From a bacterium (lineage in GTDB: Bacteria; Patescibacteriota; Andersenbacteria; UBA10190): DNA of 63,809 nt. The position numbers and the translations under genes were made by a program. Each line of letters opens with the position of its first letter. The first letter of the stretch is position 1. Location of the stretch: assembly GCA_027624555.1 (NCBI GenBank), contig JAQBWN010000001.1, forward strand, positions 1 through 63,809, given 5' to 3'. This document shows positions 1 through 63,809 of this stretch, piece after piece. Below the pieces are notes generated by a model. That model saw only the letters and a list, made by a program, of their open reading frames with translations. It was not told the DNA's origin and did no database searches.

Positions 1-100
1 GCATGAAGAAATAAACCCAGATGAGTTGCGCGACTACGTTGCAAGCACACTCAAAAATACAAAGACACTAGATCTACTAAACACTCTCGCAAACAAATAA
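1..100 (+). CDS. 3' end of a CDS entering from upstream (possibly trigger factor, by tig-clpP synteny only)
   Basis: Open frame from nt 2 to TAA at 98-100 (...DELRDYVASTLKNTKTLDLLNTLANK*). Too short to identify; its position just upstream of clpP is the only hint. Confidence 0.3.
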   Translation, partial: HEEINPDELRDYVASTLKNTKTLDLLNTLANK

Positions 101-121
101 GCAGTAGACTATACTGTATAT

Positions 122-706
122 ATGAACTACTTAATACCAACAGTTTTAGAAAAATCACAATTTGGAGAACGAGCATTTGATATTTATTCGCGTTTATTAA
201 AAGAGCGTATTATTTTTCTCTCCGGTGGGATAGATGAACAAGTTGCAAACCTTGTTATTGCCCAGCTCATCTTCCTCGAACACGAGGATCCGAAAAAAGA
301 TATTACGTTATATATAAATTCACCAGGCGGACAAGTAACTGCTGGTATGGCGATGTATGATACGATGCAATTTATTAAACCAGATGTGTCGACAATCTGT
401 TTTGGTATAGCAGCTAGTATGGGTGCTGTTATATTGGCAGCAGGTGCCCCAGGCAAGAGAATGGCGCTCCCAAACGCAGAAGTTATGATTCACCAAGTAA
501 TGGGCGGAGCTGAAGGCCAAGCATCAGATATCGAAATTAGTGCACGGCACATCTTAAGAACGAAGGACAAGTTAAACCACATCTTAGCCCAGCATACGAG
601 GCAAAATCTAAAAAAAGTGGAAAAAGATACGGATAGAGACTACTATATGTCTTCAGAGGAAGCGAAAGAGTATGGCCTTATCGACAAAATTATAACAAAG
701 GCATAA
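122..706 (+). CDS. clpP: ATP-dependent Clp protease proteolytic subunit
   Basis: 194 aa. Typical ClpP sequence ([32 protein letters not shown]). Confidence 0.95.
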
Positions 707-747
707 ATCCTTCAGCATTTCTTACTTTATGATTTATTACTATATAT

Positions 748-2274
748 ATGGATATACTAACGGTTTTGCCCGCAATTGGGATGGCAATAGCAGGTATTGC
801 TGTAGGGTACGCACTGCAGAAGAAAATGGGCTTAAACAAAGCGCAAAATATTGATAGTAAAATTGAACAAAAACTAACAGATGCAAAAGATAAGATAAAA
901 AAATTACGAGAAGAAGCAGATATACACGCATCGCAGCACAGGGCAAAAATCGAACAAGAACTAGATGAACGAAGAAAATCAATTATCGAACTTGAAAAGC
1001 ATATTGCTGAACGAGAAGAAAAACTTGAAACAAAGATTTCATCTGTGGAGCTAAAAGAAGAGGAAATATCTTCACTTCGTACTGCATTAGAAAATGAAAA
1101 AACGACGCTTAAATCCTTGCAAGAAGATGAACAAAAGCATCTTACGCAAATTTCCGGACTAACCGTACAACAAGCTGAAGCTAGAATGCTGCAACAAGCA
1201 ATCGATTCCACGAAAGAAGAAATCGTTCGAAGAGTGCGCAAATTAGAACAAGAAGGAGAGCACCAATTAGAGGAAAAAGCACGCGATATTCTTTCGCTTG
1301 TTATCCAACGCTATGCATCGTCTCATGTTGCGGAAAACTCCACATCGTATGTTGATGTTCCAGACGAATCTATGATTGGAAGAATTATTGGAAAAGAAGG
1401 AAGAAACATTCAACATTTAGAACGCTTAACGGGATGCGAAATCGTTATCGACGAAACTCCGAATTCTATTATGATTTCTGGCTTCTCGCCTGTTCGCAGA
1501 CAAGTTGCTAAAAAGGCAATTGAAGCACTTATGAAGGACGGTCGTGTACATCCAGGTAGAATCGAAGAAGTAATCGAAGAAGCAAAGAAAAAAATCAACG
1601 ATGACATGCGTGAAGCAGGTGAAGCCGTTGTGTATGATTTGGGAATTGTAGATTTTCCTCCACAACTTATTCAATTAGTTGGACGCATGAAATACAGAAC
1701 AAGTTATCGCCAAAATATTCTTCGCCACAGTTGGGAAGCAGCAAGAATTGCGATGATGTTGGCAGAAGAACTTGGGGCGAACGTAAATATCGCAAAGAAA
1801 GCAACGTTGCTCCACGATATTGGAAAAGCAATAGATCATGAAGTAGAAGGTAACCACGTAGAAATTGGTGAGAAGATTATGCGCAAGTACGGAATAGACG
1901 AAGCTATTATTAGAGCAGCTGCAGCCCACCACGAAGACTACCCGTTCGACACCAAAGAAGCGATTATCGTACAAGTAGCAGATGCAATATCTGCAGCACG
2001 ACCAGGTGCCCGCAAGGAAAACATGGGCGAATATGTAAAACGCATGGAAGACTTGGAACAAATTGCGACCAGCTATGCGGGCGTGAAGAAAGCATATGCA
2101 ATTTATGCAGGCAGAGAAATTAGAGTGTTCGTGGAACCCGGAGAAATAGACGACTTGGCAGCAATTACACTGGCACAAAATATTGCAAAACAAATAGAAC
2201 AAGAACTTACGTATCCGGGAGATGTGCGCGTGAACGTAATTCGCGAGATTAGAGCTGATGCGTTAGCGAGATAA
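748..2274 (+). CDS. rny: Ribonuclease Y
   Basis: 508 aa. N-terminal TM helix, long coiled-coil, KH domain (GRIIGKEGRNIQ) and HD domain (LLHDIGKA...HH). Confidence 0.93.
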   Translation: MDILTVLPAIGMAIAGIAVGYALQKKMGLNKAQNIDSKIEQKLTDAKDKIKKLREEADIHASQHRAKIEQELDERRKSIIELEKHIAEREEKLETKISSVELKEEEISSLRTALENEKTTLKSLQEDEQKHLTQISGLTVQQAEARMLQQAIDSTKEEIVRRVRKLEQEGEHQLEEKARDILSLVIQRYASSHVAENSTSYVDVPDESMIGRIIGKEGRNIQHLERLTGCEIVIDETPNSIMISGFSPVRRQVAKKAIEALMKDGRVHPGRIEEVIEEAKKKINDDMREAGEAVVYDLGIVDFPPQLIQLVGRMKYRTSYRQNILRHSWEAARIAMMLAEELGANVNIAKKATLLHDIGKAIDHEVEGNHVEIGEKIMRKYGIDEAIIRAAAAHHEDYPFDTKEAIIVQVADAISAARPGARKENMGEYVKRMEDLEQIATSYAGVKKAYAIYAGREIRVFVEPGEIDDLAAITLAQNIAKQIEQELTYPGDVRVNVIREIRADALAR

Positions 2275-2279
2275 AACGT

Positions 2280-3143
2280 ATGGATACTCAACGTATCGGT
2301 CTTCACGTATCAGCTGCTGGGGGGCTTGCGAATGCCCCAGAGAACGCAAAAGCAATGGGTGCTGAATGTTTCCAGTTCTTCTCACGAAGCCCTCGTGGTG
2401 GTGGTGCAGCGGTTATTACAGATGAACAAGCTGATCTATTTAAAAAAAGATCTAAAGACTATGACTTTGAAAGCTATATCAATACTCCCTATTATATAAA
2501 TTTTGCATCGAAGAATAATAAAATTTATCACGGATCTATAAATGCAGTTCGTGAAGAATTAACTCGAGGTACAAAACTGGGTGTGAAGTATGTCGTAACT
2601 CATTTGGGTAGTGCAAAAGATCATGTAGAAAACGTCAAATCTTCCGAAGTGCCAGCATCTGCGCTCAATCAAGCAATAGAAGGGCTAAAAAATATATTTG
2701 AAACAGATGAAAATCTCACAACTGAATTGTTGCTCGAGATCAGTGCAGGCGCCGGTGCAGTGCTTGGCGATTCATTCGATGAATTAGCGACGCTTCTAGA
2801 AGGCCTTGCTCGTCCTGATGTGCATGTATGTTTAGATACGTGCCACATGCTTGCATCTGGTTATGATATTCGAACTGAAGAAGCATTGGAAAAAACAATG
2901 CAAGAATTTCGCTCAAAAATCGGCATAGAACACTTAAAATTAGTTCACATGAATGATTCTAAAAAAGAATTAGGATCGCACAGAGACCTTCACGAACATA
3001 TAGGCATGGGTGCAATTGGTGAAACAGGCTTCATGGCGCTTCTAAAGCATCCAGATTTTCAACATGTGAACTTTATACTAGAAACAAAACACGATGAATA
3101 TATTGCGAAAGATTTGAAGTTTTTGCGAGACAACAGAGTATGA
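2280..3143 (+). CDS. nfo: Endonuclease IV (AP endonuclease family 2)
   Basis: 287 aa. Motifs VTHLGS, LLLEISAGAG, CLDTCHMLASGYD, HMNDSK. Confidence 0.9.
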   Translation: MDTQRIGLHVSAAGGLANAPENAKAMGAECFQFFSRSPRGGGAAVITDEQADLFKKRSKDYDFESYINTPYYINFASKNNKIYHGSINAVREELTRGTKLGVKYVVTHLGSAKDHVENVKSSEVPASALNQAIEGLKNIFETDENLTTELLLEISAGAGAVLGDSFDELATLLEGLARPDVHVCLDTCHMLASGYDIRTEEALEKTMQEFRSKIGIEHLKLVHMNDSKKELGSHRDLHEHIGMGAIGETGFMALLKHPDFQHVNFILETKHDEYIAKDLKFLRDNRV

Positions 3144-3149
3144 GCTTTC

Positions 3150-3197
3150 AACCTGCCCTCACCCTAACCCTCTCCCCAATTGGGGAGAGGGGAACGC
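3150..3197. repeat. GC-rich palindromic repeat, family A (short form)
   Basis: aacctgccctcaccctaaccctctccccaattggggagaggggaacg. The palindrome ctctcccc-aatt-ggggagag is shared with 16032-16096 and 55438-55502. Intergenic between nfo and udg. Confidence 0.8.
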
Positions 3198-3213
3198 CTT
3201 ACGCCAGAACTTT

Positions 3214-3795
3214 ATGAACAGAGACGAGAAACGAGCGGCGTTACAGCACTTAAACGCAGAACAACTCCCTATAGTAATTGCAAATTCGAAGCTCCATGAA
3301 GGAACAAAACAAGCAGTGCCGGGGGATGGCAACCCAGATGCTGATATTCTTATTATTGGCGAGGCGCCTGGTAAAAAAGAAGATGAAACAGGAGTGCCGT
3401 TTGTAGGTGCAGCAGGGAAGTTGTTAACGTTACTACTCGAATCTATTGGCATGAAACGGGAGGATATTTTTATCGCTAATGTGATAAAGCATCGTCCGCC
3501 AGATAACCGCGACCCCATCCCTTCAGAAATTGCCGTTTATGCTCCATGGCTGGCAAAGCAGATTGAGATTATTGATCCAAAAATTATCATAACACTCGGA
3601 CGTTTTTCTATGGATTTTATGCTAGGCTCAGGGTTTTCTATATCTCAGATTCATGGCCAGCCAAGAGAAAAAAATGGGAGGGTAATATTGCCATTGTATC
3701 ATCCCGCAGCTGCGCTGTATTCCGGAAAATTACGACCAGTGCTTTTTGAAGATTTCCAAAAAATCCCCAAAATACTTGCTCTCATAGGCAAATAA
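3214..3795 (+). CDS. Uracil-DNA glycosylase, family 4
   Basis: 193 aa. GEAPGKKED motif, FVGAAGKLL, HPAAALY motif B. Confidence 0.88.
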   Translation: MNRDEKRAALQHLNAEQLPIVIANSKLHEGTKQAVPGDGNPDADILIIGEAPGKKEDETGVPFVGAAGKLLTLLLESIGMKREDIFIANVIKHRPPDNRDPIPSEIAVYAPWLAKQIEIIDPKIIITLGRFSMDFMLGSGFSISQIHGQPREKNGRVILPLYHPAAALYSGKLRPVLFEDFQKIPKILALIGK

Positions 3796-3813
3796 TCGTA
3801 TTGTACTTGTACT

Positions 3814-3900
3814 GCTCAGATGGCGGAATCGGTATACGCGCATCCTTGAGGTGGATGTGGGAGCAATCCCGTGCAGGTTCAAGTCCTGTTCTGAGCACCA
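3814..3900 (+). tRNA. tRNA-Leu(GAG), CCA encoded
   Basis: Cloverleaf: acceptor gctcaga/tctgagc, anticodon stem catcc/ggatg, loop ttGAGgt, long variable arm, A73, cca at 3898-3900. Confidence 0.9.
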
Positions 3901-3972
3901 GGGCGATTAGCTCAGTGGTAGAGCAACTCGTTTACACCGAGAAGGCCGGGGGTTCGAATCCCTCATCGCCCA
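3901..3972 (+). tRNA. tRNA-Val(UAC)
   Basis: Starts directly after the CCA of tRNA-Leu. Acceptor gggcgat/atcgccc, loop ttTACac, T arm ggggg-ttcgaat-ccctc, A73, no encoded CCA. Confidence 0.88.
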
Positions 3973-4047
3973 CTAATAAAAGACAATACTTAGTTTGAAT
4001 TATCTGCCCATTCTGCTATGCTCGTATCACAATTGAATAATAAATAT

Positions 4048-4341
4048 GCCGCGGTAGCTCAGTGGTAGAGCGCAGCCCTGGATCTTCGGGGCCCTTCTCA
4101 GTAATGGGGAGTGTATAAACTGGGTGAACTCGGGGAACACTTTATAGGTGAAAGCCTAGAAAACAATCCCGAGCCAAGCTAAGAAGGGTTTAAGTTTCTT
4201 AGAAGGTGTAGAGACTAGCGAGTGAGTCCCAACAATAATCTCGCAGACAGCGCCCAGCTCCTATGCAAATAGGATGATGATATAGTCCAAATTCAGCCTT
4301 GGAAGAGGCTGGCGTCGACAGTTCAATTCTGTCCCGCGGCA
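4048..4341 (+). tRNA. tRNA, most likely Phe(GAA), interrupted by a group I intron after U33
   Basis: 5' exon 4048-4079: gccgcgg-ta-gctc-agtggta-gagc-g-cagcc-ct. 3' exon 4302-4341: GAAga-ggctg-gcgtc-gacag-ttcaatt-ctgtc-ccgcggc-a. The joined exons give a 72-nt cloverleaf with a short variable arm. Confidence 0.8.
4080..4301 (+). ncRNA. Group I intron (222 nt, no ORF) in the tRNA anticodon loop
   Basis: Follows U33 and ends in G4301. P1: exon gcccu (4075-4079) pairs with ggggc (4088-4092), with a U-G wobble at the splice site. R-like agagactag (about 4210-4218) and S-like gatgatatagtcc (4276-4288) form P7 gacta/tagtc. Confidence 0.8.
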
Positions 4342-4354
4342 CAGAGAAAAATAG

Positions 4355-4429
4355 GCGGGTATCGTATAGTGGCTATTACACCTGGTTGCCAATCAGGAAG
4401 CACGGGTTCGACTCCCGTTACCCGCTCCA
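4355..4429 (+). tRNA. tRNA-Gly(GCC), CCA encoded
   Basis: Acceptor gcgggta/tacccgc, anticodon stem cctgg/tcagg, loop ttGCCaa, T arm acggg-ttcgact-cccgt, U73, cca at 4427-4429. Confidence 0.88.
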
Positions 4430-4758
4430 TGAACTTACAAGACAAATCGTGCGTCCCATGCAAGGGCGGAATACCTCCATTAACTCGAAAAGAGTTTGGG
4501 CCGATGCTAAGTGAAGTTAATTCTGCTTGGGAAGTTATTGATAACAAAAAATTACGGCGAACATTTGAGTTTCCGGCGTTTATGGACGCAATTGCATTCG
4601 TAAACAAGATTGCAGACATCGCTGAGAGGGAAGGGCACCACCCAGACATCCAAATACACTACAAACAGGTGATAATTGAGCTTTGGACGTTCAAGATTGA
4701 TGGGCTGTTTGATAACGATTTTATACTAGCTACTAAAATCGACGAACTAACTAACTAG
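4429..4758 (+). CDS. Pterin-4-alpha-carbinolamine dehydratase (PCD/DCoH family)
   Basis: 109 aa from ATG 4429 (MNLQDKSCVPCKGG...EREGHHPD...). The larger track ORF (4369) would start inside tRNA-Gly. The A of this ATG is the last A of the tRNA CCA. Confidence 0.8.
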   Translation: MNLQDKSCVPCKGGIPPLTRKEFGPMLSEVNSAWEVIDNKKLRRTFEFPAFMDAIAFVNKIADIAEREGHHPDIQIHYKQVIIELWTFKIDGLFDNDFILATKIDELTN

Positions 4759-4772
4759 GCTAGCGTAGATCC

Positions 4773-4829
4773 CTTGGCCAAGCCCCCACGACGCCAAGGC
4801 TAAGTGGGGCGCAGCCGGAATGACAAACT
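4773..4829. repeat. MITE-like repeat fragment (right-end module ...gccggaatgacaaac)
   Basis: Hairpin ccttggc...gccaagg followed by ggctaagtggggcgcagccggaatgacaaac. The right end matches 5643-5682, 25279-25320 and 35253-35287. Confidence 0.7.
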
Positions 4830-4895
4830 AACGCTCCTAATATGCCTTTATATAGGCATATTATTAGTATATTGACGGAAACCACTACATAGGTA

Positions 4896-4923
4896 TTGAC
4901 TTTTTCTGCAGTTGTGCTATAGT
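4896..4923 (+). promoter_or_regulatory. Sigma70-like promoter
   Basis: ttgact (4896-4901), 16-nt spacer, tatagt (4918-4923). Lies upstream of the CDS at 5025. Confidence 0.5.
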
Positions 4924-4933
4924 TATGCGTTTC

Positions 4934-4964
4934 GCCTGATAGATCTCATTCTATCAGGCTTTTT
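4934..4964 (+). promoter_or_regulatory. Leader hairpin plus U-tract (terminator-like attenuator candidate) in the 5' UTR of the RlpA-like gene
   Basis: gcctgatag (4934-4942) pairs with ctatcaggc (4951-4959), followed by ttttt. Located about 10 nt downstream of the -10 box and 60 nt upstream of the ATG. Confidence 0.45.
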
Positions 4965-5024
4965 AGTTGCCCAAATTTTGGCAGCCCCTCACTCACAAGA
5001 GGCGTTCATTCTCTAAGATGCTCT

Positions 5025-5600
5025 ATGAAATACAGCAACATCTTGAGACACAAACACCTCACAAACACCATTATTACGCTTACAGCTCTTGTACTCCCTG
5101 CACAGGTAATGGCGTTTGAATTGCCAATACAGATAACTCCCTATATTACGCCCATAGAGGCTACTGAAACTACTCACTCATACCTTTCTGGTACAGTAGT
5201 AGCGAATGCTTCTCCTGTAACAACTGTTACACAGTTAACGAAGCGCACTGTGACTCCTCGTACATATTCAGGCAGCTCAGTAGTAATGGAAGGTATTGCA
5301 AGTTATTACAGTAAAGCCGGGTGTCTTGGGTGTAATCCACTATTTGTGATGGCAAATGGCCAGGTATTGGATGATAACGCTCTTACTATGGCTATCGGTG
5401 CCGATAAGAAACACTTAGTAGGGTACAATGCTCGAGTTACTAATCTTGTAACTGGACAATCTGTTGTAGTTCGAATTACTGACACTGGCGGATTCTACAA
5501 AGACAAATATGGAAACCGAGTAGCCGATCTTACGATTGGAACAAAAAAAGCAATCGGAATGAATGGTGGACTTGGAAAAGTTCGAGTAGAGGTTCTGTAA
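5025..5600 (+). CDS. Secreted RlpA-like double-psi beta-barrel protein
   Basis: 191 aa. N-terminal signal/TM region. C-terminal pattern GIASYY...ANGQVLDD...TMA...RVTNLVTGQSVVVRITDTGGF...RVADL is typical of the RlpA/DPBB family. Confidence 0.6.
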   Translation: MKYSNILRHKHLTNTIITLTALVLPAQVMAFELPIQITPYITPIEATETTHSYLSGTVVANASPVTTVTQLTKRTVTPRTYSGSSVVMEGIASYYSKAGCLGCNPLFVMANGQVLDDNALTMAIGADKKHLVGYNARVTNLVTGQSVVVRITDTGGFYKDKYGNRVADLTIGTKKAIGMNGGLGKVRVEVL

Positions 5601-5607
5601 TTCCAAG

Positions 5608-5682
5608 TTTGTCATGCCGGACTTGATCCGGCATCCAGACAAGCGCGACGTGGATTCCGGGTCACGGCCCGGAATGACAAAC
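5608..5682. mobile_element. MITE-like element (75 bp) with terminal inverted repeats
   Basis: gtttgtcatgccgg...cccggaatgacaaac. The left half matches 33472-33503 and the right half matches 35253-35287 and 4815-4829. No ORF. Confidence 0.7.
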
Positions 5683-5698
5683 TAAAACGAATCATCTT

Positions 5699-5726
5699 AA
5701 AGCCCCGGATATCGGGGCTTTTTTGG
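5699..5726 (+). terminator. Rho-independent terminator
   Basis: aagccccg-gatat-cggggctt followed by ttttt. Confidence 0.75.
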
Positions 5727-5727
5727 T

Positions 5728-5756
5728 TTGCATGAGCAACTTTTTTGTGCTATAAT
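5728..5756 (+). promoter_or_regulatory. Sigma70-like promoter
   Basis: ttgcat (5728-5733), 17-nt spacer, tataat (5751-5756), 11 nt before ATG 5768. Confidence 0.6.
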
Positions 5757-5767
5757 AAGCATAACAA

Positions 5768-6199
5768 ATGCTGAAGAAACACAAACATATAAACACATTT
5801 ATTGTTCAATATATTCCGTTATTCCTCATCGGGGCTATAGTCCTTGTGAACGCCTATCCTGCGCCGGCACTTGCTTTTGTTAATACAATTCAATCACCGG
5901 CTACGTTTACCTATGGAAAAATAATCGAGGTAACTGCTTCTGCATACTCATCCACCCCAGATCAAACTGACGCATCTCCATTTATTACAGCAAGCGGGGA
6001 TCATGTACGGTATGGCATTGTGGCTGCAAACTTTCTGCCAATGCATACGAACGTACGAATAGGAAATGAAATATTCACGGTAAAAGACAGGATGAATGAA
6101 CGATATAATAACGTACCAATTATTGATATCTGGATGCCTTCGCGTGAGGCAGCACTGGCATTCGGCACGCGCACTATCCTGATCGAAATAGATCGCTAG
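5768..6199 (+). CDS. Secreted 3D-domain / MltA-like DPBB protein
   Basis: 143 aa. Signal/TM region, then VTASAYSSTPDQTD...TASG...GIVAAN...IDIW...EAALAFG resembling 3D-domain cell-wall proteins. Confidence 0.5.
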   Translation: MLKKHKHINTFIVQYIPLFLIGAIVLVNAYPAPALAFVNTIQSPATFTYGKIIEVTASAYSSTPDQTDASPFITASGDHVRYGIVAANFLPMHTNVRIGNEIFTVKDRMNERYNNVPIIDIWMPSREAALAFGTRTILIEIDR

Positions 6200-6209
6200 C
6201 AAATACCAG

Positions 6210-6237
6210 TTGACTTTTCCCATAGGGTACGTAGAAT
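6210..6237 (+). promoter_or_regulatory. Sigma70-like promoter
   Basis: ttgact (6210-6215), 16-nt spacer, tagaat (6232-6237), upstream of rplS. Confidence 0.5.
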
Positions 6238-6249
6238 TACCTGTATTCT

Positions 6250-6771
6250 ATGGATTACCTACGAGCATTTGAATTAAAGCAAATAGAAGGCATTGACCGT
6301 CCCATCCTTCGAGCTGGTGACATTGTTCGAGTTGGAACAAAAGTAATCGAGGGGGACAAGTCTCGTATTCAAGCCTTCGAAGGTACAGTTATTGCTATCC
6401 ACGGAAGCGGACCTTCTAAGTCCTTCACTGTTCGTAGAGAAACAGGGAAATTTGCCGTTGAACGAGTATTCCCTCTATACAGCCCACTCATCACCAATAT
6501 TGAAATCGTAAAACGTCAGAAGGTTCGTAAATCTAAACTCTATTACTTACGACAAGAAGGACGTCGCAGAGTGAAAGAAGATGGAGTTTCTATGCAACGC
6601 CACGTAAAAGAAGATTCCGACAAAAAGCGACTTGCAGCAGATAAGATAAAACGAGCGGAAGAAAAGGCAGTTGAGGTAGAACGCAAAGCCCTTCGACAAG
6701 CTCAGGGTGAACTAACAAAAGACGCAGAAGCAACCGAAGAAATTACAGAGACTACCGAAGAAGCAAAATAA
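6250..6771 (+). CDS. rplS: 50S ribosomal protein L19 with a charged C-terminal extension
   Basis: 173 aa. L19 core (RAGDIVRV...RIQAFEGTVIAIHG...FTVRR...VERVFPLYSP) plus an extra Lys/Glu-rich tail of about 55 aa. Confidence 0.92.
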   Translation: MDYLRAFELKQIEGIDRPILRAGDIVRVGTKVIEGDKSRIQAFEGTVIAIHGSGPSKSFTVRRETGKFAVERVFPLYSPLITNIEIVKRQKVRKSKLYYLRQEGRRRVKEDGVSMQRHVKEDSDKKRLAADKIKRAEEKAVEVERKALRQAQGELTKDAEATEEITETTEEAK

Positions 6772-6842
6772 TATACCCACAAGCCCCGCATAACGGGGCT
6801 TGTCCTATGCAAACAGGCATTTGTTTGGTATTACATATACAC

Positions 6843-6915
6843 GGCCTAGTGGCGAAGTGGCTAACGCGTAGGTCTGCAAAACCTTCATTCGCCGGTTCGA
6901 ATCCGGCCTAGGCCT
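6843..6915 (+). tRNA. tRNA-Cys(GCA)
   Basis: Acceptor ggcctag/ctaggcc, loop ctGCAaa, T arm gccgg-ttcgaat-ccggc, discriminator U73 (Cys identity element). Confidence 0.88.
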
Positions 6916-6933
6916 CGGAAAATTAAATACATT

Positions 6934-7016
6934 GCCCGGGTGGCGAAACGGCAAACGCTGTGGCCTTAAAAGCCACTGTCAGAAATGGCTTGTGGGTTCG
7001 AGTCCCACCCCGGGCA
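6934..7016 (+). tRNA. tRNA-Leu(UAA)
   Basis: Acceptor gcccggg/cccgggc, anticodon stem gtggc/gccac, loop ctTAAaa, long variable arm, A73. Confidence 0.9.
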
Positions 7017-7074
7017 CAATAGGATAATCAACGCCAAAGTAGCGAAGAGAAATAATATATTATATTCTTAGTAT

Positions 7075-7374
7075 ATGAATTTTGAACGCACCCCCGAACA
7101 ACCTGCTTCCGCAGAGAATGTCATAACTACAATGGAGACAGGGGATGGACTTTCTACAGAACAATTACAAACAGTGAAAAGTATCCAAGAAATGGGGTCA
7201 AGGTATCAATACTCTCCTAGAGCTACTCGGTTGGAATATGACCCTGCTAAAAATGGGAGCGTTGATAAAACACTTGCCTATATTGCGAATAAACTTTCAG
7301 TAAAGGGCGATGTAATTGAAAAACGTTTCAGGGAAAAATATCCTAATTTAGAAGACAACGAATTGCATCAATAA
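7075..7374 (+). CDS. Hypothetical protein (99 aa), possibly the N-terminal part of a gene split by an in-frame TAA
   Basis: ORF only. The next ORF (7420) is in the same frame with no other stop between them. Confidence 0.45.
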   Translation: MNFERTPEQPASAENVITTMETGDGLSTEQLQTVKSIQEMGSRYQYSPRATRLEYDPAKNGSVDKTLAYIANKLSVKGDVIEKRFREKYPNLEDNELHQ

Positions 7375-7419
7375 TTTCTCGATTTAGCCGATGATCAAAT
7401 TAGCGACCTAATTGACGAA

Positions 7420-7776
7420 TTGCACAACGAACATGCAAGAACATACATTAATGGCGTCACCAGAAAAGATGAAGCGGATAGATTCCGGTTTTTTGATAAA
7501 TTCGGGATTTCGCTAGATCCACTTTTTACAGCATTAAACAGACATGAGAGCGGCGACGATCTTTCCGAAGAAGAGATTGGTGAAATCGAAGATACCTTGG
7601 AAGAGTACATAGGAGCTGTCTCGGGTGTGCTTAGCAGAGAATCCCATCAACAAAAACAAGCAATTGAAATACAGTTAAAGAACAACCACCCCGGCTTACT
7701 ATTTATGCACCAAGGTGAAAAAACAGCTGATTATCTGCAACGAGTTAAAAAATACTTTAACCAGTCTCCGAAATAA
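7420..7776 (+). CDS. Hypothetical protein (118 aa from TTG), same frame as 7075-7374
   Basis: ORF only. No in-frame ATG near its start. Confidence 0.4.
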   Translation: MHNEHARTYINGVTRKDEADRFRFFDKFGISLDPLFTALNRHESGDDLSEEEIGEIEDTLEEYIGAVSGVLSRESHQQKQAIEIQLKNNHPGLLFMHQGEKTADYLQRVKKYFNQSPK

Positions 7777-7781
7777 CCCCT

Positions 7782-8516
7782 ATGAACATGGAAAGACCTC
7801 CCACCCCGCCATCTACGCCTCGAAGCGAGGAGCCACCTGAAGACAAGCGGAATTTTGATAGTAAAGACCCGTTTGAGTTTTTAGGCGTGGATAGAAACGC
7901 CACAGACGATGAAATAAACAAAGCGCGCAGAAGAACACAGCGAGAGTTTCATGAAGATGCTAGGAGTACTAACCCACGTGCCCCTGAATTTTTTAAGAAG
8001 GCAGTAGAAGCGCAGAAAAAAATATCAGAATACAAGAAACCACGCAACGCAGCCCCAACGCCCCCAGTAGAGAAAAGCGTATACGTGCGGATGGGAGAAT
8101 CAACGATTCTTAAGGGCCTATCATTAGACCCGAAAGATTTTGGCAAAACTAAGCTTACAGCTAATAAGCTTGGGGTAACCAGTGAAAAAGTTGCAGAGCT
8201 AATTCACGGACCAGAAGCTCAAGATAGGTTGCGCCGTGGCGTAGATACGTTTACAGAGGCACATAGAAATGATAGTTCTGAGAAATTTGCACAACAAGCT
8301 GCTACATATATTCAAGAATGGGCCACGCATGGCATACATGTTGGAATTGACCTATTTACGGGGCAAAACAGAGCGAGTATAGAAAATCTAGTAACAAGAA
8401 CTGCTGAAGATATGTACTGGTTTAAAAAAGCTGAATTTAAGCCTTTTGTTGAGGGTTGGATATCTTCAGGCTGGCAACCAAACCAGAAAATACTAGACTT
8501 TCTCAAAACAATCTAA
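7782..8516 (+). CDS. Hypothetical protein with a degenerate J-domain-like N-terminal region
   Basis: 244 aa. DPFEFLGVDRNATDDEINKARRRTQREFHEDA resembles DnaJ helices I-II, but HPD is replaced by HED (nt 7950-7958). Confidence 0.5.
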   Translation: MNMERPPTPPSTPRSEEPPEDKRNFDSKDPFEFLGVDRNATDDEINKARRRTQREFHEDARSTNPRAPEFFKKAVEAQKKISEYKKPRNAAPTPPVEKSVYVRMGESTILKGLSLDPKDFGKTKLTANKLGVTSEKVAELIHGPEAQDRLRRGVDTFTEAHRNDSSEKFAQQAATYIQEWATHGIHVGIDLFTGQNRASIENLVTRTAEDMYWFKKAEFKPFVEGWISSGWQPNQKILDFLKTI

Positions 8517-8762
8517 TTCTAATATCTGATACAGCTCTAACGCATTTTGGATAGAGGATCTCGGTATCTCATACTTGCTCGTGCTTTTTCTTCCGCTTGG
8601 AACATGTAATCGAATAATTTCTACCGTATCTGCGCCCCACTTATCCCATAGCTCTATACCTTTTTCGCGAATTTCATTTGGGAATACATCAAGCAGACGG
8701 TCATCGCGCTCTACGCGCTCAAAGCCTTGCGCTACTAACTCGTTATAAGAGTCTTCGACCAT
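8493..8762 (-). CDS. Hypothetical protein (89 aa), translationally coupled to rluD
   Basis: Its ATG overlaps the rluD stop (TAATG on the minus strand). No recognisable motif. Confidence 0.4.
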   Translation of the reverse strand: MVEDSYNELVAQGFERVERDDRLLDVFPNEIREKGIELWDKWGADTVEIIRLHVPSGRKSTSKYEIPRSSIQNALELYQILELDCFEKV

Positions 8763-9685
8763 TAGTGATACTCAAGGTTAGCAATAACTTCCTGAAAGTC
8801 TTCGGCTAGGGGCGCAGTAAATGTCTTTCGTTTTTCATTCGGTAATAAAACAGTTAAATGCTCGGCATGCAGAAGCTGGCGCTTCACCCCATTCGGCTGC
8901 CGCTTGCGTTTAAATGTATATAAACTATCTCCCACAATTGGGTATCCAAGAAAATGAAGATGGACTCGAATTTGGTGCATTCTACCGGTAAATGGAATTA
9001 CACGAAGGAGCGCGTACATGCTCCCAAATCTTCGTTCCATCACCCATTCTGTGGCAGACTCTTTACCTGCGTCATCTACCGCGCGACGCATGGGGTTACG
9101 ACGACTTCGCATGATAGGGCGAGTAATTCTTCCATCTTTACCCCCCGGAACGCCAAATACAAGCGCCAGGTATTCTTTTCGAACCCTTCGAAGCGCGAAC
9201 TGATTCTTGAGATGCAAAAAGGCCGTTTCATTCTTTGCCAAAATCATAACTCCGCTCGTGTCTTTATCGAGCCGATGAACTATTCCTGCACGTCCGATAT
9301 CTCCAACATGCGTTACATTTGGATACCTTGCAGCAAACCAATCCGCTATTGTTCCGGACTTTATACCAACTCCTGCATGCACCGCGATACCAGGGGGCTT
9401 GTCTATAACTACGACGTCGTGATCTTCATAGAGAATTGGGATTTTTATTGCGGGTGCCTCAAAAGAGGCAGTAGAAGCTTCTTTAGGGGACGCAATATCG
9501 AGAGATACACTGTCTCCAATTCGCAGAATATACCCCGTCTTTGCCGCCGAACCATTTACCAGTATTTTTTCTTCCTTAATGGCTTTCTGCACAACAGTAC
9601 GCGAAAAATCATCTAGCCGTGCCGTACAAAACACGTCGAGTCTTTGCCCTGCCAGGTTTTCATCTATAGGTATAGATATTGACAT
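8762..9685 (-). CDS. rluD: 23S rRNA pseudouridine synthase, RluA/RluD family
   Basis: 307 aa from ATG 9685 (MSISIPIDENLAGQRLD...). S4-like N-terminus, HRLDKDTSG catalytic motif, HQIRVH. The 479-aa track ORF is an upstream read-through. Confidence 0.88.
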   Translation of the reverse strand: MSISIPIDENLAGQRLDVFCTARLDDFSRTVVQKAIKEEKILVNGSAAKTGYILRIGDSVSLDIASPKEASTASFEAPAIKIPILYEDHDVVVIDKPPGIAVHAGVGIKSGTIADWFAARYPNVTHVGDIGRAGIVHRLDKDTSGVMILAKNETAFLHLKNQFALRRVRKEYLALVFGVPGGKDGRITRPIMRSRRNPMRRAVDDAGKESATEWVMERRFGSMYALLRVIPFTGRMHQIRVHLHFLGYPIVGDSLYTFKRKRQPNGVKRQLLHAEHLTVLLPNEKRKTFTAPLAEDFQEVIANLEYH

Positions 9686-9764
9686 ACGGGTGAAGTATAC
9701 GGATATTCTACAAAAAAGCGAATATACGCTTGCAACTTTAAGCAATGTGGTATTATTCTTGAGT

Positions 9765-11036
9765 ATGAAAAAGTGGATCACAATAAGCAGTATCAGCGTC
9801 CTCGTACTATTCGTTTTGGGCTTTATTGGGTGGAGACTGGTTGCAGAACGCACGGAAAAACCCCCTCGAACAGTTGCAGCTACTCGCCAAACGGTTACCA
9901 AAGACATATCATTTACCGGAACAGTTGAAACGGAACAATCTGCGGATATATCTTTTGAGCTCTCTGGGATAATCAAAGATTTATATGTTTCTGTGGGCGA
10001 CACGGTAACTAAGGGCCAGAAACTTGCTCTTCTTGACCCTAGAAGCGTAGAACTAGAATTGGCAAAAGCCCATGCGGATACCGTAAGTACCTCAGTGCTA
10101 GACAAATTATCATGGCAAAAAGCCACGGATGCTGCGCAAAACACGATAGCAGAAAATACAAAGAGCCTGGAGCAAAAACGCCAAGCCGTGCGCGATGCCA
10201 AAACAGCACTAGATCAATCCAGTGAAATACATGCAAAAAAATCCCAAGAGAGCGGGGACGATTCTTCTATAACACTTTCCGCATACGCAACAGTTTTAAC
10301 AAACAAAGCAGCATACAACAGTGCCAAAGCCGCACTTGAAACTGCACTTAAATCTACCTCTTCATCCAACATAGCTGCGAAACATGCTGCAGATATCGCT
10401 TATGCACAATTAGTGAGTACTCAACAGGCAGCGCTAGGAGACTCCGGATTATCATCACTACGCTCGCTGGAAAGCTTAGCAAGATTAAAAGCAAGCAAGG
10501 GTATAATACGCGCTCCGTTTGACGGCGTAATTACAAGAAGAAGTAGTGAACTGGGAGAACTTGTAACAATCGGGCAAACTGTTCTCAAAATTGAAACGGT
10601 AGACCGTTTGCGATTTGCGGCCGATGTGGCAGAAACGGATGCCTTTGCACTCAAAGAAAATATGAATGCATCAATTACGTTTGACGCCCTATCATCAAAT
10701 CAGACAATTAATGCAATAGTTGCACAAATATATCCGACAGCGTTACTGCTTGATGGCGTTCCGACGTTCCGCGTTTTATTACACACTACAGATACTTCAC
10801 TTCCACTTCGAGGGGGCATTACTGCAAACATAGTTGTACACGCAGAGAAGAAAGATGACGTAATTGCCATACCGCGTAGAGCTATTATCACAAAGTCTGA
10901 CAAGCAGTTTGTCCGTATACAAAGAGACGATCTGGAACTTCAAGAAGTTGAAATTACAACGGGGGTAGTCGGGTCAGACGGATTAGTTGAAGTAACTTCT
11001 GGGCTGTCAGAAGGTGACAAGGTTGTAACTCAGTAG
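9765..11036 (+). CDS. Efflux periplasmic adaptor (HlyD/MacA family)
   Basis: 423 aa from ATG 9765 (MKKWITISSISVLVLFV...). TM anchor, coiled-coil middle, and beta-barrel C-terminus with IIRAPFDGVI. Confidence 0.8.
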   Translation: MKKWITISSISVLVLFVLGFIGWRLVAERTEKPPRTVAATRQTVTKDISFTGTVETEQSADISFELSGIIKDLYVSVGDTVTKGQKLALLDPRSVELELAKAHADTVSTSVLDKLSWQKATDAAQNTIAENTKSLEQKRQAVRDAKTALDQSSEIHAKKSQESGDDSSITLSAYATVLTNKAAYNSAKAALETALKSTSSSNIAAKHAADIAYAQLVSTQQAALGDSGLSSLRSLESLARLKASKGIIRAPFDGVITRRSSELGELVTIGQTVLKIETVDRLRFAADVAETDAFALKENMNASITFDALSSNQTINAIVAQIYPTALLLDGVPTFRVLLHTTDTSLPLRGGITANIVVHAEKKDDVIAIPRRAIITKSDKQFVRIQRDDLELQEVEITTGVVGSDGLVEVTSGLSEGDKVVTQ

Positions 11037-11041
11037 TATTC

Positions 11042-11749
11042 ATGTCGCTTATCGACATAAAAAATATAAAGAAAGTATACGGTGAGGAAGATGTAGTAAC
11101 GCGCGTTCTTCATGGAATTTCTTTTTCCATTGACGAGGGGGAATTTATTTCTATTATGGGCCCGAGCGGGTCTGGAAAATCTACTCTCCTGCACATTCTC
11201 GGACTTCTCGACCGGCCAACAAGTGGCACCTATTTTTTTGAGGAAGAAAACACTGCACTTCTTTCTGATGAAGCATTAGCCGAACTACGCAATCAAAAAA
11301 TAGGGTTCGTATTCCAGTCATTTCACTTACTTGCGCGTACAAGTGTGCTAGAAAATGTCATACTGCCCCTGTATTACTCAGCTGTTCCTAAAAAAGACTA
11401 CGTAAGCAAGGCAAAGATTGCACTGGAACACGTGCAATTAAGCCATAGATTAAACCACTTACCTCACCAACTCTCAGGAGGGGAGAAACAAAGAGTGGCT
11501 ATTGCACGGGCTCTAGTAAACGACCCGAAAGTGTTGTTTGCTGATGAACCGACAGGGAACTTAGACTCAAAGACAGGGAAAGCAGTGATGGATACTCTTG
11601 ATGCTCTTCACAAACAGGGAAAAACGATAATCATTATCACTCACGAAACGTCCACCGCAGCGTTTGCCAACCGCATTATCTCAATATCGGACGGAGCTGT
11701 AGTATCGGATCAAACATCCGGCACAAAACACACGCATTATACCAAATGA
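11042..11749 (+). CDS. ABC transporter ATP-binding protein (MacB/LolD type)
   Basis: 235 aa. Walker [10 protein letters not shown], signature LSGGEKQR, Walker [12 protein letters not shown]. Confidence 0.93.
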
Positions 11750-12990
11750 ATTTCACCACTACAGCGAAAACTTCACTGCGAGCACTTCGAGCCCACCTCG
11801 GCAGATCAATGCTAACCATTTTAGGCATCGTTATAGGGGTGGTTGCAATAGTTCTCGTTATTGCGCTTGGCCAAGGTGCGCAAGATCTTATCTTGAGTCA
11901 AGTACAAAGCATTGGGTCCAATACCGTCGTTGTTCGCCCGGGACGGCAACCAACCGGGCCATCGGATGTTGCAGATACTATTTTATCTGACTCTTTAAAA
12001 CAACGGGACGTTACTGCATTGTTAAAAACTGCAAATGTTCCCGACCTAGAATCTGTGGCGCCCGCAGTGCTCGTTCCAGGAGCTATTGCATATGAAAATA
12101 CGTTATTTCGCGGCACTGTTCTTGGTTGGACGCCAGAAGCGCTGGGACAAGTTTTTAACGTGTATCCGGACCGAGGAGCATTCTTTACCGCCGACGACGT
12201 AAAACAAGCAGCTCGAGTAATTGTAATAGGCAACAAAGTAAAAGAAGATTTATTTGGAGATTCTGATGCGCTTGGAGAATTTGTAGCGGTAAAAGGACAA
12301 AAGCTGCAGATAGTTGGCATACTGCCGCCAAAAGGGCAGGTGAGTGCATTTAATGTAGATGAAATTGCATTAATCCCATACACAACTGCACAAAAGACTA
12401 TCTTGGGAATCGACTATTTTCATGAATTTTTTATTCGAGCAAAAAGTGATGTAAATATTGATGTAGTAGTAGAAGATATAAAAGCAACACTTCGAGAAAC
12501 ACATAATATTACAGATCCGGAAAAAGATGATTTCTTCGTGGTAACACAAGCGAGTGTGATAGAAACGGTAAAAACAGTTACACAAACACTCACTATATTC
12601 CTCGTAGCCATAGCGTCCATTTCACTTATGGTTGCCGGAATTGGAATTATGAACATCATGTTGGTATCCGTAACAGAACGAACACAAGAAATTGGACTTC
12701 GCAAAGCACTTGGAGCAACAAACCGAAATATTTTGCTCCAATTCTTGATAGAATCGCTTATTTTAACGAGCACAGGGGGAATAATAGGTACAACAATTGC
12801 AATTGCGCTTGCTGCGCTTGTAAGCTACATAGCGCAAACGTATTTTACCATCGCCTGGCCGTTCACATTACCTCTAGGTGCGATTTTTCTTGGTGTTGGG
12901 GTATCCAGTGCCATCGGACTCTTATTCGGCATCTACCCGGCTCGTAGCGCCGCAAACAAAAACCCAATCGAAGCGTTGCGGTTTGAATAA
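11746..12990 (+). CDS. ABC transporter permease (MacB-PCD plus FtsX domain)
   Basis: 414 aa. ATGA overlap with the ATPase gene. N-terminal TM, periplasmic domain, three C-terminal TMs with the EIGLRKALGA motif. Confidence 0.9.
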   Translation: MNFTTTAKTSLRALRAHLGRSMLTILGIVIGVVAIVLVIALGQGAQDLILSQVQSIGSNTVVVRPGRQPTGPSDVADTILSDSLKQRDVTALLKTANVPDLESVAPAVLVPGAIAYENTLFRGTVLGWTPEALGQVFNVYPDRGAFFTADDVKQAARVIVIGNKVKEDLFGDSDALGEFVAVKGQKLQIVGILPPKGQVSAFNVDEIALIPYTTAQKTILGIDYFHEFFIRAKSDVNIDVVVEDIKATLRETHNITDPEKDDFFVVTQASVIETVKTVTQTLTIFLVAIASISLMVAGIGIMNIMLVSVTERTQEIGLRKALGATNRNILLQFLIESLILTSTGGIIGTTIAIALAALVSYIAQTYFTIAWPFTLPLGAIFLGVGVSSAIGLLFGIYPARSAANKNPIEALRFE

Positions 12991-12998
12991 AAATAATG

Positions 12999-13070
12999 TG
13001 GGCCTGGCAGGGATCGAACCTGCGACATGTACCTTATAAGAGTACCGCTCTACCACTGAGCTACAAGCCC
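12999..13070 (-). tRNA. tRNA-Ile(UAU)
   Basis: Reverse complement folds as gggcttg-ta-gctc-agtggta-gagc-g-gtact-ctTATaa-ggtac-atgtc-gcagg-ttcgatc-cctgc-caggccc-a. This is a clean 72-nt cloverleaf with anticodon TAT, A37 and A73. Confidence 0.85.
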
Positions 13071-13129
13071 TCACGACTAAACATATTTATTGCACAAAGC
13101 AGGGTATTTGGCTACTCTTTTGGAAATAA

Positions 13130-13201
13130 GCGCGCGTAGCTCAGTGGTAGAGCGCTTCCTTGACATGGAAGAGGTCGCTGGTTCGATTCCATTCGCACGC
13201 A
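13130..13201 (+). tRNA. tRNA-Val(GAC), with two stem mismatches
   Basis: gcgcgcg-ta-gctc-agtggta-gagc-g-cttcc-ttGACat-ggaag-aggtc-gctgg-ttcgatt-ccatt-cgcacgc-a. C4:A69 and C50:U64 do not pair. Confidence 0.65.
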
Positions 13202-13270
13202 CAAATTTTTAAATCCTTCCCTTGCCAGCCATAGCTTTAGCGACGGCTGGTCGTGCGCACTTCGACTAGA

Positions 13271-15202
13271 TTACGCAACCGCGGGTGCGGGGGATATATC
13301 CGGAGAACCTGTTGTAGGAAGTATTTCGGCATCTTCTTTCACCACGTCTGGATCTGCGCCACCCATCAAATCTGCGAATTGTTTTTGGCCGATTGTTTCT
13401 TTGACGATTAATTCTTGCGCAATAAGTTCTAATTTTTCCCTATTTGCAAGAAGAATTTCTTCCGCACGTTTTTGTGCATCTTTCAAAATTCCCGCAACCT
13501 CTTCGTCAATTAATGAAGCGGTTTTTTCAGAATAATCTCGCCCTTCGTGTAAGTCTCTTCCGAGGAATACTTGGTGGTCTACTTGACCATAGGTAACAGG
13601 GCCCATACTGGACATTCCAAACTGCGTTACTATGCGACGTGCAAGTTTCGTAGCTTTCATTAAATCATTACTTGCGCCTGTGGTGAGTTCTTTATACTGG
13701 ATCAATTCTGCTGTATATCCGCCCATCAGAGTTGCGAGTTCTCTCAAAAATCCTGTCTTGGTATGTAATCGCTTGTCCGTTTCCGGCAATTTTAACGTGT
13801 ACCCACCCGCAAATCCTCGCGCAATAATCGATATTTTCCGCACTGGGTCGGAATCGGGAGTGTAGTACGCAACAACTGCGTGGCCGGCTTCATGATACGC
13901 AGTGAGTTCTTTTTCTTTCTTCGAATACACTCGGCTTTTCTTCTCTGGACCAAGCAAAACCTTTTCAATACTTTCTTCCACATGGCGCTGCGCAACTTTC
14001 TTTTTATTCTCTCTTGCAGCAAATATTGCAGCTTCGTTTACCAAGTTCGCAAGATCAGCACCTGAAAACCCTGGGGTTCGCTCACCGATATTGCGAAAAT
14101 CAACATCTTTTTCTAATGGAACTTTTTTTGCATGAATAGCAAGAATTGCTTCGCGCTCTTTGATATCTGGCAAATCCATCGTTACCTGCCTATCAAATCG
14201 ACCTGGGCGGAGCAGTGCTGGGTCTAATACGTCTGGGCGGTTCGTTGCGGCGAGTACTATGACGTGGTCTGTTTGCTCAAATCCATCCATTTCTACAAGA
14301 ATTTGATTCAATGTCTGCTCTCGTTCATCATGTCCGCCTCCTAAGCCTGCTCCACGGTGGCGACCTACTGCATCTAATTCGTCTATAAACATAATAGCAG
14401 GGGAGCTACGCTTCACCTTTTGAAACAGGTCTCGCACACGGGAAGCACCTACGCCCACAAACATTTCAACGAATTCAGAACCTGAAATGCTAAAAAATGG
14501 CACCCCTGCTTCACCTGCAACTGCTCTGGCCATCAGCGTTTTCCCCGTACCAGGAGAGCCAATCAAGAGCACACCCTTAGGAATACGTGCGCCAATGTCT
14601 TGAAACTTTTTTGGACTCTTCAAAAACTCTACAACCTCCATTAATTCTTGCTTTGCTTCTTCATTTCCTGCTACGTCAGCAAATGTAGTTTTCTTTTTCT
14701 TTGTTTGATCTATAGGGCCTGAAGTCATTTGGCCAAAGTTTATTGCTTTATTACCCATATTTTGAGCGCCACGCATCATAAACCACAAGAAAAAGGCGAG
14801 GAGTGCGAATGGCAACAGCACGGGGAGTAATGATGCAGCCCAGAACGAAAAGCCAGATGGTTTTTTGATAGTAAGTTCTATTTTGCGCAGTGATTCTTCA
14901 GAAACGCCGAGATTTCTAAATGTGTCTGTTACAGAGGCATCCGTCTCTTTTTGTGTAATAAGCTTTTGAGAAGAGTCGCTTTTTAGGGTTACTAATAGAT
15001 CATTCTGATCTATAGTTATATTCGAAACGTTGTTCTTCAAAATTTCGTCCACAACCTGAGACATGCTCACGTCTCGTTGATTACTCACAGGGCTGCCATA
15101 TAAACTAAAAAGCAGTGAGCCCGCAACTACACAAAGTAGTATGATTCCGATGTTTTTGGTCCAAGAATCTTGTTTGAATTGACGAATAGGTGATGTTTGC
15201 AT
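13271..15202 (-). CDS. ftsH: ATP-dependent zinc metalloprotease FtsH
   Basis: Walker A GSPGTGKT, Walker [17 protein letters not shown] zinc site. ATG at 15202; the track ORF extends to a TTG at 15238. Confidence 0.95.
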
Positions 15203-15262
15203 ACCAGGAATAATGCCGTGCACCGTAGCCAAACGCAAGAGGAGATACTACAATGTTTCCAC

Positions 15263-15334
15263 GCCCCTGTAGTTCAACGGATAGAACGAGCCCGTCCTAA
15301 GGGTTAGATGGAGGTTCGATTCCTTCTGGGGGCA
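15263..15334 (+). tRNA. tRNA-Arg(CCU)
   Basis: Acceptor gcccctg/tgggggc, anticodon stem agccc/gggtt, loop gtCCTaa, T arm ggagg-ttcgatt-ccttc, A73. Confidence 0.85.
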
Positions 15335-15364
15335 CCTTTCGATAAACTCAAGGTAAACAACAAC

Positions 15365-16006
15365 ATGCCAAAAACACCGACATTCGACATCGAACACCAG
15401 TATTGGTCACAAGACATCGCACATATTGCAGGGCTTGATGAGGCTGGAATGGGGGCGCTTGCCGGCCCGGTTATTGCTGGTGCGGTGGTGTTTTCAGAAT
15501 CTGCATTAGAAAAAATTATTGAAAACCAGAAAAGTTTTCCAATTAGAGATAGTAAATTATTATCAGAAAAGCAGCGCGAGAAATCAGCCGTCTTCATTCG
15601 AGAAATAGCACATTTTTTTGCAATTGGAATGGCAAGCGCAGAAGAAATTGATAAAATAAATATTCGCAATGCTTCTCACTTGGCCATGCGACGCGCTATT
15701 GATGGATTAGCAAAAAAACCAGACATGCTTTTGATCGACGGAACGAGTGGCACTATCCACCCAACCATCTTTTCACTGTCTATTATTAAGGGTGATCAAC
15801 TATCGTATTCAATTGCGGCCGCAAGTATTCTGGCAAAAGTTGCGAGGGATTCGATTATGAAAGAATTGCACACGTTGCATCCGGAATATGGGTTTGATTC
15901 CCATAAAGGGTATGGGGCGAAGAAACATATGGACGCGTTGGTACTGCATGGTGCAACAGAACATCATCGGAAATCTTATGCGCCGATAGCAAAGCTTTTA
16001 CAATAA
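15365..16006 (+). CDS. rnhB: Ribonuclease HII
   Basis: 213 aa from ATG 15365 (MPKTPTFDIE...). GLDEAGMGALAGPV, ASILAK, GYG motifs. The track ORF start (15308) lies inside tRNA-Arg. Confidence 0.9.
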   Translation: MPKTPTFDIEHQYWSQDIAHIAGLDEAGMGALAGPVIAGAVVFSESALEKIIENQKSFPIRDSKLLSEKQREKSAVFIREIAHFFAIGMASAEEIDKINIRNASHLAMRRAIDGLAKKPDMLLIDGTSGTIHPTIFSLSIIKGDQLSYSIAAASILAKVARDSIMKELHTLHPEYGFDSHKGYGAKKHMDALVLHGATEHHRKSYAPIAKLLQ

Positions 16007-16031
16007 GTGCAGACCATGCGGCATGCCGCTT

Positions 16032-16096
16032 AACCAGCCCTCACCCTCCCGCCTGCTGGCGAGGATCCCTCCCCCAAATTTGGGATAGGGGATACG
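16032..16096. repeat. GC-rich palindromic repeat, family A (long form, diverged)
   Basis: aaccagccctcaccctcccgcctgctggcgaggatccctcccccaaatttgggataggggatacg aligns along its length with 55438-55502. Confidence 0.75.
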
Positions 16097-16139
16097 CTAA
16101 ATTGACAAACTCATAACCATAATCTAATCTTGAACCACT

Positions 16140-16373
16140 ATGGCAGTACCAAAGAAACGAACACCGAAGTCAAAGAAAGGGATGCGACGCAGCCATCATG
16201 GCCGAAAACCCGCAAAACTTGCTACGTGCCCAAACTGCAAATTAAGCATAACGTCTCATACTGCGTGCCCTACCTGCGGCATGTACCGTGGAAGACAAGT
16301 GATTGGAATGGCTGCAAAGATCGAAAAAACAGAGAAGAAACGAAAAGCAAAGGCACGAAGTACTGGCGCCTAA
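16140..16373 (+). CDS. rpmF: 50S ribosomal protein L32
   Basis: MAVPKKRTPKSKKGMRRSH... with CPNC...CPTC zinc ribbon. 77 aa, with a Lys-rich tail. Confidence 0.9.
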   Translation: MAVPKKRTPKSKKGMRRSHHGRKPAKLATCPNCKLSITSHTACPTCGMYRGRQVIGMAAKIEKTEKKRKAKARSTGA

Positions 16374-16407
16374 TTTTGAAATAGGGTATACATAGAAAGT
16401 ACTTTCT

Positions 16408-16845
16408 ATGGCAAACCGTCATTTAAGCAGATCGATAGCACTCCAAAGCCTTTTTGAATGGGATATGCGTGGGCAGAATCCGACAACCCTTCAATTGATC
16501 GCCAAGCATAATATCCAAGAATTTGCGCCCGGGCTGGATGACGGAGATTTCATCTATACGCTCATGTACGGCGTAAAAGACAACATGGAAAGCATTAACG
16601 CTCTCATCCAAAAATCTGCGCCTGATTGGCCGCTGGAACAAATAACTACGGTAGATAGGAACGTATTGCGCATCGGTATATTTGAATTAATGATAGCGCA
16701 TGCCCCAGACGTACCCCCGAAAGTTGCCATTAACGAAGCGATTGAACTGGCAAAAACGTTTGGAGGCCCATCCTCGGGAAAGTTCGTAAACGGGGTACTG
16801 GGAACAATTTATAAAAATATGGGAGAACCAAGAAAAGAAGAATAA
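16408..16845 (+). CDS. nusB: Transcription antitermination factor NusB
   Basis: 145 aa. Typical NusB helical sequence (RSIALQSLF...[13 protein letters not shown]...INEAIELAK...GKFVNGVL). Confidence 0.88.
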
Positions 16846-16847
16846 CT

Positions 16848-17549
16848 ATGGAAATGCCTCTAGACCTATCACCACTCGAGAAAAAAATCGGGATTACATT
16901 TTTGGATAAGAACACGCTGCTTAGAGCACTTACGCATCGGTCATACTTAAATGAAAATCCCAAATTTGAGCTTGATCATAATGAACGGCTCGAGTTTTTA
17001 GGCGATGCAGTACTCGAGCTGATTGTTACCGACTACCTATACAGAACGTACGGTGAGCTCCAAGAAGGGGAAATGACTAATCTTCGGTCAGCAATCGTAC
17101 GAGGAGAAATGCTTTCTAAAATTGCCGGTGATATGGGTATTGAAGAATATTTACTCCTATCTAGAGGAGAAAAAAAAGATACAGGGAAAGCCAGGCAATA
17201 TATTTTAGCAAATGCCGTTGAGGCCGTTATCGGCGCTGTATACGAAGATCAAGGGTACGAGGGTGCAAAAAAACTCGTAGAAACATTTGTTATATCAAAA
17301 CTCCCGGAAGTTGTTACAAAAGGCCTTCACATTGATATGAAGAGTAAGTTTCAAGAGCTTGCGCAAGAAAAACATCGCATTACTCCTGTATATAAAGTGC
17401 TGAGCGAGTCTGGGCTGGACCATCAAAAAGAATTTATTGTTGGAGTATTTCTCCATGATAAAAAAATGGGCGAGGGGAAGGGGCTTAGCAAGCAAGAGGC
17501 ACAACAACAAGCAGCCACCGCAGCACTTGCTCTCATAGACCAGGCTTGA
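16848..17549 (+). CDS. rnc: Ribonuclease III
   Basis: 233 aa. NERLEFLGDAVLEL signature and a C-terminal dsRBD. Confidence 0.93.
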   Translation: MEMPLDLSPLEKKIGITFLDKNTLLRALTHRSYLNENPKFELDHNERLEFLGDAVLELIVTDYLYRTYGELQEGEMTNLRSAIVRGEMLSKIAGDMGIEEYLLLSRGEKKDTGKARQYILANAVEAVIGAVYEDQGYEGAKKLVETFVISKLPEVVTKGLHIDMKSKFQELAQEKHRITPVYKVLSESGLDHQKEFIVGVFLHDKKMGEGKGLSKQEAQQQAATAALALIDQA

Positions 17550-17582
17550 CCAATTAGACTGTCCTGGGCTACTATTGCATCT

Positions 17583-17897
17583 ATGTTACGAATTCGCTTA
17601 CAACGACGAGGAAAACGAGGATATGCAACGTATCGCGTTGTAGTTGCTGATGGCCACGCACCTATTAAAGGCAGATTCATCGAAGATTTGGGCCATTACA
17701 ATCCACATACGGATAGCTTTGTGGTAGATGCTGAATCGGTAAACAATTGGATTAAAAAAGGAGCGCATCCTTCTGACACTGTTCATAATCTACTAATCAC
17801 GAATAAAGTCATCAAAGGCGAGAAAAAAATGCTTTTTCATCCAAAACCTAAAGCAGAAGTAGCTCCCGCAGAAACGGAAGCTGCAAATGCGAGTTGA
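17583..17897 (+). CDS. rpsP: 30S ribosomal protein S16
   Basis: MLRIRLQRRGKRGYATYRVVVAD...GHYNP. 104 aa. Confidence 0.92.
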   Translation: MLRIRLQRRGKRGYATYRVVVADGHAPIKGRFIEDLGHYNPHTDSFVVDAESVNNWIKKGAHPSDTVHNLLITNKVIKGEKKMLFHPKPKAEVAPAETEAANAS

Positions 17898-17961
17898 CGG
17901 AGAGCCTCCTTCTTGCTATTATAGATTTACTAACCGTTAATAACTTTCATACAACATTCCT

Positions 17962-18381
17962 ATGGAAAATGATCGACAGTCTCATGATGTAGAGTTCGTA
18001 GAATACGTGGTTAAATCTATCGTAGACCACCCAGATGACGTAAAGCTGGAAAGAACAATAGACGAAATGGGAGTTCTTATTACTCTTGCAGTTAACCCGG
18101 AAGATATGGGCCAGATTATTGGTCGCCAAGGGGCAACAGCAAAATCTATCCGAACACTTCTTCGAGTTATCGGCGCGCGAAATAACGCACGAGTTAATTT
18201 GAAAATCAACGAACCAGAAGGTTCTACTCGCAATGTTCGGGGGGCAGAAGGTGTAGCAGTTCCAGCAGAAGGAACACCGTCAGAAGCGGTAACAGTAGAA
18301 GCACCAGCAGCTGATGCGGCTCCAGTGGCAGAAAAGCCAAAGCAATCAGTCGAAGAAGCGCTCGACGATCTCGATCTATAA
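17962..18381 (+). CDS. khpA: KH-domain RNA-binding protein (KhpA/YlqC-like) with an Ala/Glu/Pro-rich tail
   Basis: 139 aa. VEYVVKSIVDHPDDV...GQIIGRQGATAKSIRTLL core, immediately after rpsP as in many bacteria. Confidence 0.8.
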   Translation: MENDRQSHDVEFVEYVVKSIVDHPDDVKLERTIDEMGVLITLAVNPEDMGQIIGRQGATAKSIRTLLRVIGARNNARVNLKINEPEGSTRNVRGAEGVAVPAEGTPSEAVTVEAPAADAAPVAEKPKQSVEEALDDLDL

Positions 18382-18402
18382 CATTTAATAAAGATCTAAA
18401 AT

Positions 18403-18435
18403 AAAAACCTGCTCCTACGCAGGTTTTTATTTTTG
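18403..18435 (+). terminator. Rho-independent terminator
   Basis: aaaaacctgc-tcctac-gcaggttttt followed by atttttg. Confidence 0.75.
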
Positions 18436-18485
18436 TGGTAATATTTAGTAAACAATTACATATTTTTATTTTATTTGAATCGTTC

Positions 18486-21035
18486 ATGTATTACCTTCAC
18501 AAAAAAAGAGTTTTTCAATATATCTTTCTTTTTGCTTTTATTCTCTCGCCCCTTTCCTCCCACGCACAGACAAGCCCATATGGAAATCGTAATTCCACAG
18601 ATGCGCAAGATGCTCTTTCCGGAAAAGCAGGGGCATATAGTCCGCCAGCAGTATACGCAACAAAGACAACGCTAAACCCCATTGATGCATCTGGCACAAT
18701 TTCTGGAACATTTACCATATTAAACAACAGCAAAGAAACAGTAGGAGACATAAAATACCGCGTAGAATTACTCGAAGCTCTTCCGGAGGCAAATGAAAAT
18801 GAATTTGTTGAAGATACAGGGCGCTTGTACGACAGCGTACTATCTAAAGAAATATTTGCACTTCTAAGTGGGGAAGAAAAAGTTGTTCCATTTACATACA
18901 CCCCCCCAGCAGTTCCAGCGGGTGAATATCGTATTTCCATCCAAATTACAACGTCTCAAGGAAGAGACTTGGGTTGGGATACTACAAATGTTTCATTGCA
19001 AGGAACTGCTGATTCTTTTGTAGACCTCGTACCTGGGAATATCATCCTTCCAGAATTTCCTGATGAAGATATTCCATCAACGTCTGGGCCGAACGTTTCT
19101 CCAAATACTACTTTCTCGCTTGAAGCACTTGCGATAAATTCAGGGGATAGTGCAGTAACCGTGACTCCAACTCTTACTGTGTACAACCTTTCAACATCAA
19201 AGGGAGCCCTACAAACTATTCCTCAAGCAAGCATTACACTTACACCAAAACAAGAACTGGAATTTACGATACCTGTTACTGCAAGCACAACTGCCGGAGC
19301 ATACTACGGAACCGTATCTCTTATGTCTGGCGCTACGCGAGTATCCCCCATTGCAGAATACCGCTGGGTAGTCCGCGGTTCTTCCGGAGCTATTATTTCT
19401 GCACGCATCAACAAACTGTTCACGAAATCAACTGAACAAGTAGAAGTATCAGTAGATTACGCTGGCCCCGCAGATGCAGAGACAACTATCAAAGGAACGC
19501 TTCTCATTGAAGTGATAGATGCAAACGGTGTTGCAGGAACGTTCACCGTCCCTGAACAACTAGAACTCACCGACGGTATTGGAAGCGGAATAGCCCAAGT
19601 GCCTCTTACAAGAGACCTAGTTGGTACTCCAGGACTACGCGTTACGTTAAAAGCAGAAGACGGATCAATTCTTGATGTATACGAAGTTGCTATTCCGCTT
19701 ACTGACGAGCAGCTGAAAACACTCGTGCAAGTAGCAGATCCTGTAAACACCGATACAAAAGCAACAGGAAGCAAGCAGTTGGCGTTCTACCTCCTTGTCG
19801 CATCGCTTCTTGTCGGATTATTAGCGCTTGTTCTTCACATGCACAACAAGAAACATTCTACTGCAGTTCCTCTTGGCTTGTTACTCGTGCTTTCAACGCT
19901 CTTCACCATCACTCACGGAGTTCTTGCAGCTGGTAATGGCGCTGGGATAGAAGTGGTAAGTCCAATTACCTTCATCGAAACGCAAACTGGCTGGGGTGAT
20001 CTTGGCAATAAACCTGTTATTGAAGTATTTATTAACAGACCATTTCACGATATGAAAGTTGGAACATATAGCAAAAATGCTGTTCCTTTTGAATATCGCA
20101 TTGAATATGGGGCGTGTAAAAACGCAATTGCAGGTACTAAAATATTGGTTCGCTTCGACAAAAACGGTGGTAAGCATAGCAATTTGACGGGGTCTGGTTC
20201 TAGCGACTGGAAACAAATACTTGCACGTACATTTCGTACTCATAATTGTCGTAGTCACTTCTGTGTTATATCTAGATCTGGTCGCGCAAAATTAAACCTA
20301 TCTGCCTTGAATGCTGAAGCACCAGATACCACGCTACAAATTGGTTCATTTTGGGTAAACAATGAGCGGAAACAAGTAGACGTAGACTCATTTGAAACTG
20401 CTGGTTATTACATCGATAGAAAATATGCTCATATCGTAAACATGTGGCTCAACTTCCTTGATCCGCCAACTATAACGCCAACTCCTAGTCCTACACTAAC
20501 GCCTACTCCAACACCCACACCAACGCCTACCCCAACACCGACTATTCCCACTGACGCAAACAGAGCCCCATGGGCAGTAGCAAGAATGAGTATAGATAAC
20601 GGCGTAACATTTAGTTCGAATGTTACGGTTACTCAAGGTGAGCGTGTAAACGTCCGCATTGCTGCAGGGAGTAAGGGTGGTCGTGGAAGCTTTGACCCAG
20701 ACGGATGGGATACCGTAGGTAAAGGAGTATCTGTAGGCGGTGGTAAGATAGAATGGAACAACAACCTATGGCTAGGAGAACCGAGGTTTGAAAAAACATT
20801 CACAAACCCTAAAAGCCCTGGTGCCACTGAAATGAACCTAGGAGACAAGATATTCTATCTTGCACCCGGTGTATATACATATAATTTATTAAAAATAACT
20901 GATGCAGGAGGCCTTGTATCAAACATTGGTAAGGTAACACTTACGGTTATCGCCAATCTGACTACACCAACGCCACCACCAACACCCACACCAACCGTGC
21001 AATTTAACCCTGGCGGCTTTGTAGAAACACGGTAA
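18486..21035 (+). CDS. Large surface protein with two extracytoplasmic regions joined by a TM hairpin, plus Pro-Thr linkers
   Basis: 849 aa from ATG 18486. Signal peptide, internal TM pair (QLAFYLLVASLLVGLLALVL / AVPLGLLLVLSTLFTI), (PT)n linker at about 20470-20540 and a second at about 20960-20995. Confidence 0.6.
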   Translation: MYYLHKKRVFQYIFLFAFILSPLSSHAQTSPYGNRNSTDAQDALSGKAGAYSPPAVYATKTTLNPIDASGTISGTFTILNNSKETVGDIKYRVELLEALPEANENEFVEDTGRLYDSVLSKEIFALLSGEEKVVPFTYTPPAVPAGEYRISIQITTSQGRDLGWDTTNVSLQGTADSFVDLVPGNIILPEFPDEDIPSTSGPNVSPNTTFSLEALAINSGDSAVTVTPTLTVYNLSTSKGALQTIPQASITLTPKQELEFTIPVTASTTAGAYYGTVSLMSGATRVSPIAEYRWVVRGSSGAIISARINKLFTKSTEQVEVSVDYAGPADAETTIKGTLLIEVIDANGVAGTFTVPEQLELTDGIGSGIAQVPLTRDLVGTPGLRVTLKAEDGSILDVYEVAIPLTDEQLKTLVQVADPVNTDTKATGSKQLAFYLLVASLLVGLLALVLHMHNKKHSTAVPLGLLLVLSTLFTITHGVLAAGNGAGIEVVSPITFIETQTGWGDLGNKPVIEVFINRPFHDMKVGTYSKNAVPFEYRIEYGACKNAIAGTKILVRFDKNGGKHSNLTGSGSSDWKQILARTFRTHNCRSHFCVISRSGRAKLNLSALNAEAPDTTLQIGSFWVNNERKQVDVDSFETAGYYIDRKYAHIVNMWLNFLDPPTITPTPSPTLTPTPTPTPTPTPTPTIPTDANRAPWAVARMSIDNGVTFSSNVTVTQGERVNVRIAAGSKGGRGSFDPDGWDTVGKGVSVGGGKIEWNNNLWLGEPRFEKTFTNPKSPGATEMNLGDKIFYLAPGVYTYNLLKITDAGGLVSNIGKVTLTVIANLTTPTPPPTPTPTVQFNPGGFVETR

Positions 21036-21041
21036 CAACCT

Positions 21042-21686
21042 ATGCGCATTGATATTCTGACTCTGTTTCCGGAGGTATTTGAGCCGTATATCAGCACAAG
21101 CATTATCGGAAGAGCACAACGAGAACAACGTGCAAATATTCACGTTTGGAATATCCGTAACTTCGCAACTGATGAAAGAGGGACTGTAGATGATACTCCG
21201 TATGGCGGAGGCGCTGGCATGGTTATGAAAATCGAGCCGATTCACGCTTGCCTGCAGGCAATAAGTTCACAGTTCACAGTTGCCCGCCCTAAAACTCATA
21301 TAATTGTTTTGTCGGCACGCGGAAAACAATTTACGCAGCAAAAAGCACAAGAATATTCTACGCTCGAACATCTTATTTTAATTTGCGGAAGATACGAGGG
21401 TATAGATCAGCGCGTTGCAGACCATCTTGCAGACGAAGAAATTTCTGTTGGTCCATATGTTGTTGCTGGAGGGGAACTACCCGCAATGCTCGTGACGGAA
21501 TCTGCGGTGCGTTTAATCCCAGGAGTACTCGGCAACCCAGCGTCACTTCATGAAGAATCACATACAGTGTCAGAAAAAATAGAAGCGGCGCAGTACACAA
21601 AACCTGAAGAATATAACGGCTGGAAGGTTCCCGACGTACTCCTATCAGGTGATCATGGTAAAATCGAGAAATGGAGAAACCAATAG
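21042..21686 (+). CDS. trmD: tRNA (guanine37-N1)-methyltransferase
   Basis: 214 aa. MRIDILTLFPEVF..., GRYEGIDQRV, SVGPYVVAGGELPAM. Confidence 0.93.
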   Translation: MRIDILTLFPEVFEPYISTSIIGRAQREQRANIHVWNIRNFATDERGTVDDTPYGGGAGMVMKIEPIHACLQAISSQFTVARPKTHIIVLSARGKQFTQQKAQEYSTLEHLILICGRYEGIDQRVADHLADEEISVGPYVVAGGELPAMLVTESAVRLIPGVLGNPASLHEESHTVSEKIEAAQYTKPEEYNGWKVPDVLLSGDHGKIEKWRNQ

Positions 21687-21690
21687 TATT

Positions 21691-22131
21691 ATGAACACAC
21701 CCCTTTTCCTTATTCCCCTCATCGTTGGATTGATGACGCAATTTTCTAAACGTTTCTTTAATCGAAATTGGTCCCCAGAATTGCATGGCGAAACGCCTCA
21801 TCTGCCACGATACGGAGGCATGCCTAGTGCACATACGGCATTTGCATTTTCTTTGCTTACCGTCATTGCATATACTGCCGGATTTACCAGCCCTCTTTTT
21901 GTAATCGCAGTGGTGGTTGCAGTTATTATTTTAGATGATGCTCTGCGCATGCGCATCTTTTTAGGTCGCCACGGAGAGGCACTTGTTCACCTTATTTCAC
22001 TTCTTCCGAAAGAAGAACAAAAATCCTTCCCTCACCTTGAAAAAAAACTTGGGCACGAACCAGTTGAGGCGCTGGTCGGTGCTTCAGTCGGAATAGCTCT
22101 TACCCTGATGCTCCTGATTATTTTCAGCTAA
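21691..22131 (+). CDS. Divergent PAP2 (acid phosphatase/vanadium haloperoxidase-related, DUF212-like) membrane protein
   Basis: 146 aa from ATG 21691. GGMPSAHTAFAFSL motif, 3-4 TM helices. Confidence 0.6.
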   Translation: MNTPLFLIPLIVGLMTQFSKRFFNRNWSPELHGETPHLPRYGGMPSAHTAFAFSLLTVIAYTAGFTSPLFVIAVVVAVIILDDALRMRIFLGRHGEALVHLISLLPKEEQKSFPHLEKKLGHEPVEALVGASVGIALTLMLLIIFS

Positions 22132-22134
22132 ACC

Positions 22135-23292
22135 ATGTCTACTCGCGTGGCTAGGTATGGCTTTCTGCTTCTCCTCACCGTGGCCGCTATTAAGGTAGCT
22201 CTGTTTACATGGTCATTTTCTCAGTATGACTTTCAAACATACAGTACTGAAACTCCGCTGAGCATTTGGGATAGGTGGGACGCACAAGCATATAAGACGA
22301 TTGCAGCAGGGGGGTACACCTCGACGACTGTTGCACCTGATTACCGTGCTTTTTTAAGCCATTTTCCGCCAGTGTATCCTATTACAATTAAAATAGTGTC
22401 TTTACTGTTTTTCGCACCACTCACGGAAGCGGCTATGCTCGTTTCGTTCATGGCTATTATGAGTGCCTCGTACCTCATGTACAAATTAGTATTTGATCTA
22501 TACAAAAGTATCCCCCTAGCATTTCTCTCTGTATTACTTTTGAATCTGTACCCGACATCCTACTTCACCATTGCCCCGTATACTGAATCATTGTTCATCT
22601 TTTTTATTATTTCGTCTTTCTATCTTCTGAATAAATACCCCCACCATGCATATTTTGCAGGTGTTATGGGTGGCTTGGCAGTGCTTACTCGCTTACTTGG
22701 AATTGCCGTCATTCCCGCGTACATCTACATTATCTGGCAAAAATACCGCGGTAAAAAAGGTACCTCTTTAGCAAGCATAGCCTCAGACTTTTTACTTTTG
22801 TTTTATCCAATAGTAGCAGTGGGTGTATACCTGGCGATTAATAAACACTATTTCGGTAATCCACTATTTTTTTTACAAGAATACGCAACAAACCCCTTCA
22901 GTGCGAAAACAACCAGTTGGCCACTCCAAGAAACATTTCAGTCTCTTATCCTCATTATTCAAAACGCAGTGCAAGGAATTTGGGACGCAGAGCTCATGAA
23001 TACAACTGGATGGGGAGCGCTCTTTACCACGTTTGCCCTGTTAGTTACTATTGCCGGGTTTTTTACACGCATTCGCAAAGAATGGACAATTTTTGGACTA
23101 AGTTATCTTGTATTGTTTTCTTCATTTCGCTGGGGAATTAGCAATGCACGGTACAGCTTTGCTATTTTTAGCATGTTTATTGTGCTGGGAAGTATAAAGA
23201 ATAAATGGGTAGTATCACTGATTAGTATTTGCTTTATTTTCCTTCTTTTGTATTTTAGTCGCATCTACACGAGCGGCGCCTGGGCTTTTTGA
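22135..23292 (+). CDS. Polytopic membrane glycosyltransferase-like protein (GT-C fold, PIG-V/DUF2029-like)
   Basis: 385 aa, at least 9 hydrophobic spans. First loop DRWDAQAYKTIAAGGY is typical of the mannosyltransferase-like GT-C family. Confidence 0.5.
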   Translation: MSTRVARYGFLLLLTVAAIKVALFTWSFSQYDFQTYSTETPLSIWDRWDAQAYKTIAAGGYTSTTVAPDYRAFLSHFPPVYPITIKIVSLLFFAPLTEAAMLVSFMAIMSASYLMYKLVFDLYKSIPLAFLSVLLLNLYPTSYFTIAPYTESLFIFFIISSFYLLNKYPHHAYFAGVMGGLAVLTRLLGIAVIPAYIYIIWQKYRGKKGTSLASIASDFLLLFYPIVAVGVYLAINKHYFGNPLFFLQEYATNPFSAKTTSWPLQETFQSLILIIQNAVQGIWDAELMNTTGWGALFTTFALLVTIAGFFTRIRKEWTIFGLSYLVLFSSFRWGISNARYSFAIFSMFIVLGSIKNKWVVSLISICFIFLLLYFSRIYTSGAWAF

Positions 23293-23314
23293 TGGAAAGT
23301 GTAATTGTTCCCGC

Positions 23315-23342
23315 TTGACAGCGTATTTCCCACACGTATACT
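23315..23342 (+). promoter_or_regulatory. Near-consensus promoter for the 16S rRNA gene
   Basis: ttgaca (23315-23320), 16-nt spacer, tatact (23337-23342), about 180 nt upstream of 16S. Confidence 0.65.
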
Positions 23343-23521
23343 GCTTTATACGACTATTTGATTGAACGTTGCCAATTCAACCCGTGCAAAATGCGGATTT
23401 TGACACGGAAACATTTGCGCAATTTTGCGCGATTGTAAAGTTAATGGCGTAAGAATTTGTCCCCCCGGATAGTTCTTACGTCGCCCGCCATGTGATCTCT
23501 CGCAAGAGATTTTACGTGGTC

Positions 23522-25006
<1,485 letters not shown>

Positions 25007-25198
25007 AGGGAAACTGCCTACATACTATTCGCAAGATTAGAGTGTAGGACCTGGAAGTCGAGGCTTGTACACAATATGCGCAAGTATATTGGGAACGAGT
25101 CACAATTCTTTGAGAATAAGCGGAAAGCACACCTTCCCTTTAACACATGTGGTGTGCGAAAGAGGCAATACTTTACAATCGCGCAAAGCGGCGCAGGA

Positions 25199-25226
25199 AA
25201 ATAACCCCAAATGGGGTTATTTTTGT
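25199..25226 (+). terminator. Rho-independent terminator downstream of 16S
   Basis: aataacccc-aaat-ggggttatt followed by tttg. Confidence 0.7.
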
Positions 25227-25230
25227 TTAT

Positions 25231-25320
25231 GTCATTCCCGCGAATGCGGGAATCCAAGCGATGTGGATGCCCGATCCCAACGTCGCCAAGGCTATGCTGG
25301 GCGCGGCAAGTCGGGCATGA
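25231..25320. repeat. MITE-like repeat (gtcattcccg ... cgggcatga ends)
   Basis: gtcattcccgcgaatgcgggaatccaag... The right half cgtcgccaaggctatgctgggcgcggcaagtcgggcatga parallels 4788-4826. Confidence 0.7.
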
Positions 25321-25380
25321 AAACTCTGCCCATTTTCATTATTTCACGGCTCAATATAGCCTTATTTGTTTTTATGTACC

Positions 25381-25409
25381 TTGACACGATGTAAATATAG
25401 GAGTATGAT
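25381..25409 (+). promoter_or_regulatory. Sigma70-like promoter
   Basis: ttgaca (25381-25386), 17-nt spacer, tatgat (25404-25409). Confidence 0.55.
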
Positions 25410-25460
25410 GTGCGTATTCAGTTACGACCGCTCTTTCATTCTTTTGAGTCACCTGTGTAG

Positions 25461-25820
25461 GTGGTAAAAGAGAAGAAAATTTACAAGGAATTAATCGTGA
25501 ACAAGACAATGAAACAGTATTTTGCTCTCGAGGATTCGTTACTCGCCATCGTGCCAATAGCAGGCGTCGCTGATCCGAGTGGATACTTAGTCACACATCA
25601 TCGATCTTGCATGCTGTGCGACGCTAAAAAAGGGTGGGAAGACACTTTCAGCGACGCTCTTATTGCCCAGGGCGTGGATCTGGAAAGGGTTATCCAACTC
25701 GAATCTACACCCGGCGATCCGATTTTTAAGATGCGAGAAGGAAGGTTGAAGCTGATAAGCCGCTGCGTAAAGCTGGGGGTCATTCTCAGGGCCACGGCGG
25801 AGCTGCTTCCCGAAGATTAG
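25461..25820 (+). CDS. Hypothetical protein in the 16S to tRNA-Ile spacer
   Basis: 119 aa from GTG, or 103 aa from ATG 25509. Flanked by its own promoter and terminator. No recognisable motif. Confidence 0.45.
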   Translation: MVKEKKIYKELIVNKTMKQYFALEDSLLAIVPIAGVADPSGYLVTHHRSCMLCDAKKGWEDTFSDALIAQGVDLERVIQLESTPGDPIFKMREGRLKLISRCVKLGVILRATAELLPED

Positions 25821-25854
25821 GTGATCCAATGTCACACAATCGAAAAACGTCCAC

Positions 25855-25895
25855 AAACCCGATTCACACCAAAAATGTGAATGCGGGTTTTTTCT
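25855..25895 (+). terminator. Rho-independent terminator
   Basis: aacccgattcaca-ccaaaaa-tgtgaatgcgggtt followed by ttttc. Confidence 0.7.
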
Positions 25896-25936
25896 TGCAA
25901 AAAACGTAAATAAAATGTTTACTGTATTCACAGTAC

Positions 25937-26008
25937 GCGCGTGTAGCTCAGTGGTAGAGCACTACACTGATAATGTAGTGGTCGGAAGTTCGATCCTTCC
26001 CACGCGCA
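25937..26008 (+). tRNA. tRNA-Ile(GAU)
   Basis: gcgcgtg-ta-gctc-agtggta-gagc-a-ctaca-ctGATaa-tgtag-tggtc-ggaag-ttcgatc-cttcc-cacgcgc-a. No encoded CCA. Confidence 0.92.
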
Positions 26009-26037
26009 CTAATATAGATTGCTGTTATACTTACATA

Positions 26038-27621
26038 ATGCAACTTCCTCCCGAAGTACAAACGGTTATCGAAAAACTTAATTCCGCTGGTTTTGAGGCG
26101 TATGCCGTCGGCGGATGCGTGAGGGATCTTTTACTAGGCAAAGAACCAAAAGATTGGGATATAACTACTTCTGCAAATCCCGATGAAATACAAAAAGTAT
26201 TTCCGAATTCTTTTTATACGAATAATTTTGGAACGGTAACTGTTCGCACTGGCGCTTCCCGCCAAAGCTCCCACCCCCTCCAACTCCCCCTCGGGCAGGG
26301 GGAGAGAACTGCGACACCTATCTCGGAAATCGAAGTTACGACATACCGCATAGACGCGGGGTATAACGATCAGCGGCATCCGGATTCTGTGACGTTTACG
26401 AAAAGTTTAAAAGAGGATTTGGCGAGACGGGATTTTACGGTGAATAGTATGGCGTTAGCGCCCGGCCCCTCAACACCAGGTGTTGGCGCGTTAACACCTG
26501 GTGTTTTCCCGCCGGGCGCCAGCGACACCGTCGTCATCGACGGCATGACGATCATCGACCCATTTGGCGGATTACAAGATTTACACAACCAATTGATTCG
26601 CGCGGTTGGCACGCCAAGCGAACGGTTTTCTGAAGATGCGCTTCGCTTAATGCGCGCCGTACGATTTTCTGCACAGCTTTCATTTAAGATAGAAGAACAT
26701 ACACTCAAAGCGATTACAGAATATGCGCCATCAATTACTGCCGTATCTCATGAACGCATTTGCGATGAATTAATAAAAATTGTTGAAAGTAAAAATCCCG
26801 AAAACGGAATGAACGTATTGCAACAAACCGGGCTGCTTGCTTTAATACTCCCCGAAGTTCAAGAGGGGGTTGGTGTAGGGCAAAATAAACATCACATTTA
26901 CACTGTCTTCGACCACTGCATTAAATCTTTACAATATGCTGCGCATTTTGAATATCCACTGCATGTTCGCCTGGCTGCACTTTTTCACGATATCGGGAAA
27001 CCCCGCACTAGAAGGCTTGCGCCTTCAGTGCAGGGCAAGGCCCCTGATTATACTTTTTATGGGCATGATATTGTCGGCGCACGCATGACGGAACACCTCA
27101 TGAAACGATTAAAGTTTTCGAGTGAACTGACGAAGCAAGTAAGCCACCTCGTTCGCCAACACATGTTTTATTACGATGTGGATAAAGTCACACCGGCTGG
27201 CGCACGAAGACTACTCCGAAGAGTTGGGAAAGAAAATTTTGGCGATTTAATTAAACTCCGCATTGCCGAACGCAAAGGTTCTGGCGTTCCAAAAGCAGAG
27301 CCGTACAGGCTACGCCATTTGCAGTTCATGGTAGAAAACGCTTCTAAGGAACCAATATCCGTAGGCCAGCTTGCTATCTCGGGCAATGAATTAGTGAACG
27401 ATTTAGGTATGCGTCCAGGACCAATATTCGGCGGAATACTAAATGCATTACTCGCAGAGGTATTAGAAGACCCGAAGAAAAATACAAAAGAATATCTCTT
27501 GCAGCGAGCAAGTGAGATAAAGGATAAAAGCCCAGATGAACTTAAAAAACTTGGAGCAATTGCAATTGAAGAGGAAGAGAAAAAACAGGAAGAAGAGATA
27601 AAACGAAAATATCACGTGTAG
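26038..27621 (+). CDS. cca: CCA-adding enzyme (class II nucleotidyltransferase with HD domain), carrying two in-frame repeat insertions
   Basis: 527 aa from ATG 26038 (MQLPPEVQTVIEKL...). GGCVRD motif, RDFTVNSMA, DALRLMRAVRF, HDIGKP. The track ORF start (25915) lies over tRNA-Ile. Confidence 0.88.
   Translation: MQLPPEVQTVIEKLNSAGFEAYAVGGCVRDLLLGKEPKDWDITTSANPDEIQKVFPNSFYTNNFGTVTVRTGASRQSSHPLQLPLGQGERTATPISEIEVTTYRIDAGYNDQRHPDSVTFTKSLKEDLARRDFTVNSMALAPGPSTPGVGALTPGVFPPGASDTVVIDGMTIIDPFGGLQDLHNQLIRAVGTPSERFSEDALRLMRAVRFSAQLSFKIEEHTLKAITEYAPSITAVSHERICDELIKIVESKNPENGMNVLQQTGLLALILPEVQEGVGVGQNKHHIYTVFDHCIKSLQYAAHFEYPLHVRLAALFHDIGKPRTRRLAPSVQGKAPDYTFYGHDIVGARMTEHLMKRLKFSSELTKQVSHLVRQHMFYYDVDKVTPAGARRLLRRVGKENFGDLIKLRIAERKGSGVPKAEPYRLRHLQFMVENASKEPISVGQLAISGNELVNDLGMRPGPIFGGILNALLAEVLEDPKKNTKEYLLQRASEIKDKSPDELKKLGAIAIEEEEKKQEEEIKRKYHV
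26268..26315. repeat. GC-rich palindromic repeat, family B (short form), in frame inside cca
   Basis: ctcccaccccctccaactccccctcggg-cagggggagagaactgcgac. The first 28 nt are identical to 50515-50542. Translated as ...SSHPLQLPLGQGERTAT... Confidence 0.8.
26458..26519. repeat. GC-rich nested palindrome, in frame inside cca
   Basis: gcgcccggc...aacaccaggtgtt-ggcgcg-ttaacacctggtgtt...gccgggcgc. Translated as APGPSTPGVGALTPGVFPPGA between RDFTVNSMA and IDPFGG. Confidence 0.7.
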
Positions 27622-27670
27622 CGCTTCTCCCCCTTTTCAAGGGGAGGAGAACGTATGTTACAATTTATTC

Positions 27671-27925
27671 ATGTCATTCCTCTTTTTCTTTCTCGGCTCG
27701 CTCATGATGATCGCCGGCTTTATGATGGTTTGGAAAACAGCATGGTGGGAAAATAATTGGGGAGATATCGGTGCCATGGTCGGCATTCACGGATCTGCAC
27801 TTTCTAGTTGGAAAATTGCCGGGGTTATTATGATGTTTATCGGATTCCTCGTTGCGTTCAATATTTTAGGAAGCCTTTTCTACTTATTAGTAGGACAATT
27901 TATCCCCACAGGATTCGGGCAATAA
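27671..27925 (+). CDS. Small membrane protein (84 aa, 3 TM)
   Basis: Hydrophobic ORF with no known motif. Confidence 0.5.
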   Translation: MSFLFFFLGSLMMIAGFMMVWKTAWWENNWGDIGAMVGIHGSALSSWKIAGVIMMFIGFLVAFNILGSLFYLLVGQFIPTGFGQ

Positions 27926-28017
27926 ATTTGCAAAATCATACATAAAAAGGTTAAATAAGATTTGTAGTTCATAGCAACAGAAGGGCGTAGCCCTGAAGTG
28001 TGCTTGTCACTACTTCA

Positions 28018-28090
28018 GGGCCCCTAGCTCATTTGGTAGAGCGCCTCGCTTGCACCGAGGAGGTGATCGGTTCGAATCCGATGGGGTCCA
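28018..28090 (+). tRNA. tRNA-Ala(UGC)
   Basis: gggcccc-ta-gctc-atttggta-gagc-g-cctcg-ctTGCac-cgagg-aggtg-atcgg-ttcgaat-ccgat-ggggtcc-a. G3:U70 identity pair present. Confidence 0.92.
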
Positions 28091-28196
28091 CTTGCTTTTT
28101 ATCGCTATCCTCGCTAGGGTAGCGATACTGTTTACCAGATACGTATCTGGCCTGGATTGGACATTTACTTACAAATATTTTCAAGGGATCGCTCTG

Positions 28197-28880
28197 ATGA
28201 ATGAGAGTCTCAAACTTCAATTGCTTCAGATAGCTCAAAAACGAGATGCCCTACGAATGGATCAGGCAATCTTCACACTGAAATCTGGCCGGCAAAGCCC
28301 ATACTTCTTCAATGCCGGCATGCTTCAAGATGCGGAAGCTTATGAAATTCTTTCAGAAGCATTTGCTTCAGCAATCGAAGACGAATGCCGAAACGGATTG
28401 TCATTTCACACACTCTACGGACCGGCATCCAAAGGAATACCGCTTGCAATGATTGCGGCTACGGGTCTTTACCGACGCAATCGTTCATATCGTTTTCCTT
28501 TTGTGTTCAACCGCAAAGAATCAAAAGACTACGGGGAAAAAAGGGGGTTTCTCGTTGGGGATTCCATTTTAGGCAGGCGAATACTCATAGTGGACGATGT
28601 AATTACCGCAGGCACCGCCGTAGAGGAATCTATTGAGCATATTAAAAGTGCCGGAGGAATCCCTGCGGGTCTCGCAATTATTCTGGATCGACAGGAAAGA
28701 GGCAAAGATACGGCCGACTCTGCGATTCAGGAAGTTCAAAAAAAATATCACATGCCCGCTTTTAGTATTTTGAAGCTCGACGATCTTTTAAAACATTTAG
28801 GAGAAATGAACGTTCCTCCCGAGATCGCGAATGCGATGCAAGAGTACCGCGCTCAGTACGGAGTGACGTACGAGGAATAA
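28197..28880 (+). CDS. pyrE: Orotate phosphoribosyltransferase
   Basis: 227 aa from ATG 28197 (MNESLKLQLL...). FTLKSGRQSPYFFN and the PRPP motif ILIVDDVITAGTA. The track ORF start (28050) lies inside tRNA-Ala. Confidence 0.88.
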   Translation: MNESLKLQLLQIAQKRDALRMDQAIFTLKSGRQSPYFFNAGMLQDAEAYEILSEAFASAIEDECRNGLSFHTLYGPASKGIPLAMIAATGLYRRNRSYRFPFVFNRKESKDYGEKRGFLVGDSILGRRILIVDDVITAGTAVEESIEHIKSAGGIPAGLAIILDRQERGKDTADSAIQEVQKKYHMPAFSILKLDDLLKHLGEMNVPPEIANAMQEYRAQYGVTYEE

Positions 28881-28891
28881 CACAACACGAC

Positions 28892-28928
28892 GAGCCGCAA
28901 TCACTTCAATTGCGGCTCTTTTTCTTTT
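28892..28928 (+). terminator. Rho-independent terminator
   Basis: gagccgcaa-tcacttca-attgcggctc followed by tttttctttt. Confidence 0.8.
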
Positions 28929-28994
28929 GACTTATATCTACCCGAGGAATACGCTAAATATAGTTTTCATCCTTCATACTCGAATCGAAAGGAG

Positions 28995-29714
28995 GTGTCA
29001 CTTATGGCAGAATATAATTCTTTCTTAACAGTTTGGGCAGGTGCAGTAGGAACGTCCTTAACCGACCTTTGGTTTCAATTTGTAAGCATTATTCCTAACG
29101 TCATTGCGGCTCTCGTCGTGTTCTTTATTGGATGGAGTATTGCAATTGGCCTTGGGAAATTAGTTGAAAAACTCATGGTAATGCTTCGCATCAACAGCGC
29201 GTTTGATTCCATAACGGGTCTCAAACGAGCAGTAGAACAAGCAGGGTTAAAGTTGGATATTGCTCATCTTCTTGGGGAAATCTTTAAATGGTTCCTCATT
29301 ATTGTGACGCTCTTAGCATCTACCGACATTTTGGGATTAAACCAAGTATCTCAATTCCTAAACGCGGTACTTGTGTACATTCCAAATGTTATAGTTGCAG
29401 CAATAATACTCGTTATCTCTGTAGTGCTTGCGAACTTCGTGTATCGCACAGTACTCGCGAGTGTTGAAGCAGCAGGCTTTACAAGCGGAGGTGCAATTGC
29501 AGCACTTAGCAAATGGTCAATCTTGGTCTTTGCTATCCTTGCAGCATTGCTCCAATTAAATGTAGCAACTCAACTTCTTCAAACGTTCCTCACTGCATTC
29601 TTCGCAATGGTTGCAATAGCAGGCGGGCTCGCGTTTGGATTAGGAGGTAAAGATCTTGCAGCAAAATGGCTTCAAAAAGCCGAGCATGATCTATCAGGAA
29701 AAAGACATCTATAA
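28995..29714 (+). CDS. Membrane protein with repeated conserved TM-helix modules (MscS-associated TM_helix-like)
   Basis: 239 aa (GTG 28995 or ATG 29004). Four or five TM helices with repeating NVIAALVVFFIGW / NVIVAAIILVISV type segments. Confidence 0.5.
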   Translation: MSLMAEYNSFLTVWAGAVGTSLTDLWFQFVSIIPNVIAALVVFFIGWSIAIGLGKLVEKLMVMLRINSAFDSITGLKRAVEQAGLKLDIAHLLGEIFKWFLIIVTLLASTDILGLNQVSQFLNAVLVYIPNVIVAAIILVISVVLANFVYRTVLASVEAAGFTSGGAIAALSKWSILVFAILAALLQLNVATQLLQTFLTAFFAMVAIAGGLAFGLGGKDLAAKWLQKAEHDLSGKRHL

Positions 29715-29728
29715 GACATGAGAATAAT

Positions 29729-29763
29729 CCTCCTTCGCCCTTACGGGCTTCGGCGGACAAAGC
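29729..29763. repeat. GC-rich repeat, family C
   Basis: cctccttcgcccttacgggcttcggcggacaaagc. Its reverse complement shares gtccgccgaagcccg...gggcgaagg with 35082-35127. Confidence 0.65.
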
Positions 29764-29786
29764 AAAAGCAACTTGTCTACAAAGAT

Positions 29787-29822
29787 AAAAACGACCCCTT
29801 AGCAGTAGGTGGGTCGTTTTTA
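29787..29822 (+). terminator. Rho-independent terminator
   Basis: aaaacgaccc-cttagcagtaggt-gggtcgtttt followed by ta. Confidence 0.65.
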
Positions 29823-29879
29823 TATAGTAACGGTTTATGATATTCTTGAATTACATACTATAATCTCCCTCTAACCAAT

Positions 29880-30470
29880 ATGACCCTAAATCAATACCTA
29901 CGCATAACATCTGTTGCGATGCCTATTTTTGCTGCTGCATACATAGCATTTTACTTTGCATCTAAGCTCCTTAGTGTTCCTGGCCCTCGTCGTGGTGACG
30001 TAATAGGGTACATAATTTCCGATACAGCTATATTTGTTATTCCTTTTGTGCTGGGAGGATTATCACTGCGATTAGCAGCAGGTCTTTCACAATCTAGTTC
30101 TACATTGCAAAATTCCTACCTTAATCCGAAAGTAAGGAAGACTGCTATTCTTACCCTTGCAGCATACACCGCGCTCTCCATTGGACTTGCCACCGTAATA
30201 CCACTAGAGCAGATGGACTGGAAAACCCTATCATATGGCCCTATGGGACCAGCAGCTCCTTTAATTTTTGCAGGTATTTTATTCTTCTGGTTTTTTGGCC
30301 AAATAATCACATTAATCGCATGGAGTATAATCAGGACAAAAATACGGAAGAATGCTCCTGAGGATTCATGGCTAAGACTAAGTTTTATCACACTCAATAT
30401 ATTACACATAGTAGGAATCTTGAGTATTGTTTTTTACTTCATACTCGCGATCGGAGAGGGATTGTTTTAG
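29880..30470 (+). CDS. Hypothetical polytopic membrane protein
   Basis: 196 aa with about 6 hydrophobic spans. No motif recognised. Confidence 0.5.
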   Translation: MTLNQYLRITSVAMPIFAAAYIAFYFASKLLSVPGPRRGDVIGYIISDTAIFVIPFVLGGLSLRLAAGLSQSSSTLQNSYLNPKVRKTAILTLAAYTALSIGLATVIPLEQMDWKTLSYGPMGPAAPLIFAGILFFWFFGQIITLIAWSIIRTKIRKNAPEDSWLRLSFITLNILHIVGILSIVFYFILAIGEGLF

Positions 30471-30554
30471 CCTGATTGGATTACACTGTGTAGGTGGCTC
30501 GTTTTTTGTTAGTGAAGGTTAGCGTCAGAGAATAACAAGTGATACAATTCGGAA

Positions 30555-30935
30555 ATGGATCTACTAATAGCCTTACCCGCCTTAGCGATATTATTACTTA
30601 GTATTTTTGTTGGGCAGCCTTGGAAACGTGGTATTAGCATAGCGTCTTCTTTTGTGTACATCCTAGTTGCAATACTTTTATTTGTGATTCCATCGTTCAT
30701 TCCCATAACCACCTCTAATCCTGGCTATGGTTCTCCTACAGGTCTCGTGAGGACTTTCTATTACGGACTGGCTCTTGTAACCTTTTTTCCACTGTCCGTG
30801 GTTATGTTATGCATTGACCTTCTAGTAAGTAGGCAAAAAATCGTCCTCGGCAATGGCACAAAAATCATTTGTGGCCTTATTTACATTGCCACACTTACTA
30901 TATTTCTTTGGGGATTTAATCTTGCTTTAAAATAG
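30555..30935 (+). CDS. Hypothetical membrane protein
   Basis: 126 aa with about 4 hydrophobic spans. No motif recognised. Confidence 0.45.
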   Translation: MDLLIALPALAILLLSIFVGQPWKRGISIASSFVYILVAILLFVIPSFIPITTSNPGYGSPTGLVRTFYYGLALVTFFPLSVVMLCIDLLVSRQKIVLGNGTKIICGLIYIATLTIFLWGFNLALK

Positions 30936-30948
30936 CCCTAAATACCCC

Positions 30949-30976
30949 TTGACACGCCTACTTATCCCCATATACT
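30949..30976 (+). promoter_or_regulatory. Near-consensus promoter for the 23S-5S unit
   Basis: ttgaca (30949-30954), 16-nt spacer, tatact (30971-30976). Same hexamers as the 16S promoter. Confidence 0.6.
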
Positions 30977-31480
30977 ACTTAATAACTACGAACCGCCTCT
31001 GGCAGTTCCTCTAGACAACAAAATCATCCTAGAGAATAAGGAATTAAAGTGTAAGATTTTTTGTCTGTGGGTTGATTTATATTTCTTATTGTAAGGTTCT
31101 GAACTTTGACAATTTACTATAACGAAAGAAAGAAGATTCTATTGCAAAGAATCAAGAAAATAGATCACGCATGTAGATAGTAATAATGTATTACTAGCTC
31201 ATGCAATGCATATCCAAAAACTGTGACAAATAAAGTGAAATAATCATGTGTCATACACCGTTAAGAGTATATGGTGGATGCCTTGGTAATAGACAACGAT
31301 GAAGGACGTGGCCGGCTGCGATAAGCTACGGGTAGGTGCTGAGCAACCGATGATCCGTAGATTTCCGAATGGGGAAACCCCTTTACCGTAATTGGTATTG
31401 ACTACCTTGCTGCAAGGCAGGGATAGGGATAACCTGGCGAATTGAAACATCTTAGTAGCCAGAGGAAAAGAAACGAACGA

Positions 31481-31577
31481 TTAATTATTATTTTGTAGTT
31501 AGTAGCCAGTAGTGAGTAGTGCGTTTACGCGTCCTACTTACTACGAACTAAAACCTATTTAGTAAGTAATTAGTTAC
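31481..31577 (+). other. AT-rich expansion segment / intervening sequence in 23S domain I
   Basis: Inserted between ...gaaaagaaacgaacga and attcccccagtagtggcgagcgaa, which are contiguous in E. coli 23S. Internal hairpin: gtagtgagtag (31509-31519) with ctacttactac (31534-31544). Confidence 0.75.
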
Positions 31578-31872
31578 ATTCCCCCAGTAGTGGCGAGCGA
31601 AAAGGGAGGAGCCTAAACCATGTATGCGTAATAGCTCATAAGGCGTTGCATATGTGGGGTTGCAAGGTAATGCACTGTAAATTTATGAAAAACAAACGAA
31701 ATGTAAATGTCTGTCTAGAAGAACGCGGCTGGAATGCCCGACCATAGAGGGTGAGAGTCCCGTACACGAAAGATACAATTACTTCGTTCGCATTACCTTA
31801 AGTAGGGCGGGACACGTGAAATCCCGTTTGAATCCGGGAGGACTAAACTCCCAAGGCTAAATATGTCTATTA

Positions 31873-31911
<39 letters not shown>

Positions 31912-33377
31912 CACCCCGTTAAGGGGAATGAAATAGACCTGAAACCATATACTTACAGAGAGTAGGAGCTCCGCATTTATGCGGGGTGACTGCGTGCTTT
32001 TTGCAGAACGAACCATCGAGTTCGCTGTATGCCGTTTGCTTAAGTCTCATTCGAGACGGAGGCGTAGCGAAAGCGAGTATTAATAGTGCGTTTATAATGG
32101 CATGCACGAGACCCGAAACCGGGTGATCTATCCATGAGCAGGGTGAAGTTTTGCGAAAGCAAAATGGAGGCCCGAACCCGTTGGCCGTTCAATACCATGG
32201 GATGACTTGTGGATAGCGGAGAAATTCCAATCGAACCCGGAAATAGCTGGTTCTCGTCGAAATAGCTTTAGGGCTAGCCTCGTGAGTTACCCAAGAGAGG
32301 TAGAGCACTGCAAGGGATTAGAGGGCTTTACGTTCTCAACCCTAGCAAACTCCGAATACTCTTGGCTTTCATCACGGGAGTCAGAACGTGGGGGCTAAGC
32401 TCCACGATCAAAAGGGAAACAGCCCAGATCATAACTTAAGGTCCCAAAATGCTGCCTAAGTGGTTAAGGTGGTGGAGTTGCACAGACAGCGAGGCAGTTG
32501 GCTTAGAAGCAGCCACCTGTTAAAGAAAGCGTAATAGCTCACTCGTTAAGCGATTCTGCGCCGAAAATTCAACGGGGCTCAAGGCAGCTACCGAAAGTAT
32601 GAATGCCCTCGCCTTAAAACGAGGGCGTGGTAGACGAGCGTTTCATTTGCGTCGAAGGTGTACCGTGAGGTCCGCTGGAGCGAATGAAAGTGAGGATGAT
32701 GGTATAAGTAACATGACACATGGTGAGAACCCATGTCACCGTAAATCTAAGGTTTCCTGGGCAATGTCGATCATCCCAGGGTTAGTCGATCCTAAGCTCA
32801 GGCCGAAAGGCGTAGGCGATGGACAGCAGGTTAATATTCCTGCACCGACTATATAGTTCGTATAGCATGACGAATCGTCGCACCTTGTCAGGACATATGA
32901 CTTATTCCTGCGCGGCACATGTAGTTGGACCGCTTTGGTAAATCCGGGTGGTTTCCGCTTCGGCGGGTAACAGTGAAGTGTCTCGGGAGAGCGCGAGCTT
33001 CGGCTCAAACCTCTATAAGGAAAGAAGGTTCCCGGAAAAGTGTAGTACGATTTCCTATATGGCCGATCGTACCGAAAACCAACACAGGTAGATGGATGTA
33101 AGTGCATTAAGGTGATCGGGAGAACCCTCGTTAAGGAACTCGGCAAAACAGCAGCCGTACGTTCGCAATAAGGCTTCCCGTTATGGCTCGCAAGAGTTGT
33201 GACGGGCGCAGCGCAAGATCCCTGGCGACTGTTTACCAAAAACACAGGTTCCTGCTAACTCGTAAGAGGATGTATAGGAGCTGACTCCTGGCCAGTGTCG
33301 GAACGTTAAACCCGCTTGTTAACGCGAGTGGGCCAAGCGCCGATGAACGCCGGCCGTAACTATAACGGTCCTATGGT

Positions 33378-33730
33378 AGAGGAATTTACCCCAATATTAT
33401 ATATTGTGGCTTTTGCTGCCTTAGTAAAACTTAGCTATATGCTGGAAACCCTGAGTATCTCAAGATACTAATTTGTCATTCCGGACTTGATCCGGAATCC
33501 AAGTAGTGAAAATTCTTGAGTGCAGACAATCAGCAGGAAACCATTCTGTAAAAAGAATAGGATCCTCAGAGACTACACGCTAGGCCCTGAACCCCACGTG
33601 GTTTAGGGATGATATAGTCCGACCTGTATGGCGACATACAGAGCTTGCGAGAAATCGTAAGCCACGTAATTGGTAAAAAAGCGAAACTTAACGAAGAAAA
33701 TAATCGAGAGACAATACGTCGTAACATTCG
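33378..33730 (+). ncRNA. Group I intron in 23S rRNA (about E. coli position 1931), no ORF
   Basis: Interrupts ...aacggtcctatggt | agcgaaattccttg.... The 5' exon ends in U and the intron ends in G33730. Canonical R element tcagagactacacg (33566-33579) and S element gatgatatagtcc (33608-33620). P8: ccctgaacc/ggtttaggg. Confidence 0.85.
33472..33503. repeat. MITE-like left-end module nested inside the 23S intron
   Basis: tttgtcattccggacttgatccggaatccaag parallels 5609-5640 (tttgtcatgccggacttgatccggcatccaga). Confidence 0.7.
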
Positions 33731-34283
33731 AGCGAAATTCCTTGGCAGGTAAGTTCTGTCCCGCACGAATGGAGTCACGACTGGGGAACTGTCTCAACGA
33801 GGGACCCGGTGAAATTGCAATGTCGGTAAAGATGCCGCCACCCTGCGGCTAGACGGAAAGACCCCATGAAGCTTCACTGCAACTTGGTATTGGCTCTTCG
33901 AACATAATGCTCAGTATAGGTGGGAGACTATGATGGCTCTGCTTCGGCGGAGTCGGAGTCACAATATGAGATACCACCCTTTATGTTTGACGCGTCTAAC
34001 AGCGTAGTGTGAAACCACTACCTGGACAGTGCCTGGTGGGTAGTTTATCTGGGGCGGATTCCTCATAAATTGTAACTGAGGAGCCTATAAGGTCAGCTAG
34101 ATACGGATGGAAACCGTGTCGATAGTGCAAAGGCATAAGCTGGCTTCACTGCAAGACATACATGTCGCGCAGACACGAAAGTGGAGCTTAGTGAACCGAC
34201 CGTTCTCATATAGAAGAGCGGAAGATCATCGGATAAAAGCTACTCTGGGGATAACAGGCTTATCTCCCCCAATAGTCCACATA

Positions 34284-34318
<35 letters not shown>

Positions 34319-34540
34319 CTATCCTGGGGCTGAAGAAGGTCCCAAGGGTTTGGCTGTTCGCCAATTAAAAGGGTACGCGAGCTGGGTTCAAACCGTCGCA
34401 AGACAGGTTGGACCCTATCTGTCGCAGGCGTGGAAACTTGAGGATCGTCCTTCCTAGTACGAGAGGACCGGAAGGGACCAACCTCTGGTGTACCAGCTGT
34501 TCAGTTCTTGAGCATTGCTGGGTAGCTACGTTGGGCTGGT

Positions 34541-34572
<32 letters not shown>

Positions 34573-34910
34573 CAATCCAAGACCAGGTTTCGTATGAGAC
34601 TCCTAGAAGACTACTAGGTTGATAGGTGGGAGGTGTACGCGCAGCAATGCGTTGAGCCGACCCATACTAATTAGTCCAGTTGTATGAATACGTGTTTATT
34701 TCACTTGACGTGAACTGAAACGGTTCGTACTTCCTCGCAAGATATAAATATTAGAATAAGCAATTAGGTCTAGTAAAAGGGAAGGCAAGTCACAGTGATG
34801 TATACGCAAAGCTGGGCTAGTAATATATTAGTACTATTACATAGCGTGATCATATATCTTGTTCAAGTAATAGAGTTTTCTTTCTTTCGTTTATATTTCT
34901 TCGATCTAAT

Positions 34911-35032
34911 GTTCGCGGTGTCTCAAGCGAAAGGGAAACACCTGTTCCCATTCCGAACACAGCAGTTAAGCCTTTCAGCGCCGATGGTAGTTAGAATTAA
35001 TACTTTAGCAAGAGTAGGCCGATGCCGCGTAC
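34911..35032 (+). rRNA. rrf: 5S ribosomal RNA
   Basis: ...cctgttcccattccgaacacagcagttaagc...gccgatggtagt...agagtaggc.... Terminal helix gttcgcggtg with tgccgcgtac. Confidence 0.9.
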
Positions 35033-35051
35033 ATTGTACCGAAGAAAAATA

Positions 35052-35076
35052 AAAAGCTCCTGAAGGGGAGCTTTTT
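35052..35076 (+). terminator. Rho-independent terminator after 5S
   Basis: aaaagctcc-tgaag-gggagctttt followed by tg. Confidence 0.7.
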
Positions 35077-35081
35077 GATTT

Positions 35082-35127
35082 GCGGACTAAAGTCCGCCGA
35101 AGCCCGCTACGGCGGGCGAAGGCGGAG
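35082..35127. repeat. GC-rich repeat, family C, overlapping the 3' end of tRNA-Ser
   Basis: gcggactaaagtccgccgaagcccgctacggcgggcgaaggcggag. Shares a 15-nt identity (gtccgccgaagcccg) with the reverse complement of 29729-29763. Confidence 0.65.
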
Positions 35128-35209
35128 AGGGTGAGATTTGAACTCACGAGACCGGTAAAGGTCTAGTCGCTTTCGAGGCGACCGCACTAGGCCACTATGC
35201 GACCTCTCC
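35123..35209 (-). tRNA. tRNA-Ser(CGA)
   Basis: Reverse complement: ggagagg...gtcgc-ctCGAaa-gcgac, long variable arm (tagacctttaccggtctc), gtgag-ttcaaat-ctcac, cctctcc, G73. Confidence 0.88.
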
Positions 35210-35252
35210 CGTATAAGTACACTAGCGCTATTGGTTTATATACGCCAGCTAA

Positions 35253-35287
35253 GACGCGTGGATTCTTACGTCAAGCCCGGAATGACA
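35253..35287. repeat. MITE-like right-end module
   Basis: gacgcgtggattcttacgtcaagcccggaatgaca parallels 5646-5679. Confidence 0.65.
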
Positions 35288-35322
35288 CGCTTTCTGGACT
35301 TTTGGCTTTGTATACGGTATAG

Positions 35323-37320
35323 TTGGAAATCATGATAAAACGAAGATTTCCATCCAAGAATAATCGGAAAATTGTAGAAGTGCTACAAGAATTAAAGCTG
35401 TCTGAAGGAAAGCTGATGTTCATATTAAAAGAAGTTGGAGTTCGTATTGCGGAGGGGCAAAAAAACTTAGATCACTCAGAAATTTCACGTGTTCGAGGAT
35501 ACTTAAACGAACAAGAACGTCGAGCGCAACTGAAAGGGAAAACAATCGATTTACCGTCTATTGTACGGGTACAAGACTTAGCAATTAAGCTCGAATTGCC
35601 CATAGGTAACATACTTGCAACTCTGCTGAAAAACGGTGTGCTTGCGAACCTAAACGATGACTTAGACTATGATACGGCTGCAATTATTGCACAAGAACTT
35701 GGATATAAAACTACCGAAAGCGTTGAAGAGCTAGAAAAAGACGTATTAACGGCTGAAAAACTCAGCGAAATATTTAAAAAAGAAGACCCTGCAAAACAAA
35801 AACCACGCCCACCCGTTGTTACCATCATGGGTCACGTTGACCATGGTAAAACAACACTACTAGACACTATCCGCTCTGCAAACGTAGTGGCAGGAGAAGC
35901 TGGAGGTATTACGCAGGCCATTTCTAGCTACCAGGCAGACCATAAAGGGCGAACCGTTACGTTTATAGACACCCCTGGGCATGAAATATTCGACTTTATG
36001 CGCCAGAGAGGTGCATCGCTTGCCGATATCGTAGTACTTGTAGTTGCAGCAGACGACGGCGTGCGCCCACAAACGAAAGACGCTGCTGCATATGCGCAAA
36101 AAGAAGGCTTACCTATTGTTGTAGCCATTAATAAAGTAGATAAGCCAGATGCGAATATAGAACGCGCAAAGAAACAATTATCAGAAATAGACCTGCAACC
36201 AGAAGAATGGGGAGGAAAGACGGTCATGGTTGAAGTATCTGCATTAAAAAAAGAAGGTATAGACAATCTCTTAGAGATGATTTTATTAACTGCAGACTTA
36301 AAACATATTCAAGCAGATTACGATAGGCCGGCACTCGGAACTGTTATCGAGAGTAAGCTCGACAAGAACTTAGGGCCCGTTGCCACAGTCCTTGTACACA
36401 CAGGAACACTATTTGTGGGCAATGATGTAGTAGCCGGAAAGGCTTCTGGAAAAGTTAGGATTATTAAAGATTTCCACGGCAAGCACATCAAGAAAGCTTC
36501 TCCGTCTATGCCAATTAGTATTATAGGCTTAAAAGATATTCCACAGGCAGGAGATATATTGCAGGTAGTAGAGACACGTGGCGAAGCAGTATTTAAGGCT
36601 GCAGCCCGCAGGGCACCACTCAAGCGAATGTCAAAATCGGATGATCACGATGAGCGAAAAACACTGGCAATCGTCCTAAAAGCAGACTCCAAAGGTTCGC
36701 TAGAAGCGCTTGAGCAGACTATTGTAGCTATGGTCCCTCCGGAAGTTCGCCTCTCTATACTTCGTGCCGATGTAGGAACTATTTCAGACTCGGACGTTTT
36801 AACTGCCCGCGCAGGTGGAGCAATTATTTACGGATTTACCGTAAATGTGGCGGGAATGTCCCAGAAACTAGCAGACAAAGAGAAGGTACCCGTTCGAATT
36901 TTCAATATTATCTATCAATTGTCCGAAGACGTTCGCAAAGAAATTGAAGACAGACTTCCTATAGACATTGTTACGGAAGACATCGGGAGAGTAAAAGTAC
37001 TCAAAGTATTTTTCTCTACTCCAAAAAAGAAAATCATTGGTGGAGAAGTTGCGGAAGGAATAGTAGAGCCAATGGCAAAAATCATCATCAAACGAAAAGA
37101 TAAAAAGAAAAAAGATAGTGCGGCTGAAGTTATTGGCACAGGTGTTATTGTTGAATTACAAAAAGAGAAACGGCCACTTCAAAAAGCAGAAATTGGAGAC
37201 CAGGTTGGTATGACAATTGAAGGAAAGGATAAAATTAAAGAAGGGGATGTTCTGGAAATTCTTCGAGAGACAAAAGTAAGGAAGGGAAACTCTACAGCAG
37301 CAAATGCTAGTGCTGCTTAA
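35323..37320 (+). CDS. infB: Translation initiation factor IF-2
   Basis: 665 aa (TTG 35323; alternative ATG 35332). G domain VVTIMGHVDHGKTTLLD, DTPGH, NKVD. Confidence 0.95.
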   Translation: MEIMIKRRFPSKNNRKIVEVLQELKLSEGKLMFILKEVGVRIAEGQKNLDHSEISRVRGYLNEQERRAQLKGKTIDLPSIVRVQDLAIKLELPIGNILATLLKNGVLANLNDDLDYDTAAIIAQELGYKTTESVEELEKDVLTAEKLSEIFKKEDPAKQKPRPPVVTIMGHVDHGKTTLLDTIRSANVVAGEAGGITQAISSYQADHKGRTVTFIDTPGHEIFDFMRQRGASLADIVVLVVAADDGVRPQTKDAAAYAQKEGLPIVVAINKVDKPDANIERAKKQLSEIDLQPEEWGGKTVMVEVSALKKEGIDNLLEMILLTADLKHIQADYDRPALGTVIESKLDKNLGPVATVLVHTGTLFVGNDVVAGKASGKVRIIKDFHGKHIKKASPSMPISIIGLKDIPQAGDILQVVETRGEAVFKAAARRAPLKRMSKSDDHDERKTLAIVLKADSKGSLEALEQTIVAMVPPEVRLSILRADVGTISDSDVLTARAGGAIIYGFTVNVAGMSQKLADKEKVPVRIFNIIYQLSEDVRKEIEDRLPIDIVTEDIGRVKVLKVFFSTPKKKIIGGEVAEGIVEPMAKIIIKRKDKKKKDSAAEVIGTGVIVELQKEKRPLQKAEIGDQVGMTIEGKDKIKEGDVLEILRETKVRKGNSTAANASAA

Positions 37321-37339
37321 ATTCCATTGAACAACTTTT

Positions 37340-37687
37340 GTGACCAATAGAATTTCAAAAATAAATAAACACCTTCTTCGAACTGTTGGAGAAATTTTAC
37401 TCAAGGAAGCAGACTTACCAAAGGATGCGCTTGTTACCATATCAAAAGTAGAAACCACACCAAACTTACGGTTTAGCGATATATGGCTATATATACACCC
37501 TTCTGCACAGGCGGAAGAAGTACTCGAACAATTAACGCCCCAGATGTATGATATTCAAGGATCATTAAATCGCTCTCTGCAGCTACGTCCACTGCCTCGC
37601 ATTCGTTTCCGATACGACAAAGGCGCAGATTACGCACATACCATTAATAAAAAACTCGATGAACTCAAAACAGAATCCGGCATATAA
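37340..37687 (+). CDS. rbfA: Ribosome-binding factor A
   Basis: 115 aa, directly after infB. Pattern RISKINKHLLRTVGEIL...VTISKVETTPNLRFSDIW. Confidence 0.8.
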   Translation: MTNRISKINKHLLRTVGEILLKEADLPKDALVTISKVETTPNLRFSDIWLYIHPSAQAEEVLEQLTPQMYDIQGSLNRSLQLRPLPRIRFRYDKGADYAHTINKKLDELKTESGI

Positions 37688-38663
37688 ACTTCTTCTTCCG
37701 TATAAAGAAACAGTTCAACAGATAGTTGAAACGCTTAATACCGCAAAAAATGTATTAATAGGGACACATGAGCACCCAGATGGGGATGCCTTAGGGTCAT
37801 CTCTTGCTATGCTTCACGCTCTGGAATCAAAGGGGATTACTGCGACAGTGTACATTCCAGATCCTGCAGCAGATTTTTTTCAATTTATCCCTGGATTTGA
37901 ACGCCTTACAACCGTAAGGCCAAATGTAGACGATTTTGATACGGTTATATTGCTTGATTACACCCAACTATACAGAACTCATCTAGAGCAAGAAGTTATA
38001 GGAAAACCTCGAGTTATCAGCATAGATCATCACTACGACAACACAAAACAAGCTGCCATTAACCTCATTGTCCCCGAAGCTGCTGCAACTGCTCATATTA
38101 TATTTCCGTTATTATTTGCACTAGACATTGCTGTAACTGCCAATATAGCCAACTGCTTGCTTACAGGCATTTTTACGGATACCGGATCATTTATGCACGA
38201 TAGTGTTACACCTGAAATTTTGCAGATTTCCTCCTATTTAATGCAAAAAGGAGCCAGGCTTTCACATATTGCCCACGAAACATACCAAAAAAAGGAGCTT
38301 TCAGGGTTACAAATTTGGGGAAGGGCTCTTTCTCGAATACTTATCAGCGAGAAAACGGGAGTAGCAGTATCAATTATCACAAAAGATGACCTTGATGAAT
38401 GCATGGCCACGCTCGACGACTTATCAGGGGTAGTAAGCATGTTGAACGCACTTCCAGATACGTCGTATGCGATGCTTCTCGTTGAGCATGAATACGGAAA
38501 AATAAAGGGAAGTCTTAGATCTGAGCCTCAAAAAGGCGTAGATGTAAGCAAAATTGCAAAACGTCTGGGTGGTGGAGGCCATAAATTAGCATCTGGCTTT
38601 GAAATTTCTGGCCATATTATTCAAAAAAATGGTATCTGGTACGTAGAACCGGTGGTACAATAA
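37659..38663 (+). CDS. nrnA: DHH/DHHA1 phosphoesterase (NrnA-like oligoribonuclease / pAp phosphatase)
   Basis: 334 aa. HEHPDGDALGS, IDHH, DTGSF, GGGGHKLASG motifs. Confidence 0.85.
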   Translation: MNSKQNPAYKLLLPYKETVQQIVETLNTAKNVLIGTHEHPDGDALGSSLAMLHALESKGITATVYIPDPAADFFQFIPGFERLTTVRPNVDDFDTVILLDYTQLYRTHLEQEVIGKPRVISIDHHYDNTKQAAINLIVPEAAATAHIIFPLLFALDIAVTANIANCLLTGIFTDTGSFMHDSVTPEILQISSYLMQKGARLSHIAHETYQKKELSGLQIWGRALSRILISEKTGVAVSIITKDDLDECMATLDDLSGVVSMLNALPDTSYAMLLVEHEYGKIKGSLRSEPQKGVDVSKIAKRLGGGGHKLASGFEISGHIIQKNGIWYVEPVVQ

Positions 38664-38670
38664 GCTTCCT

Positions 38671-39468
38671 ATGAAATTTTTAATTTTTGGAGACGTAGTT
38701 GGAACACTCGGGAGGAAAGCAATCACAAAAGTATTGCCAGCATTGCGCGAGGAATATGCTCCTGATGCCGTAATCGTAAATATTGAAAACATGGCTCACG
38801 GCAAAGGTATTTCTCCGGATACTATGAAAGAGGCCCTCAAGTGGAATGTATTCGCGTTTACCACTGGTGACCATGCATGGGATAACGCTCTTGGCGTAGA
38901 CATACTAAACAGTTCCAGTGTTCCAATTGTTCGCCCAGCAAATTATCCGGCAGGAGTTCCGGGAAAGGGCTATAAAGTTTTACAACTAGGTGCATACGAG
39001 GTTGCGATTATCAATTTACAGGGTCAAGTCTTCTTCAAAAATCAACCTAATAATCCATTCTTAGCATTAGATGAAATACTGAAGGAACCCGAAGTACAGA
39101 GAGCATCTATCAAGCTTCTTGATTTTCATGCGGAAACAACGAGCGAAAAGCGTGGAATGGGCTGGCACGCAGACGGAAGAATTTCTGCACTATGGGGCAC
39201 CCACACTCATGTGCCAACTGCCGATACACAAATACTCCCAAAAGGGACGGGGTATATCACCGATGTAGGCATGAATGGAGCATACGAATCTATAATCGGA
39301 ATGGATAAACGAGCACCGATAAAACAATTCTTAACTCAATTGCGTGCAAAAATGGAACCTCCTGAATACGGCCCAATGGAAGTTGGAGCACTCTTTATTG
39401 AAGTAGACCCTACAACAGGAAACACAACATCTATTGCACAAATCCGACGTATCCTGCAGAATGACTAA
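38671..39468 (+). CDS. YmdB-like metallophosphoesterase (2',3'-cyclic-nucleotide phosphodiesterase family)
   Basis: 265 aa. MKFLIFGDVVG, NIENMAHGKG, DFHAETTSEK, GTHTHVPTAD. Confidence 0.85.
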   Translation: MKFLIFGDVVGTLGRKAITKVLPALREEYAPDAVIVNIENMAHGKGISPDTMKEALKWNVFAFTTGDHAWDNALGVDILNSSSVPIVRPANYPAGVPGKGYKVLQLGAYEVAIINLQGQVFFKNQPNNPFLALDEILKEPEVQRASIKLLDFHAETTSEKRGMGWHADGRISALWGTHTHVPTADTQILPKGTGYITDVGMNGAYESIIGMDKRAPIKQFLTQLRAKMEPPEYGPMEVGALFIEVDPTTGNTTSIAQIRRILQND

Positions 39469-39773
39469 TGTCGCTCACTAAAGCCACAATCCTTATGCTC
39501 AATAAACAAAGCCTCATCGATAAAGTATCAGACGTTACAAGAATGCCCCGCAAACACGTGGAGTTAGTGATTAGCTCATTTCTTGAAACTATTTTAGATA
39601 AACTTTCTCAAGATGAAAAGATTAATCTTTCTGGGTTCGGCATTTTTGAAGTGCGAGAGCGAAAAGGGCGCAGGGGAGTAAATCCAAGAGACCCAAACAT
39701 GCCAATGCAAATTCCTACGGTACGAGTAGCAAAATTCCGCCCAGGTAAAACGTTGAAAGAGGCGGTAAAGTAG
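39468..39773 (+). CDS. hup: DNA-binding protein HU
   Basis: 101 aa. ...GFGIFEVRERKGRRGVNPRDP...IPTVRVAKFRPGKTLKEAV. TAATG overlap with the upstream gene. Confidence 0.9.
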   Translation: MSLTKATILMLNKQSLIDKVSDVTRMPRKHVELVISSFLETILDKLSQDEKINLSGFGIFEVRERKGRRGVNPRDPNMPMQIPTVRVAKFRPGKTLKEAVK

Positions 39774-39795
39774 TATATCTTTCAACCAAATATAC

Positions 39796-39869
39796 GCGGG
39801 TGTCGTATAGTGGTAATACTTCAGATTTCCAATCTGATGATAGGAGTTCGATTCTCCTCACCCGCTCCA
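39796..39869 (+). tRNA. tRNA-Gly(UCC), CCA encoded
   Basis: gcgggtg-tc-gtat-agtggta-atac-t-tcaga-ttTCCaa-tctga-tgat-aggag-ttcgatt-ctcct-cacccgc-t-cca. Confidence 0.9.
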
Positions 39870-39940
39870 CGGGGCGTCGTATACCGGTAGTACATATGCT
39901 TTGGGAGCATATTGACTGGGTTCAATTCCCAGCGCCCCGA
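39870..39940 (+). tRNA. tRNA-Pro(UGG)
   Basis: Begins immediately after the CCA of tRNA-Gly. cggggcg-tc-gtat-accggta-gtac-a-tatgc-ttTGGga-gcata-ttga-ctggg-ttcaatt-cccag-cgccccg-a. C1:G72 and G37 are typical of bacterial tRNA-Pro. Confidence 0.85.
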
Positions 39941-39965
39941 CAACAATACATGCTATAATAAAAAA

Positions 39966-40340
39966 ATGAATTACGGTCGTTATAAATGGTCACATCTGTT
40001 TTTAAGCGCGGGCTTGGGGGCAGTATTTCTCTGGATAGGGGTAGACATGCTCAGGCACCAGGATGCATGGATCGGCTATCTTCCTGCAAACATACCACTT
40101 GGATTAAGTAGAGATACTGCGCTTAAACTCAACGGAATGTTTGATATCGCAATCGGTGCGTTATTAATCCTACGGTGGTGGCCCAAAATTACTGCATTCC
40201 TGGCCGCTGTTCATCTGATTGGTATTTTAGCAAGCCAAGGAATAGATGCTGTTATTATTCGCGATGTAGGGCTCCTAGGAGCTTCTCTCGCGCTTCTTAC
40301 GTGGCCCAAGCGTCACCGAAGAAGCCACGATGCCTCTTAA
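39966..40340 (+). CDS. Hypothetical membrane protein (DoxX-like topology)
   Basis: 124 aa from ATG 39966, 4 TM helices. The track ORF start (39912) lies inside tRNA-Pro. Confidence 0.5.
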   Translation: MNYGRYKWSHLFLSAGLGAVFLWIGVDMLRHQDAWIGYLPANIPLGLSRDTALKLNGMFDIAIGALLILRWWPKITAFLAAVHLIGILASQGIDAVIIRDVGLLGASLALLTWPKRHRRSHDAS

Positions 40341-41464
40341 TACATTCCAACAGGATTGATCGGCCTTCCACCCCGACGTACTTCAAAGTGAAGATGTGGC
40401 CCAGTAGATCGTCCCGTTGATCCCATTTTTCCAATTGCTGCTCCCTTAGAAACCTTTTGACCTGCGGCAACATAAAACTTATCCAAGTGCGCATAGTATG
40501 TAGTAAGCCCGCCTCCATGGTTCACGATAATAAGATTACCGTATCCACCAAGCCACCCGGTAAACTCAACCGTTCCACTTTGAGCAGCAAATATAGGTGG
40601 GCGAGATCGGTTAGGAATATCAATACCCGTATGACCACCTCGATAACCCTGGGATAGTTGCCTTGTAGTAGTAGGCCAAACAAGCCCTTTGCCTGACTTA
40701 CCCGTATCCGCAGGAGGAGGCGTTGGCTCATCCTTATCACTATCTCGAGCTGTACGCGTATTTTGAGATACTGTTCTCGGAGCTTCTCTAGGGGCTATGT
40801 ACCCCTCAGGAATTATGAGTTTTTGACCGATAGAAAGCGCCGCATTTTCTCCAAGGTTATTATACGCAATAATTTCAGATGCCTTTGCATTATACTCACC
40901 CGCAATTTCAAGCACAGTTTCTCCGCTTGCTACTTTATGCAACACACCCGTTGTAGGCAATATTGTAAGATGATCACCAACCTTAATAACATCATTTCCA
41001 CTCAAACCGTTTGTCCAGAGAATTGTGTTCGTTGAAATACCAAACTTTGAAGCAATACCTGCGATAGTTTCTCCATCTTCTACGGTGTGGATAAATGGCT
41101 TTGATGCAACGTTAATAACAGGACCCTTCTGCCTTTCTGTATCGCTACCATCAGAGAGAACAGGCTGTAGGGGGGCCACAACGGCATTACCCTCCAGTGT
41201 TTGAGCAAACTGGACTTCAGCGTCATCAAATGTAATAAAATTGGCATCACTTGCCTCAACTACAGCAATGCGGCTCCCACCCGTACCAGGTGAATCTGTC
41301 TTCGCATACGCAGATGGGTCTAATGGACCTTCGGATATTTCCTCGCCCGATAAATATGCATGCAATAGCGAGCTTTGGTGAGAGGAAGAAGCCATGCGCC
41401 CTTGGGCAGCTATGGCAACCATCAAACCAAAAAATACTATGTGGACGGCTAACTTTTTCGTCAA
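40337..41464 (-). CDS. Secreted LysM-repeat M23 metallopeptidase
   Basis: 375 aa (TTG start gives signal peptide MTKKLAVHIVFFGLMVAIAA). Two LysM repeats (HTVEDGETIAGIASKFG..., HKVASGETVLEIAGEYN...). M23 motifs HTGIDI and GSTGRSTGPHLHFEV. Confidence 0.9.
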   Translation of the reverse strand: MTKKLAVHIVFFGLMVAIAAQGRMASSSHQSSLLHAYLSGEEISEGPLDPSAYAKTDSPGTGGSRIAVVEASDANFITFDDAEVQFAQTLEGNAVVAPLQPVLSDGSDTERQKGPVINVASKPFIHTVEDGETIAGIASKFGISTNTILWTNGLSGNDVIKVGDHLTILPTTGVLHKVASGETVLEIAGEYNAKASEIIAYNNLGENAALSIGQKLIIPEGYIAPREAPRTVSQNTRTARDSDKDEPTPPPADTGKSGKGLVWPTTTRQLSQGYRGGHTGIDIPNRSRPPIFAAQSGTVEFTGWLGGYGNLIIVNHGGGLTTYYAHLDKFYVAAGQKVSKGAAIGKMGSTGRSTGPHLHFEVRRGGRPINPVGMY

Positions 41465-41622
41465 TTGTCGCTTTTGTAAAATACCTTACTCCTTTTTTAG
41501 GGGCTTAAGGTTTGTTTTGCATGTTTATATGAGCTTTGTCAGAACCTACTGACACATAAATAGGAATTGTAGGGTAGTTGCAGGTATAGTCAAGCTTGAC
41601 ATTTTTAGGGTACAATGCCTCC

Positions 41623-43710
41623 ATGTCTAATGCCCTTACTGGTCTAAATGAGCAACAGCAGCAGGTTGTGCTCTCTACTCATGGGCCAGTTCTTGTACTT
41701 GCAGGGGCTGGTTCAGGCAAAACACGGGCCTTAACCCATCGTATTGCCCACTTCATAGAACAGCGTATTGCCACACCAGACCAGATACTAGCAGTTACGT
41801 TTACAAATAAAGCAGCTGCCGAAATGAGGCATCGTATCGGCCAGTTACTGGGCTCTTCATTTGCTTTACCTCGCAGCGTAAGCACATTTCATAGTCTGGG
41901 TGTAAAAATACTACGAGAACAATCTCATTTCCACAATCGTAGCCAAGGCTTTTCCATATTGGACTCAAAAGACTCCGAAAAGCTTGTTCGTAAAGCATTA
42001 AAAGATGCAAATTATTCGCTCAAGGAATGGAGCCCGAGCGCTGTTAAAAACATGATATCTCGTATTAAGCATGAGCAAGTAGACAACGTACTCAGTGGAT
42101 CCCCTGAAAATCCGCGAGAAGAAGTGCTTTTTGCTATTTTCCCCGTGTATGAAAAAATGCTTGCAGAGCATAATGCATACGATTTTGACGATTTATTGCG
42201 TATTCCGTTACATATTTTACGCTCACAGCCCACTGTGCGGTCACTATACCAAGCCAGGTGGCGATTCATCTCGGTAGACGAGTACCAAGATACGAACCCC
42301 ATGCAAGAAGAAATTATCTCCCACCTCATGAGTCAGGAGCAGAATATTTGCGTAGTAGGAGACGATTACCAATCTATTTACTCTTGGAGAGGTGCAAGTG
42401 TTGACCATATTCTCCAGTTTGAACAACGCCACATAGGATGCACCACAATTTTCCTCACTCAAAATTATCGCTCTACTCCGAACATTCTCGATGCCGCTAA
42501 CAATGTCATTGCGCTTAATGTAGACCAAAAACATAAGACGCTTTGGACAACTCAGGAAAGCGGAAGCGAGGTAAAAACCATGCGATTACCGTCAGATAGA
42601 GGAGAAGCGGAGTGGGTATGCAGTCAAATACGGGACCATGTACGTGATGGCGGAAAGCTTTCCGATTGTGCTGTTTTATATAGGACCAATGCACAGTCCC
42701 GCCTCATGGAAGAACAATTCCTTATGCACCGCATGCCCTACACCATAGTGGGGGGATTTCGATTCTACGACCGCAAAGAAATTAAGGACGCTTTAGCCAT
42801 ATTATCGTTCTATCTTTCTCCGTCCTCAAGAATCCACTTTGAACGAATCGCGGATGCACTCCTTACGCGCGTGGGGCCAAAAACCATCGATAAATGGGAC
42901 AACATAGCAAGAGAGCAGGGTATCTCGCTCGGACTGTATTTGTCTACAACCGAGCAACGAGCAGATCTGCGGGCAATTTTTAGTGCATATCGCGAGGCAA
43001 AGAGAAGCGAACATGAAAAAGTGTCAGACTTACTTCGTCTCCTTGTCACAAAAACAGGATATTTAGCATCCCTGGAAAATCTCCCGGACGGCAAAGAGCG
43101 AACAGAAAATATAAACGAACTTTTCAACGTAGCAGCCGCATACACAACAACTGAGGCATTTTTAGAAGACACCGCGCTGCTTTCTGACATCGATACGTTT
43201 GATAGAACGGATAGTCGAGTAACCTGCATGACGCTTCACGCCTCTAAAGGACTGGAATACCCAGTTGTGTTTATTATAGGGTGTGAAGAAGGCCTTTTAC
43301 CTCACGAAAACAGCCTTTCTTCATCTGCAAGCATTGAGGAAGAACGACGTCTTATGTACGTTGGAATGACGCGAGCAAGGGAACAATTAACCATCACGCA
43401 TGCGGCATATAGATTTAGGGGAGGGGAAATGACACCGCAGGCACCCTCTCGGTTCCTTGAACAACTTCCGCAAAGCACCGAAGGCTACAAAGAGAACACA
43501 TATAATACTCAGGAAAATTATTCAGACGATATTACCGATTTTTTACATGAAGAACCAACGCTCGTTCAACCAACTTCCGGATCGTACGTTACTCATCCAC
43601 AATTTGGGCGGGGAGTTATTATTGGTGCTTCCGGCGAAACAATTACGTGTGTGTTTGAAGGTCATGGGGTAAAAAATGTGGCGGTAAACTCCTGTTCGGT
43701 ACCAGCATGA
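41623..43710 (+). CDS. uvrD: ATP-dependent DNA helicase, UvrD/PcrA family
   Basis: 695 aa from ATG 41623. LNEQQQQVV, AGAGSGKT, VDEYQDTN, QNYRST, TLHASKGLEYPVVF, RRLMYVGMTRA. Confidence 0.93.
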   Translation: MSNALTGLNEQQQQVVLSTHGPVLVLAGAGSGKTRALTHRIAHFIEQRIATPDQILAVTFTNKAAAEMRHRIGQLLGSSFALPRSVSTFHSLGVKILREQSHFHNRSQGFSILDSKDSEKLVRKALKDANYSLKEWSPSAVKNMISRIKHEQVDNVLSGSPENPREEVLFAIFPVYEKMLAEHNAYDFDDLLRIPLHILRSQPTVRSLYQARWRFISVDEYQDTNPMQEEIISHLMSQEQNICVVGDDYQSIYSWRGASVDHILQFEQRHIGCTTIFLTQNYRSTPNILDAANNVIALNVDQKHKTLWTTQESGSEVKTMRLPSDRGEAEWVCSQIRDHVRDGGKLSDCAVLYRTNAQSRLMEEQFLMHRMPYTIVGGFRFYDRKEIKDALAILSFYLSPSSRIHFERIADALLTRVGPKTIDKWDNIAREQGISLGLYLSTTEQRADLRAIFSAYREAKRSEHEKVSDLLRLLVTKTGYLASLENLPDGKERTENINELFNVAAAYTTTEAFLEDTALLSDIDTFDRTDSRVTCMTLHASKGLEYPVVFIIGCEEGLLPHENSLSSSASIEEERRLMYVGMTRAREQLTITHAAYRFRGGEMTPQAPSRFLEQLPQSTEGYKENTYNTQENYSDDITDFLHEEPTLVQPTSGSYVTHPQFGRGVIIGASGETITCVFEGHGVKNVAVNSCSVPA

Positions 43711-44558
43711 TCCAGCCACTTACAAATCCAGACGTACTAAAAAGCGTTCTTGCTTCACATCAATTGCGAGCTGCAAAATCTATGGGCCAAAACTTTCTTA
43801 TCTGTGGAGAAGTTATAGATGCGGTATTAATGGGGCTATCTATTGGTCCCAAACATATTACAGAACTCGGACCGGGGCTCGGAACTCTAACACAAGGGCT
43901 GATAGGCTCTGGATACATTGTTAGGGGCATTGAAAAAGATGATGATTTTGTGCGCGTTCTACCAAAAATGGTTCCTCCTGCGTTCCGAAAAAATCTTACG
44001 GTAATTCATGGGGATTTATTGGAAGAAGACTGGCATTGGCCCTCGCAGGGCAGCGCGTCGGGTCAGGCTTATAGTCTCATCGGCAACATCCCTTATAACA
44101 TTTCAGGACTTATTATACGTCGCTTAACAAACATACAAGCAGTTCCTTCATTAGTCATATTATTAATGCAAAAAGAAGTTGCCGAAAGAATAGTTTATAC
44201 CGAAAATTCCATGAGTTTGCCCGGTCTTTCTGTTGGCTTGTGGGGCAATGCGGAATTGCTTTTACAAGTTCCTCCTTCATGCTTCATACCAGAGCCAGCC
44301 GTCAATTCTGCACTTATCCAAATACGCCCAAACGCGGATATGCTCTCGCTAGAGAAACGAGAAAAAATAATTGCATGTGCAAAACCCTTTTTTCAAGCCA
44401 AACGAAAACAAATCGCACATACATTGAAAAATTTCTATAGTAAAAATGCAAAAGAAATAGAATTTATTGCAAATAAACTCTCTATTTCACCATCTGCGCG
44501 CCCAGAAAACCTTTCCGTAGAAACCTGGACTGCCTTGTGTGATATACTGACCTTATGA
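43707..44558 (+). CDS. rsmA: 16S rRNA (adenine1518/1519-N6)-dimethyltransferase
   Basis: 283 aa. MGQNFL..., ELGPGLGTLT, GNIPYNIS. ATGA overlap with uvrD. Confidence 0.9.
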   Translation: MIQPLTNPDVLKSVLASHQLRAAKSMGQNFLICGEVIDAVLMGLSIGPKHITELGPGLGTLTQGLIGSGYIVRGIEKDDDFVRVLPKMVPPAFRKNLTVIHGDLLEEDWHWPSQGSASGQAYSLIGNIPYNISGLIIRRLTNIQAVPSLVILLMQKEVAERIVYTENSMSLPGLSVGLWGNAELLLQVPPSCFIPEPAVNSALIQIRPNADMLSLEKREKIIACAKPFFQAKRKQIAHTLKNFYSKNAKEIEFIANKLSISPSARPENLSVETWTALCDILTL

Positions 44559-45484
44559 CCCGCCGCGTCGTAATCGGCATTCTTATTATTCTTATACTTG
44601 GCGTCCTTGGAGGCATCGTCGCTCTTAGTATTTTTTGGCTGCAAACTCCCACGGAAGACATTGTAACAACGCCTACAATAATTCCCATCACTGACCCTAC
44701 AGCAGACTCAGACAATGATGGGCTTTCAAATGCAGATGAAAGAGTGTGGGGTACAGATCCGGCTGACGAAGACACTGATAAAGACGGGTATATAGACGGG
44801 GTAGAGGTACAAAAGGGCCATAACCCAACTATTGCCAGCCCAAACGACAAATTACCCCCCGGCTTTGCTCCTGGACAGAACGTAGCCCCCCTAGATCCGT
44901 CATCACCTTCAGTAACATCATTTGATTCATACTTTTCTGAATCGGTAGATGTGACGGGTGGAAGCAAGAATTTAACAGAAGAATATGCTCGCACGGTTCC
45001 AGATAACGACAAATCGGCTGTTACATTAAATGCGTTCGTTGCCATCCAGCCCATTAATACCGCACTTCCGGTTCTCGATGAAAGTCGGATTTCTATAACA
45101 CAAGATAGCTCGCCCGTAATCATTTCTCAATATTTAAATACAGCCGCAAATATAGAATCGATAGCAGATAAAGCTCGTATGACTATTGCACTTAATGATT
45201 TTTTTAAAAGTAAAAATGCATATGGTTTTACAACGCTTGCGGAAGCAATAAAAGCATCTCAATCCAGAATTATTGGGCTTTCAGTCCCTCAAGAGGCACT
45301 TGAATATCAAAAATTGCTTATTGGCTATACGGAGCTACTTTCAGGTACTTTAAACCAAATTGGCGCATACAAAGATGACCAACTAAAAGCACTTGTCGCG
45401 CTTCGTCAACTAGACGCTATAGATAGATTATATTTTCCCATTATTAGCAGGGAGCGTGAACGCCTCGCTGGCTTTTTAGAATAA
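44555..45484 (+). CDS. Membrane-anchored extracellular protein with thrombospondin type-3-like Ca-binding repeats (T4SS-like cluster)
   Basis: 309 aa. N-terminal TM, DSDNDGLSNADE...DTDKDGYIDG repeats. The C-terminal helical region is paralogous to the next ORF. ATGA overlap with rsmA. Confidence 0.55.
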   Translation: MTRRVVIGILIILILGVLGGIVALSIFWLQTPTEDIVTTPTIIPITDPTADSDNDGLSNADERVWGTDPADEDTDKDGYIDGVEVQKGHNPTIASPNDKLPPGFAPGQNVAPLDPSSPSVTSFDSYFSESVDVTGGSKNLTEEYARTVPDNDKSAVTLNAFVAIQPINTALPVLDESRISITQDSSPVIISQYLNTAANIESIADKARMTIALNDFFKSKNAYGFTTLAEAIKASQSRIIGLSVPQEALEYQKLLIGYTELLSGTLNQIGAYKDDQLKALVALRQLDAIDRLYFPIISRERERLAGFLE

Positions 45485-45489
45485 ACACT

Positions 45490-46275
45490 ATGCATACAAC
45501 GAACAAAGTAGGAATTCGTATAGCAGGGATAACGCTGGCTCTTGCACTAGCGATGTTTGGACTATCCAAAGCTGTTGCTTTTCTTGTTTCTCAAACTCCA
45601 GAGACGCCCGCAACAACACCTAATCCTACTTCAGCGCAAATAGTACAACCACCCAGCCCTGCAACCACCTTACCCCCAGAACTCCAGAAACAAATTTCGG
45701 CTTACAAAGAATCTGCGAACGAAACACTTGGCGAGTATACAAAAAAATATATCCAATCACTCCCAGCGGAAAGTGAAAAAAATGAGGTACTAGCGCCAAC
45801 TAAGGTAGAAGAATTTGTAAATACAAATAAAGAAGCTCTATTACCAGCACTGTTTGCAGGAACAGTGAAAACAACTACGGCCTCAGGCAAAGAAGCAATT
45901 GTGAAATACCTTGACGCAATAGCGCCATCGCATAACCCTGCAATTAAGCCAGTAACAGGAGAGATGATTTCTGCTGCTCTTATAAAGCAAGAAAGTGGGG
46001 AAGATATTCAAGCGCTAGCGCCTGTTCATGCCTCAATTGAGAGCAATTTTAACCTCTTTAAAAACGTACAAGCGCCAAAAGAAGCTGTTGAATTACACAC
46101 AAAACTCCTGCAAGCAACCCTTGCTCTTATGAACAACGTTACGTTACTGCAAAACATACAAAAAGATTTTGTAGGGGGACTTATCGGGCAGAAAAATCTT
46201 GCAGATTTAAATGCAGTGTTTACAGAAATTGGAACACAAATTCTTGCACTCGAAACCAAATACAACATCAAATAA
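45490..46275 (+). CDS. Membrane-anchored hypothetical protein, C-terminal paralog of 44555-45484
   Basis: 261 aa. N-terminal TM, Pro/Thr-rich linker. The C-terminal segment (QAPKEAVELHTKLLQATLALMNN...) aligns by eye with SVPQEALEYQKLLIGYTELLSGT... of the upstream ORF. Confidence 0.5.
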   Translation: MHTTNKVGIRIAGITLALALAMFGLSKAVAFLVSQTPETPATTPNPTSAQIVQPPSPATTLPPELQKQISAYKESANETLGEYTKKYIQSLPAESEKNEVLAPTKVEEFVNTNKEALLPALFAGTVKTTTASGKEAIVKYLDAIAPSHNPAIKPVTGEMISAALIKQESGEDIQALAPVHASIESNFNLFKNVQAPKEAVELHTKLLQATLALMNNVTLLQNIQKDFVGGLIGQKNLADLNAVFTEIGTQILALETKYNIK

Positions 46276-46299
46276 AACGTGCTATAATTTGAGGCAAGT

Positions 46300-47943
46300 A
46301 TGAGTCGTACTTTATCGCGTCCTTCGTATTATTTTCAGTATGCATTTCCTGCATTTGTTTTTGCTATTTGTTTTATATTATTTACGACGCAAACTCCATA
46401 CGCATCCGCAGATCCGCACGCAGTATTTTATACAGACAGAGCGCAAGAACAATTGTTCTACAACACTCTCGCCGCACTTAATCAGGCGGACTTTGTAGAA
46501 CCTCCTACGCTACAATCAGGACAATTCAGTAGAGAATCTCTTGTGGACTTGCGAGAAAGCACACTTCCAAGCCCGCTCCCAGGGCAAACTCCACTGCCGT
46601 TTAGCAGAGAACAAAACCCTACACTCAACGCAACTCGGACACAACTTCCCGGGATTATCGCAAGAAATATCACCCTCGAAGGGAATGACCTATGGACGGC
46701 CTATTTATTTCAGCAATTTGCGCTAGAAACGGACGTAAGAACGTCTTTAAGTAAATTAACACGCATCATCTGTACAGATGCACTTGGTCAAACAGGGTGT
46801 AACAACGAGCCCGGACCATCGCAAAATCAGTCAACGGCCTTTCCAACAGATATTAAAGAATACATCGGGCAAGATAATCTTCCTGTCGTTTCCAAGTTAT
46901 TCACACAAACAGAAAGTGAGAATAATTTTCAGGCAAAACTTACAGGAACGGATGGAGTTAATCCCGTACCCCTCAACCCAAACATCCCAGGTGGACCATC
47001 TCAACCAGGGCCATACACAACCGAACCAAAAATACCAGAGAGCTTAAAAGTGCCGCGTTCTAGTTCTGCTGAAATTGCCGCATTACACAACGACACTGAA
47101 AATAAGCCTGAAGCTCGCACGATATGGGAATCAGCAAGAAATAGCATCGTAGCATCGCTGTATAATACTGGGCTCGATTCAAAAATATTCTCGAAATTTA
47201 CACTTGCCGATAAAGGAGAGGTAACATACCCCGATGACGCTTCGTTTGATGACCACTTAGATATTCTCAGTGGTATAACGTCAATCCTCCCCGCATCTAT
47301 CGAGATTGCAGCGCGTGGCAAAGAAGAAGGCCTGGCGTTTAAACAATACCGTGAACAAACACCAGCTCTTGCAAAATACACGCTTACAAAAGAAGAGGGC
47401 GGCGGGGTAAAAGGTACTATCACGAACCCATCTACGGGTATTGAGGCTTTGATAAACACCGGCGCTCAACAGCTCGCAAACCAAACTATCAACCAAAATA
47501 TTTCTGGAACGCAGGAAATTACTAATCCTGGCAGGGTACCACTCTTACCAGTGGATCTTAGGCCCGAAGTTGCGGGTATATCGACAGAAAACGGTCCTCA
47601 AGGAGGACCTGGGGAAGTGGCTGGTATAGCTACCTTTGCTGTCGATATCGCAAGACTGTACAACACGTACTACAGTGACCCAAAGCCAAATCCAAACAGT
47701 CCAACTACAGGAGTTATTCCATATTTTGAAGAAAAAGGTCCTGATGAATTCCTCCAAGCCCTCGGCGCCACTCCCCCAAAATCTACAAAAAAAGTTGATT
47801 GTGGATTTTGCGTTTCTTTAGATGAAATTATAGCACCAGGTGGTGTAACCCAGACCATGAACGAAGTTTACTCAGACATGTATTGCTTCTTCTTCCCGAG
47901 AACGGCGGCGTGTGTAGCACGGCAAAACCCAGACTATGAATAA
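46300..47943 (+). CDS. Secreted hypothetical protein (547 aa)
   Basis: Signal/TM region at the N-terminus. No recognisable motif. The Cys-containing C-terminus overlaps the next gene by 8 nt. Confidence 0.5.
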   Translation: MSRTLSRPSYYFQYAFPAFVFAICFILFTTQTPYASADPHAVFYTDRAQEQLFYNTLAALNQADFVEPPTLQSGQFSRESLVDLRESTLPSPLPGQTPLPFSREQNPTLNATRTQLPGIIARNITLEGNDLWTAYLFQQFALETDVRTSLSKLTRIICTDALGQTGCNNEPGPSQNQSTAFPTDIKEYIGQDNLPVVSKLFTQTESENNFQAKLTGTDGVNPVPLNPNIPGGPSQPGPYTTEPKIPESLKVPRSSSAEIAALHNDTENKPEARTIWESARNSIVASLYNTGLDSKIFSKFTLADKGEVTYPDDASFDDHLDILSGITSILPASIEIAARGKEEGLAFKQYREQTPALAKYTLTKEEGGGVKGTITNPSTGIEALINTGAQQLANQTINQNISGTQEITNPGRVPLLPVDLRPEVAGISTENGPQGGPGEVAGIATFAVDIARLYNTYYSDPKPNPNSPTTGVIPYFEEKGPDEFLQALGATPPKSTKKVDCGFCVSLDEIIAPGGVTQTMNEVYSDMYCFFFPRTAACVARQNPDYE

Positions 47944-49888
47944 GAGTAAGCAATTATTTCTTATTTTCGCATTACTTGCGATGTTTGTTGCTCCATTTCA
48001 AGCATCTGCTCAACTACGTATCGTAAGTGCGGGTACAGCAATGCGCGTATCTGGTCAAAACGACGATTTCTTTAAAGACACAGCAAATTGTTCAGTAATA
48101 AAGGTAGTAAACAGCGATGACGAGGACGTACAATCACTCGACATACAACCCGAGCATCAAGACTTGCCTTTAGTAAGATTCACAAAAAACCTTACTTTTG
48201 GTGCTGCCATAACGTACTACGCATGTACAATAGAAGCTTTTGCGATAATACAAACTACGTATAATCCTGGAATATTAAATTCCATATCAGATACGCTTGT
48301 CAGCTTTTTTAAATATTTTATTGAATTAGTAAACGGACTCCTAACCTGGGTGCTTAAGTGGGCCGGGTACCTACTCATCGCCATGATTGGGCAGGGGAAG
48401 TTTATTACCAGCGACATCGTCACCCAAGCATGGCCGTTCGTGCAAGGGCTTGCAAACCTTGGATTCATATTCGCTCTTTTGTACATTGCCCTTGCCACCA
48501 CGCTTCGACTAGAATCCGTAAGTAGCTCAATACAACGGCTACTGCCAAGACTCCTCGTAGCGGCGCTGCTTGTAAATTTTAGCCTCGTCATTGGTGGCCT
48601 AATCATAGACGCGTCAAGACTCCTCATGGCTGCCGAAATTAGTATTATGGGTGGCGGTTCTTTAGATTATGAAAACTTCACTGCCGAATTAGTGAGGTCT
48701 TCAAACGCTTCAGCAACTATACTTTCCGGTTTACCACTCGTAGATACTAGCAATGCGTCTGCGGTAGTGCTTAAAATGATTCAAAGTGTTGTTTTTCTTG
48801 GGCTATTAACAGCTGCGATTTTTGTAATAGCTATAAATCTATTTATTCGCTATATTGCGCTCCTCATACTACTTATACTATCGCCCATAGCTTATCTTGC
48901 ACTTGCGTTGCCAAAAACCTCTCAGTACGCAACCCAGTGGTGGGGGATGTTTATAAAGTGGGTTTTATATGGACCGATTGTGCTCTTTTTCCTGATTATT
49001 ATTACTCGAATTCAAAACGTAGACATAGTATTAGCAGACACTGTAAGTGAAAATAAATTATTTACAGTATTCTTCAATCAATTTATTCATTTTGCGATTG
49101 TTATTGCGCTCTTCTTTGTTGCAAATAGCGTAGGTAAAAAAGTTGCTGGTGCAGGTTCAGACGCAGTTATGGGCTTTGCACAGAAAAATCCTCGAGCGGC
49201 GTTTATTGCTGGCACGTCACTTCTTACTGGCGGACTTGGTGGAGCAGCTGCTGTGGCGCTTTCGAGCAGAAGTGCTAGGGATGCATACAGTGGGGTTGGC
49301 AAAGGCCTTGCCACGAAAACTCGAGCAGGAGAATTGTTTGGCACAGGAGGTGTGCGAGGAGGCTTTAGCACTGCTGCTAAGTGGGCTCTGGGCGCAGAAC
49401 GTAACGAGAAAGGCGAACTTAAAGATGGAGAAAAATCGATTGGCTCTAGGCTCGTAGATAAAATTACTCCGCTTAAGCTTCAAGCCGCAGTTGCTGCATC
49501 TAAGGAAGCCGAGCGTATAGCAAATTTACCCGATCCAAACGAAGCAGGAATTGCATTACCAGAAAGAGTTAGAAGAACACGAGCTATTAGGACCGCATAC
49601 GACACAGCGGCTGCTCCTGGTGGCTCACTTGATCCTACAAAGCTTCTTAAGGGCAAAATTGCCGCTGAGATTTCTCCAAATGCGCTGGATAAGCTTGTTC
49701 GTAATTCAAAGAATGATTCGATGATTGATAATATCTTGGGGCATAAAGATGTCGTTGTAAATATGAAAAATGAAACAAAAGCGTATATCTTAGCAAATGG
49801 AAAGCCTCGCGACCCTCGAAAAGCTAAAGAAAATCGAGCAAGCAAGCTTGAGGGAAAGCTGCGCGACATAGGTCGAGATAAAAAATAA
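47936..49888 (+). CDS. Polytopic membrane protein, VirB6/TrbL-like candidate
   Basis: 650 aa. Signal peptide, at least 6 TM helices between about residues 130 and 400, and a hydrophilic Ala/Gly/Lys-rich C-terminal third. Position is upstream of the PrgI-like and VirB4 genes. Confidence 0.45.
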   Translation: MNKSKQLFLIFALLAMFVAPFQASAQLRIVSAGTAMRVSGQNDDFFKDTANCSVIKVVNSDDEDVQSLDIQPEHQDLPLVRFTKNLTFGAAITYYACTIEAFAIIQTTYNPGILNSISDTLVSFFKYFIELVNGLLTWVLKWAGYLLIAMIGQGKFITSDIVTQAWPFVQGLANLGFIFALLYIALATTLRLESVSSSIQRLLPRLLVAALLVNFSLVIGGLIIDASRLLMAAEISIMGGGSLDYENFTAELVRSSNASATILSGLPLVDTSNASAVVLKMIQSVVFLGLLTAAIFVIAINLFIRYIALLILLILSPIAYLALALPKTSQYATQWWGMFIKWVLYGPIVLFFLIIITRIQNVDIVLADTVSENKLFTVFFNQFIHFAIVIALFFVANSVGKKVAGAGSDAVMGFAQKNPRAAFIAGTSLLTGGLGGAAAVALSSRSARDAYSGVGKGLATKTRAGELFGTGGVRGGFSTAAKWALGAERNEKGELKDGEKSIGSRLVDKITPLKLQAAVAASKEAERIANLPDPNEAGIALPERVRRTRAIRTAYDTAAAPGGSLDPTKLLKGKIAAEISPNALDKLVRNSKNDSMIDNILGHKDVVVNMKNETKAYILANGKPRDPRKAKENRASKLEGKLRDIGRDKK

Positions 49889-49899
49889 TTATTAAACAT

Positions 49900-50676
49900 A
49901 TGGACACTTTTCAACTTTATCCAATCGGATCCATCCTAAGCAGACCCGAAGAAGCCACTCAAGGATATCTAGATATCGTCAGCTTATTACCTCAAAATAT
50001 AAAGGATATTCTTGCTGCTCCCAATTCCGCTGCTTTCGTCCTTGGCATTGTTAAAAGCTACAACATAAGTGAAGCTCAGGCGCCAAGTATTGCCTTTGAG
50101 ATTCTTGAGGTAGCTATTGGCAAGAAAACTTTTGCTCAGCTTTCGGGAGTTTTTGTTGCAGAACTTGGACTTGCACCCGATCAAGCTCAAAAAATGGCAC
50201 TAGAAATTGAGAAAGATATATTTGGGCCGATTAAGGGGGAATTGGATGAATTTTTGCGAGGGCAAAAGGGTAGCGAGACAACCCCGAGTATCGCTTCTCC
50301 CCAGCCTTCGCTAAAGCTTCGGCCGGCAGGCACCCCACCCAACCTCCCCTCAGTCAGCGGGAGAGGCGCGGCGCAACCTAACAATTTGCTAGACCTGAAA
50401 GAAATAGCTGCTGCGAAGAGGCAGGAGCAGTTGGCGGGGAAACCGACGCAAAAACAGTTACCTAAACGACAGGTGACAGCGCGGATTGCGCCTCCGCAAC
50501 AGCCACCTGCGCCACTCCCACCCCCTCCAACTCCCCCTCGGGCCCCACTTCGCCCGCTGGCTTCGAGGGGCGCAGCAGGGGGAGAGAACGCTACGACGCC
50601 TACGTTTCCCTTGCCAGCACGCACACCTCTACCAAAGCCGGCGGTTTCTCCGCTTGATTTTAGTAAGTATCAATAA
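49900..50676 (+). CDS. Hypothetical protein with a Pro-rich C-terminal half containing a family-B repeat
   Basis: 258 aa. No TM helices. The repeat at 50515-50597 is translated as ...PPPPTPPRAPLRPLASRGAAGGENATT... Confidence 0.5.
   Translation: MDTFQLYPIGSILSRPEEATQGYLDIVSLLPQNIKDILAAPNSAAFVLGIVKSYNISEAQAPSIAFEILEVAIGKKTFAQLSGVFVAELGLAPDQAQKMALEIEKDIFGPIKGELDEFLRGQKGSETTPSIASPQPSLKLRPAGTPPNLPSVSGRGAAQPNNLLDLKEIAAAKRQEQLAGKPTQKQLPKRQVTARIAPPQQPPAPLPPPPTPPRAPLRPLASRGAAGGENATTPTFPLPARTPLPKPAVSPLDFSKYQ
50515..50597. repeat. GC-rich palindromic repeat, family B (long form), in frame inside a CDS
   Basis: ctcccaccccctccaactccccctcggg + 33-nt extra module + cagggggagagaacgctacgac. The flanks match 26268-26315. 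Confidence 0.8.
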
Positions 50677-50684
50677 CTTTATCT

Positions 50685-51131
50685 ATGCGCTTTCAAGTAC
50701 CTCAATTTACCGATATAGAAGACAAAATAGTTGGGCCGTTTACGCTCAAACAGTTCTTAATATATGTAGTGGCCTGCATGTTGCTGGTTCCTGTATATAT
50801 TTATACAGACTTATCGCTCTTTATAACTATCGCGCTGCCTGTGCTCGGAGTTGCTGCAGCATTTGCTCACGTTAAAATCTACGGAAAATCGTTAAGCCAA
50901 GTTGTGTTTGCGGGGATATTCTATTTATCAAAAGGGCAGTTATACATTTGGCGCAGACAAAAAAACCAACCTTTTAAAATTGTAGACAGTGAGTGGAATG
51001 CAAATATGAGCGAAAAGGTAAATACATCACTTACACGGCCATCTTCTTCATTAAATGTTATTGCACAGTCACTTGAGACAACAGGGAACATCAGTAAAGA
51101 AGATATTCCAGACCCTCTCATGGTACAATAG
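50685..51131 (+). CDS. PrgI-family (VirB3-like) T4SS membrane protein
   Basis: 148 aa. N-terminus MRFQVPQFTDIEDKIVGPFTLKQFLIY followed by two TM helices, characteristic of PrgI-like proteins of Gram-positive/CPR T4SS loci. Confidence 0.55.
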   Translation: MRFQVPQFTDIEDKIVGPFTLKQFLIYVVACMLLVPVYIYTDLSLFITIALPVLGVAAAFAHVKIYGKSLSQVVFAGIFYLSKGQLYIWRRQKNQPFKIVDSEWNANMSEKVNTSLTRPSSSLNVIAQSLETTGNISKEDIPDPLMVQ

Positions 51132-51136
51132 AACGT

Positions 51137-51838
51137 ATGGCAATGTTTGACATGATGAGCCCCCCACTCAAAGGCAAGGCGAGTCAAAATTTAGTACATA
51201 TCTCTGAGTTACGCGATGGAATTGTTATACTGCAAGACGGTACAATGCGATGCGTCATGATGATATCTTCCGTAAACTTCGCATTAAAGTCCGAAGAAGA
51301 ACAAAATGCCATCATTTATGCGTATCAAGACTTTATCAACTCTCTCGATTTTCCTATTCAGCTTACTGTTTCATCAAGAAAAATGGATATCACACCATAC
51401 TTAGAAGAAGTAAAACATCTTCGTGATTTGCAAAAGAACGAATTGCTACATTTACAAATGACAGAATACATTAATTTTATATCCGAGCTCGTAAAAGGAA
51501 GTAATATTATGACAAAAACATTTTTTGTCACTATCCCTTTCTCTGCTTCACAAGATAAAAAAGAAGGATTTTTCTCACGTATCGGTAAAGGAGCAAAAGG
51601 GGCAGTAGGTAAGGGAAAAATGACTGATATCGAATTTGAGCACAACAAAACTCAAGTTACGCACCGCGTTGAACAAGTTGCAATTGGGCTGCGGGGCATT
51701 GGGCTGCGCGTGGTTCCGCTCAAAACGCAGGAGCTGTTGGAATTGTTCTATAACTACTTTAATCCGAACACATCTCGTAACCAACGCCTGCGCAATGTAG
51801 ATAAATTAACTATTCAAGAAACTGACGCACCGCTATGA
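51137..51838 (+). CDS. Soluble protein resembling the N-terminal (non-ATPase) domain of VirB4/TraC
   Basis: 233 aa. ...ISELRDGIVILQDGTMRCVMMISSVNFALKSEEEQNAII...FPIQLTVSSRKMDITPYLEEV... parallels the N-terminal layout of the downstream VirB4. No Walker motifs. ATGA overlap with the next gene. Confidence 0.45.
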   Translation: MAMFDMMSPPLKGKASQNLVHISELRDGIVILQDGTMRCVMMISSVNFALKSEEEQNAIIYAYQDFINSLDFPIQLTVSSRKMDITPYLEEVKHLRDLQKNELLHLQMTEYINFISELVKGSNIMTKTFFVTIPFSASQDKKEGFFSRIGKGAKGAVGKGKMTDIEFEHNKTQVTHRVEQVAIGLRGIGLRVVPLKTQELLELFYNYFNPNTSRNQRLRNVDKLTIQETDAPL

Positions 51839-53664
51839 GTATCTTTACTTCACTCTTTCCAAAGAAACCGAAAGAGCAAACACCTGCAAAAATTGATAAG
51901 GAATCTCAAAATATCATGCATCAATTTGATACAGGAGTTTCTTCACTTCGAGACATTCTTGCACCATCAGCTTTTAAAGTGAACACGAAATCAATTGAAA
52001 TCGACGGAAAATTTGCTACTACCATATACGTAACTACATATCCGAGGTATTTGGATACGAACTGGTTTGCTTCTATTGTTAATTTTGACGTTGAATTTGA
52101 TGTAGCAATGTTTATCTACCCACAAGATTCCGCAACTATTTTGAAAGAGCTACGAAAGCGAATAACCCAGGTATCTACATCTATTTCTATGCAGGCAGAG
52201 CAGGGCAAGGTAAGAGACCCTCAACTTGAAACTGCATACCAAGACATTGAAGAATTGCGAGACCGCCTTGTGCAAGGAACAGAGCGATTTTACCAGTATG
52301 GTTTATACATTACGGTATATGCCAACAGCGAAGAAGAATTGGACGATATATTATCTCAAGTAGAAGTACTCCTCGAGGGGCGCCTCATATATGCCAAGCC
52401 TGCACTCTTTCAAATGGAGCAAGGGTTTGACTCTACATTACCACTCGGACATGACACGCTCGTTGTAAACACTAATATGAATACGTCGCCACTTTCTACC
52501 AGCTTTCCATTTGTAAGCTCCGACCTCACGAGCAACTCTGGTGTTCTCTACGGAATTAATCTGCACAACAGTAGTCTCGTGCTGTTTGACCGGTTCAGTT
52601 TAGAAAATGCGAACATGGTTATCTTTGCAAAATCCGGTGCCGGAAAAAGCTACACGGTAAAGCTCGAGATTTTACGGAGCCTCATGTTTGGTACGGAAAT
52701 TATCGTCATCGACCCGGAACAAGAATACCGCTATTTAGCTGAAGCAGTAGGTGGGGCCTACCTGCAAATTGCCATTGCGTCAGACCATCGTATCAATCCG
52801 TTTGATTTACCAACACTCGGGGAAGACGAAAACCCAGAAGCAGTCCTGCGAGAAAATATCACCCGCCTTATCGGGCTTATATCTCTCATGGTAGAAGGGA
52901 TGACTGCGGAAGAGCAATCCATTGTCGATAATGCGCTTTGGGAAACGTATGCTTTAAAAGATATTACTCGCGGTGCGAAATGGGACAAGCCAGAAGTGCC
53001 AACGCTTCAGGACTTCTACAACATTACAAAAGATATGGAGGGCGGGAAGAACGTTGCAACCAGATTACAACGCTTCGTGGAAGGTACTTTTGCTGGGGTA
53101 TTTAACCGAGCAACGAACATAGACCTCGACCAACAGCTCATTGTGTTCAATATTCGAGATATGGAAGAAGAGCTTCGCCCGATTGCCATGTATGTAGTAC
53201 TTGGTTTTATTTGGAATAGGATACGAAGCCAGCTCAAGCGACGAATCCTCGTGGTGGATGAAGCTTGGATTATGATGCGCAATGAGGAATCTGCGAAGTT
53301 CTTATTCTCAATGGCAAAACGTGCCCGTAAATACTATCTCGGCGTTACCACTATTACCCAAGATATTTCTGACTTCCTGGGGTCTAAATACGGAAAGCCC
53401 ATAGTAACAAACTCGTCTATTCAATTGCTCTTACGTCAATCTCCCGCGGCAATTGATGCTCTTTCGGAACTGTTTTACCTCACCGACCATGAAAAGTTCC
53501 GCTTACTCGAAAGCGACGTAGGGGAGGGTATCTTTTTTGCTGGATTAAAACACGTGGCGATTAAAGTAGTTGCAAGCTATGCGGAAGACCAGGTGATAAC
53601 ATCGGATCCGCAGCAAATTTTGGCAATTGAAGCGGCGAAGAAAGAATTGAGTAATAATGCATAG
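51835..53664 (+). CDS. VirB4/TrbE/PrgJ-family T4SS ATPase
   Basis: 609 aa. Typical N-domain (YVTTYPRYLDTNW...QGKVRDPQLETAYQDIEELRD), Walker A AKSGAGKSY, Walker B ILVVDEAW, ITQDISDF. Confidence 0.85.
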   Translation: MSIFTSLFPKKPKEQTPAKIDKESQNIMHQFDTGVSSLRDILAPSAFKVNTKSIEIDGKFATTIYVTTYPRYLDTNWFASIVNFDVEFDVAMFIYPQDSATILKELRKRITQVSTSISMQAEQGKVRDPQLETAYQDIEELRDRLVQGTERFYQYGLYITVYANSEEELDDILSQVEVLLEGRLIYAKPALFQMEQGFDSTLPLGHDTLVVNTNMNTSPLSTSFPFVSSDLTSNSGVLYGINLHNSSLVLFDRFSLENANMVIFAKSGAGKSYTVKLEILRSLMFGTEIIVIDPEQEYRYLAEAVGGAYLQIAIASDHRINPFDLPTLGEDENPEAVLRENITRLIGLISLMVEGMTAEEQSIVDNALWETYALKDITRGAKWDKPEVPTLQDFYNITKDMEGGKNVATRLQRFVEGTFAGVFNRATNIDLDQQLIVFNIRDMEEELRPIAMYVVLGFIWNRIRSQLKRRILVVDEAWIMMRNEESAKFLFSMAKRARKYYLGVTTITQDISDFLGSKYGKPIVTNSSIQLLLRQSPAAIDALSELFYLTDHEKFRLLESDVGEGIFFAGLKHVAIKVVASYAEDQVITSDPQQILAIEAAKKELSNNA

Positions 53665-53666
53665 AG

Positions 53667-54125
53667 ATGACAGAGCAACAGGAAAGGGAGCAGCAAGTTG
53701 CATTAAACGCTAAGAGAAATCGTAAATTCCAACAAGATTTTCGTGGAGACTTGCTTAAAGCTAGGCAAGACACTAAAGAAGAGGAAGAAATTCCCCAAGA
53801 ATCAATTCAAAAAAGAAGATTAAACATATTAAAAGCGGGTGCTATTAAAGAAGCAAATGCAAGGACTGGCGGAGCCGTAGGCGCTAGTGTGGGGGGTGCG
53901 GTGGGTTCTATTATTCCGTTTATTGGTACTGGTATTGGGGCGTTTTTGGGGCGTTTTGTAGGAAAAAAATTAGGAATTACCGGATTTATTCTTATCGCGC
54001 TCCTCGCAATTGCGTTCCAAGCTATTCTATTTATTCTCGTAGTAAAAGGGTATTGTGATAGCTTAGGGTATATTGGACAAGCAGCAGATTATTTAACCGT
54101 TGGCATATGTCAAAATTTCAAATAA
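53667..54125 (+). CDS. Hypothetical membrane protein (T4SS-like cluster)
   Basis: 152 aa. Charged N-terminus, Gly-rich TM (GGAVGASVGGAVGSIIPFIGTGIGAFLG) and a second TM. Confidence 0.5.
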   Translation: MTEQQEREQQVALNAKRNRKFQQDFRGDLLKARQDTKEEEEIPQESIQKRRLNILKAGAIKEANARTGGAVGASVGGAVGSIIPFIGTGIGAFLGRFVGKKLGITGFILIALLAIAFQAILFILVVKGYCDSLGYIGQAADYLTVGICQNFK

Positions 54126-54883
54126 TTTTTTTAGGTTTCTTCATCACTTTTCTTGCCAATGGCTCTGCGTTGCCTGCATTTGCACAAATGGGTCCGGAAG
54201 GAGACCCTTTTAAAGATCCGGCAGGGTTTGGGAAATTCGAAGTTGGCTTACCTGGAATACCTAAAGATACATTTATTGCGGACTTTGTAAGCGGAGAAAA
54301 ACCAATTTTGGATTTTATAAATCTTGCAGTGAACGCCGTAATTGCAGTACTCGTGATAATTGGCCTTATTACGATAGTTATTGGCGGATATATTTATATG
54401 ACGGCGTCCGGTGATGCTTCTCGGGTTAAAACGGCGAAAGAAATGATAATAGCTGCACTTGCCGGCATATTTCTTTCTCTTGTTTCCGTTATTATCCTCA
54501 ATACAATTAATTCATATCTCGGTAGTGGTGCCGAAGAACCTAAGCTAGGCGAGCCATCAAACGGGTCAACACCAGGTGGAGGAGGCGGAAGTGGCGGTTC
54601 AAGCGGCGGTGGTTCCGGTGGAGGTGGTGGCGAGCTACCTGATGGTGGTGGAAACACGGGCGGGGGCTCAGGGATCGGTAATGGCGGTAATAATGACAAT
54701 ACCCAACCTTCACTCGATCAACTGGATCGGCTGCGTACTATTACAGTAGGTGAGATTGTTGTTTTACAAAACGAGCTTGAAAACATAAACCTTACCTCGG
54801 AGCAGAAAGCACTCTACACTGCAAATTTGACCGACGCGCAAAACAGATTAGCTGAATTTAATCGACAATTAGCTGTTCCTTAG
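54107..54883 (+). CDS. VirB2/TrbC-like T4SS pilin candidate with a long Gly-rich C-terminal extension
   Basis: 258 aa. Signal peptide (...ALPAFAQ), two TM helices flanking a short charged loop (YMTASGDASRVKTAKEMIIAALAGIF), then GGGGSGGSSGGGSGGGGG and a helical tail. Confidence 0.5.
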   Translation: MSKFQIIFLGFFITFLANGSALPAFAQMGPEGDPFKDPAGFGKFEVGLPGIPKDTFIADFVSGEKPILDFINLAVNAVIAVLVIIGLITIVIGGYIYMTASGDASRVKTAKEMIIAALAGIFLSLVSVIILNTINSYLGSGAEEPKLGEPSNGSTPGGGGGSGGSSGGGSGGGGGELPDGGGNTGGGSGIGNGGNNDNTQPSLDQLDRLRTITVGEIVVLQNELENINLTSEQKALYTANLTDAQNRLAEFNRQLAVP

Positions 54884-56117
54884 TAGATAGAGCCGTCAGC
54901 AGCCACCACAGTGCCGATAAGTCGTTTTTCCAGTAGATAGTGTCGAATAAACCGAATATAAGGATAGATATGAGGGCGAGAGTGGTTGCGTGTTGATGCG
55001 TTGCGCTTCTCCCACCCCCTCGGCGTATTGCGACAATGTTTAGGCCAATAAAGCTTACCAAGCCGACCACACCGACGTTTAGCCAAAACGAAATTATCCA
55101 GTTATGCGGGTCGCGGAAGACGAACTCGGGTATTAGCTTATAGCTTTTAGCTTCGCTAGCTTCATTAGCTTGCGTTGCGAATAATGCATGTAGCTCGGCT
55201 TGGTATGCTGGCTCAAATTGCCCGAGGCCGATACCTAATATAGGGTTTTTTTGAATTAAACGAACGCCAATATCCCACAATTGCAGCCGAACGGTAGCGG
55301 AATTGGAAGTATTTTGGTGAATAAGAGGGGAAACAAGGTACTGGATGCGTCCGGAGAGGGTGAAAAAGGCGAATATGAGAATAAATAACATTAAAAGTAA
55401 TAGTGCGGATAATGGCAAACCATACTGTATGCCGCCTAACCTGCCCTCACCCTCCCGCCTGCGGGCGAGGAGCCCTCTCCCCAATTGGGGAGAGGGGAAA
55501 CGGACCGTAAACAAAAACCCTATCAACGCAGTTCCAGCTATCGCGACAACTGCTCCAAACGACTGCGTCCAAATAATAGTTATTAGCATTATTAGGGATG
55601 CAAGCTGATAAAAACGATTTTTTTGCTGCATCCCGACCCAAAAAGCTATAAAAAAAACAGGACTTAAAAATAACGCGAGGGAGTTGGGCACGTCGTAAAT
55701 GCTTTGAATCCGTCCAAAACCGTCTATTTGCGATATACCAAGCAGGGCTACTACGAGACCCGACATAATTAACGAATGAATCACTTTTTTCCGATCAGCA
55801 GTATGTATTAACAGCCCAAACAGCATCGGAACCACAACCCAACCCTTTAGTATTCCTAAGCTAGAGCGCAACACGGGCGAAAATAGCGTAGAAACCACGG
55901 CAGACAGTAAGAATAAACACGCAAAGAGCGTAAAGCTGCGTGGCAGAGCTCGAAGCGCACTAAATAATCGATGGCGCGATTTTTTATTCCAAATAGCACT
56001 AATAAAAACCGTAATAACTAATATCTCAAAAAGATTTATAGGGATGCCAAGTAAAGAAAATCTAATGATATACGTAGGGAGTAGACCTGCCAGTGCCACC
56101 ATAAGCGTTGTAATCAC
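54858..56117 (-). CDS. O-antigen ligase / polymerase-like (Wzy_C) membrane protein carrying a family-A repeat in frame
   Basis: 419 aa (GTG start). At least 10 TM helices. PHNWIISFWLNVGVVGL motif. The repeat is translated as FPSPQLGRGLLARRREGEGRLGG. Confidence 0.65.
   Translation of the reverse strand: MITTLMVALAGLLPTYIIRFSLLGIPINLFEILVITVFISAIWNKKSRHRLFSALRALPRSFTLFACLFLLSAVVSTLFSPVLRSSLGILKGWVVVPMLFGLLIHTADRKKVIHSLIMSGLVVALLGISQIDGFGRIQSIYDVPNSLALFLSPVFFIAFWVGMQQKNRFYQLASLIMLITIIWTQSFGAVVAIAGTALIGFLFTVRFPSPQLGRGLLARRREGEGRLGGIQYGLPLSALLLLMLFILIFAFFTLSGRIQYLVSPLIHQNTSNSATVRLQLWDIGVRLIQKNPILGIGLGQFEPAYQAELHALFATQANEASEAKSYKLIPEFVFRDPHNWIISFWLNVGVVGLVSFIGLNIVAIRRGGGRSATHQHATTLALISILIFGLFDTIYWKNDLSALWWLLTALSTKEQLIVD
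55438..55502. repeat. GC-rich palindromic repeat, family A (long form), in frame inside a CDS
   Basis: aacctgccctcaccctcccgcctgcgggcgaggagccctctccccaattggggagaggggaaacg. Same ends as 3150-3197, which lacks the internal cccgcctgcgggcgaggagc module. Confidence 0.8.
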
Positions 56118-57271
56118 AGGGCAAGCAGAACGAGTAAAATATATGGAATCAATACGTGCGGGTACAGCAAGCTATTTGTAAACTGAGAGTGCACAAGCAA
56201 AAACACCGTTGCCCATATATACAGGAATGAATAGTGCCTTATAAAACCGAGCAATATTGGGATGAGAAATAAAGCCGTACCTATAATACCCGTTGTAACA
56301 AGCAGGGTAAGAATACTACTATCGGAGCCACCCCGTGAATGGATCTGATAATTAGATATGAGGCCAGCATCCTTCGCTGCCACCTGATACGCATTGTACC
56401 CAACCCCTAAAAAGATATGTGGCTCAACTAAGCGTCTCCAAACGTCTTTATATGCTTCCATTCGAATGGCGATAGTGGGGTCGTGAAAGAATATTTGCCT
56501 CGCTCTTTCCTGTAATACTATCCCTGCAAATGCCACAACAATGCCTAGCGTAATAAGCCCAGGGAGTACCATCTTCTTCCATTGCTTTGGGAACGACGAA
56601 GAAAATAGCCAAACTACACAACACACACAAAGAGCAACGGTAGCTGCAATAAATGTACTGCGAGATTTAGTAAGCAGTATTGCTATGGAACCCATCATAA
56701 AAAACCCTATCCGCATGGCTTGAGAGCGCGCCCAAAGAACAACAGCAGGAAGAGATAGGGCTAAAAACGCTCCAAAAAAATTTGGATCAAACCAAGTTCC
56801 AACCATTCTTTGTATATGCGGGTCCCATCCATTTCCAAAACCAAACAAACTTGGGAAAAATATGAGCTGTAAAAAACCAAAGCTCAAAAGAATAGCATAT
56901 GTGTACACAAAGGCCTTTTTTGCATATGCCTTTACTTCGGCTTTCTGTAATATTGCCATACCAAATGGATACAAGAGGACAATACTTGCAAGACGCACCC
57001 AATAGAGAAGGGCAATCACTATTTCACTTTGCTGTAGCTGGCTACTATGCAGTAGTAAAGTCGATATACTCCAGAGAAGAAAAGGTGAAACTATGAGGGG
57101 CGAGGAGGGGAACGACAACGCTGCAACTAGCAAGAATAAAACAACAGCGATGTCGCTTACGAGAATACCGCCACCCTGACCAGCTACTACAAACCTAATA
57201 CTTTGGCCTACTATAAGTGACGCAAAAAGGAGAGCTATTGCAGTTTTCGCAAAAAACGTTGAATGCGCCAT
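56114..57271 (-). CDS. O-antigen ligase / polymerase-like membrane protein (paralog)
   Basis: 385 aa, at least 10 TM helices. A loop followed by HSRGGSDSSILTLLVTTGIIG resembles the Wzy_C signature region. Confidence 0.55.
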   Translation of the reverse strand: MAHSTFFAKTAIALLFASLIVGQSIRFVVAGQGGGILVSDIAVVLFLLVAALSFPSSPLIVSPFLLWSISTLLLHSSQLQQSEIVIALLYWVRLASIVLLYPFGMAILQKAEVKAYAKKAFVYTYAILLSFGFLQLIFFPSLFGFGNGWDPHIQRMVGTWFDPNFFGAFLALSLPAVVLWARSQAMRIGFFMMGSIAILLTKSRSTFIAATVALCVCCVVWLFSSSFPKQWKKMVLPGLITLGIVVAFAGIVLQERARQIFFHDPTIAIRMEAYKDVWRRLVEPHIFLGVGYNAYQVAAKDAGLISNYQIHSRGGSDSSILTLLVTTGIIGTALFLIPILLGFIRHYSFLYIWATVFLLVHSQFTNSLLYPHVLIPYILLVLLAL

Positions 57272-57981
57272 ATAGTGGAAGAGTAGTGCTTTTTAAAGTA
57301 TCTGTCAGCCGATTCTCTGTACACCCTGGTTTTTGTATCACTATCCAAATTACTACCCCCTCGAAAATGAGTAACTTTTGCGGTTGGGTCCATAATCACG
57401 CTATACCCTTTTTTCCGAACCCTCCTGCACAAATCGACATCCTCCCAGTACATAAAAAAGTTTTCATCAAAACCACCCACTTCATCAAAAACTTTTTTTT
57501 GCATGATAAACGCACCACCCGAGACCCAGTCTGCATTAAAGGGAATCGACGGGATTTTTTTTAAAAACACATGCCGCAACATAAGTGCCCATAAAGTTGG
57601 CTCATCACCAAACGCCATGCGTTCTGGCGTACCGTTTTCGTCGCATAATAGCAGTCCAATTATTCCTGCATTAGGAAACTTCTGCAAAGACATTCGTATG
57701 CGCTCTACTGAACCTTTTTGCAAACGAGCATCGGGGTTTATAAATAGAACATATTCGGTGTTCAATAACCGAGCTCCTCTATTAGCAGAATAGCCGAACC
57801 CTTTATTCATACTACTGGCGTCATATTTGCATCCCTGGTGTGCTATTTCTTTCATCGTAGCGTCTTGTGAACCGCTATCAACAATAGCTATGTTTAATAA
57901 CCCTTCGCTTCTCACGCTTTCCACACACTGCGCAATATCTGCTGCACTGTTATATGTCACAATTGCAACACCAATACTCAT
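57235..57981 (-). CDS. Family 2 glycosyltransferase
   Basis: 248 aa. VAIVTYNS...VDSGSQD...FINPDA...WEDVDLC. Confidence 0.8.
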   Translation of the reverse strand: MSIGVAIVTYNSAADIAQCVESVRSEGLLNIAIVDSGSQDATMKEIAHQGCKYDASSMNKGFGYSANRGARLLNTEYVLFINPDARLQKGSVERIRMSLQKFPNAGIIGLLLCDENGTPERMAFGDEPTLWALMLRHVFLKKIPSIPFNADWVSGGAFIMQKKVFDEVGGFDENFFMYWEDVDLCRRVRKKGYSVIMDPTAKVTHFRGGSNLDSDTKTRVYRESADRYFKKHYSSTIWRIQRFLRKLQ

Positions 57982-58847
57982 AGGTTCACTCTCCCCAGGC
58001 GCCCCCTGCGAGCATCCCGCAGCGCACGAGCTACTATTTTATGCTGATTGGTACTGTGTACTGCATGGTATGCCATGCGAATCGTATTTAATGCGTACCA
58101 ATACAATCTCCAGGACAGCGAAAGATAGTGCTCAAGGACGTATGCTCCGTTACGGACCATATAATAAAGCTTTGAGGAGGAAGTAACGCCATCTGTGTCA
58201 TCGTGGATATTTTGCAGCCCAGGGATAGCCATGAGTTTACCGCCACGCCTTACAACCATCATACTTATTGCAACATCTTCCCAATACATAAAAAATGAAG
58301 CGGGAAATGAGACAGAGGAATATAACCCAAATTCAGCGATCATACATGAACCATGAATATACGTAACTTGCCATGAATTTGCTGTTTTTATTTGATTTGT
58401 AATATGGGCTCTGCCAGAAAACAGCGAGACATACCCTCCTGCTGCTCCGGCTAATACCTGCGGGCCGCCGTGCTTTTCCCACCAAGTAGCTATACGCTGC
58501 AAACTGTCTCTCGTAAACGTAATATCATTATTTAGCAATATACAAAGATCTGTTTCTTTTGCCCCTAAACGTACCGCCTCTGCAATGCCGGACTGAAGAC
58601 CTCCAGCATACCCAGTGTTAATCTTGGGACGAATAATAATAGCGTTGTCATTCCGGCCAGGCATAACTATATCTGCGTGATCTACGATAATAATATAATC
58701 AGGTGATGCGGTTCCAGTTTTAAGGGAAGCAGTTGCTGTATTAGTTATTTCGCTTGCACCGTAATGGACAAAAATCGCAAAAATCGATCTTCTTTGTGGA
58801 ATGCTTGTGGATAAATCTGTGGATAAGATTTTATTTTTTGTGAACAT
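57978..58847 (-). CDS. Family 2 glycosyltransferase-like protein
   Basis: 289 aa. ...IIIVDHAD...NTGYAGG...LLNNDITF...MYWEDV. ATGA-type overlap with the downstream gene. Confidence 0.65.
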   Translation of the reverse strand: MFTKNKILSTDLSTSIPQRRSIFAIFVHYGASEITNTATASLKTGTASPDYIIIVDHADIVMPGRNDNAIIIRPKINTGYAGGLQSGIAEAVRLGAKETDLCILLNNDITFTRDSLQRIATWWEKHGGPQVLAGAAGGYVSLFSGRAHITNQIKTANSWQVTYIHGSCMIAEFGLYSSVSFPASFFMYWEDVAISMMVVRRGGKLMAIPGLQNIHDDTDGVTSSSKLYYMVRNGAYVLEHYLSLSWRLYWYALNTIRMAYHAVHSTNQHKIVARALRDARRGRLGRVNL

Positions 58848-58886
58848 TATGCGTATTCTTAAGTTTTTTTCCTATACTGAGCCATT

Positions 58887-59795
58887 TTAATATACTTTTC
58901 TTTTCAACAGTCTGTTCGCATGGTGTACACCATACCAGAATTCCCCAGCACTCACGAGTGCGAAAAAACGAGGCATATTCGCTGTATCACCCCACGTTTT
59001 CATAACATATCGGGCAATTTTTCTTGCCCCAACAGCTCCGTACATGCCATGAACAATTCTTCGGACGGTATTTGTGTTCACGAGATACTTTGCACTCCCA
59101 ACAATTCGCTGCCGGCGCAGTATTTCCTGTGAACTATACCTATGGCGGTGCAGAGCCAGAGCACTGTGCAGAACATGTAAAACAAGTCCTTGCTTGTGGA
59201 GACGAGACCCTAGTTCAAGATCCTCCCATCCATACTCGGAAAAACTCTCAGAAAATCTCGTTTTCCCTAAAAAATTCGTTTTCATTGAAATAAACGATCC
59301 ATAAAAGTAATGCTCTGCACTGCACGTAGAAACGCCTAAAATTGCATCATAATCATTTTGTTGGCCTCCGTGCATCATCCAGTCCATTAACGGCGTAGGA
59401 TGTATTGTAGGGTCCCATACAACACACCCAAGTGCAGCTGCTGACGCCTCAGGATGCTCCTCATGAAAGAGGAGATGGAGCTGTAATGCGTTTGGTCGCA
59501 ACACGATATCGTCTGCAAGCAACAAAAAAATATCCGCCGCTGCGCTATTAATAGCGATATTGCGCGCATGAGACCGCCCTTTATGTGGACTCCGTATAAC
59601 AAGTGGGGAAACCCATGGGCTAGCCCATTCATACTCAGTAGCGATGCTTACAATAGGCTCCTTAGAACCATCGTCACTTACTATAAGTCGCATTTTCCAC
59701 CCCTCTGGAATTACTTGCTCAAGAAGAGCTGATATTACAGCTTGGAGCTTTTGCTTTCCATCTTTCGTTGGAATAATAATATCGCACGTGTTCAT
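58887..59795 (-). CDS. Family 2 glycosyltransferase
   Basis: 302 aa. DIIIPTKDG...VSDDGSKEP...ARNIAI...LLLADDIV...GWEDLELG. Confidence 0.8.
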   Translation of the reverse strand: MNTCDIIIPTKDGKQKLQAVISALLEQVIPEGWKMRLIVSDDGSKEPIVSIATEYEWASPWVSPLVIRSPHKGRSHARNIAINSAAADIFLLLADDIVLRPNALQLHLLFHEEHPEASAAALGCVVWDPTIHPTPLMDWMMHGGQQNDYDAILGVSTCSAEHYFYGSFISMKTNFLGKTRFSESFSEYGWEDLELGSRLHKQGLVLHVLHSALALHRHRYSSQEILRRQRIVGSAKYLVNTNTVRRIVHGMYGAVGARKIARYVMKTWGDTANMPRFFALVSAGEFWYGVHHANRLLKRKVY

Positions 59796-61222
59796 ATGCT
59801 CGATGTCGTTCTTAAAATACTGAGTGTAGCCTTATTCCACAAGCCGAAAGTAAATCCAATTCCAGCATATAACACACCAACAACAGCCAACCGAAACCCG
59901 ATATGGAGGCTAGTAGGAAAAATTGTACCAATATACGCCGCAACAAGAGCACCTAGTCCAGCTAAAAATATATTTAGGATGGGCAGACGATACCGAATAG
60001 ACCGGTGCACAAGAAAAGCAGCAGTACACATTGCAATACCCTCTGTTGCAACTGTTGCCCACGCTGCGGCAAATGCACCATATTTCGGGATAAATACTAT
60101 ATTTGCCCCAATATTAAACAGCACGAGGATACCGTACAATGCAACCAACACCCGCTGGCGTGATAGGGCAATAAGTGCAAATCCAAAAATATTCCCCATA
60201 AACATAATTGCGAGTGCAAGCGATAACACCCGAAGAAGGTAAATAGATACAAATAAATCATTCTGACCTGCAATAAACACAACAATAGGTGAAGCAAACA
60301 CAATGAGGATAGTTGTTATAATAATAGCTCCATACAGAGACATACTAAGACCCTGAGAAACAATCTGCTGTGTACGCTGCGCCGTTTGCTTTGCTAAAGA
60401 AGAGCTCACGTGGGGAAGGAGAAGCCCTCCCAACATAGCCGGGAAAAAAAGTCCGTTTTCAATGATTTTGTATGCGAGACCGTACCAACCCACTTCTTCT
60501 GTTGAGCGAAAAAAGGAAAGAATAATAATATCGCTGCGAAAATATACGACGTTCAATACGAGCATCACCCCAATTGGCCACGATGTTTTTATAATTTGCC
60601 GCCAAGCAGAAATTGATATTTGGGGGAAAAGACTTCGTCTATGCGGAACGAGGACAATATGCGTAATATACGCAACACATAGACTAAGCGTAAACGCAGC
60701 AGCTACCCATAAAAGAGCCCCTTCTTTTTGTACATGCAATACATACCAAAGCACCGCAACTTGAGTACTTCGCCCTACAATGTCTCCAATCGTTGCTTTC
60801 CATATACACCCGTATGCTTGAAACACTCCCATCATCAACTGACTCATTGATTGGAACACTAAGCCCAGGAAAAGGAGCAAAAAAATGATAAGGAGGTCTT
60901 GTAACGACGGAACAATAAGAAAAATAAGAAGGCCAATGAAAAATGCAATAAAGAGGAGCAATATTCGAAGTGAAACAATATGACGCATACCGCTAGTTGA
61001 AATGTTTTGTGCTGCGCCTAATGCCCGACTAGCAGTTAAATACAGGCCAAAATCAGCAAACAACTGCAAAAAAGTACCTATCGTAAGAACAAGCGAGTAG
61101 ATACCAAAACTTTCTACTGAAATAATTCGTAGCGTTATCACGGTAGCCCAAAGACCTAAGAGAATTACTATGGCTCTACTACCTGTAGCAACTAAAACAT
61201 TAAAAAAAATTGACTGGCCCAT
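59792..61222 (-). CDS. Polysaccharide flippase (MOP/Wzx family)
   Basis: 476 aa, about 14 TM helices. Overall layout typical of Wzx-type polysaccharide biosynthesis proteins. The start abuts the jag stop. Confidence 0.7.
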   Translation of the reverse strand: MGQSIFFNVLVATGSRAIVILLGLWATVITLRIISVESFGIYSLVLTIGTFLQLFADFGLYLTASRALGAAQNISTSGMRHIVSLRILLLFIAFFIGLLIFLIVPSLQDLLIIFLLLFLGLVFQSMSQLMMGVFQAYGCIWKATIGDIVGRSTQVAVLWYVLHVQKEGALLWVAAAFTLSLCVAYITHIVLVPHRRSLFPQISISAWRQIIKTSWPIGVMLVLNVVYFRSDIIILSFFRSTEEVGWYGLAYKIIENGLFFPAMLGGLLLPHVSSSLAKQTAQRTQQIVSQGLSMSLYGAIIITTILIVFASPIVVFIAGQNDLFVSIYLLRVLSLALAIMFMGNIFGFALIALSRQRVLVALYGILVLFNIGANIVFIPKYGAFAAAWATVATEGIAMCTAAFLVHRSIRYRLPILNIFLAGLGALVAAYIGTIFPTSLHIGFRLAVVGVLYAGIGFTFGLWNKATLSILRTTSSI

Positions 61223-61666
61223 TTATAAAAATACCGGACGAACCACTACGCGACGCTCTGTTCCGTCTCCCGTGCTTTCCGTAAGAACGTCCTTGTGCAA
61301 CTTCAGTGCCATATGAATAATGCGACGGTCAATTGCACTCATAGGCGAAAGGGCAACTGGCCTACCCGTTCGCTGTGCACGCTTTGCAACCTCAGTAGCA
61401 AATTCAAACAAGGTACGCTCTCTGCGTACGCGATACCCATTCACATCAACTGAAATATGCACATTTTCTGCAATATGCTTACGCAGAACACAGCGAATTA
61501 CATGCGCAAGTGCATGAAGATTTGCCCCCTGGGCACCAATAAGCATGTTACCCAACGGACCGGCCATAATTGATATACGAAGCATCCCAGGCTCTTCCAT
61601 ATGACACTCCACATGAACGTCCTGCATTCCCATAACGGCCATAAATCTGCGAACATGCTCTGTCAT
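61223..61666 (-). CDS. jag: Jag/SpoIIIJ-associated KH-R3H RNA-binding protein
   Basis: 147 aa from ATG 61666 (ATGA overlap with yidC). KH-like LIGAQGANLHALAHVI and R3H ...DRRIIHMAL. Conserved position after yidC. Confidence 0.8.
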   Translation of the reverse strand: MTEHVRRFMAVMGMQDVHVECHMEEPGMLRISIMAGPLGNMLIGAQGANLHALAHVIRCVLRKHIAENVHISVDVNGYRVRRERTLFEFATEVAKRAQRTGRPVALSPMSAIDRRIIHMALKLHKDVLTESTGDGTERRVVVRPVFL

Positions 61667-62415
61667 ATATTGGGCGGATTGTCTACGAGTCTTAGTGAAC
61701 GTTTTACGATAATCTGCTGAATAATTCCAAACAACGTTGAGACTGCCCAATATAACGCAAGAGCGGCAGGTAGCCGCAGAGCAATAAAGATAGTCATGGC
61801 AGGGAAGATGTACATCATATTTTTTTGCATAGAGGCCATCATCTTTGCTGTTTCTTCATTTGCACCAGGGCTGCTTTGTGGTGCGGGTGCTAAATAGCGC
61901 ATTTGAACAAACTGAAATATGCCCGCAATTGCCCCTAAAAGGAAACTAGGAGCACTAAGATTTATGGAAAAAAACGTAAAACTCAAAGCAGTTGGATGAG
62001 CTACAAACGAATACAAATAATGGTATGTATCTGGCGTAAGGCCAGAAAAAAATACTTGATACAGCGCAATAAGTACTGGCAATTGTAAAAAAATCGGCAA
62101 GAGTCCGCCAGCGGGGTTTATTCCAGCCTCTTTATAGATACGCATGGTTTCTTGAGCTTGCTTGGCCTTATCGTCCTTATGCTCCTTCTTAAGGGCATCA
62201 ATCTTATGTTGTATCTTGGCCATTTTTTCCTGATTCTTCCGCATCGTACTTGCCTGGTGAAGGAATGAGGGGAGCAACACAAGGCGAACAACTATAGTTA
62301 CAAATATAATTGCGAAGCCAACACTATGGGAAGGTAATACATTAGTGCTACCAATAAGGAGGTTTAATAGCGGTCTATACAACCCTTCCGTAAAAATGAG
62401 AGAAAAAATATTCAT
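61663..62415 (-). CDS. yidC: Membrane protein insertase YidC (short form)
   Basis: 250 aa from ATG 62415 (ATGA overlap with rnpA). ...GINPAGGLLPIFLQLPVLIALY...LPAALALYW... Confidence 0.9.
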   Translation of the reverse strand: MNIFSLIFTEGLYRPLLNLLIGSTNVLPSHSVGFAIIFVTIVVRLVLLPSFLHQASTMRKNQEKMAKIQHKIDALKKEHKDDKAKQAQETMRIYKEAGINPAGGLLPIFLQLPVLIALYQVFFSGLTPDTYHYLYSFVAHPTALSFTFFSINLSAPSFLLGAIAGIFQFVQMRYLAPAPQSSPGANEETAKMMASMQKNMMYIFPAMTIFIALRLPAALALYWAVSTLFGIIQQIIVKRSLRLVDNPPNI

Positions 62416-62744
62416 ATAATTGGTAAGCCTTTCTTGATTTCTTGTTCTATATCTTGGACGCTCATAGAGCAAACTCCTTGGGACTGCGCCACAACAACAA
62501 TATCATAAGAACCAGTCCAGGTGGTAACAATATAAGCACACGCTGCACGGATTTTGCGCTGCACACGATGCCGAACAACGGAACTGGCATGGACCTTTTT
62601 TCCTGCAACGCAAGCAAAACGAACAACATCAAGCGGATTGACTGCGCTATATATAGCTATATTATTTCCTCGCACACGAGAACCTCGCGCAACTACATTC
62701 TTAATATCAGAAGAGGCAGTGAGACGATTTTTTCGAGCAAGCAT
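62412..62744 (-). CDS. rnpA: Ribonuclease P protein component
   Basis: 110 aa from ATG 62744 (MLARKNRLTASSDIKNV...). RVRGNN..., VVRHRVQRKIR (RNR-like motif). Lies between rpmH and yidC. Confidence 0.85.
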   Translation of the reverse strand: MLARKNRLTASSDIKNVVARGSRVRGNNIAIYSAVNPLDVVRFACVAGKKVHASSVVRHRVQRKIRAACAYIVTTWTGSYDIVVVAQSQGVCSMSVQDIEQEIKKGLPII

Positions 62745-62746
62745 TT

Positions 62747-62884
62747 CTACTGCTTGGGAACAAGTTGAGCTCTGCCGCGCTTTCGACGACGAGAAATAAC
62801 ATTCTTGTTGTTCCGCTTTCTCGCAAGGAACCCAAACCGTCTTGCACGACGACGTTTGCTTGGTTGGTAGGTTCGTTTTGGCAT
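62747..62884 (-). CDS. rpmH: 50S ribosomal protein L34
   Basis: Not in the ORF track (45 aa). Minus-strand ATG at 62884 gives MPKRTYQPSKRRRARRFGFLARKRNNKNVISRRRKRGRAQLVPKQ*. Confidence 0.93.
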   Translation of the reverse strand: MPKRTYQPSKRRRARRFGFLARKRNNKNVISRRRKRGRAQLVPKQ

Positions 62885-62928
62885 GAGATGATGATGACGT
62901 ATTCACCTCCTCAAGTCAAGTATTTATC

Positions 62929-62995
62929 TTGTCCACATCTTATTAACATATTTTCCACATATTGATACACAACGGACTTCCATAGCTGTGGATAA
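62929..62995. promoter_or_regulatory. DnaA-box cluster in the rpmH-dnaA intergenic region (oriC / dnaA promoter candidate)
   Basis: ttgtccaca (62929-62937), ttttccaca (62951-62959), and the perfect box tgtggataa (62987-62995, i.e. TTATCCACA on the minus strand). Confidence 0.7.
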
Positions 62996-63018
62996 CCGTG
63001 ATACGATATTTTTTGCAT

Positions 63019-63809
63019 ATGAAAGATGACCAAATATGGAAAGTCGCCCTCGACCAGCTTGAGCTCAAAGTGAGCCAAAGTAATTTTCTTACGTGGTTTC
63101 GCAACACAAGCGTTAAGGATAGAACGGGGGATGTACTACTTATTGAAACAAAAAACCCTTTCGCCTATGAATGGCTTTCAAAAAAATACAGACCTATCAT
63201 TTTAGAGACCCTTCAGGGAATTGACCCAACCATCACAGAAGTTCGGTTTTCTATTGCATCACAATCTACCGAAAAACGTATTATTAAAAAAAATATGCGT
63301 ATCATTGCGCAAAAAAATCAAAGATTAGAACAACCAACTGAACAAAACGTCTCACCCAAAGCATCTTTCGAGAAAATAGGTACAAAGGAAACCACACATT
63401 CCTCATCTATTCCATTTAATAAAAACTACACGTTTGATACGTTCGTAGTGGGGACGAGTAATGAAATAGCGCACGCTGCGTGCAGGGCCGTTGCAGCTCG
63501 CCCAGGAGAAGCTTATAACCCACTATTTATATATGGGGGAGTAGGACTAGGAAAAACTCATCTTTTACAAGCGGTTGGAAATGCTATTCAGGAAGCAAAC
63601 CCAAACTTTACTGTTTTATATGTAGCATCAGAAAAGTTTACAAACGAGTTTGTTGATTCATTAAAAAACCATACAACAGCGGAATTTAAAAAGAGGTACC
63701 GCAATATCGACGTGCTTATTATTGATGATATACAGTTTTTTGCCGGTAAAGATAAAACACAGGAAGAACTTTTCTATACTTTCAACGCACTACATGGACA
63801 AAATAAACA
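63019..63809 (+). CDS. dnaA: Chromosomal replication initiator DnaA (5' partial, runs off the window)
   Basis: ATG 63019 gives MKDDQIWKVALDQLELKVSQSNFLTWF...YTFDTFVVGTSNE...NPLFIYGGVGLGKTHLLQAVGN...IDDIQF. No stop before the window end. Confidence 0.95.
   Translation, partial: MKDDQIWKVALDQLELKVSQSNFLTWFRNTSVKDRTGDVLLIETKNPFAYEWLSKKYRPIILETLQGIDPTITEVRFSIASQSTEKRIIKKNMRIIAQKNQRLEQPTEQNVSPKASFEKIGTKETTHSSSIPFNKNYTFDTFVVGTSNEIAHAACRAVAARPGEAYNPLFIYGGVGLGKTHLLQAVGNAIQEANPNFTVLYVASEKFTNEFVDSLKNHTTAEFKKRYRNIDVLIIDDIQFFAGKDKTQEELFYTFNALHGQNK

Follow-up and report, generated by a model that had tools for sequence, protein, structure and literature searches.

The window, by which we mean the whole 63,809-nt (64-kb) stretch that was analysed, is part of contig JAQBWN010000001.1 (Candidatus Andersenbacteria). 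It contains three copies of a GC-rich repeat, all in + orientation, and one of these lies in frame within a gene for a membrane protein.

3150 to 3197, + strand: copy 1, a solo short form
16003 to 16096, + strand: copy 2, a long form whose hairpin has decayed (CCCTCCCCCAAATTTGGGATAGGG)
54858 to 56117, - strand: intact gene for a polytopic membrane protein of the Wzy_C / O-antigen-ligase family, 419 aa
55406 to 55500, + strand: copy 3, in which the right half of a two-motif composite survives in decayed form, antisense to its host gene

A sequence-only reading of this DNA had reported three copies, and all were found where it had placed them; 0.00-0.01 matches are expected by chance in dinucleotide-preserving shuffles. 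Three is the tally for the 64-kb window alone. Copy 1 lies in the 70 nt that separate an endonuclease IV-like ORF (2280-3143) from a uracil-DNA-glycosylase-like ORF (3214-3795). Copy 2 is flanked by an RNase HII-like ORF (15308-16006), whose stop codon its 5′ end overlaps, and an L32-like ORF (16140-16373). The GC content of the copies is 62-69%, versus 44% for the contig; the elements had rightly been called GC-rich, but 'AT-rich' is not apt for surroundings of 44% GC. Hairpin folding, also claimed earlier and modelled here by Watson-Crick pairing, is seen as 10-bp hairpins in copy 1 (z = -3.1) and copy 3 (z = -4.2, whole element) but not in copy 2, where the hairpin has decayed (z = -0.9).

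Intrinsic terminators were considered and rejected, there being no T-run 3′ of the copy 1 or copy 2 hairpin, where the sequence is GGGGAACGCCTTACG or GGGGATACGCTAAAT. Rfam gave no family match at gathering thresholds. The one match below threshold, to whalefall-1 (17.9 bits where 37 is needed), is absent on the sister-genome copies and was taken as chance.

The in-gene copy and its host gene

The two long copies are 84% identical across 94 nt (16003-16096 vs 55409-55502), and the in-gene element therefore begins ~30 nt upstream of 55438. Its position had been given correctly as 55438-55502 but not its extent; by this likeness and by the composites described below, the true span is ~55406-55500. 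Copy 3 is made up as follows.

55407 to 55437, + strand: composite-centre remnant, with a decayed left third strand GGATAATGG (consensus GGATGAGGG) and the module CAAACCATACTGTATGCCGCC
55444 to 55452, + strand: third strand CCCTCACCC (complement GGGTGAGGG), located by motif pattern match
55454 to 55472, + strand: long-form module CCCGCCTGCGGGCGAGGAG, a small hairpin in place of the motif's 2-3 nt second loop
55473 to 55496, + strand: terminal hairpin CCCTCTCCCC-AATT-GGGGAGAGGG, formed by the triplex motif's C and G arms, with a 10-bp stem

In the sister genome the full element is a composite, 120-150 nt long, in which two motifs lie inverted; in the Andersenbacteria layout the hairpins point outward and the third strands inward. 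The composite ends, TCCCTTCTCCCCAATTGGGGAGAAGG ... CCCTCTCCCCAATTGGGGAGAGGGGAA, are terminal inverted repeats, and the unit folds over its full length, from one end to the other. Aligned with four composites (L121, L125, L138, L122), copy 3 has no left hairpin; copies 2 and 3 retain the right motif alone with remnants of the left third strand. A census, proposed with the sequence-only reading, extends well beyond three copies: the sister metagenome-assembled genome (MAG) holds ~32 motif copies within its sampled loci and at least nine inverted two-motif composites. The exact AATT-loop form was found at 21 GTDB loci, 17 of which belong to one Andersenbacteria MAG. Within the source metagenome, summed unitig depth is ~70 at the hairpin core versus 5.6-6.7 on the flanks (~10-fold). 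The element had been described as small, mobile and palindromic; it is dispersed and multi-copy, and from that distribution we infer its mobilisation. The target-site duplications that had been suggested as a check were not found, with no direct repeat beside any of the nine aligned composites.

The host gene has a Pfam Wzy_C match of 9.3e-18, in agreement with the earlier claim that copy 3 is in frame within an intact, O-antigen-ligase-like ORF and that the element can enter a coding sequence and leave its frame intact. The ORF reads the element as FPSPQLGRGLLARRREGEGRLGG, and on the gene strand copy 3 encodes residues ~207-237 (FPSPQLGRGLLARRREGEGRLGGIQYGLPLS). In the AlphaFold model (pLDDT 84.6) the insert falls between helices 187-206 and 236-254, with pLDDT <50 at 212-233, so that the peptide is modelled as a disordered loop separating two helices, much as the added loop had been anticipated. 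The insert is translated as a disordered, Arg-rich loop linking two transmembrane helices, probably on the cytoplasmic side by the positive-inside rule.

Aligning the protein with its orthologues, as had been proposed, showed the segment to be lineage-specific. It is absent from six of them (P0004, P0005, P0008, P0010, P0011, P0012), whose loop is ~24 aa shorter, and the same loop is occupied by other motif forms or frames in other orthologues; motif-encoded peptides occur there in 7 of 120 homologues, in at least three forms or frames. In the closest, syntenic orthologue (L121) a full composite sits at the identical codon, and this codon holds the element in the independent assemblies L121, L135 and L138. 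Contigs of the source run span both insert junctions. The element is 91.4% identical in nucleotides to the L121 copy, compared with 69.1% for the rest of the gene, and at third codon positions the figures are 90% and 49%.

One composite was inserted into the loop-coding part of the ligase-like gene in the common ancestor of the window and sister genomes, and the window lineage subsequently lost the left hairpin in frame (~57 nt, 19 codons). The composite persisted because the landing frame is open and added residues are tolerated in the loop. No empty/filled site pair was definable between the window and sister-MAG loci, which are syntenic only for the ligase locus and one other gene and have different upstream neighbours. 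No excision joints were seen in the source runs with the locus, which were available as assembled contigs. Related GC-rich motif families also lie in frame within a CCA-adding-enzyme-like gene and ORF 49900-50676.

Family assignment

Judged by its sequence, the element falls into the class known as BoxC, PIT or the intrastrand triplex motif (Bachellier et al.; Hoyne et al. 2000; Holder et al. 2015, PMC4666352) and is not a new family. In this motif a loop separates a C-rich arm from a G-rich one, and a further G-rich stretch forms the 'third strand'; in our sequence the third strand mirrors the G arm. The TM_ECO pattern is CCCTCNCCC-N3-6-GGGNGAGGG-N3-GGGNGAGGG (Holder et al. 2015). Copy 1 fits type A of this pattern exactly at 3156-3191 on the minus strand (CCCTCTCCC-CAATTG-GGGAGAGGG-TTA-GGGTGAGGG), with 0 expected by chance. 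Copy 3 fits only with loop 2 allowed up to 30 nt and is therefore a long-form variant, and copy 2 has mismatches in the arms. The modular short and long forms noted earlier in the window proved to be a general trait of the class: both were found in >120 IMG/VR contigs and are present too in genomes of 57-73% GC, and high-GC genomes show the same kind of loop-2 insert as the long-form module.

Published pattern matches were in proteobacterial genomes, and in E. coli K-12 all of the 23 motif copies are intergenic (Holder et al., PMC4666352). Inverted type A+B motif pairs without a gene are common in E. coli, the isolated motif strand forms a stable triplex in vitro, promoter, terminator and in vivo triplex signals were not found, and motif loci are unstable (PMC4666352); Holder et al. 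reported that in E. coli the motif is not associated with mobile elements. The strictly intergenic placement seen in K-12 is not shared by copy 3, which is in frame in a Wzy_C gene. Such placement is descriptive of the E. coli copies and not defining for the motif.

The Andersenbacteria repeats resemble BoxC/PIT/TM_ECO in their pattern, high GC, strong conservation and dispersal in many copies, in their frequent inverted pairs with third strands facing each other, and in having neither a known function nor target-site duplications. They differ in their host, a CPR bacterium (Andersenbacteria, 44% GC) and not a proteobacterium, in the AATT loop and the 19-nt hairpin in loop 2 of the long form, in the conserved central modules that join pairs into 120-150 nt composites, and in lying in frame within conserved protein genes.

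The sequence-only reading had compared the element with Rickettsia palindromic elements, which are longer, not GC-rich and confined to Rickettsia, and for which we know of no nuclease-bearing master copy. The comparison holds for short palindromes that persist in frame in conserved genes and add surface or loop segments, whereas the Andersenbacteria host and the 62-69% GC speak against membership, and the match is instead to the published BoxC/PIT/TM_ECO class (PMC4666352).

DUF559 nuclease genes and flanking motifs

No DUF559 gene occurs in the 64-kb window. Two sister-MAG contigs end in the same DUF559 5′ part, with a reverse-complemented long form before the gene, and two others begin with the same DUF559 3′ part, the ORF stop falling inside a short form. 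The outer hairpin edge is precisely where the flanks of these cassette copies part ways, and L137 has a degraded copy at 2319-2619. The Andersenbacteria gene is known as two contig-end fragments, the contigs breaking within it; both fragments pass the Pfam threshold (PF04480) and are not Y1 transposase. A 5.8-billion-protein database gave no match to the 44-aa N-terminal fragment, which has too few shared words for the search, and the source metagenome has no contig ≥85% identical to the sister MAG's 5′ part.

The association recurs elsewhere. E. coli ycjD ends (...SPSP, then stop) inside a degenerate motif, with a canonical TM_ECO ~170 nt downstream, and a 70% GC prophage has a DUF559 gene between terminase and portal genes with motifs on both sides. 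Among 69 diverse metagenomic DUF559 loci, a motif hairpin lies within 300 nt of the gene in 50 and on both sides in 25. Motif density at DUF559 loci is 2.66 per kb near the gene versus 0.073 per kb beyond 600 nt (~37-fold), with an orientation bias of hairpin-G3-[gene]-C3-hairpin. Within-locus concordance was measured by alignment, as register shifts had clouded an earlier 9-mer Hamming test (p = 0.02). Upstream motifs aligned with reverse-complemented downstream ones score 24.2 within loci and 12.6 between (permutation p < 5e-5), and a motif's own partner is its best match in 18 of 37 loci. Loop sequences match within a locus as well, which makes these true terminal inverted repeats with lineage-specific variants. 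DUF559 cassettes also occur in frame within host genes (L189, L201).

An iterative search found a DUF559 gene at only one of 120 motif-bearing IMG/VR loci, so the association is weak from motif to gene and strong in the gene-to-motif direction alone. The figure is compatible with a model of few masters and many solos, without proving it. Published work has found an excess of DUF559 genes among those with inverted repeats on either side (PMC9881135), and the Vsr/DUF559 clade includes a known homing endonuclease (PMC3424549). E. coli phylogroups with ycjD (A, B1, C) carry 19-30 motifs and B2 strains 1-2, while phylogroups D, E and F, with ycjD reported absent from that locus, carry 6-15; this correlation is phylogenetically confounded. 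We found no DUF559-BoxC link in open-access papers and preprints, and an earlier report may exist.

Origin of the composites

The flanking of DUF559 genes by cognate inverted triplex motifs, in CPR bacteria, at E. coli ycjD and in many metagenomic lineages, suggests an autonomous/non-autonomous relationship. The composites would be internally deleted, non-autonomous offshoots of a small selfish cassette, the parent form of which would carry a DUF559 (Vsr-like PD-(D/E)XK) nuclease gene between the same two inverted motifs. By analogy with RAYT/REP and IS/MITEs, the nuclease would recognise its cognate motif ends and drive their spread. The high nucleotide conservation of the in-gene copy may reflect DNA-level constraint or homogenisation and not protein function. 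We favour this account, with moderate confidence: a BoxC-class composite inserted in the ligase loop and translated, the composites being non-autonomous derivatives of the DUF559 cassette, driven by its nuclease. Against it, we know of no strand-transfer activity in a nuclease of ~110 aa, and the E. coli motif was reported to lack any tie to mobile elements (Holder et al.).

The proposed logic is that of REP/REPIN-RAYT systems, with few gene copies flanked by inverted cognate repeats and many solo or paired repeats elsewhere, repeat variants that co-vary with the gene, and no target-site duplication. Unlike in those IS200/IS605-like systems, the flanked gene is a DUF559 Vsr-like PD-(D/E)XK nuclease, known here from sequence alone, and not an HUH Y1 transposase, and the repeat is of the three-segment triplex type, not a simple REP hairpin. 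IS-derived MITEs likewise have terminal inverted repeats, a short non-coding centre and ends common with a gene-bearing version, but the composites have neither target-site duplications nor a DDE transposase. Homing endonucleases of the I-Bth0305I type, with a Vsr/DUF559-like fold, indicate that a mobile gene able to propagate itself can make use of the fold (PMC3424549); I-Bth0305I lies in a phage group I intron, whereas no intron is present here and structured inverted repeats enclose the gene.

The association is equally readable as DUF559 genes homing into existing motif pairs. An explanation built on this, which we think rather unlikely, is that another agent (an as yet unrecognised transposase, slippage during replication, or templated repair where the DNA is structured) mobilises or generates the repeats, and that DUF559 genes are homing-type selfish genes inserting or kept between inverted motif pairs. 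It would account for the gene-less inverted pairs, common as type A+B pairs in E. coli and as composites in Andersenbacteria, for the majority of motifs that lie far from DUF559 genes and for the 6-15 motifs kept by E. coli lineages reported without ycjD, and the fold family does include a homing endonuclease (PMC3424549). However, flanking motifs co-vary with their locus, loop sequence included, and with the duplicated Andersenbacteria cassettes divergence from the flanks sets in precisely at the outer edges of the hairpins, so that motif plus gene act as one unit; nor was an alternative enzyme gene seen adjoining the motifs.

In-gene nucleotide conservation far beyond synonymous saturation, a third strand that stays the mirror of the G arm across lineages, and the stable triplex formed in vitro by the isolated strand (PMC4666352) could instead point to a DNA or RNA structure of benefit to the host (a triplex or G-quadruplex acting in replication, recombination or mRNA stability), the ligase-gene copy being functional and not parasitic. 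That is improbable given the decay in copy 2 and in the left half of copy 3, the many orthologues without an insert, the E. coli motif's lack of promoter, terminator or in vivo triplex signal, its unstable loci, and the missing T-run after the hairpins of copies 1 and 2. Loop length is variable among orthologues, as it would be if the segment were no insertion and simply a native low-complexity loop resembling the repeats; the 53-nt exact pattern match (chance expectation zero) and the 84% identity to copy 2 across 94 nt leave very little room for this, or, with the same codon occupied in independent assemblies and source-run contigs crossing both junctions, for an assembly artefact.

BoxC/triplex-motif repeats have, to our knowledge, gone without explanation since the 1990s. 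Extending the favoured reading to the class as a whole, we tentatively propose, at a little under an even chance, that these repeats are the terminal inverted repeats of unrecognised, very widespread tiny mobile DUF559-nuclease cassettes, whose gene-less derivatives, and sometimes the whole cassettes, settle in frame in the loops of membrane proteins and of essential proteins, in hosts ranging from E. coli to CPR bacteria.

The BoxC/triplex-motif class now extends to CPR bacteria. Where genomes are small and gene-dense, the motif has repeatedly come to be translated within conserved proteins, a polytopic membrane protein included. Such insertions enlarge and diversify protein loops, and they yield misleading low-complexity 'PSPxxGEG / GERVRVRG' peptides in databases. 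Across many lineages, cognate inverted triplex motifs bracket DUF559 nuclease genes; should this nuclease prove to be the enzyme that partners the motif, the identity of BoxC and the role of DUF559/YcjD would become directly testable in E. coli.

The three copies and their repeat class

The sequence-only reading had placed three copies of a GC-rich palindromic repeat, family A, in the window, one of them in frame within an intact ORF. The window sequence bears this out, and all three have one orientation:

3150-3197, plus strand: copy 1, occupying most of the 70-nt gap between an endonuclease IV-like ORF and a uracil-DNA-glycosylase-like ORF
16032-16096, plus strand: copy 2, between an RNase HII-like ORF and an L32-like ORF
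55438-55502, plus strand: copy 3, within the intact 419-aa ORF 54858-56117 (minus strand), translated as FPSPQLGRGLLARRREGEGRLGG

The host ORF of copy 3 encodes a Wzy_C/O-antigen-ligase family protein (Pfam 9.3e-18). Shuffled sequence gave a chance expectation of 0.00-0.01 matches for the shared patterns. The elements are, as had been noticed, GC-richer (62-69%) than the contig (43.8%). Hairpin folding, proposed for the whole family, holds for copies 1 and 3, which fold a 10-bp hairpin (z = -3.1 and -4.2; copy 3 has an additional second small hairpin), and fails for copy 2, whose hairpin has decayed (z = -0.9). Because the two long copies are alike over 94 nt (84% identity, 16003-16096 with 55409-55502), the in-gene element begins ~30 nt upstream of 55438, the start given before. 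At 55443-55496 (minus) there is a sub-threshold full-length match to the whalefall-1 sRNA of Rfam (17.9 bits, gathering threshold 37, E = 0.02 in a 211-nt search); certain "sRNA motifs" described from metagenomes may belong to this BoxC/triplex-type repeat class.

That class is represented in E. coli by TM_ECO, formerly BoxC and PIT element, defined as CCCTCNCCC-N3-6-GGGNGAGGG-N3-GGGNGAGGG with 3610 occurrences across 262 genomes of Proteobacteria (Holder et al. 2015, PMC4666352). In vitro its G-rich strand, taken alone, folds into a stable intrastrand triplex of the purine-motif type. In vivo the authors detected neither a triplex signal nor any activity as promoter or terminator, and they link the motif to local genomic instability; in K-12 all 23 of 23 copies are intergenic and inverted pairs occur at five sites (PMC4666352). 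Read from the minus strand, copy 1 agrees exactly with type A (CCCTCTCCC-CAATTG-GGGAGAGGG-TTA-GGGTGAGGG). Copy 3 matches the pattern only when a long second loop is allowed, because a 19-nt hairpin module stands in for the 3-nt loop. Scanned for the generalised architecture, IMG/VR gave at least 157 matches in at least 120 contigs; among the matches listed, the contigs have 49-73% GC and the spacer is 0-4 nt in 115 and a 19-29 nt hairpin in 42 of 157, so the short/long modularity is not peculiar to the window. Family A is a newly found variant of the known BoxC/PIT/TM class, not a new class and probably no relative of the Rickettsia palindromic elements with which it had been compared; the description as a small dispersed palindrome tolerated in frame in a membrane-protein loop stands.

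Other structured repeats occur in the window. Two GC-rich ones lie in frame within a CCA-adding-enzyme/poly(A)-polymerase-like ORF ending at 27621: a triplex-type motif belonging to another sequence variant at 26268-26310 (CTCCCACCCCCTCC-AA-CTCCCCCT-CGGGC-AGGGGGAG, translated SHPLQLPLGQGER), and a palindrome with 35-nt arms at 26450-26527 (translated APGPSTPGVGALTPGVFPPGA), whose family (other strand GKTxGVNAKTPxVEE) is also found in several ligase orthologues. ORF 49900-50676 has more triplex-type motifs (50327-50370 and 50515-50590), one an exact 29-nt repeat of the 26268 copy with its hairpin loop enlarged by an extra module, which is the same short/long modularity as in family A. A separate repeat, TTTGTCAT(G/T)CCGGACTTGATCCGG(C/A)ATCCA, has copies at 5589-5637 and 33453-33501 and seems also to be translated in frame in ligase orthologue P0017, as IPDLIRNP-type peptides. 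The 33453 copy is within one of two above-threshold group I introns (Rfam), that at 33383-33641 in the 23S rRNA gene; the other, at 4029-4311, adjoins a tRNA-like 5′ half (4042-4080) in a tRNA cluster where ARAGORN called no tRNA, so an intron-split tRNA is possible. The 16S (23522-25004) and 23S (31251-34689) rRNA genes are ~6 kb apart, with tRNAs and protein-coding ORFs in between, and a 5S gene follows the 23S gene (Rfam).

Composites and the in-gene insertion

Across GTDB species representatives, 21 stretches contain the exact AATT-loop form: 17 belong to one Andersenbacteria MAG, SMAG_U8178 (hereafter the sister MAG), and there are single matches in another Anderseniibacteriota MAG, a Methylomirabilis MAG, a deltaproteobacterium and an Asaia MAG. 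A relaxed pattern finds ~32 copies in the sampled sister-MAG loci, mostly paired, and the complete unit is a composite of 120-150 nt containing two inverted motifs:

Part 1: left hairpin, TCCCTTCTCCCC-AATT-GGGGAGAAGG
Part 2: small hairpin, variable
Part 3: left third strand, GGATGAGGG
Part 4: central module
Part 5: right third strand, CCCTCACCCT
Part 6: AA or the 19-nt module
Part 7: right hairpin, CCCTCTCCCC-AATT-GGGGAGAGGGGAA

The composite folds end to end as a whole unit (z about -5), and no target-site duplication was seen at any of at least nine aligned composites. Copies 2 and 3 of the window match its right part only, with the left hairpin absent and the left third strand decayed (GGATAATGG and CAATAAGTG); copy 1 consists of one short motif on its own. 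Assembly of the source metagenome (run X1) yields a graph that breaks at the element. Unitigs over the hairpin core sum to a depth of ~70, compared with 5.6-6.7 along the flanks, and the left module of the composite is carried by one loose graph end; core depth reaches ~1,700 in two groundwater metagenomes. This depth is not assignable to a single genome; even so, the repeat is plainly present in many more copies than three. Motif identity, composite architecture and copy number we regard as established.

The window is an entire contig of 63,809 nt. The named homologues of its ligase-like protein all belong to Candidatus Andersenbacteria (CPR/Patescibacteria). In an alignment of 28 homologues the loop is ~24 residues shorter in six (P0004, P0005, P0008, P0010, P0011 and P0012), and the conserved residues downstream of the insert are all intact in the protein of the window. 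In an AlphaFold model from the homologue alignment, confident overall (pLDDT 84.6, pTM 0.85), residues 207-237 connect helices 187-206 and 236-254 and pLDDT falls below 50 at 212-233, so the insert is predicted to be a disordered inter-helix loop; that it is lineage-specific and in a loop had been anticipated. The segment is rich in Arg, a trait it shares with the short native loops of orthologues lacking the insert, and by the positive-inside rule it is probably cytoplasmic.

The closest orthologue, P0002 (63% identity by BLASTP), is in conserved synteny, sharing as neighbours a second Wzy_C paralogue, glycosyltransferases, and type IV secretion-like pilin and VirB4 genes. In the window the tandem paralogues (54858-56117 and 56114-57271) lie near a VirB4/TraC-like ATPase ORF (51835-53664) and a Gly-rich ORF (54107-54883) whose counterpart in the P0002 locus (L121) has a weak T4SS-pilin match; the 51835-57271 arrangement is kept in the sister genome. 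P0002 bears a complete 144-nt composite, in frame, at the same codon as the insert of the window, for which the simplest reading would be a single ancestral insertion followed by in-frame loss of ~57 nt (19 codons) in the lineage of the window. In codon-aligned comparison with the P0002 gene, the element is 91.4% identical (85/93 nt; third positions 90%), and the remaining host gene 69.1% (third positions 49%, saturated; amino acids 68%). This comparison indicates that the host gene remained under purifying selection with the insert in place, and that something other than protein function keeps the insert DNA constant; the candidates are a structural or recognition constraint, homogenisation from other copies, and later re-insertion at the same site. 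An in-frame, loop-located, lineage-specific insertion common to one sister lineage, and its conservation at the DNA level, are established. Motif-encoded peptides occur in eight of 120 homologues, and seven of these have them in this ligase loop. At least three forms or reading frames are represented (PSPQLGRG...EGEG, PSPVLGEGGGEG and LSPIGERVRVRA); LSPIGERVRVRA is the AATT short form translated in the sole open G-strand frame. The loop is either unusually tolerant or a preferred target.

DUF559 genes bracketed by triplex-type motifs

Two sister-MAG contigs share their terminal 165 nt, a reverse-complemented long form with the ORF start MSVGVLHNRARSTLVRRSLRRIVPEPEQRLWYFLRGKRLSGHKF 30 nt on, and two further contigs share their initial 101 nt, coding ...GIRIVRFTNDEVMKNINGVVQSIASMLPSP*, the stop being the TAA of a short-form motif. 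The flanks of all four diverge directly past the outer edge of the hairpin. Both ORF fragments pass the Pfam gathering threshold for DUF559 (PF04480, a Vsr-like PD-(D/E)XK nuclease family) with 20.8 and 28.0 bits against 20.6, so the inverted motif pair encloses either a short module, as in the composite, or a DUF559 gene. A degraded DUF559 copy with both motifs lies at 2319-2619 of a further sister-MAG locus (L137).

The E. coli K-12 member, ycjD, terminates ...RRSPSP* within a degenerate motif. Downstream come a partially duplicated ycjD 3′ end and then a canonical TM_ECO; the duplicate (L143, 7200-7440; the last ~60 nt of ycjD, GAGACGGTGCTGGAGAATATTC...) looks like a rearrangement scar at a cassette end. 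A prophage-like IMG/VR contig of 70% GC (L014/L146) has a DUF559 gene between its large terminase and portal genes, with several triplex motifs on both sides, at odds with the literature, where the motif is described as having no association with phages. Entire cassettes with motif-derived linkers lie in frame within a large methyltransferase-like (L189) and an RdgB/Ham1-like (L201) host ORF, the nuclease domain thus being nested in the host protein with the frame unbroken.

A YcjD-based profile retrieved 80 DUF559 loci from metagenomes, and the 69 that were not E. coli-like (30-71% GC) were analysed. A motif-type hairpin lies within 300 nt of the gene in 50 of 69, and on both sides in 25. Hairpins number 102 in the 38.4 kb near the gene (2.66 per kb) and 14 in the 192.9 kb more than 600 nt away (0.073 per kb), a ~37-fold enrichment that exceeds what intergenic location could yield. 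Orientation is biased, hairpin-then-G-strand upstream (22 versus 6) and C-strand-then-hairpin downstream (25 versus 12), and about half of the downstream hairpins have their start within 11 nt of the protein-match end. In the 37 both-end loci obtained under a broader hairpin definition, the upstream motif aligned with the reverse-complemented downstream motif scores a mean of 24.2 within and 12.6 between loci, a result that 20,000 permutations never reached; in 18 of the loci the best-scoring partner is the motif from that same locus. The two loops are mutually reverse-complementary; arm sequence depends on lineage (CCCTCTCCC, CCTTCCCCC, CCCTCCCCC, CCCCTCCT), and the third strand remains the mirror of the G arm throughout. 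The flanking motifs are genuine terminal inverted repeats, varying together with the gene they enclose, and this strong, oriented bracketing is established. The reverse direction is weak, with a DUF559 gene in 1 of the 120 motif-bearing IMG/VR loci listed, a proportion that a system of few masters and many derivatives would yield but that does not argue for such a system.

Proposed origin of the composites

The composites would stem from a DUF559 cassette through internal deletion, and the nuclease would drive the spread of cassette and composites alike. Several points count against both proposals. No DUF559 gene was found in the window, or at 85% identity or more in the source sample, although this would fit a lineage whose copies now decay; the Andersenbacteria gene was seen as fragments, never whole; neither target-site duplications nor an empty site turned up; and a 110-aa nuclease alone is not known to have strand-transfer chemistry. 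In the chief alternative, DUF559 genes home into motif pairs already present.

Three observations in the literature fit the link between DUF559 and the motif; for the third, phylogroups A/B1/C, B2, D, E and F are those to which we take Holder's strains to belong. A group I intron homing endonuclease belongs to the Vsr/DUF559 clade of PD-(D/E)XK nucleases (PMC3424549); "DUF559 domain-containing protein" is 14-fold enriched among inverted-repeat-bracketed genes in a survey of predicted programmed inversions (PMC9881135); and the E. coli fabI-sapF gap holds ycjD in phylogroups A, B1 and C and eefRABCD in other groups (PMC12817139), with motif counts per strain of 19-30 in A/B1/C, 1-2 in B2 and 6-15 in D, E and F (PMC4666352), a correlation that is suggestive and phylogenetically confounded. 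Holder et al. reported no association of the motif with mobile elements (PMC4666352), and among open-access papers and preprints we found none linking DUF559 with BoxC or triplex motifs. The DUF559 link is the most interesting outcome of this analysis and is testable in E. coli.
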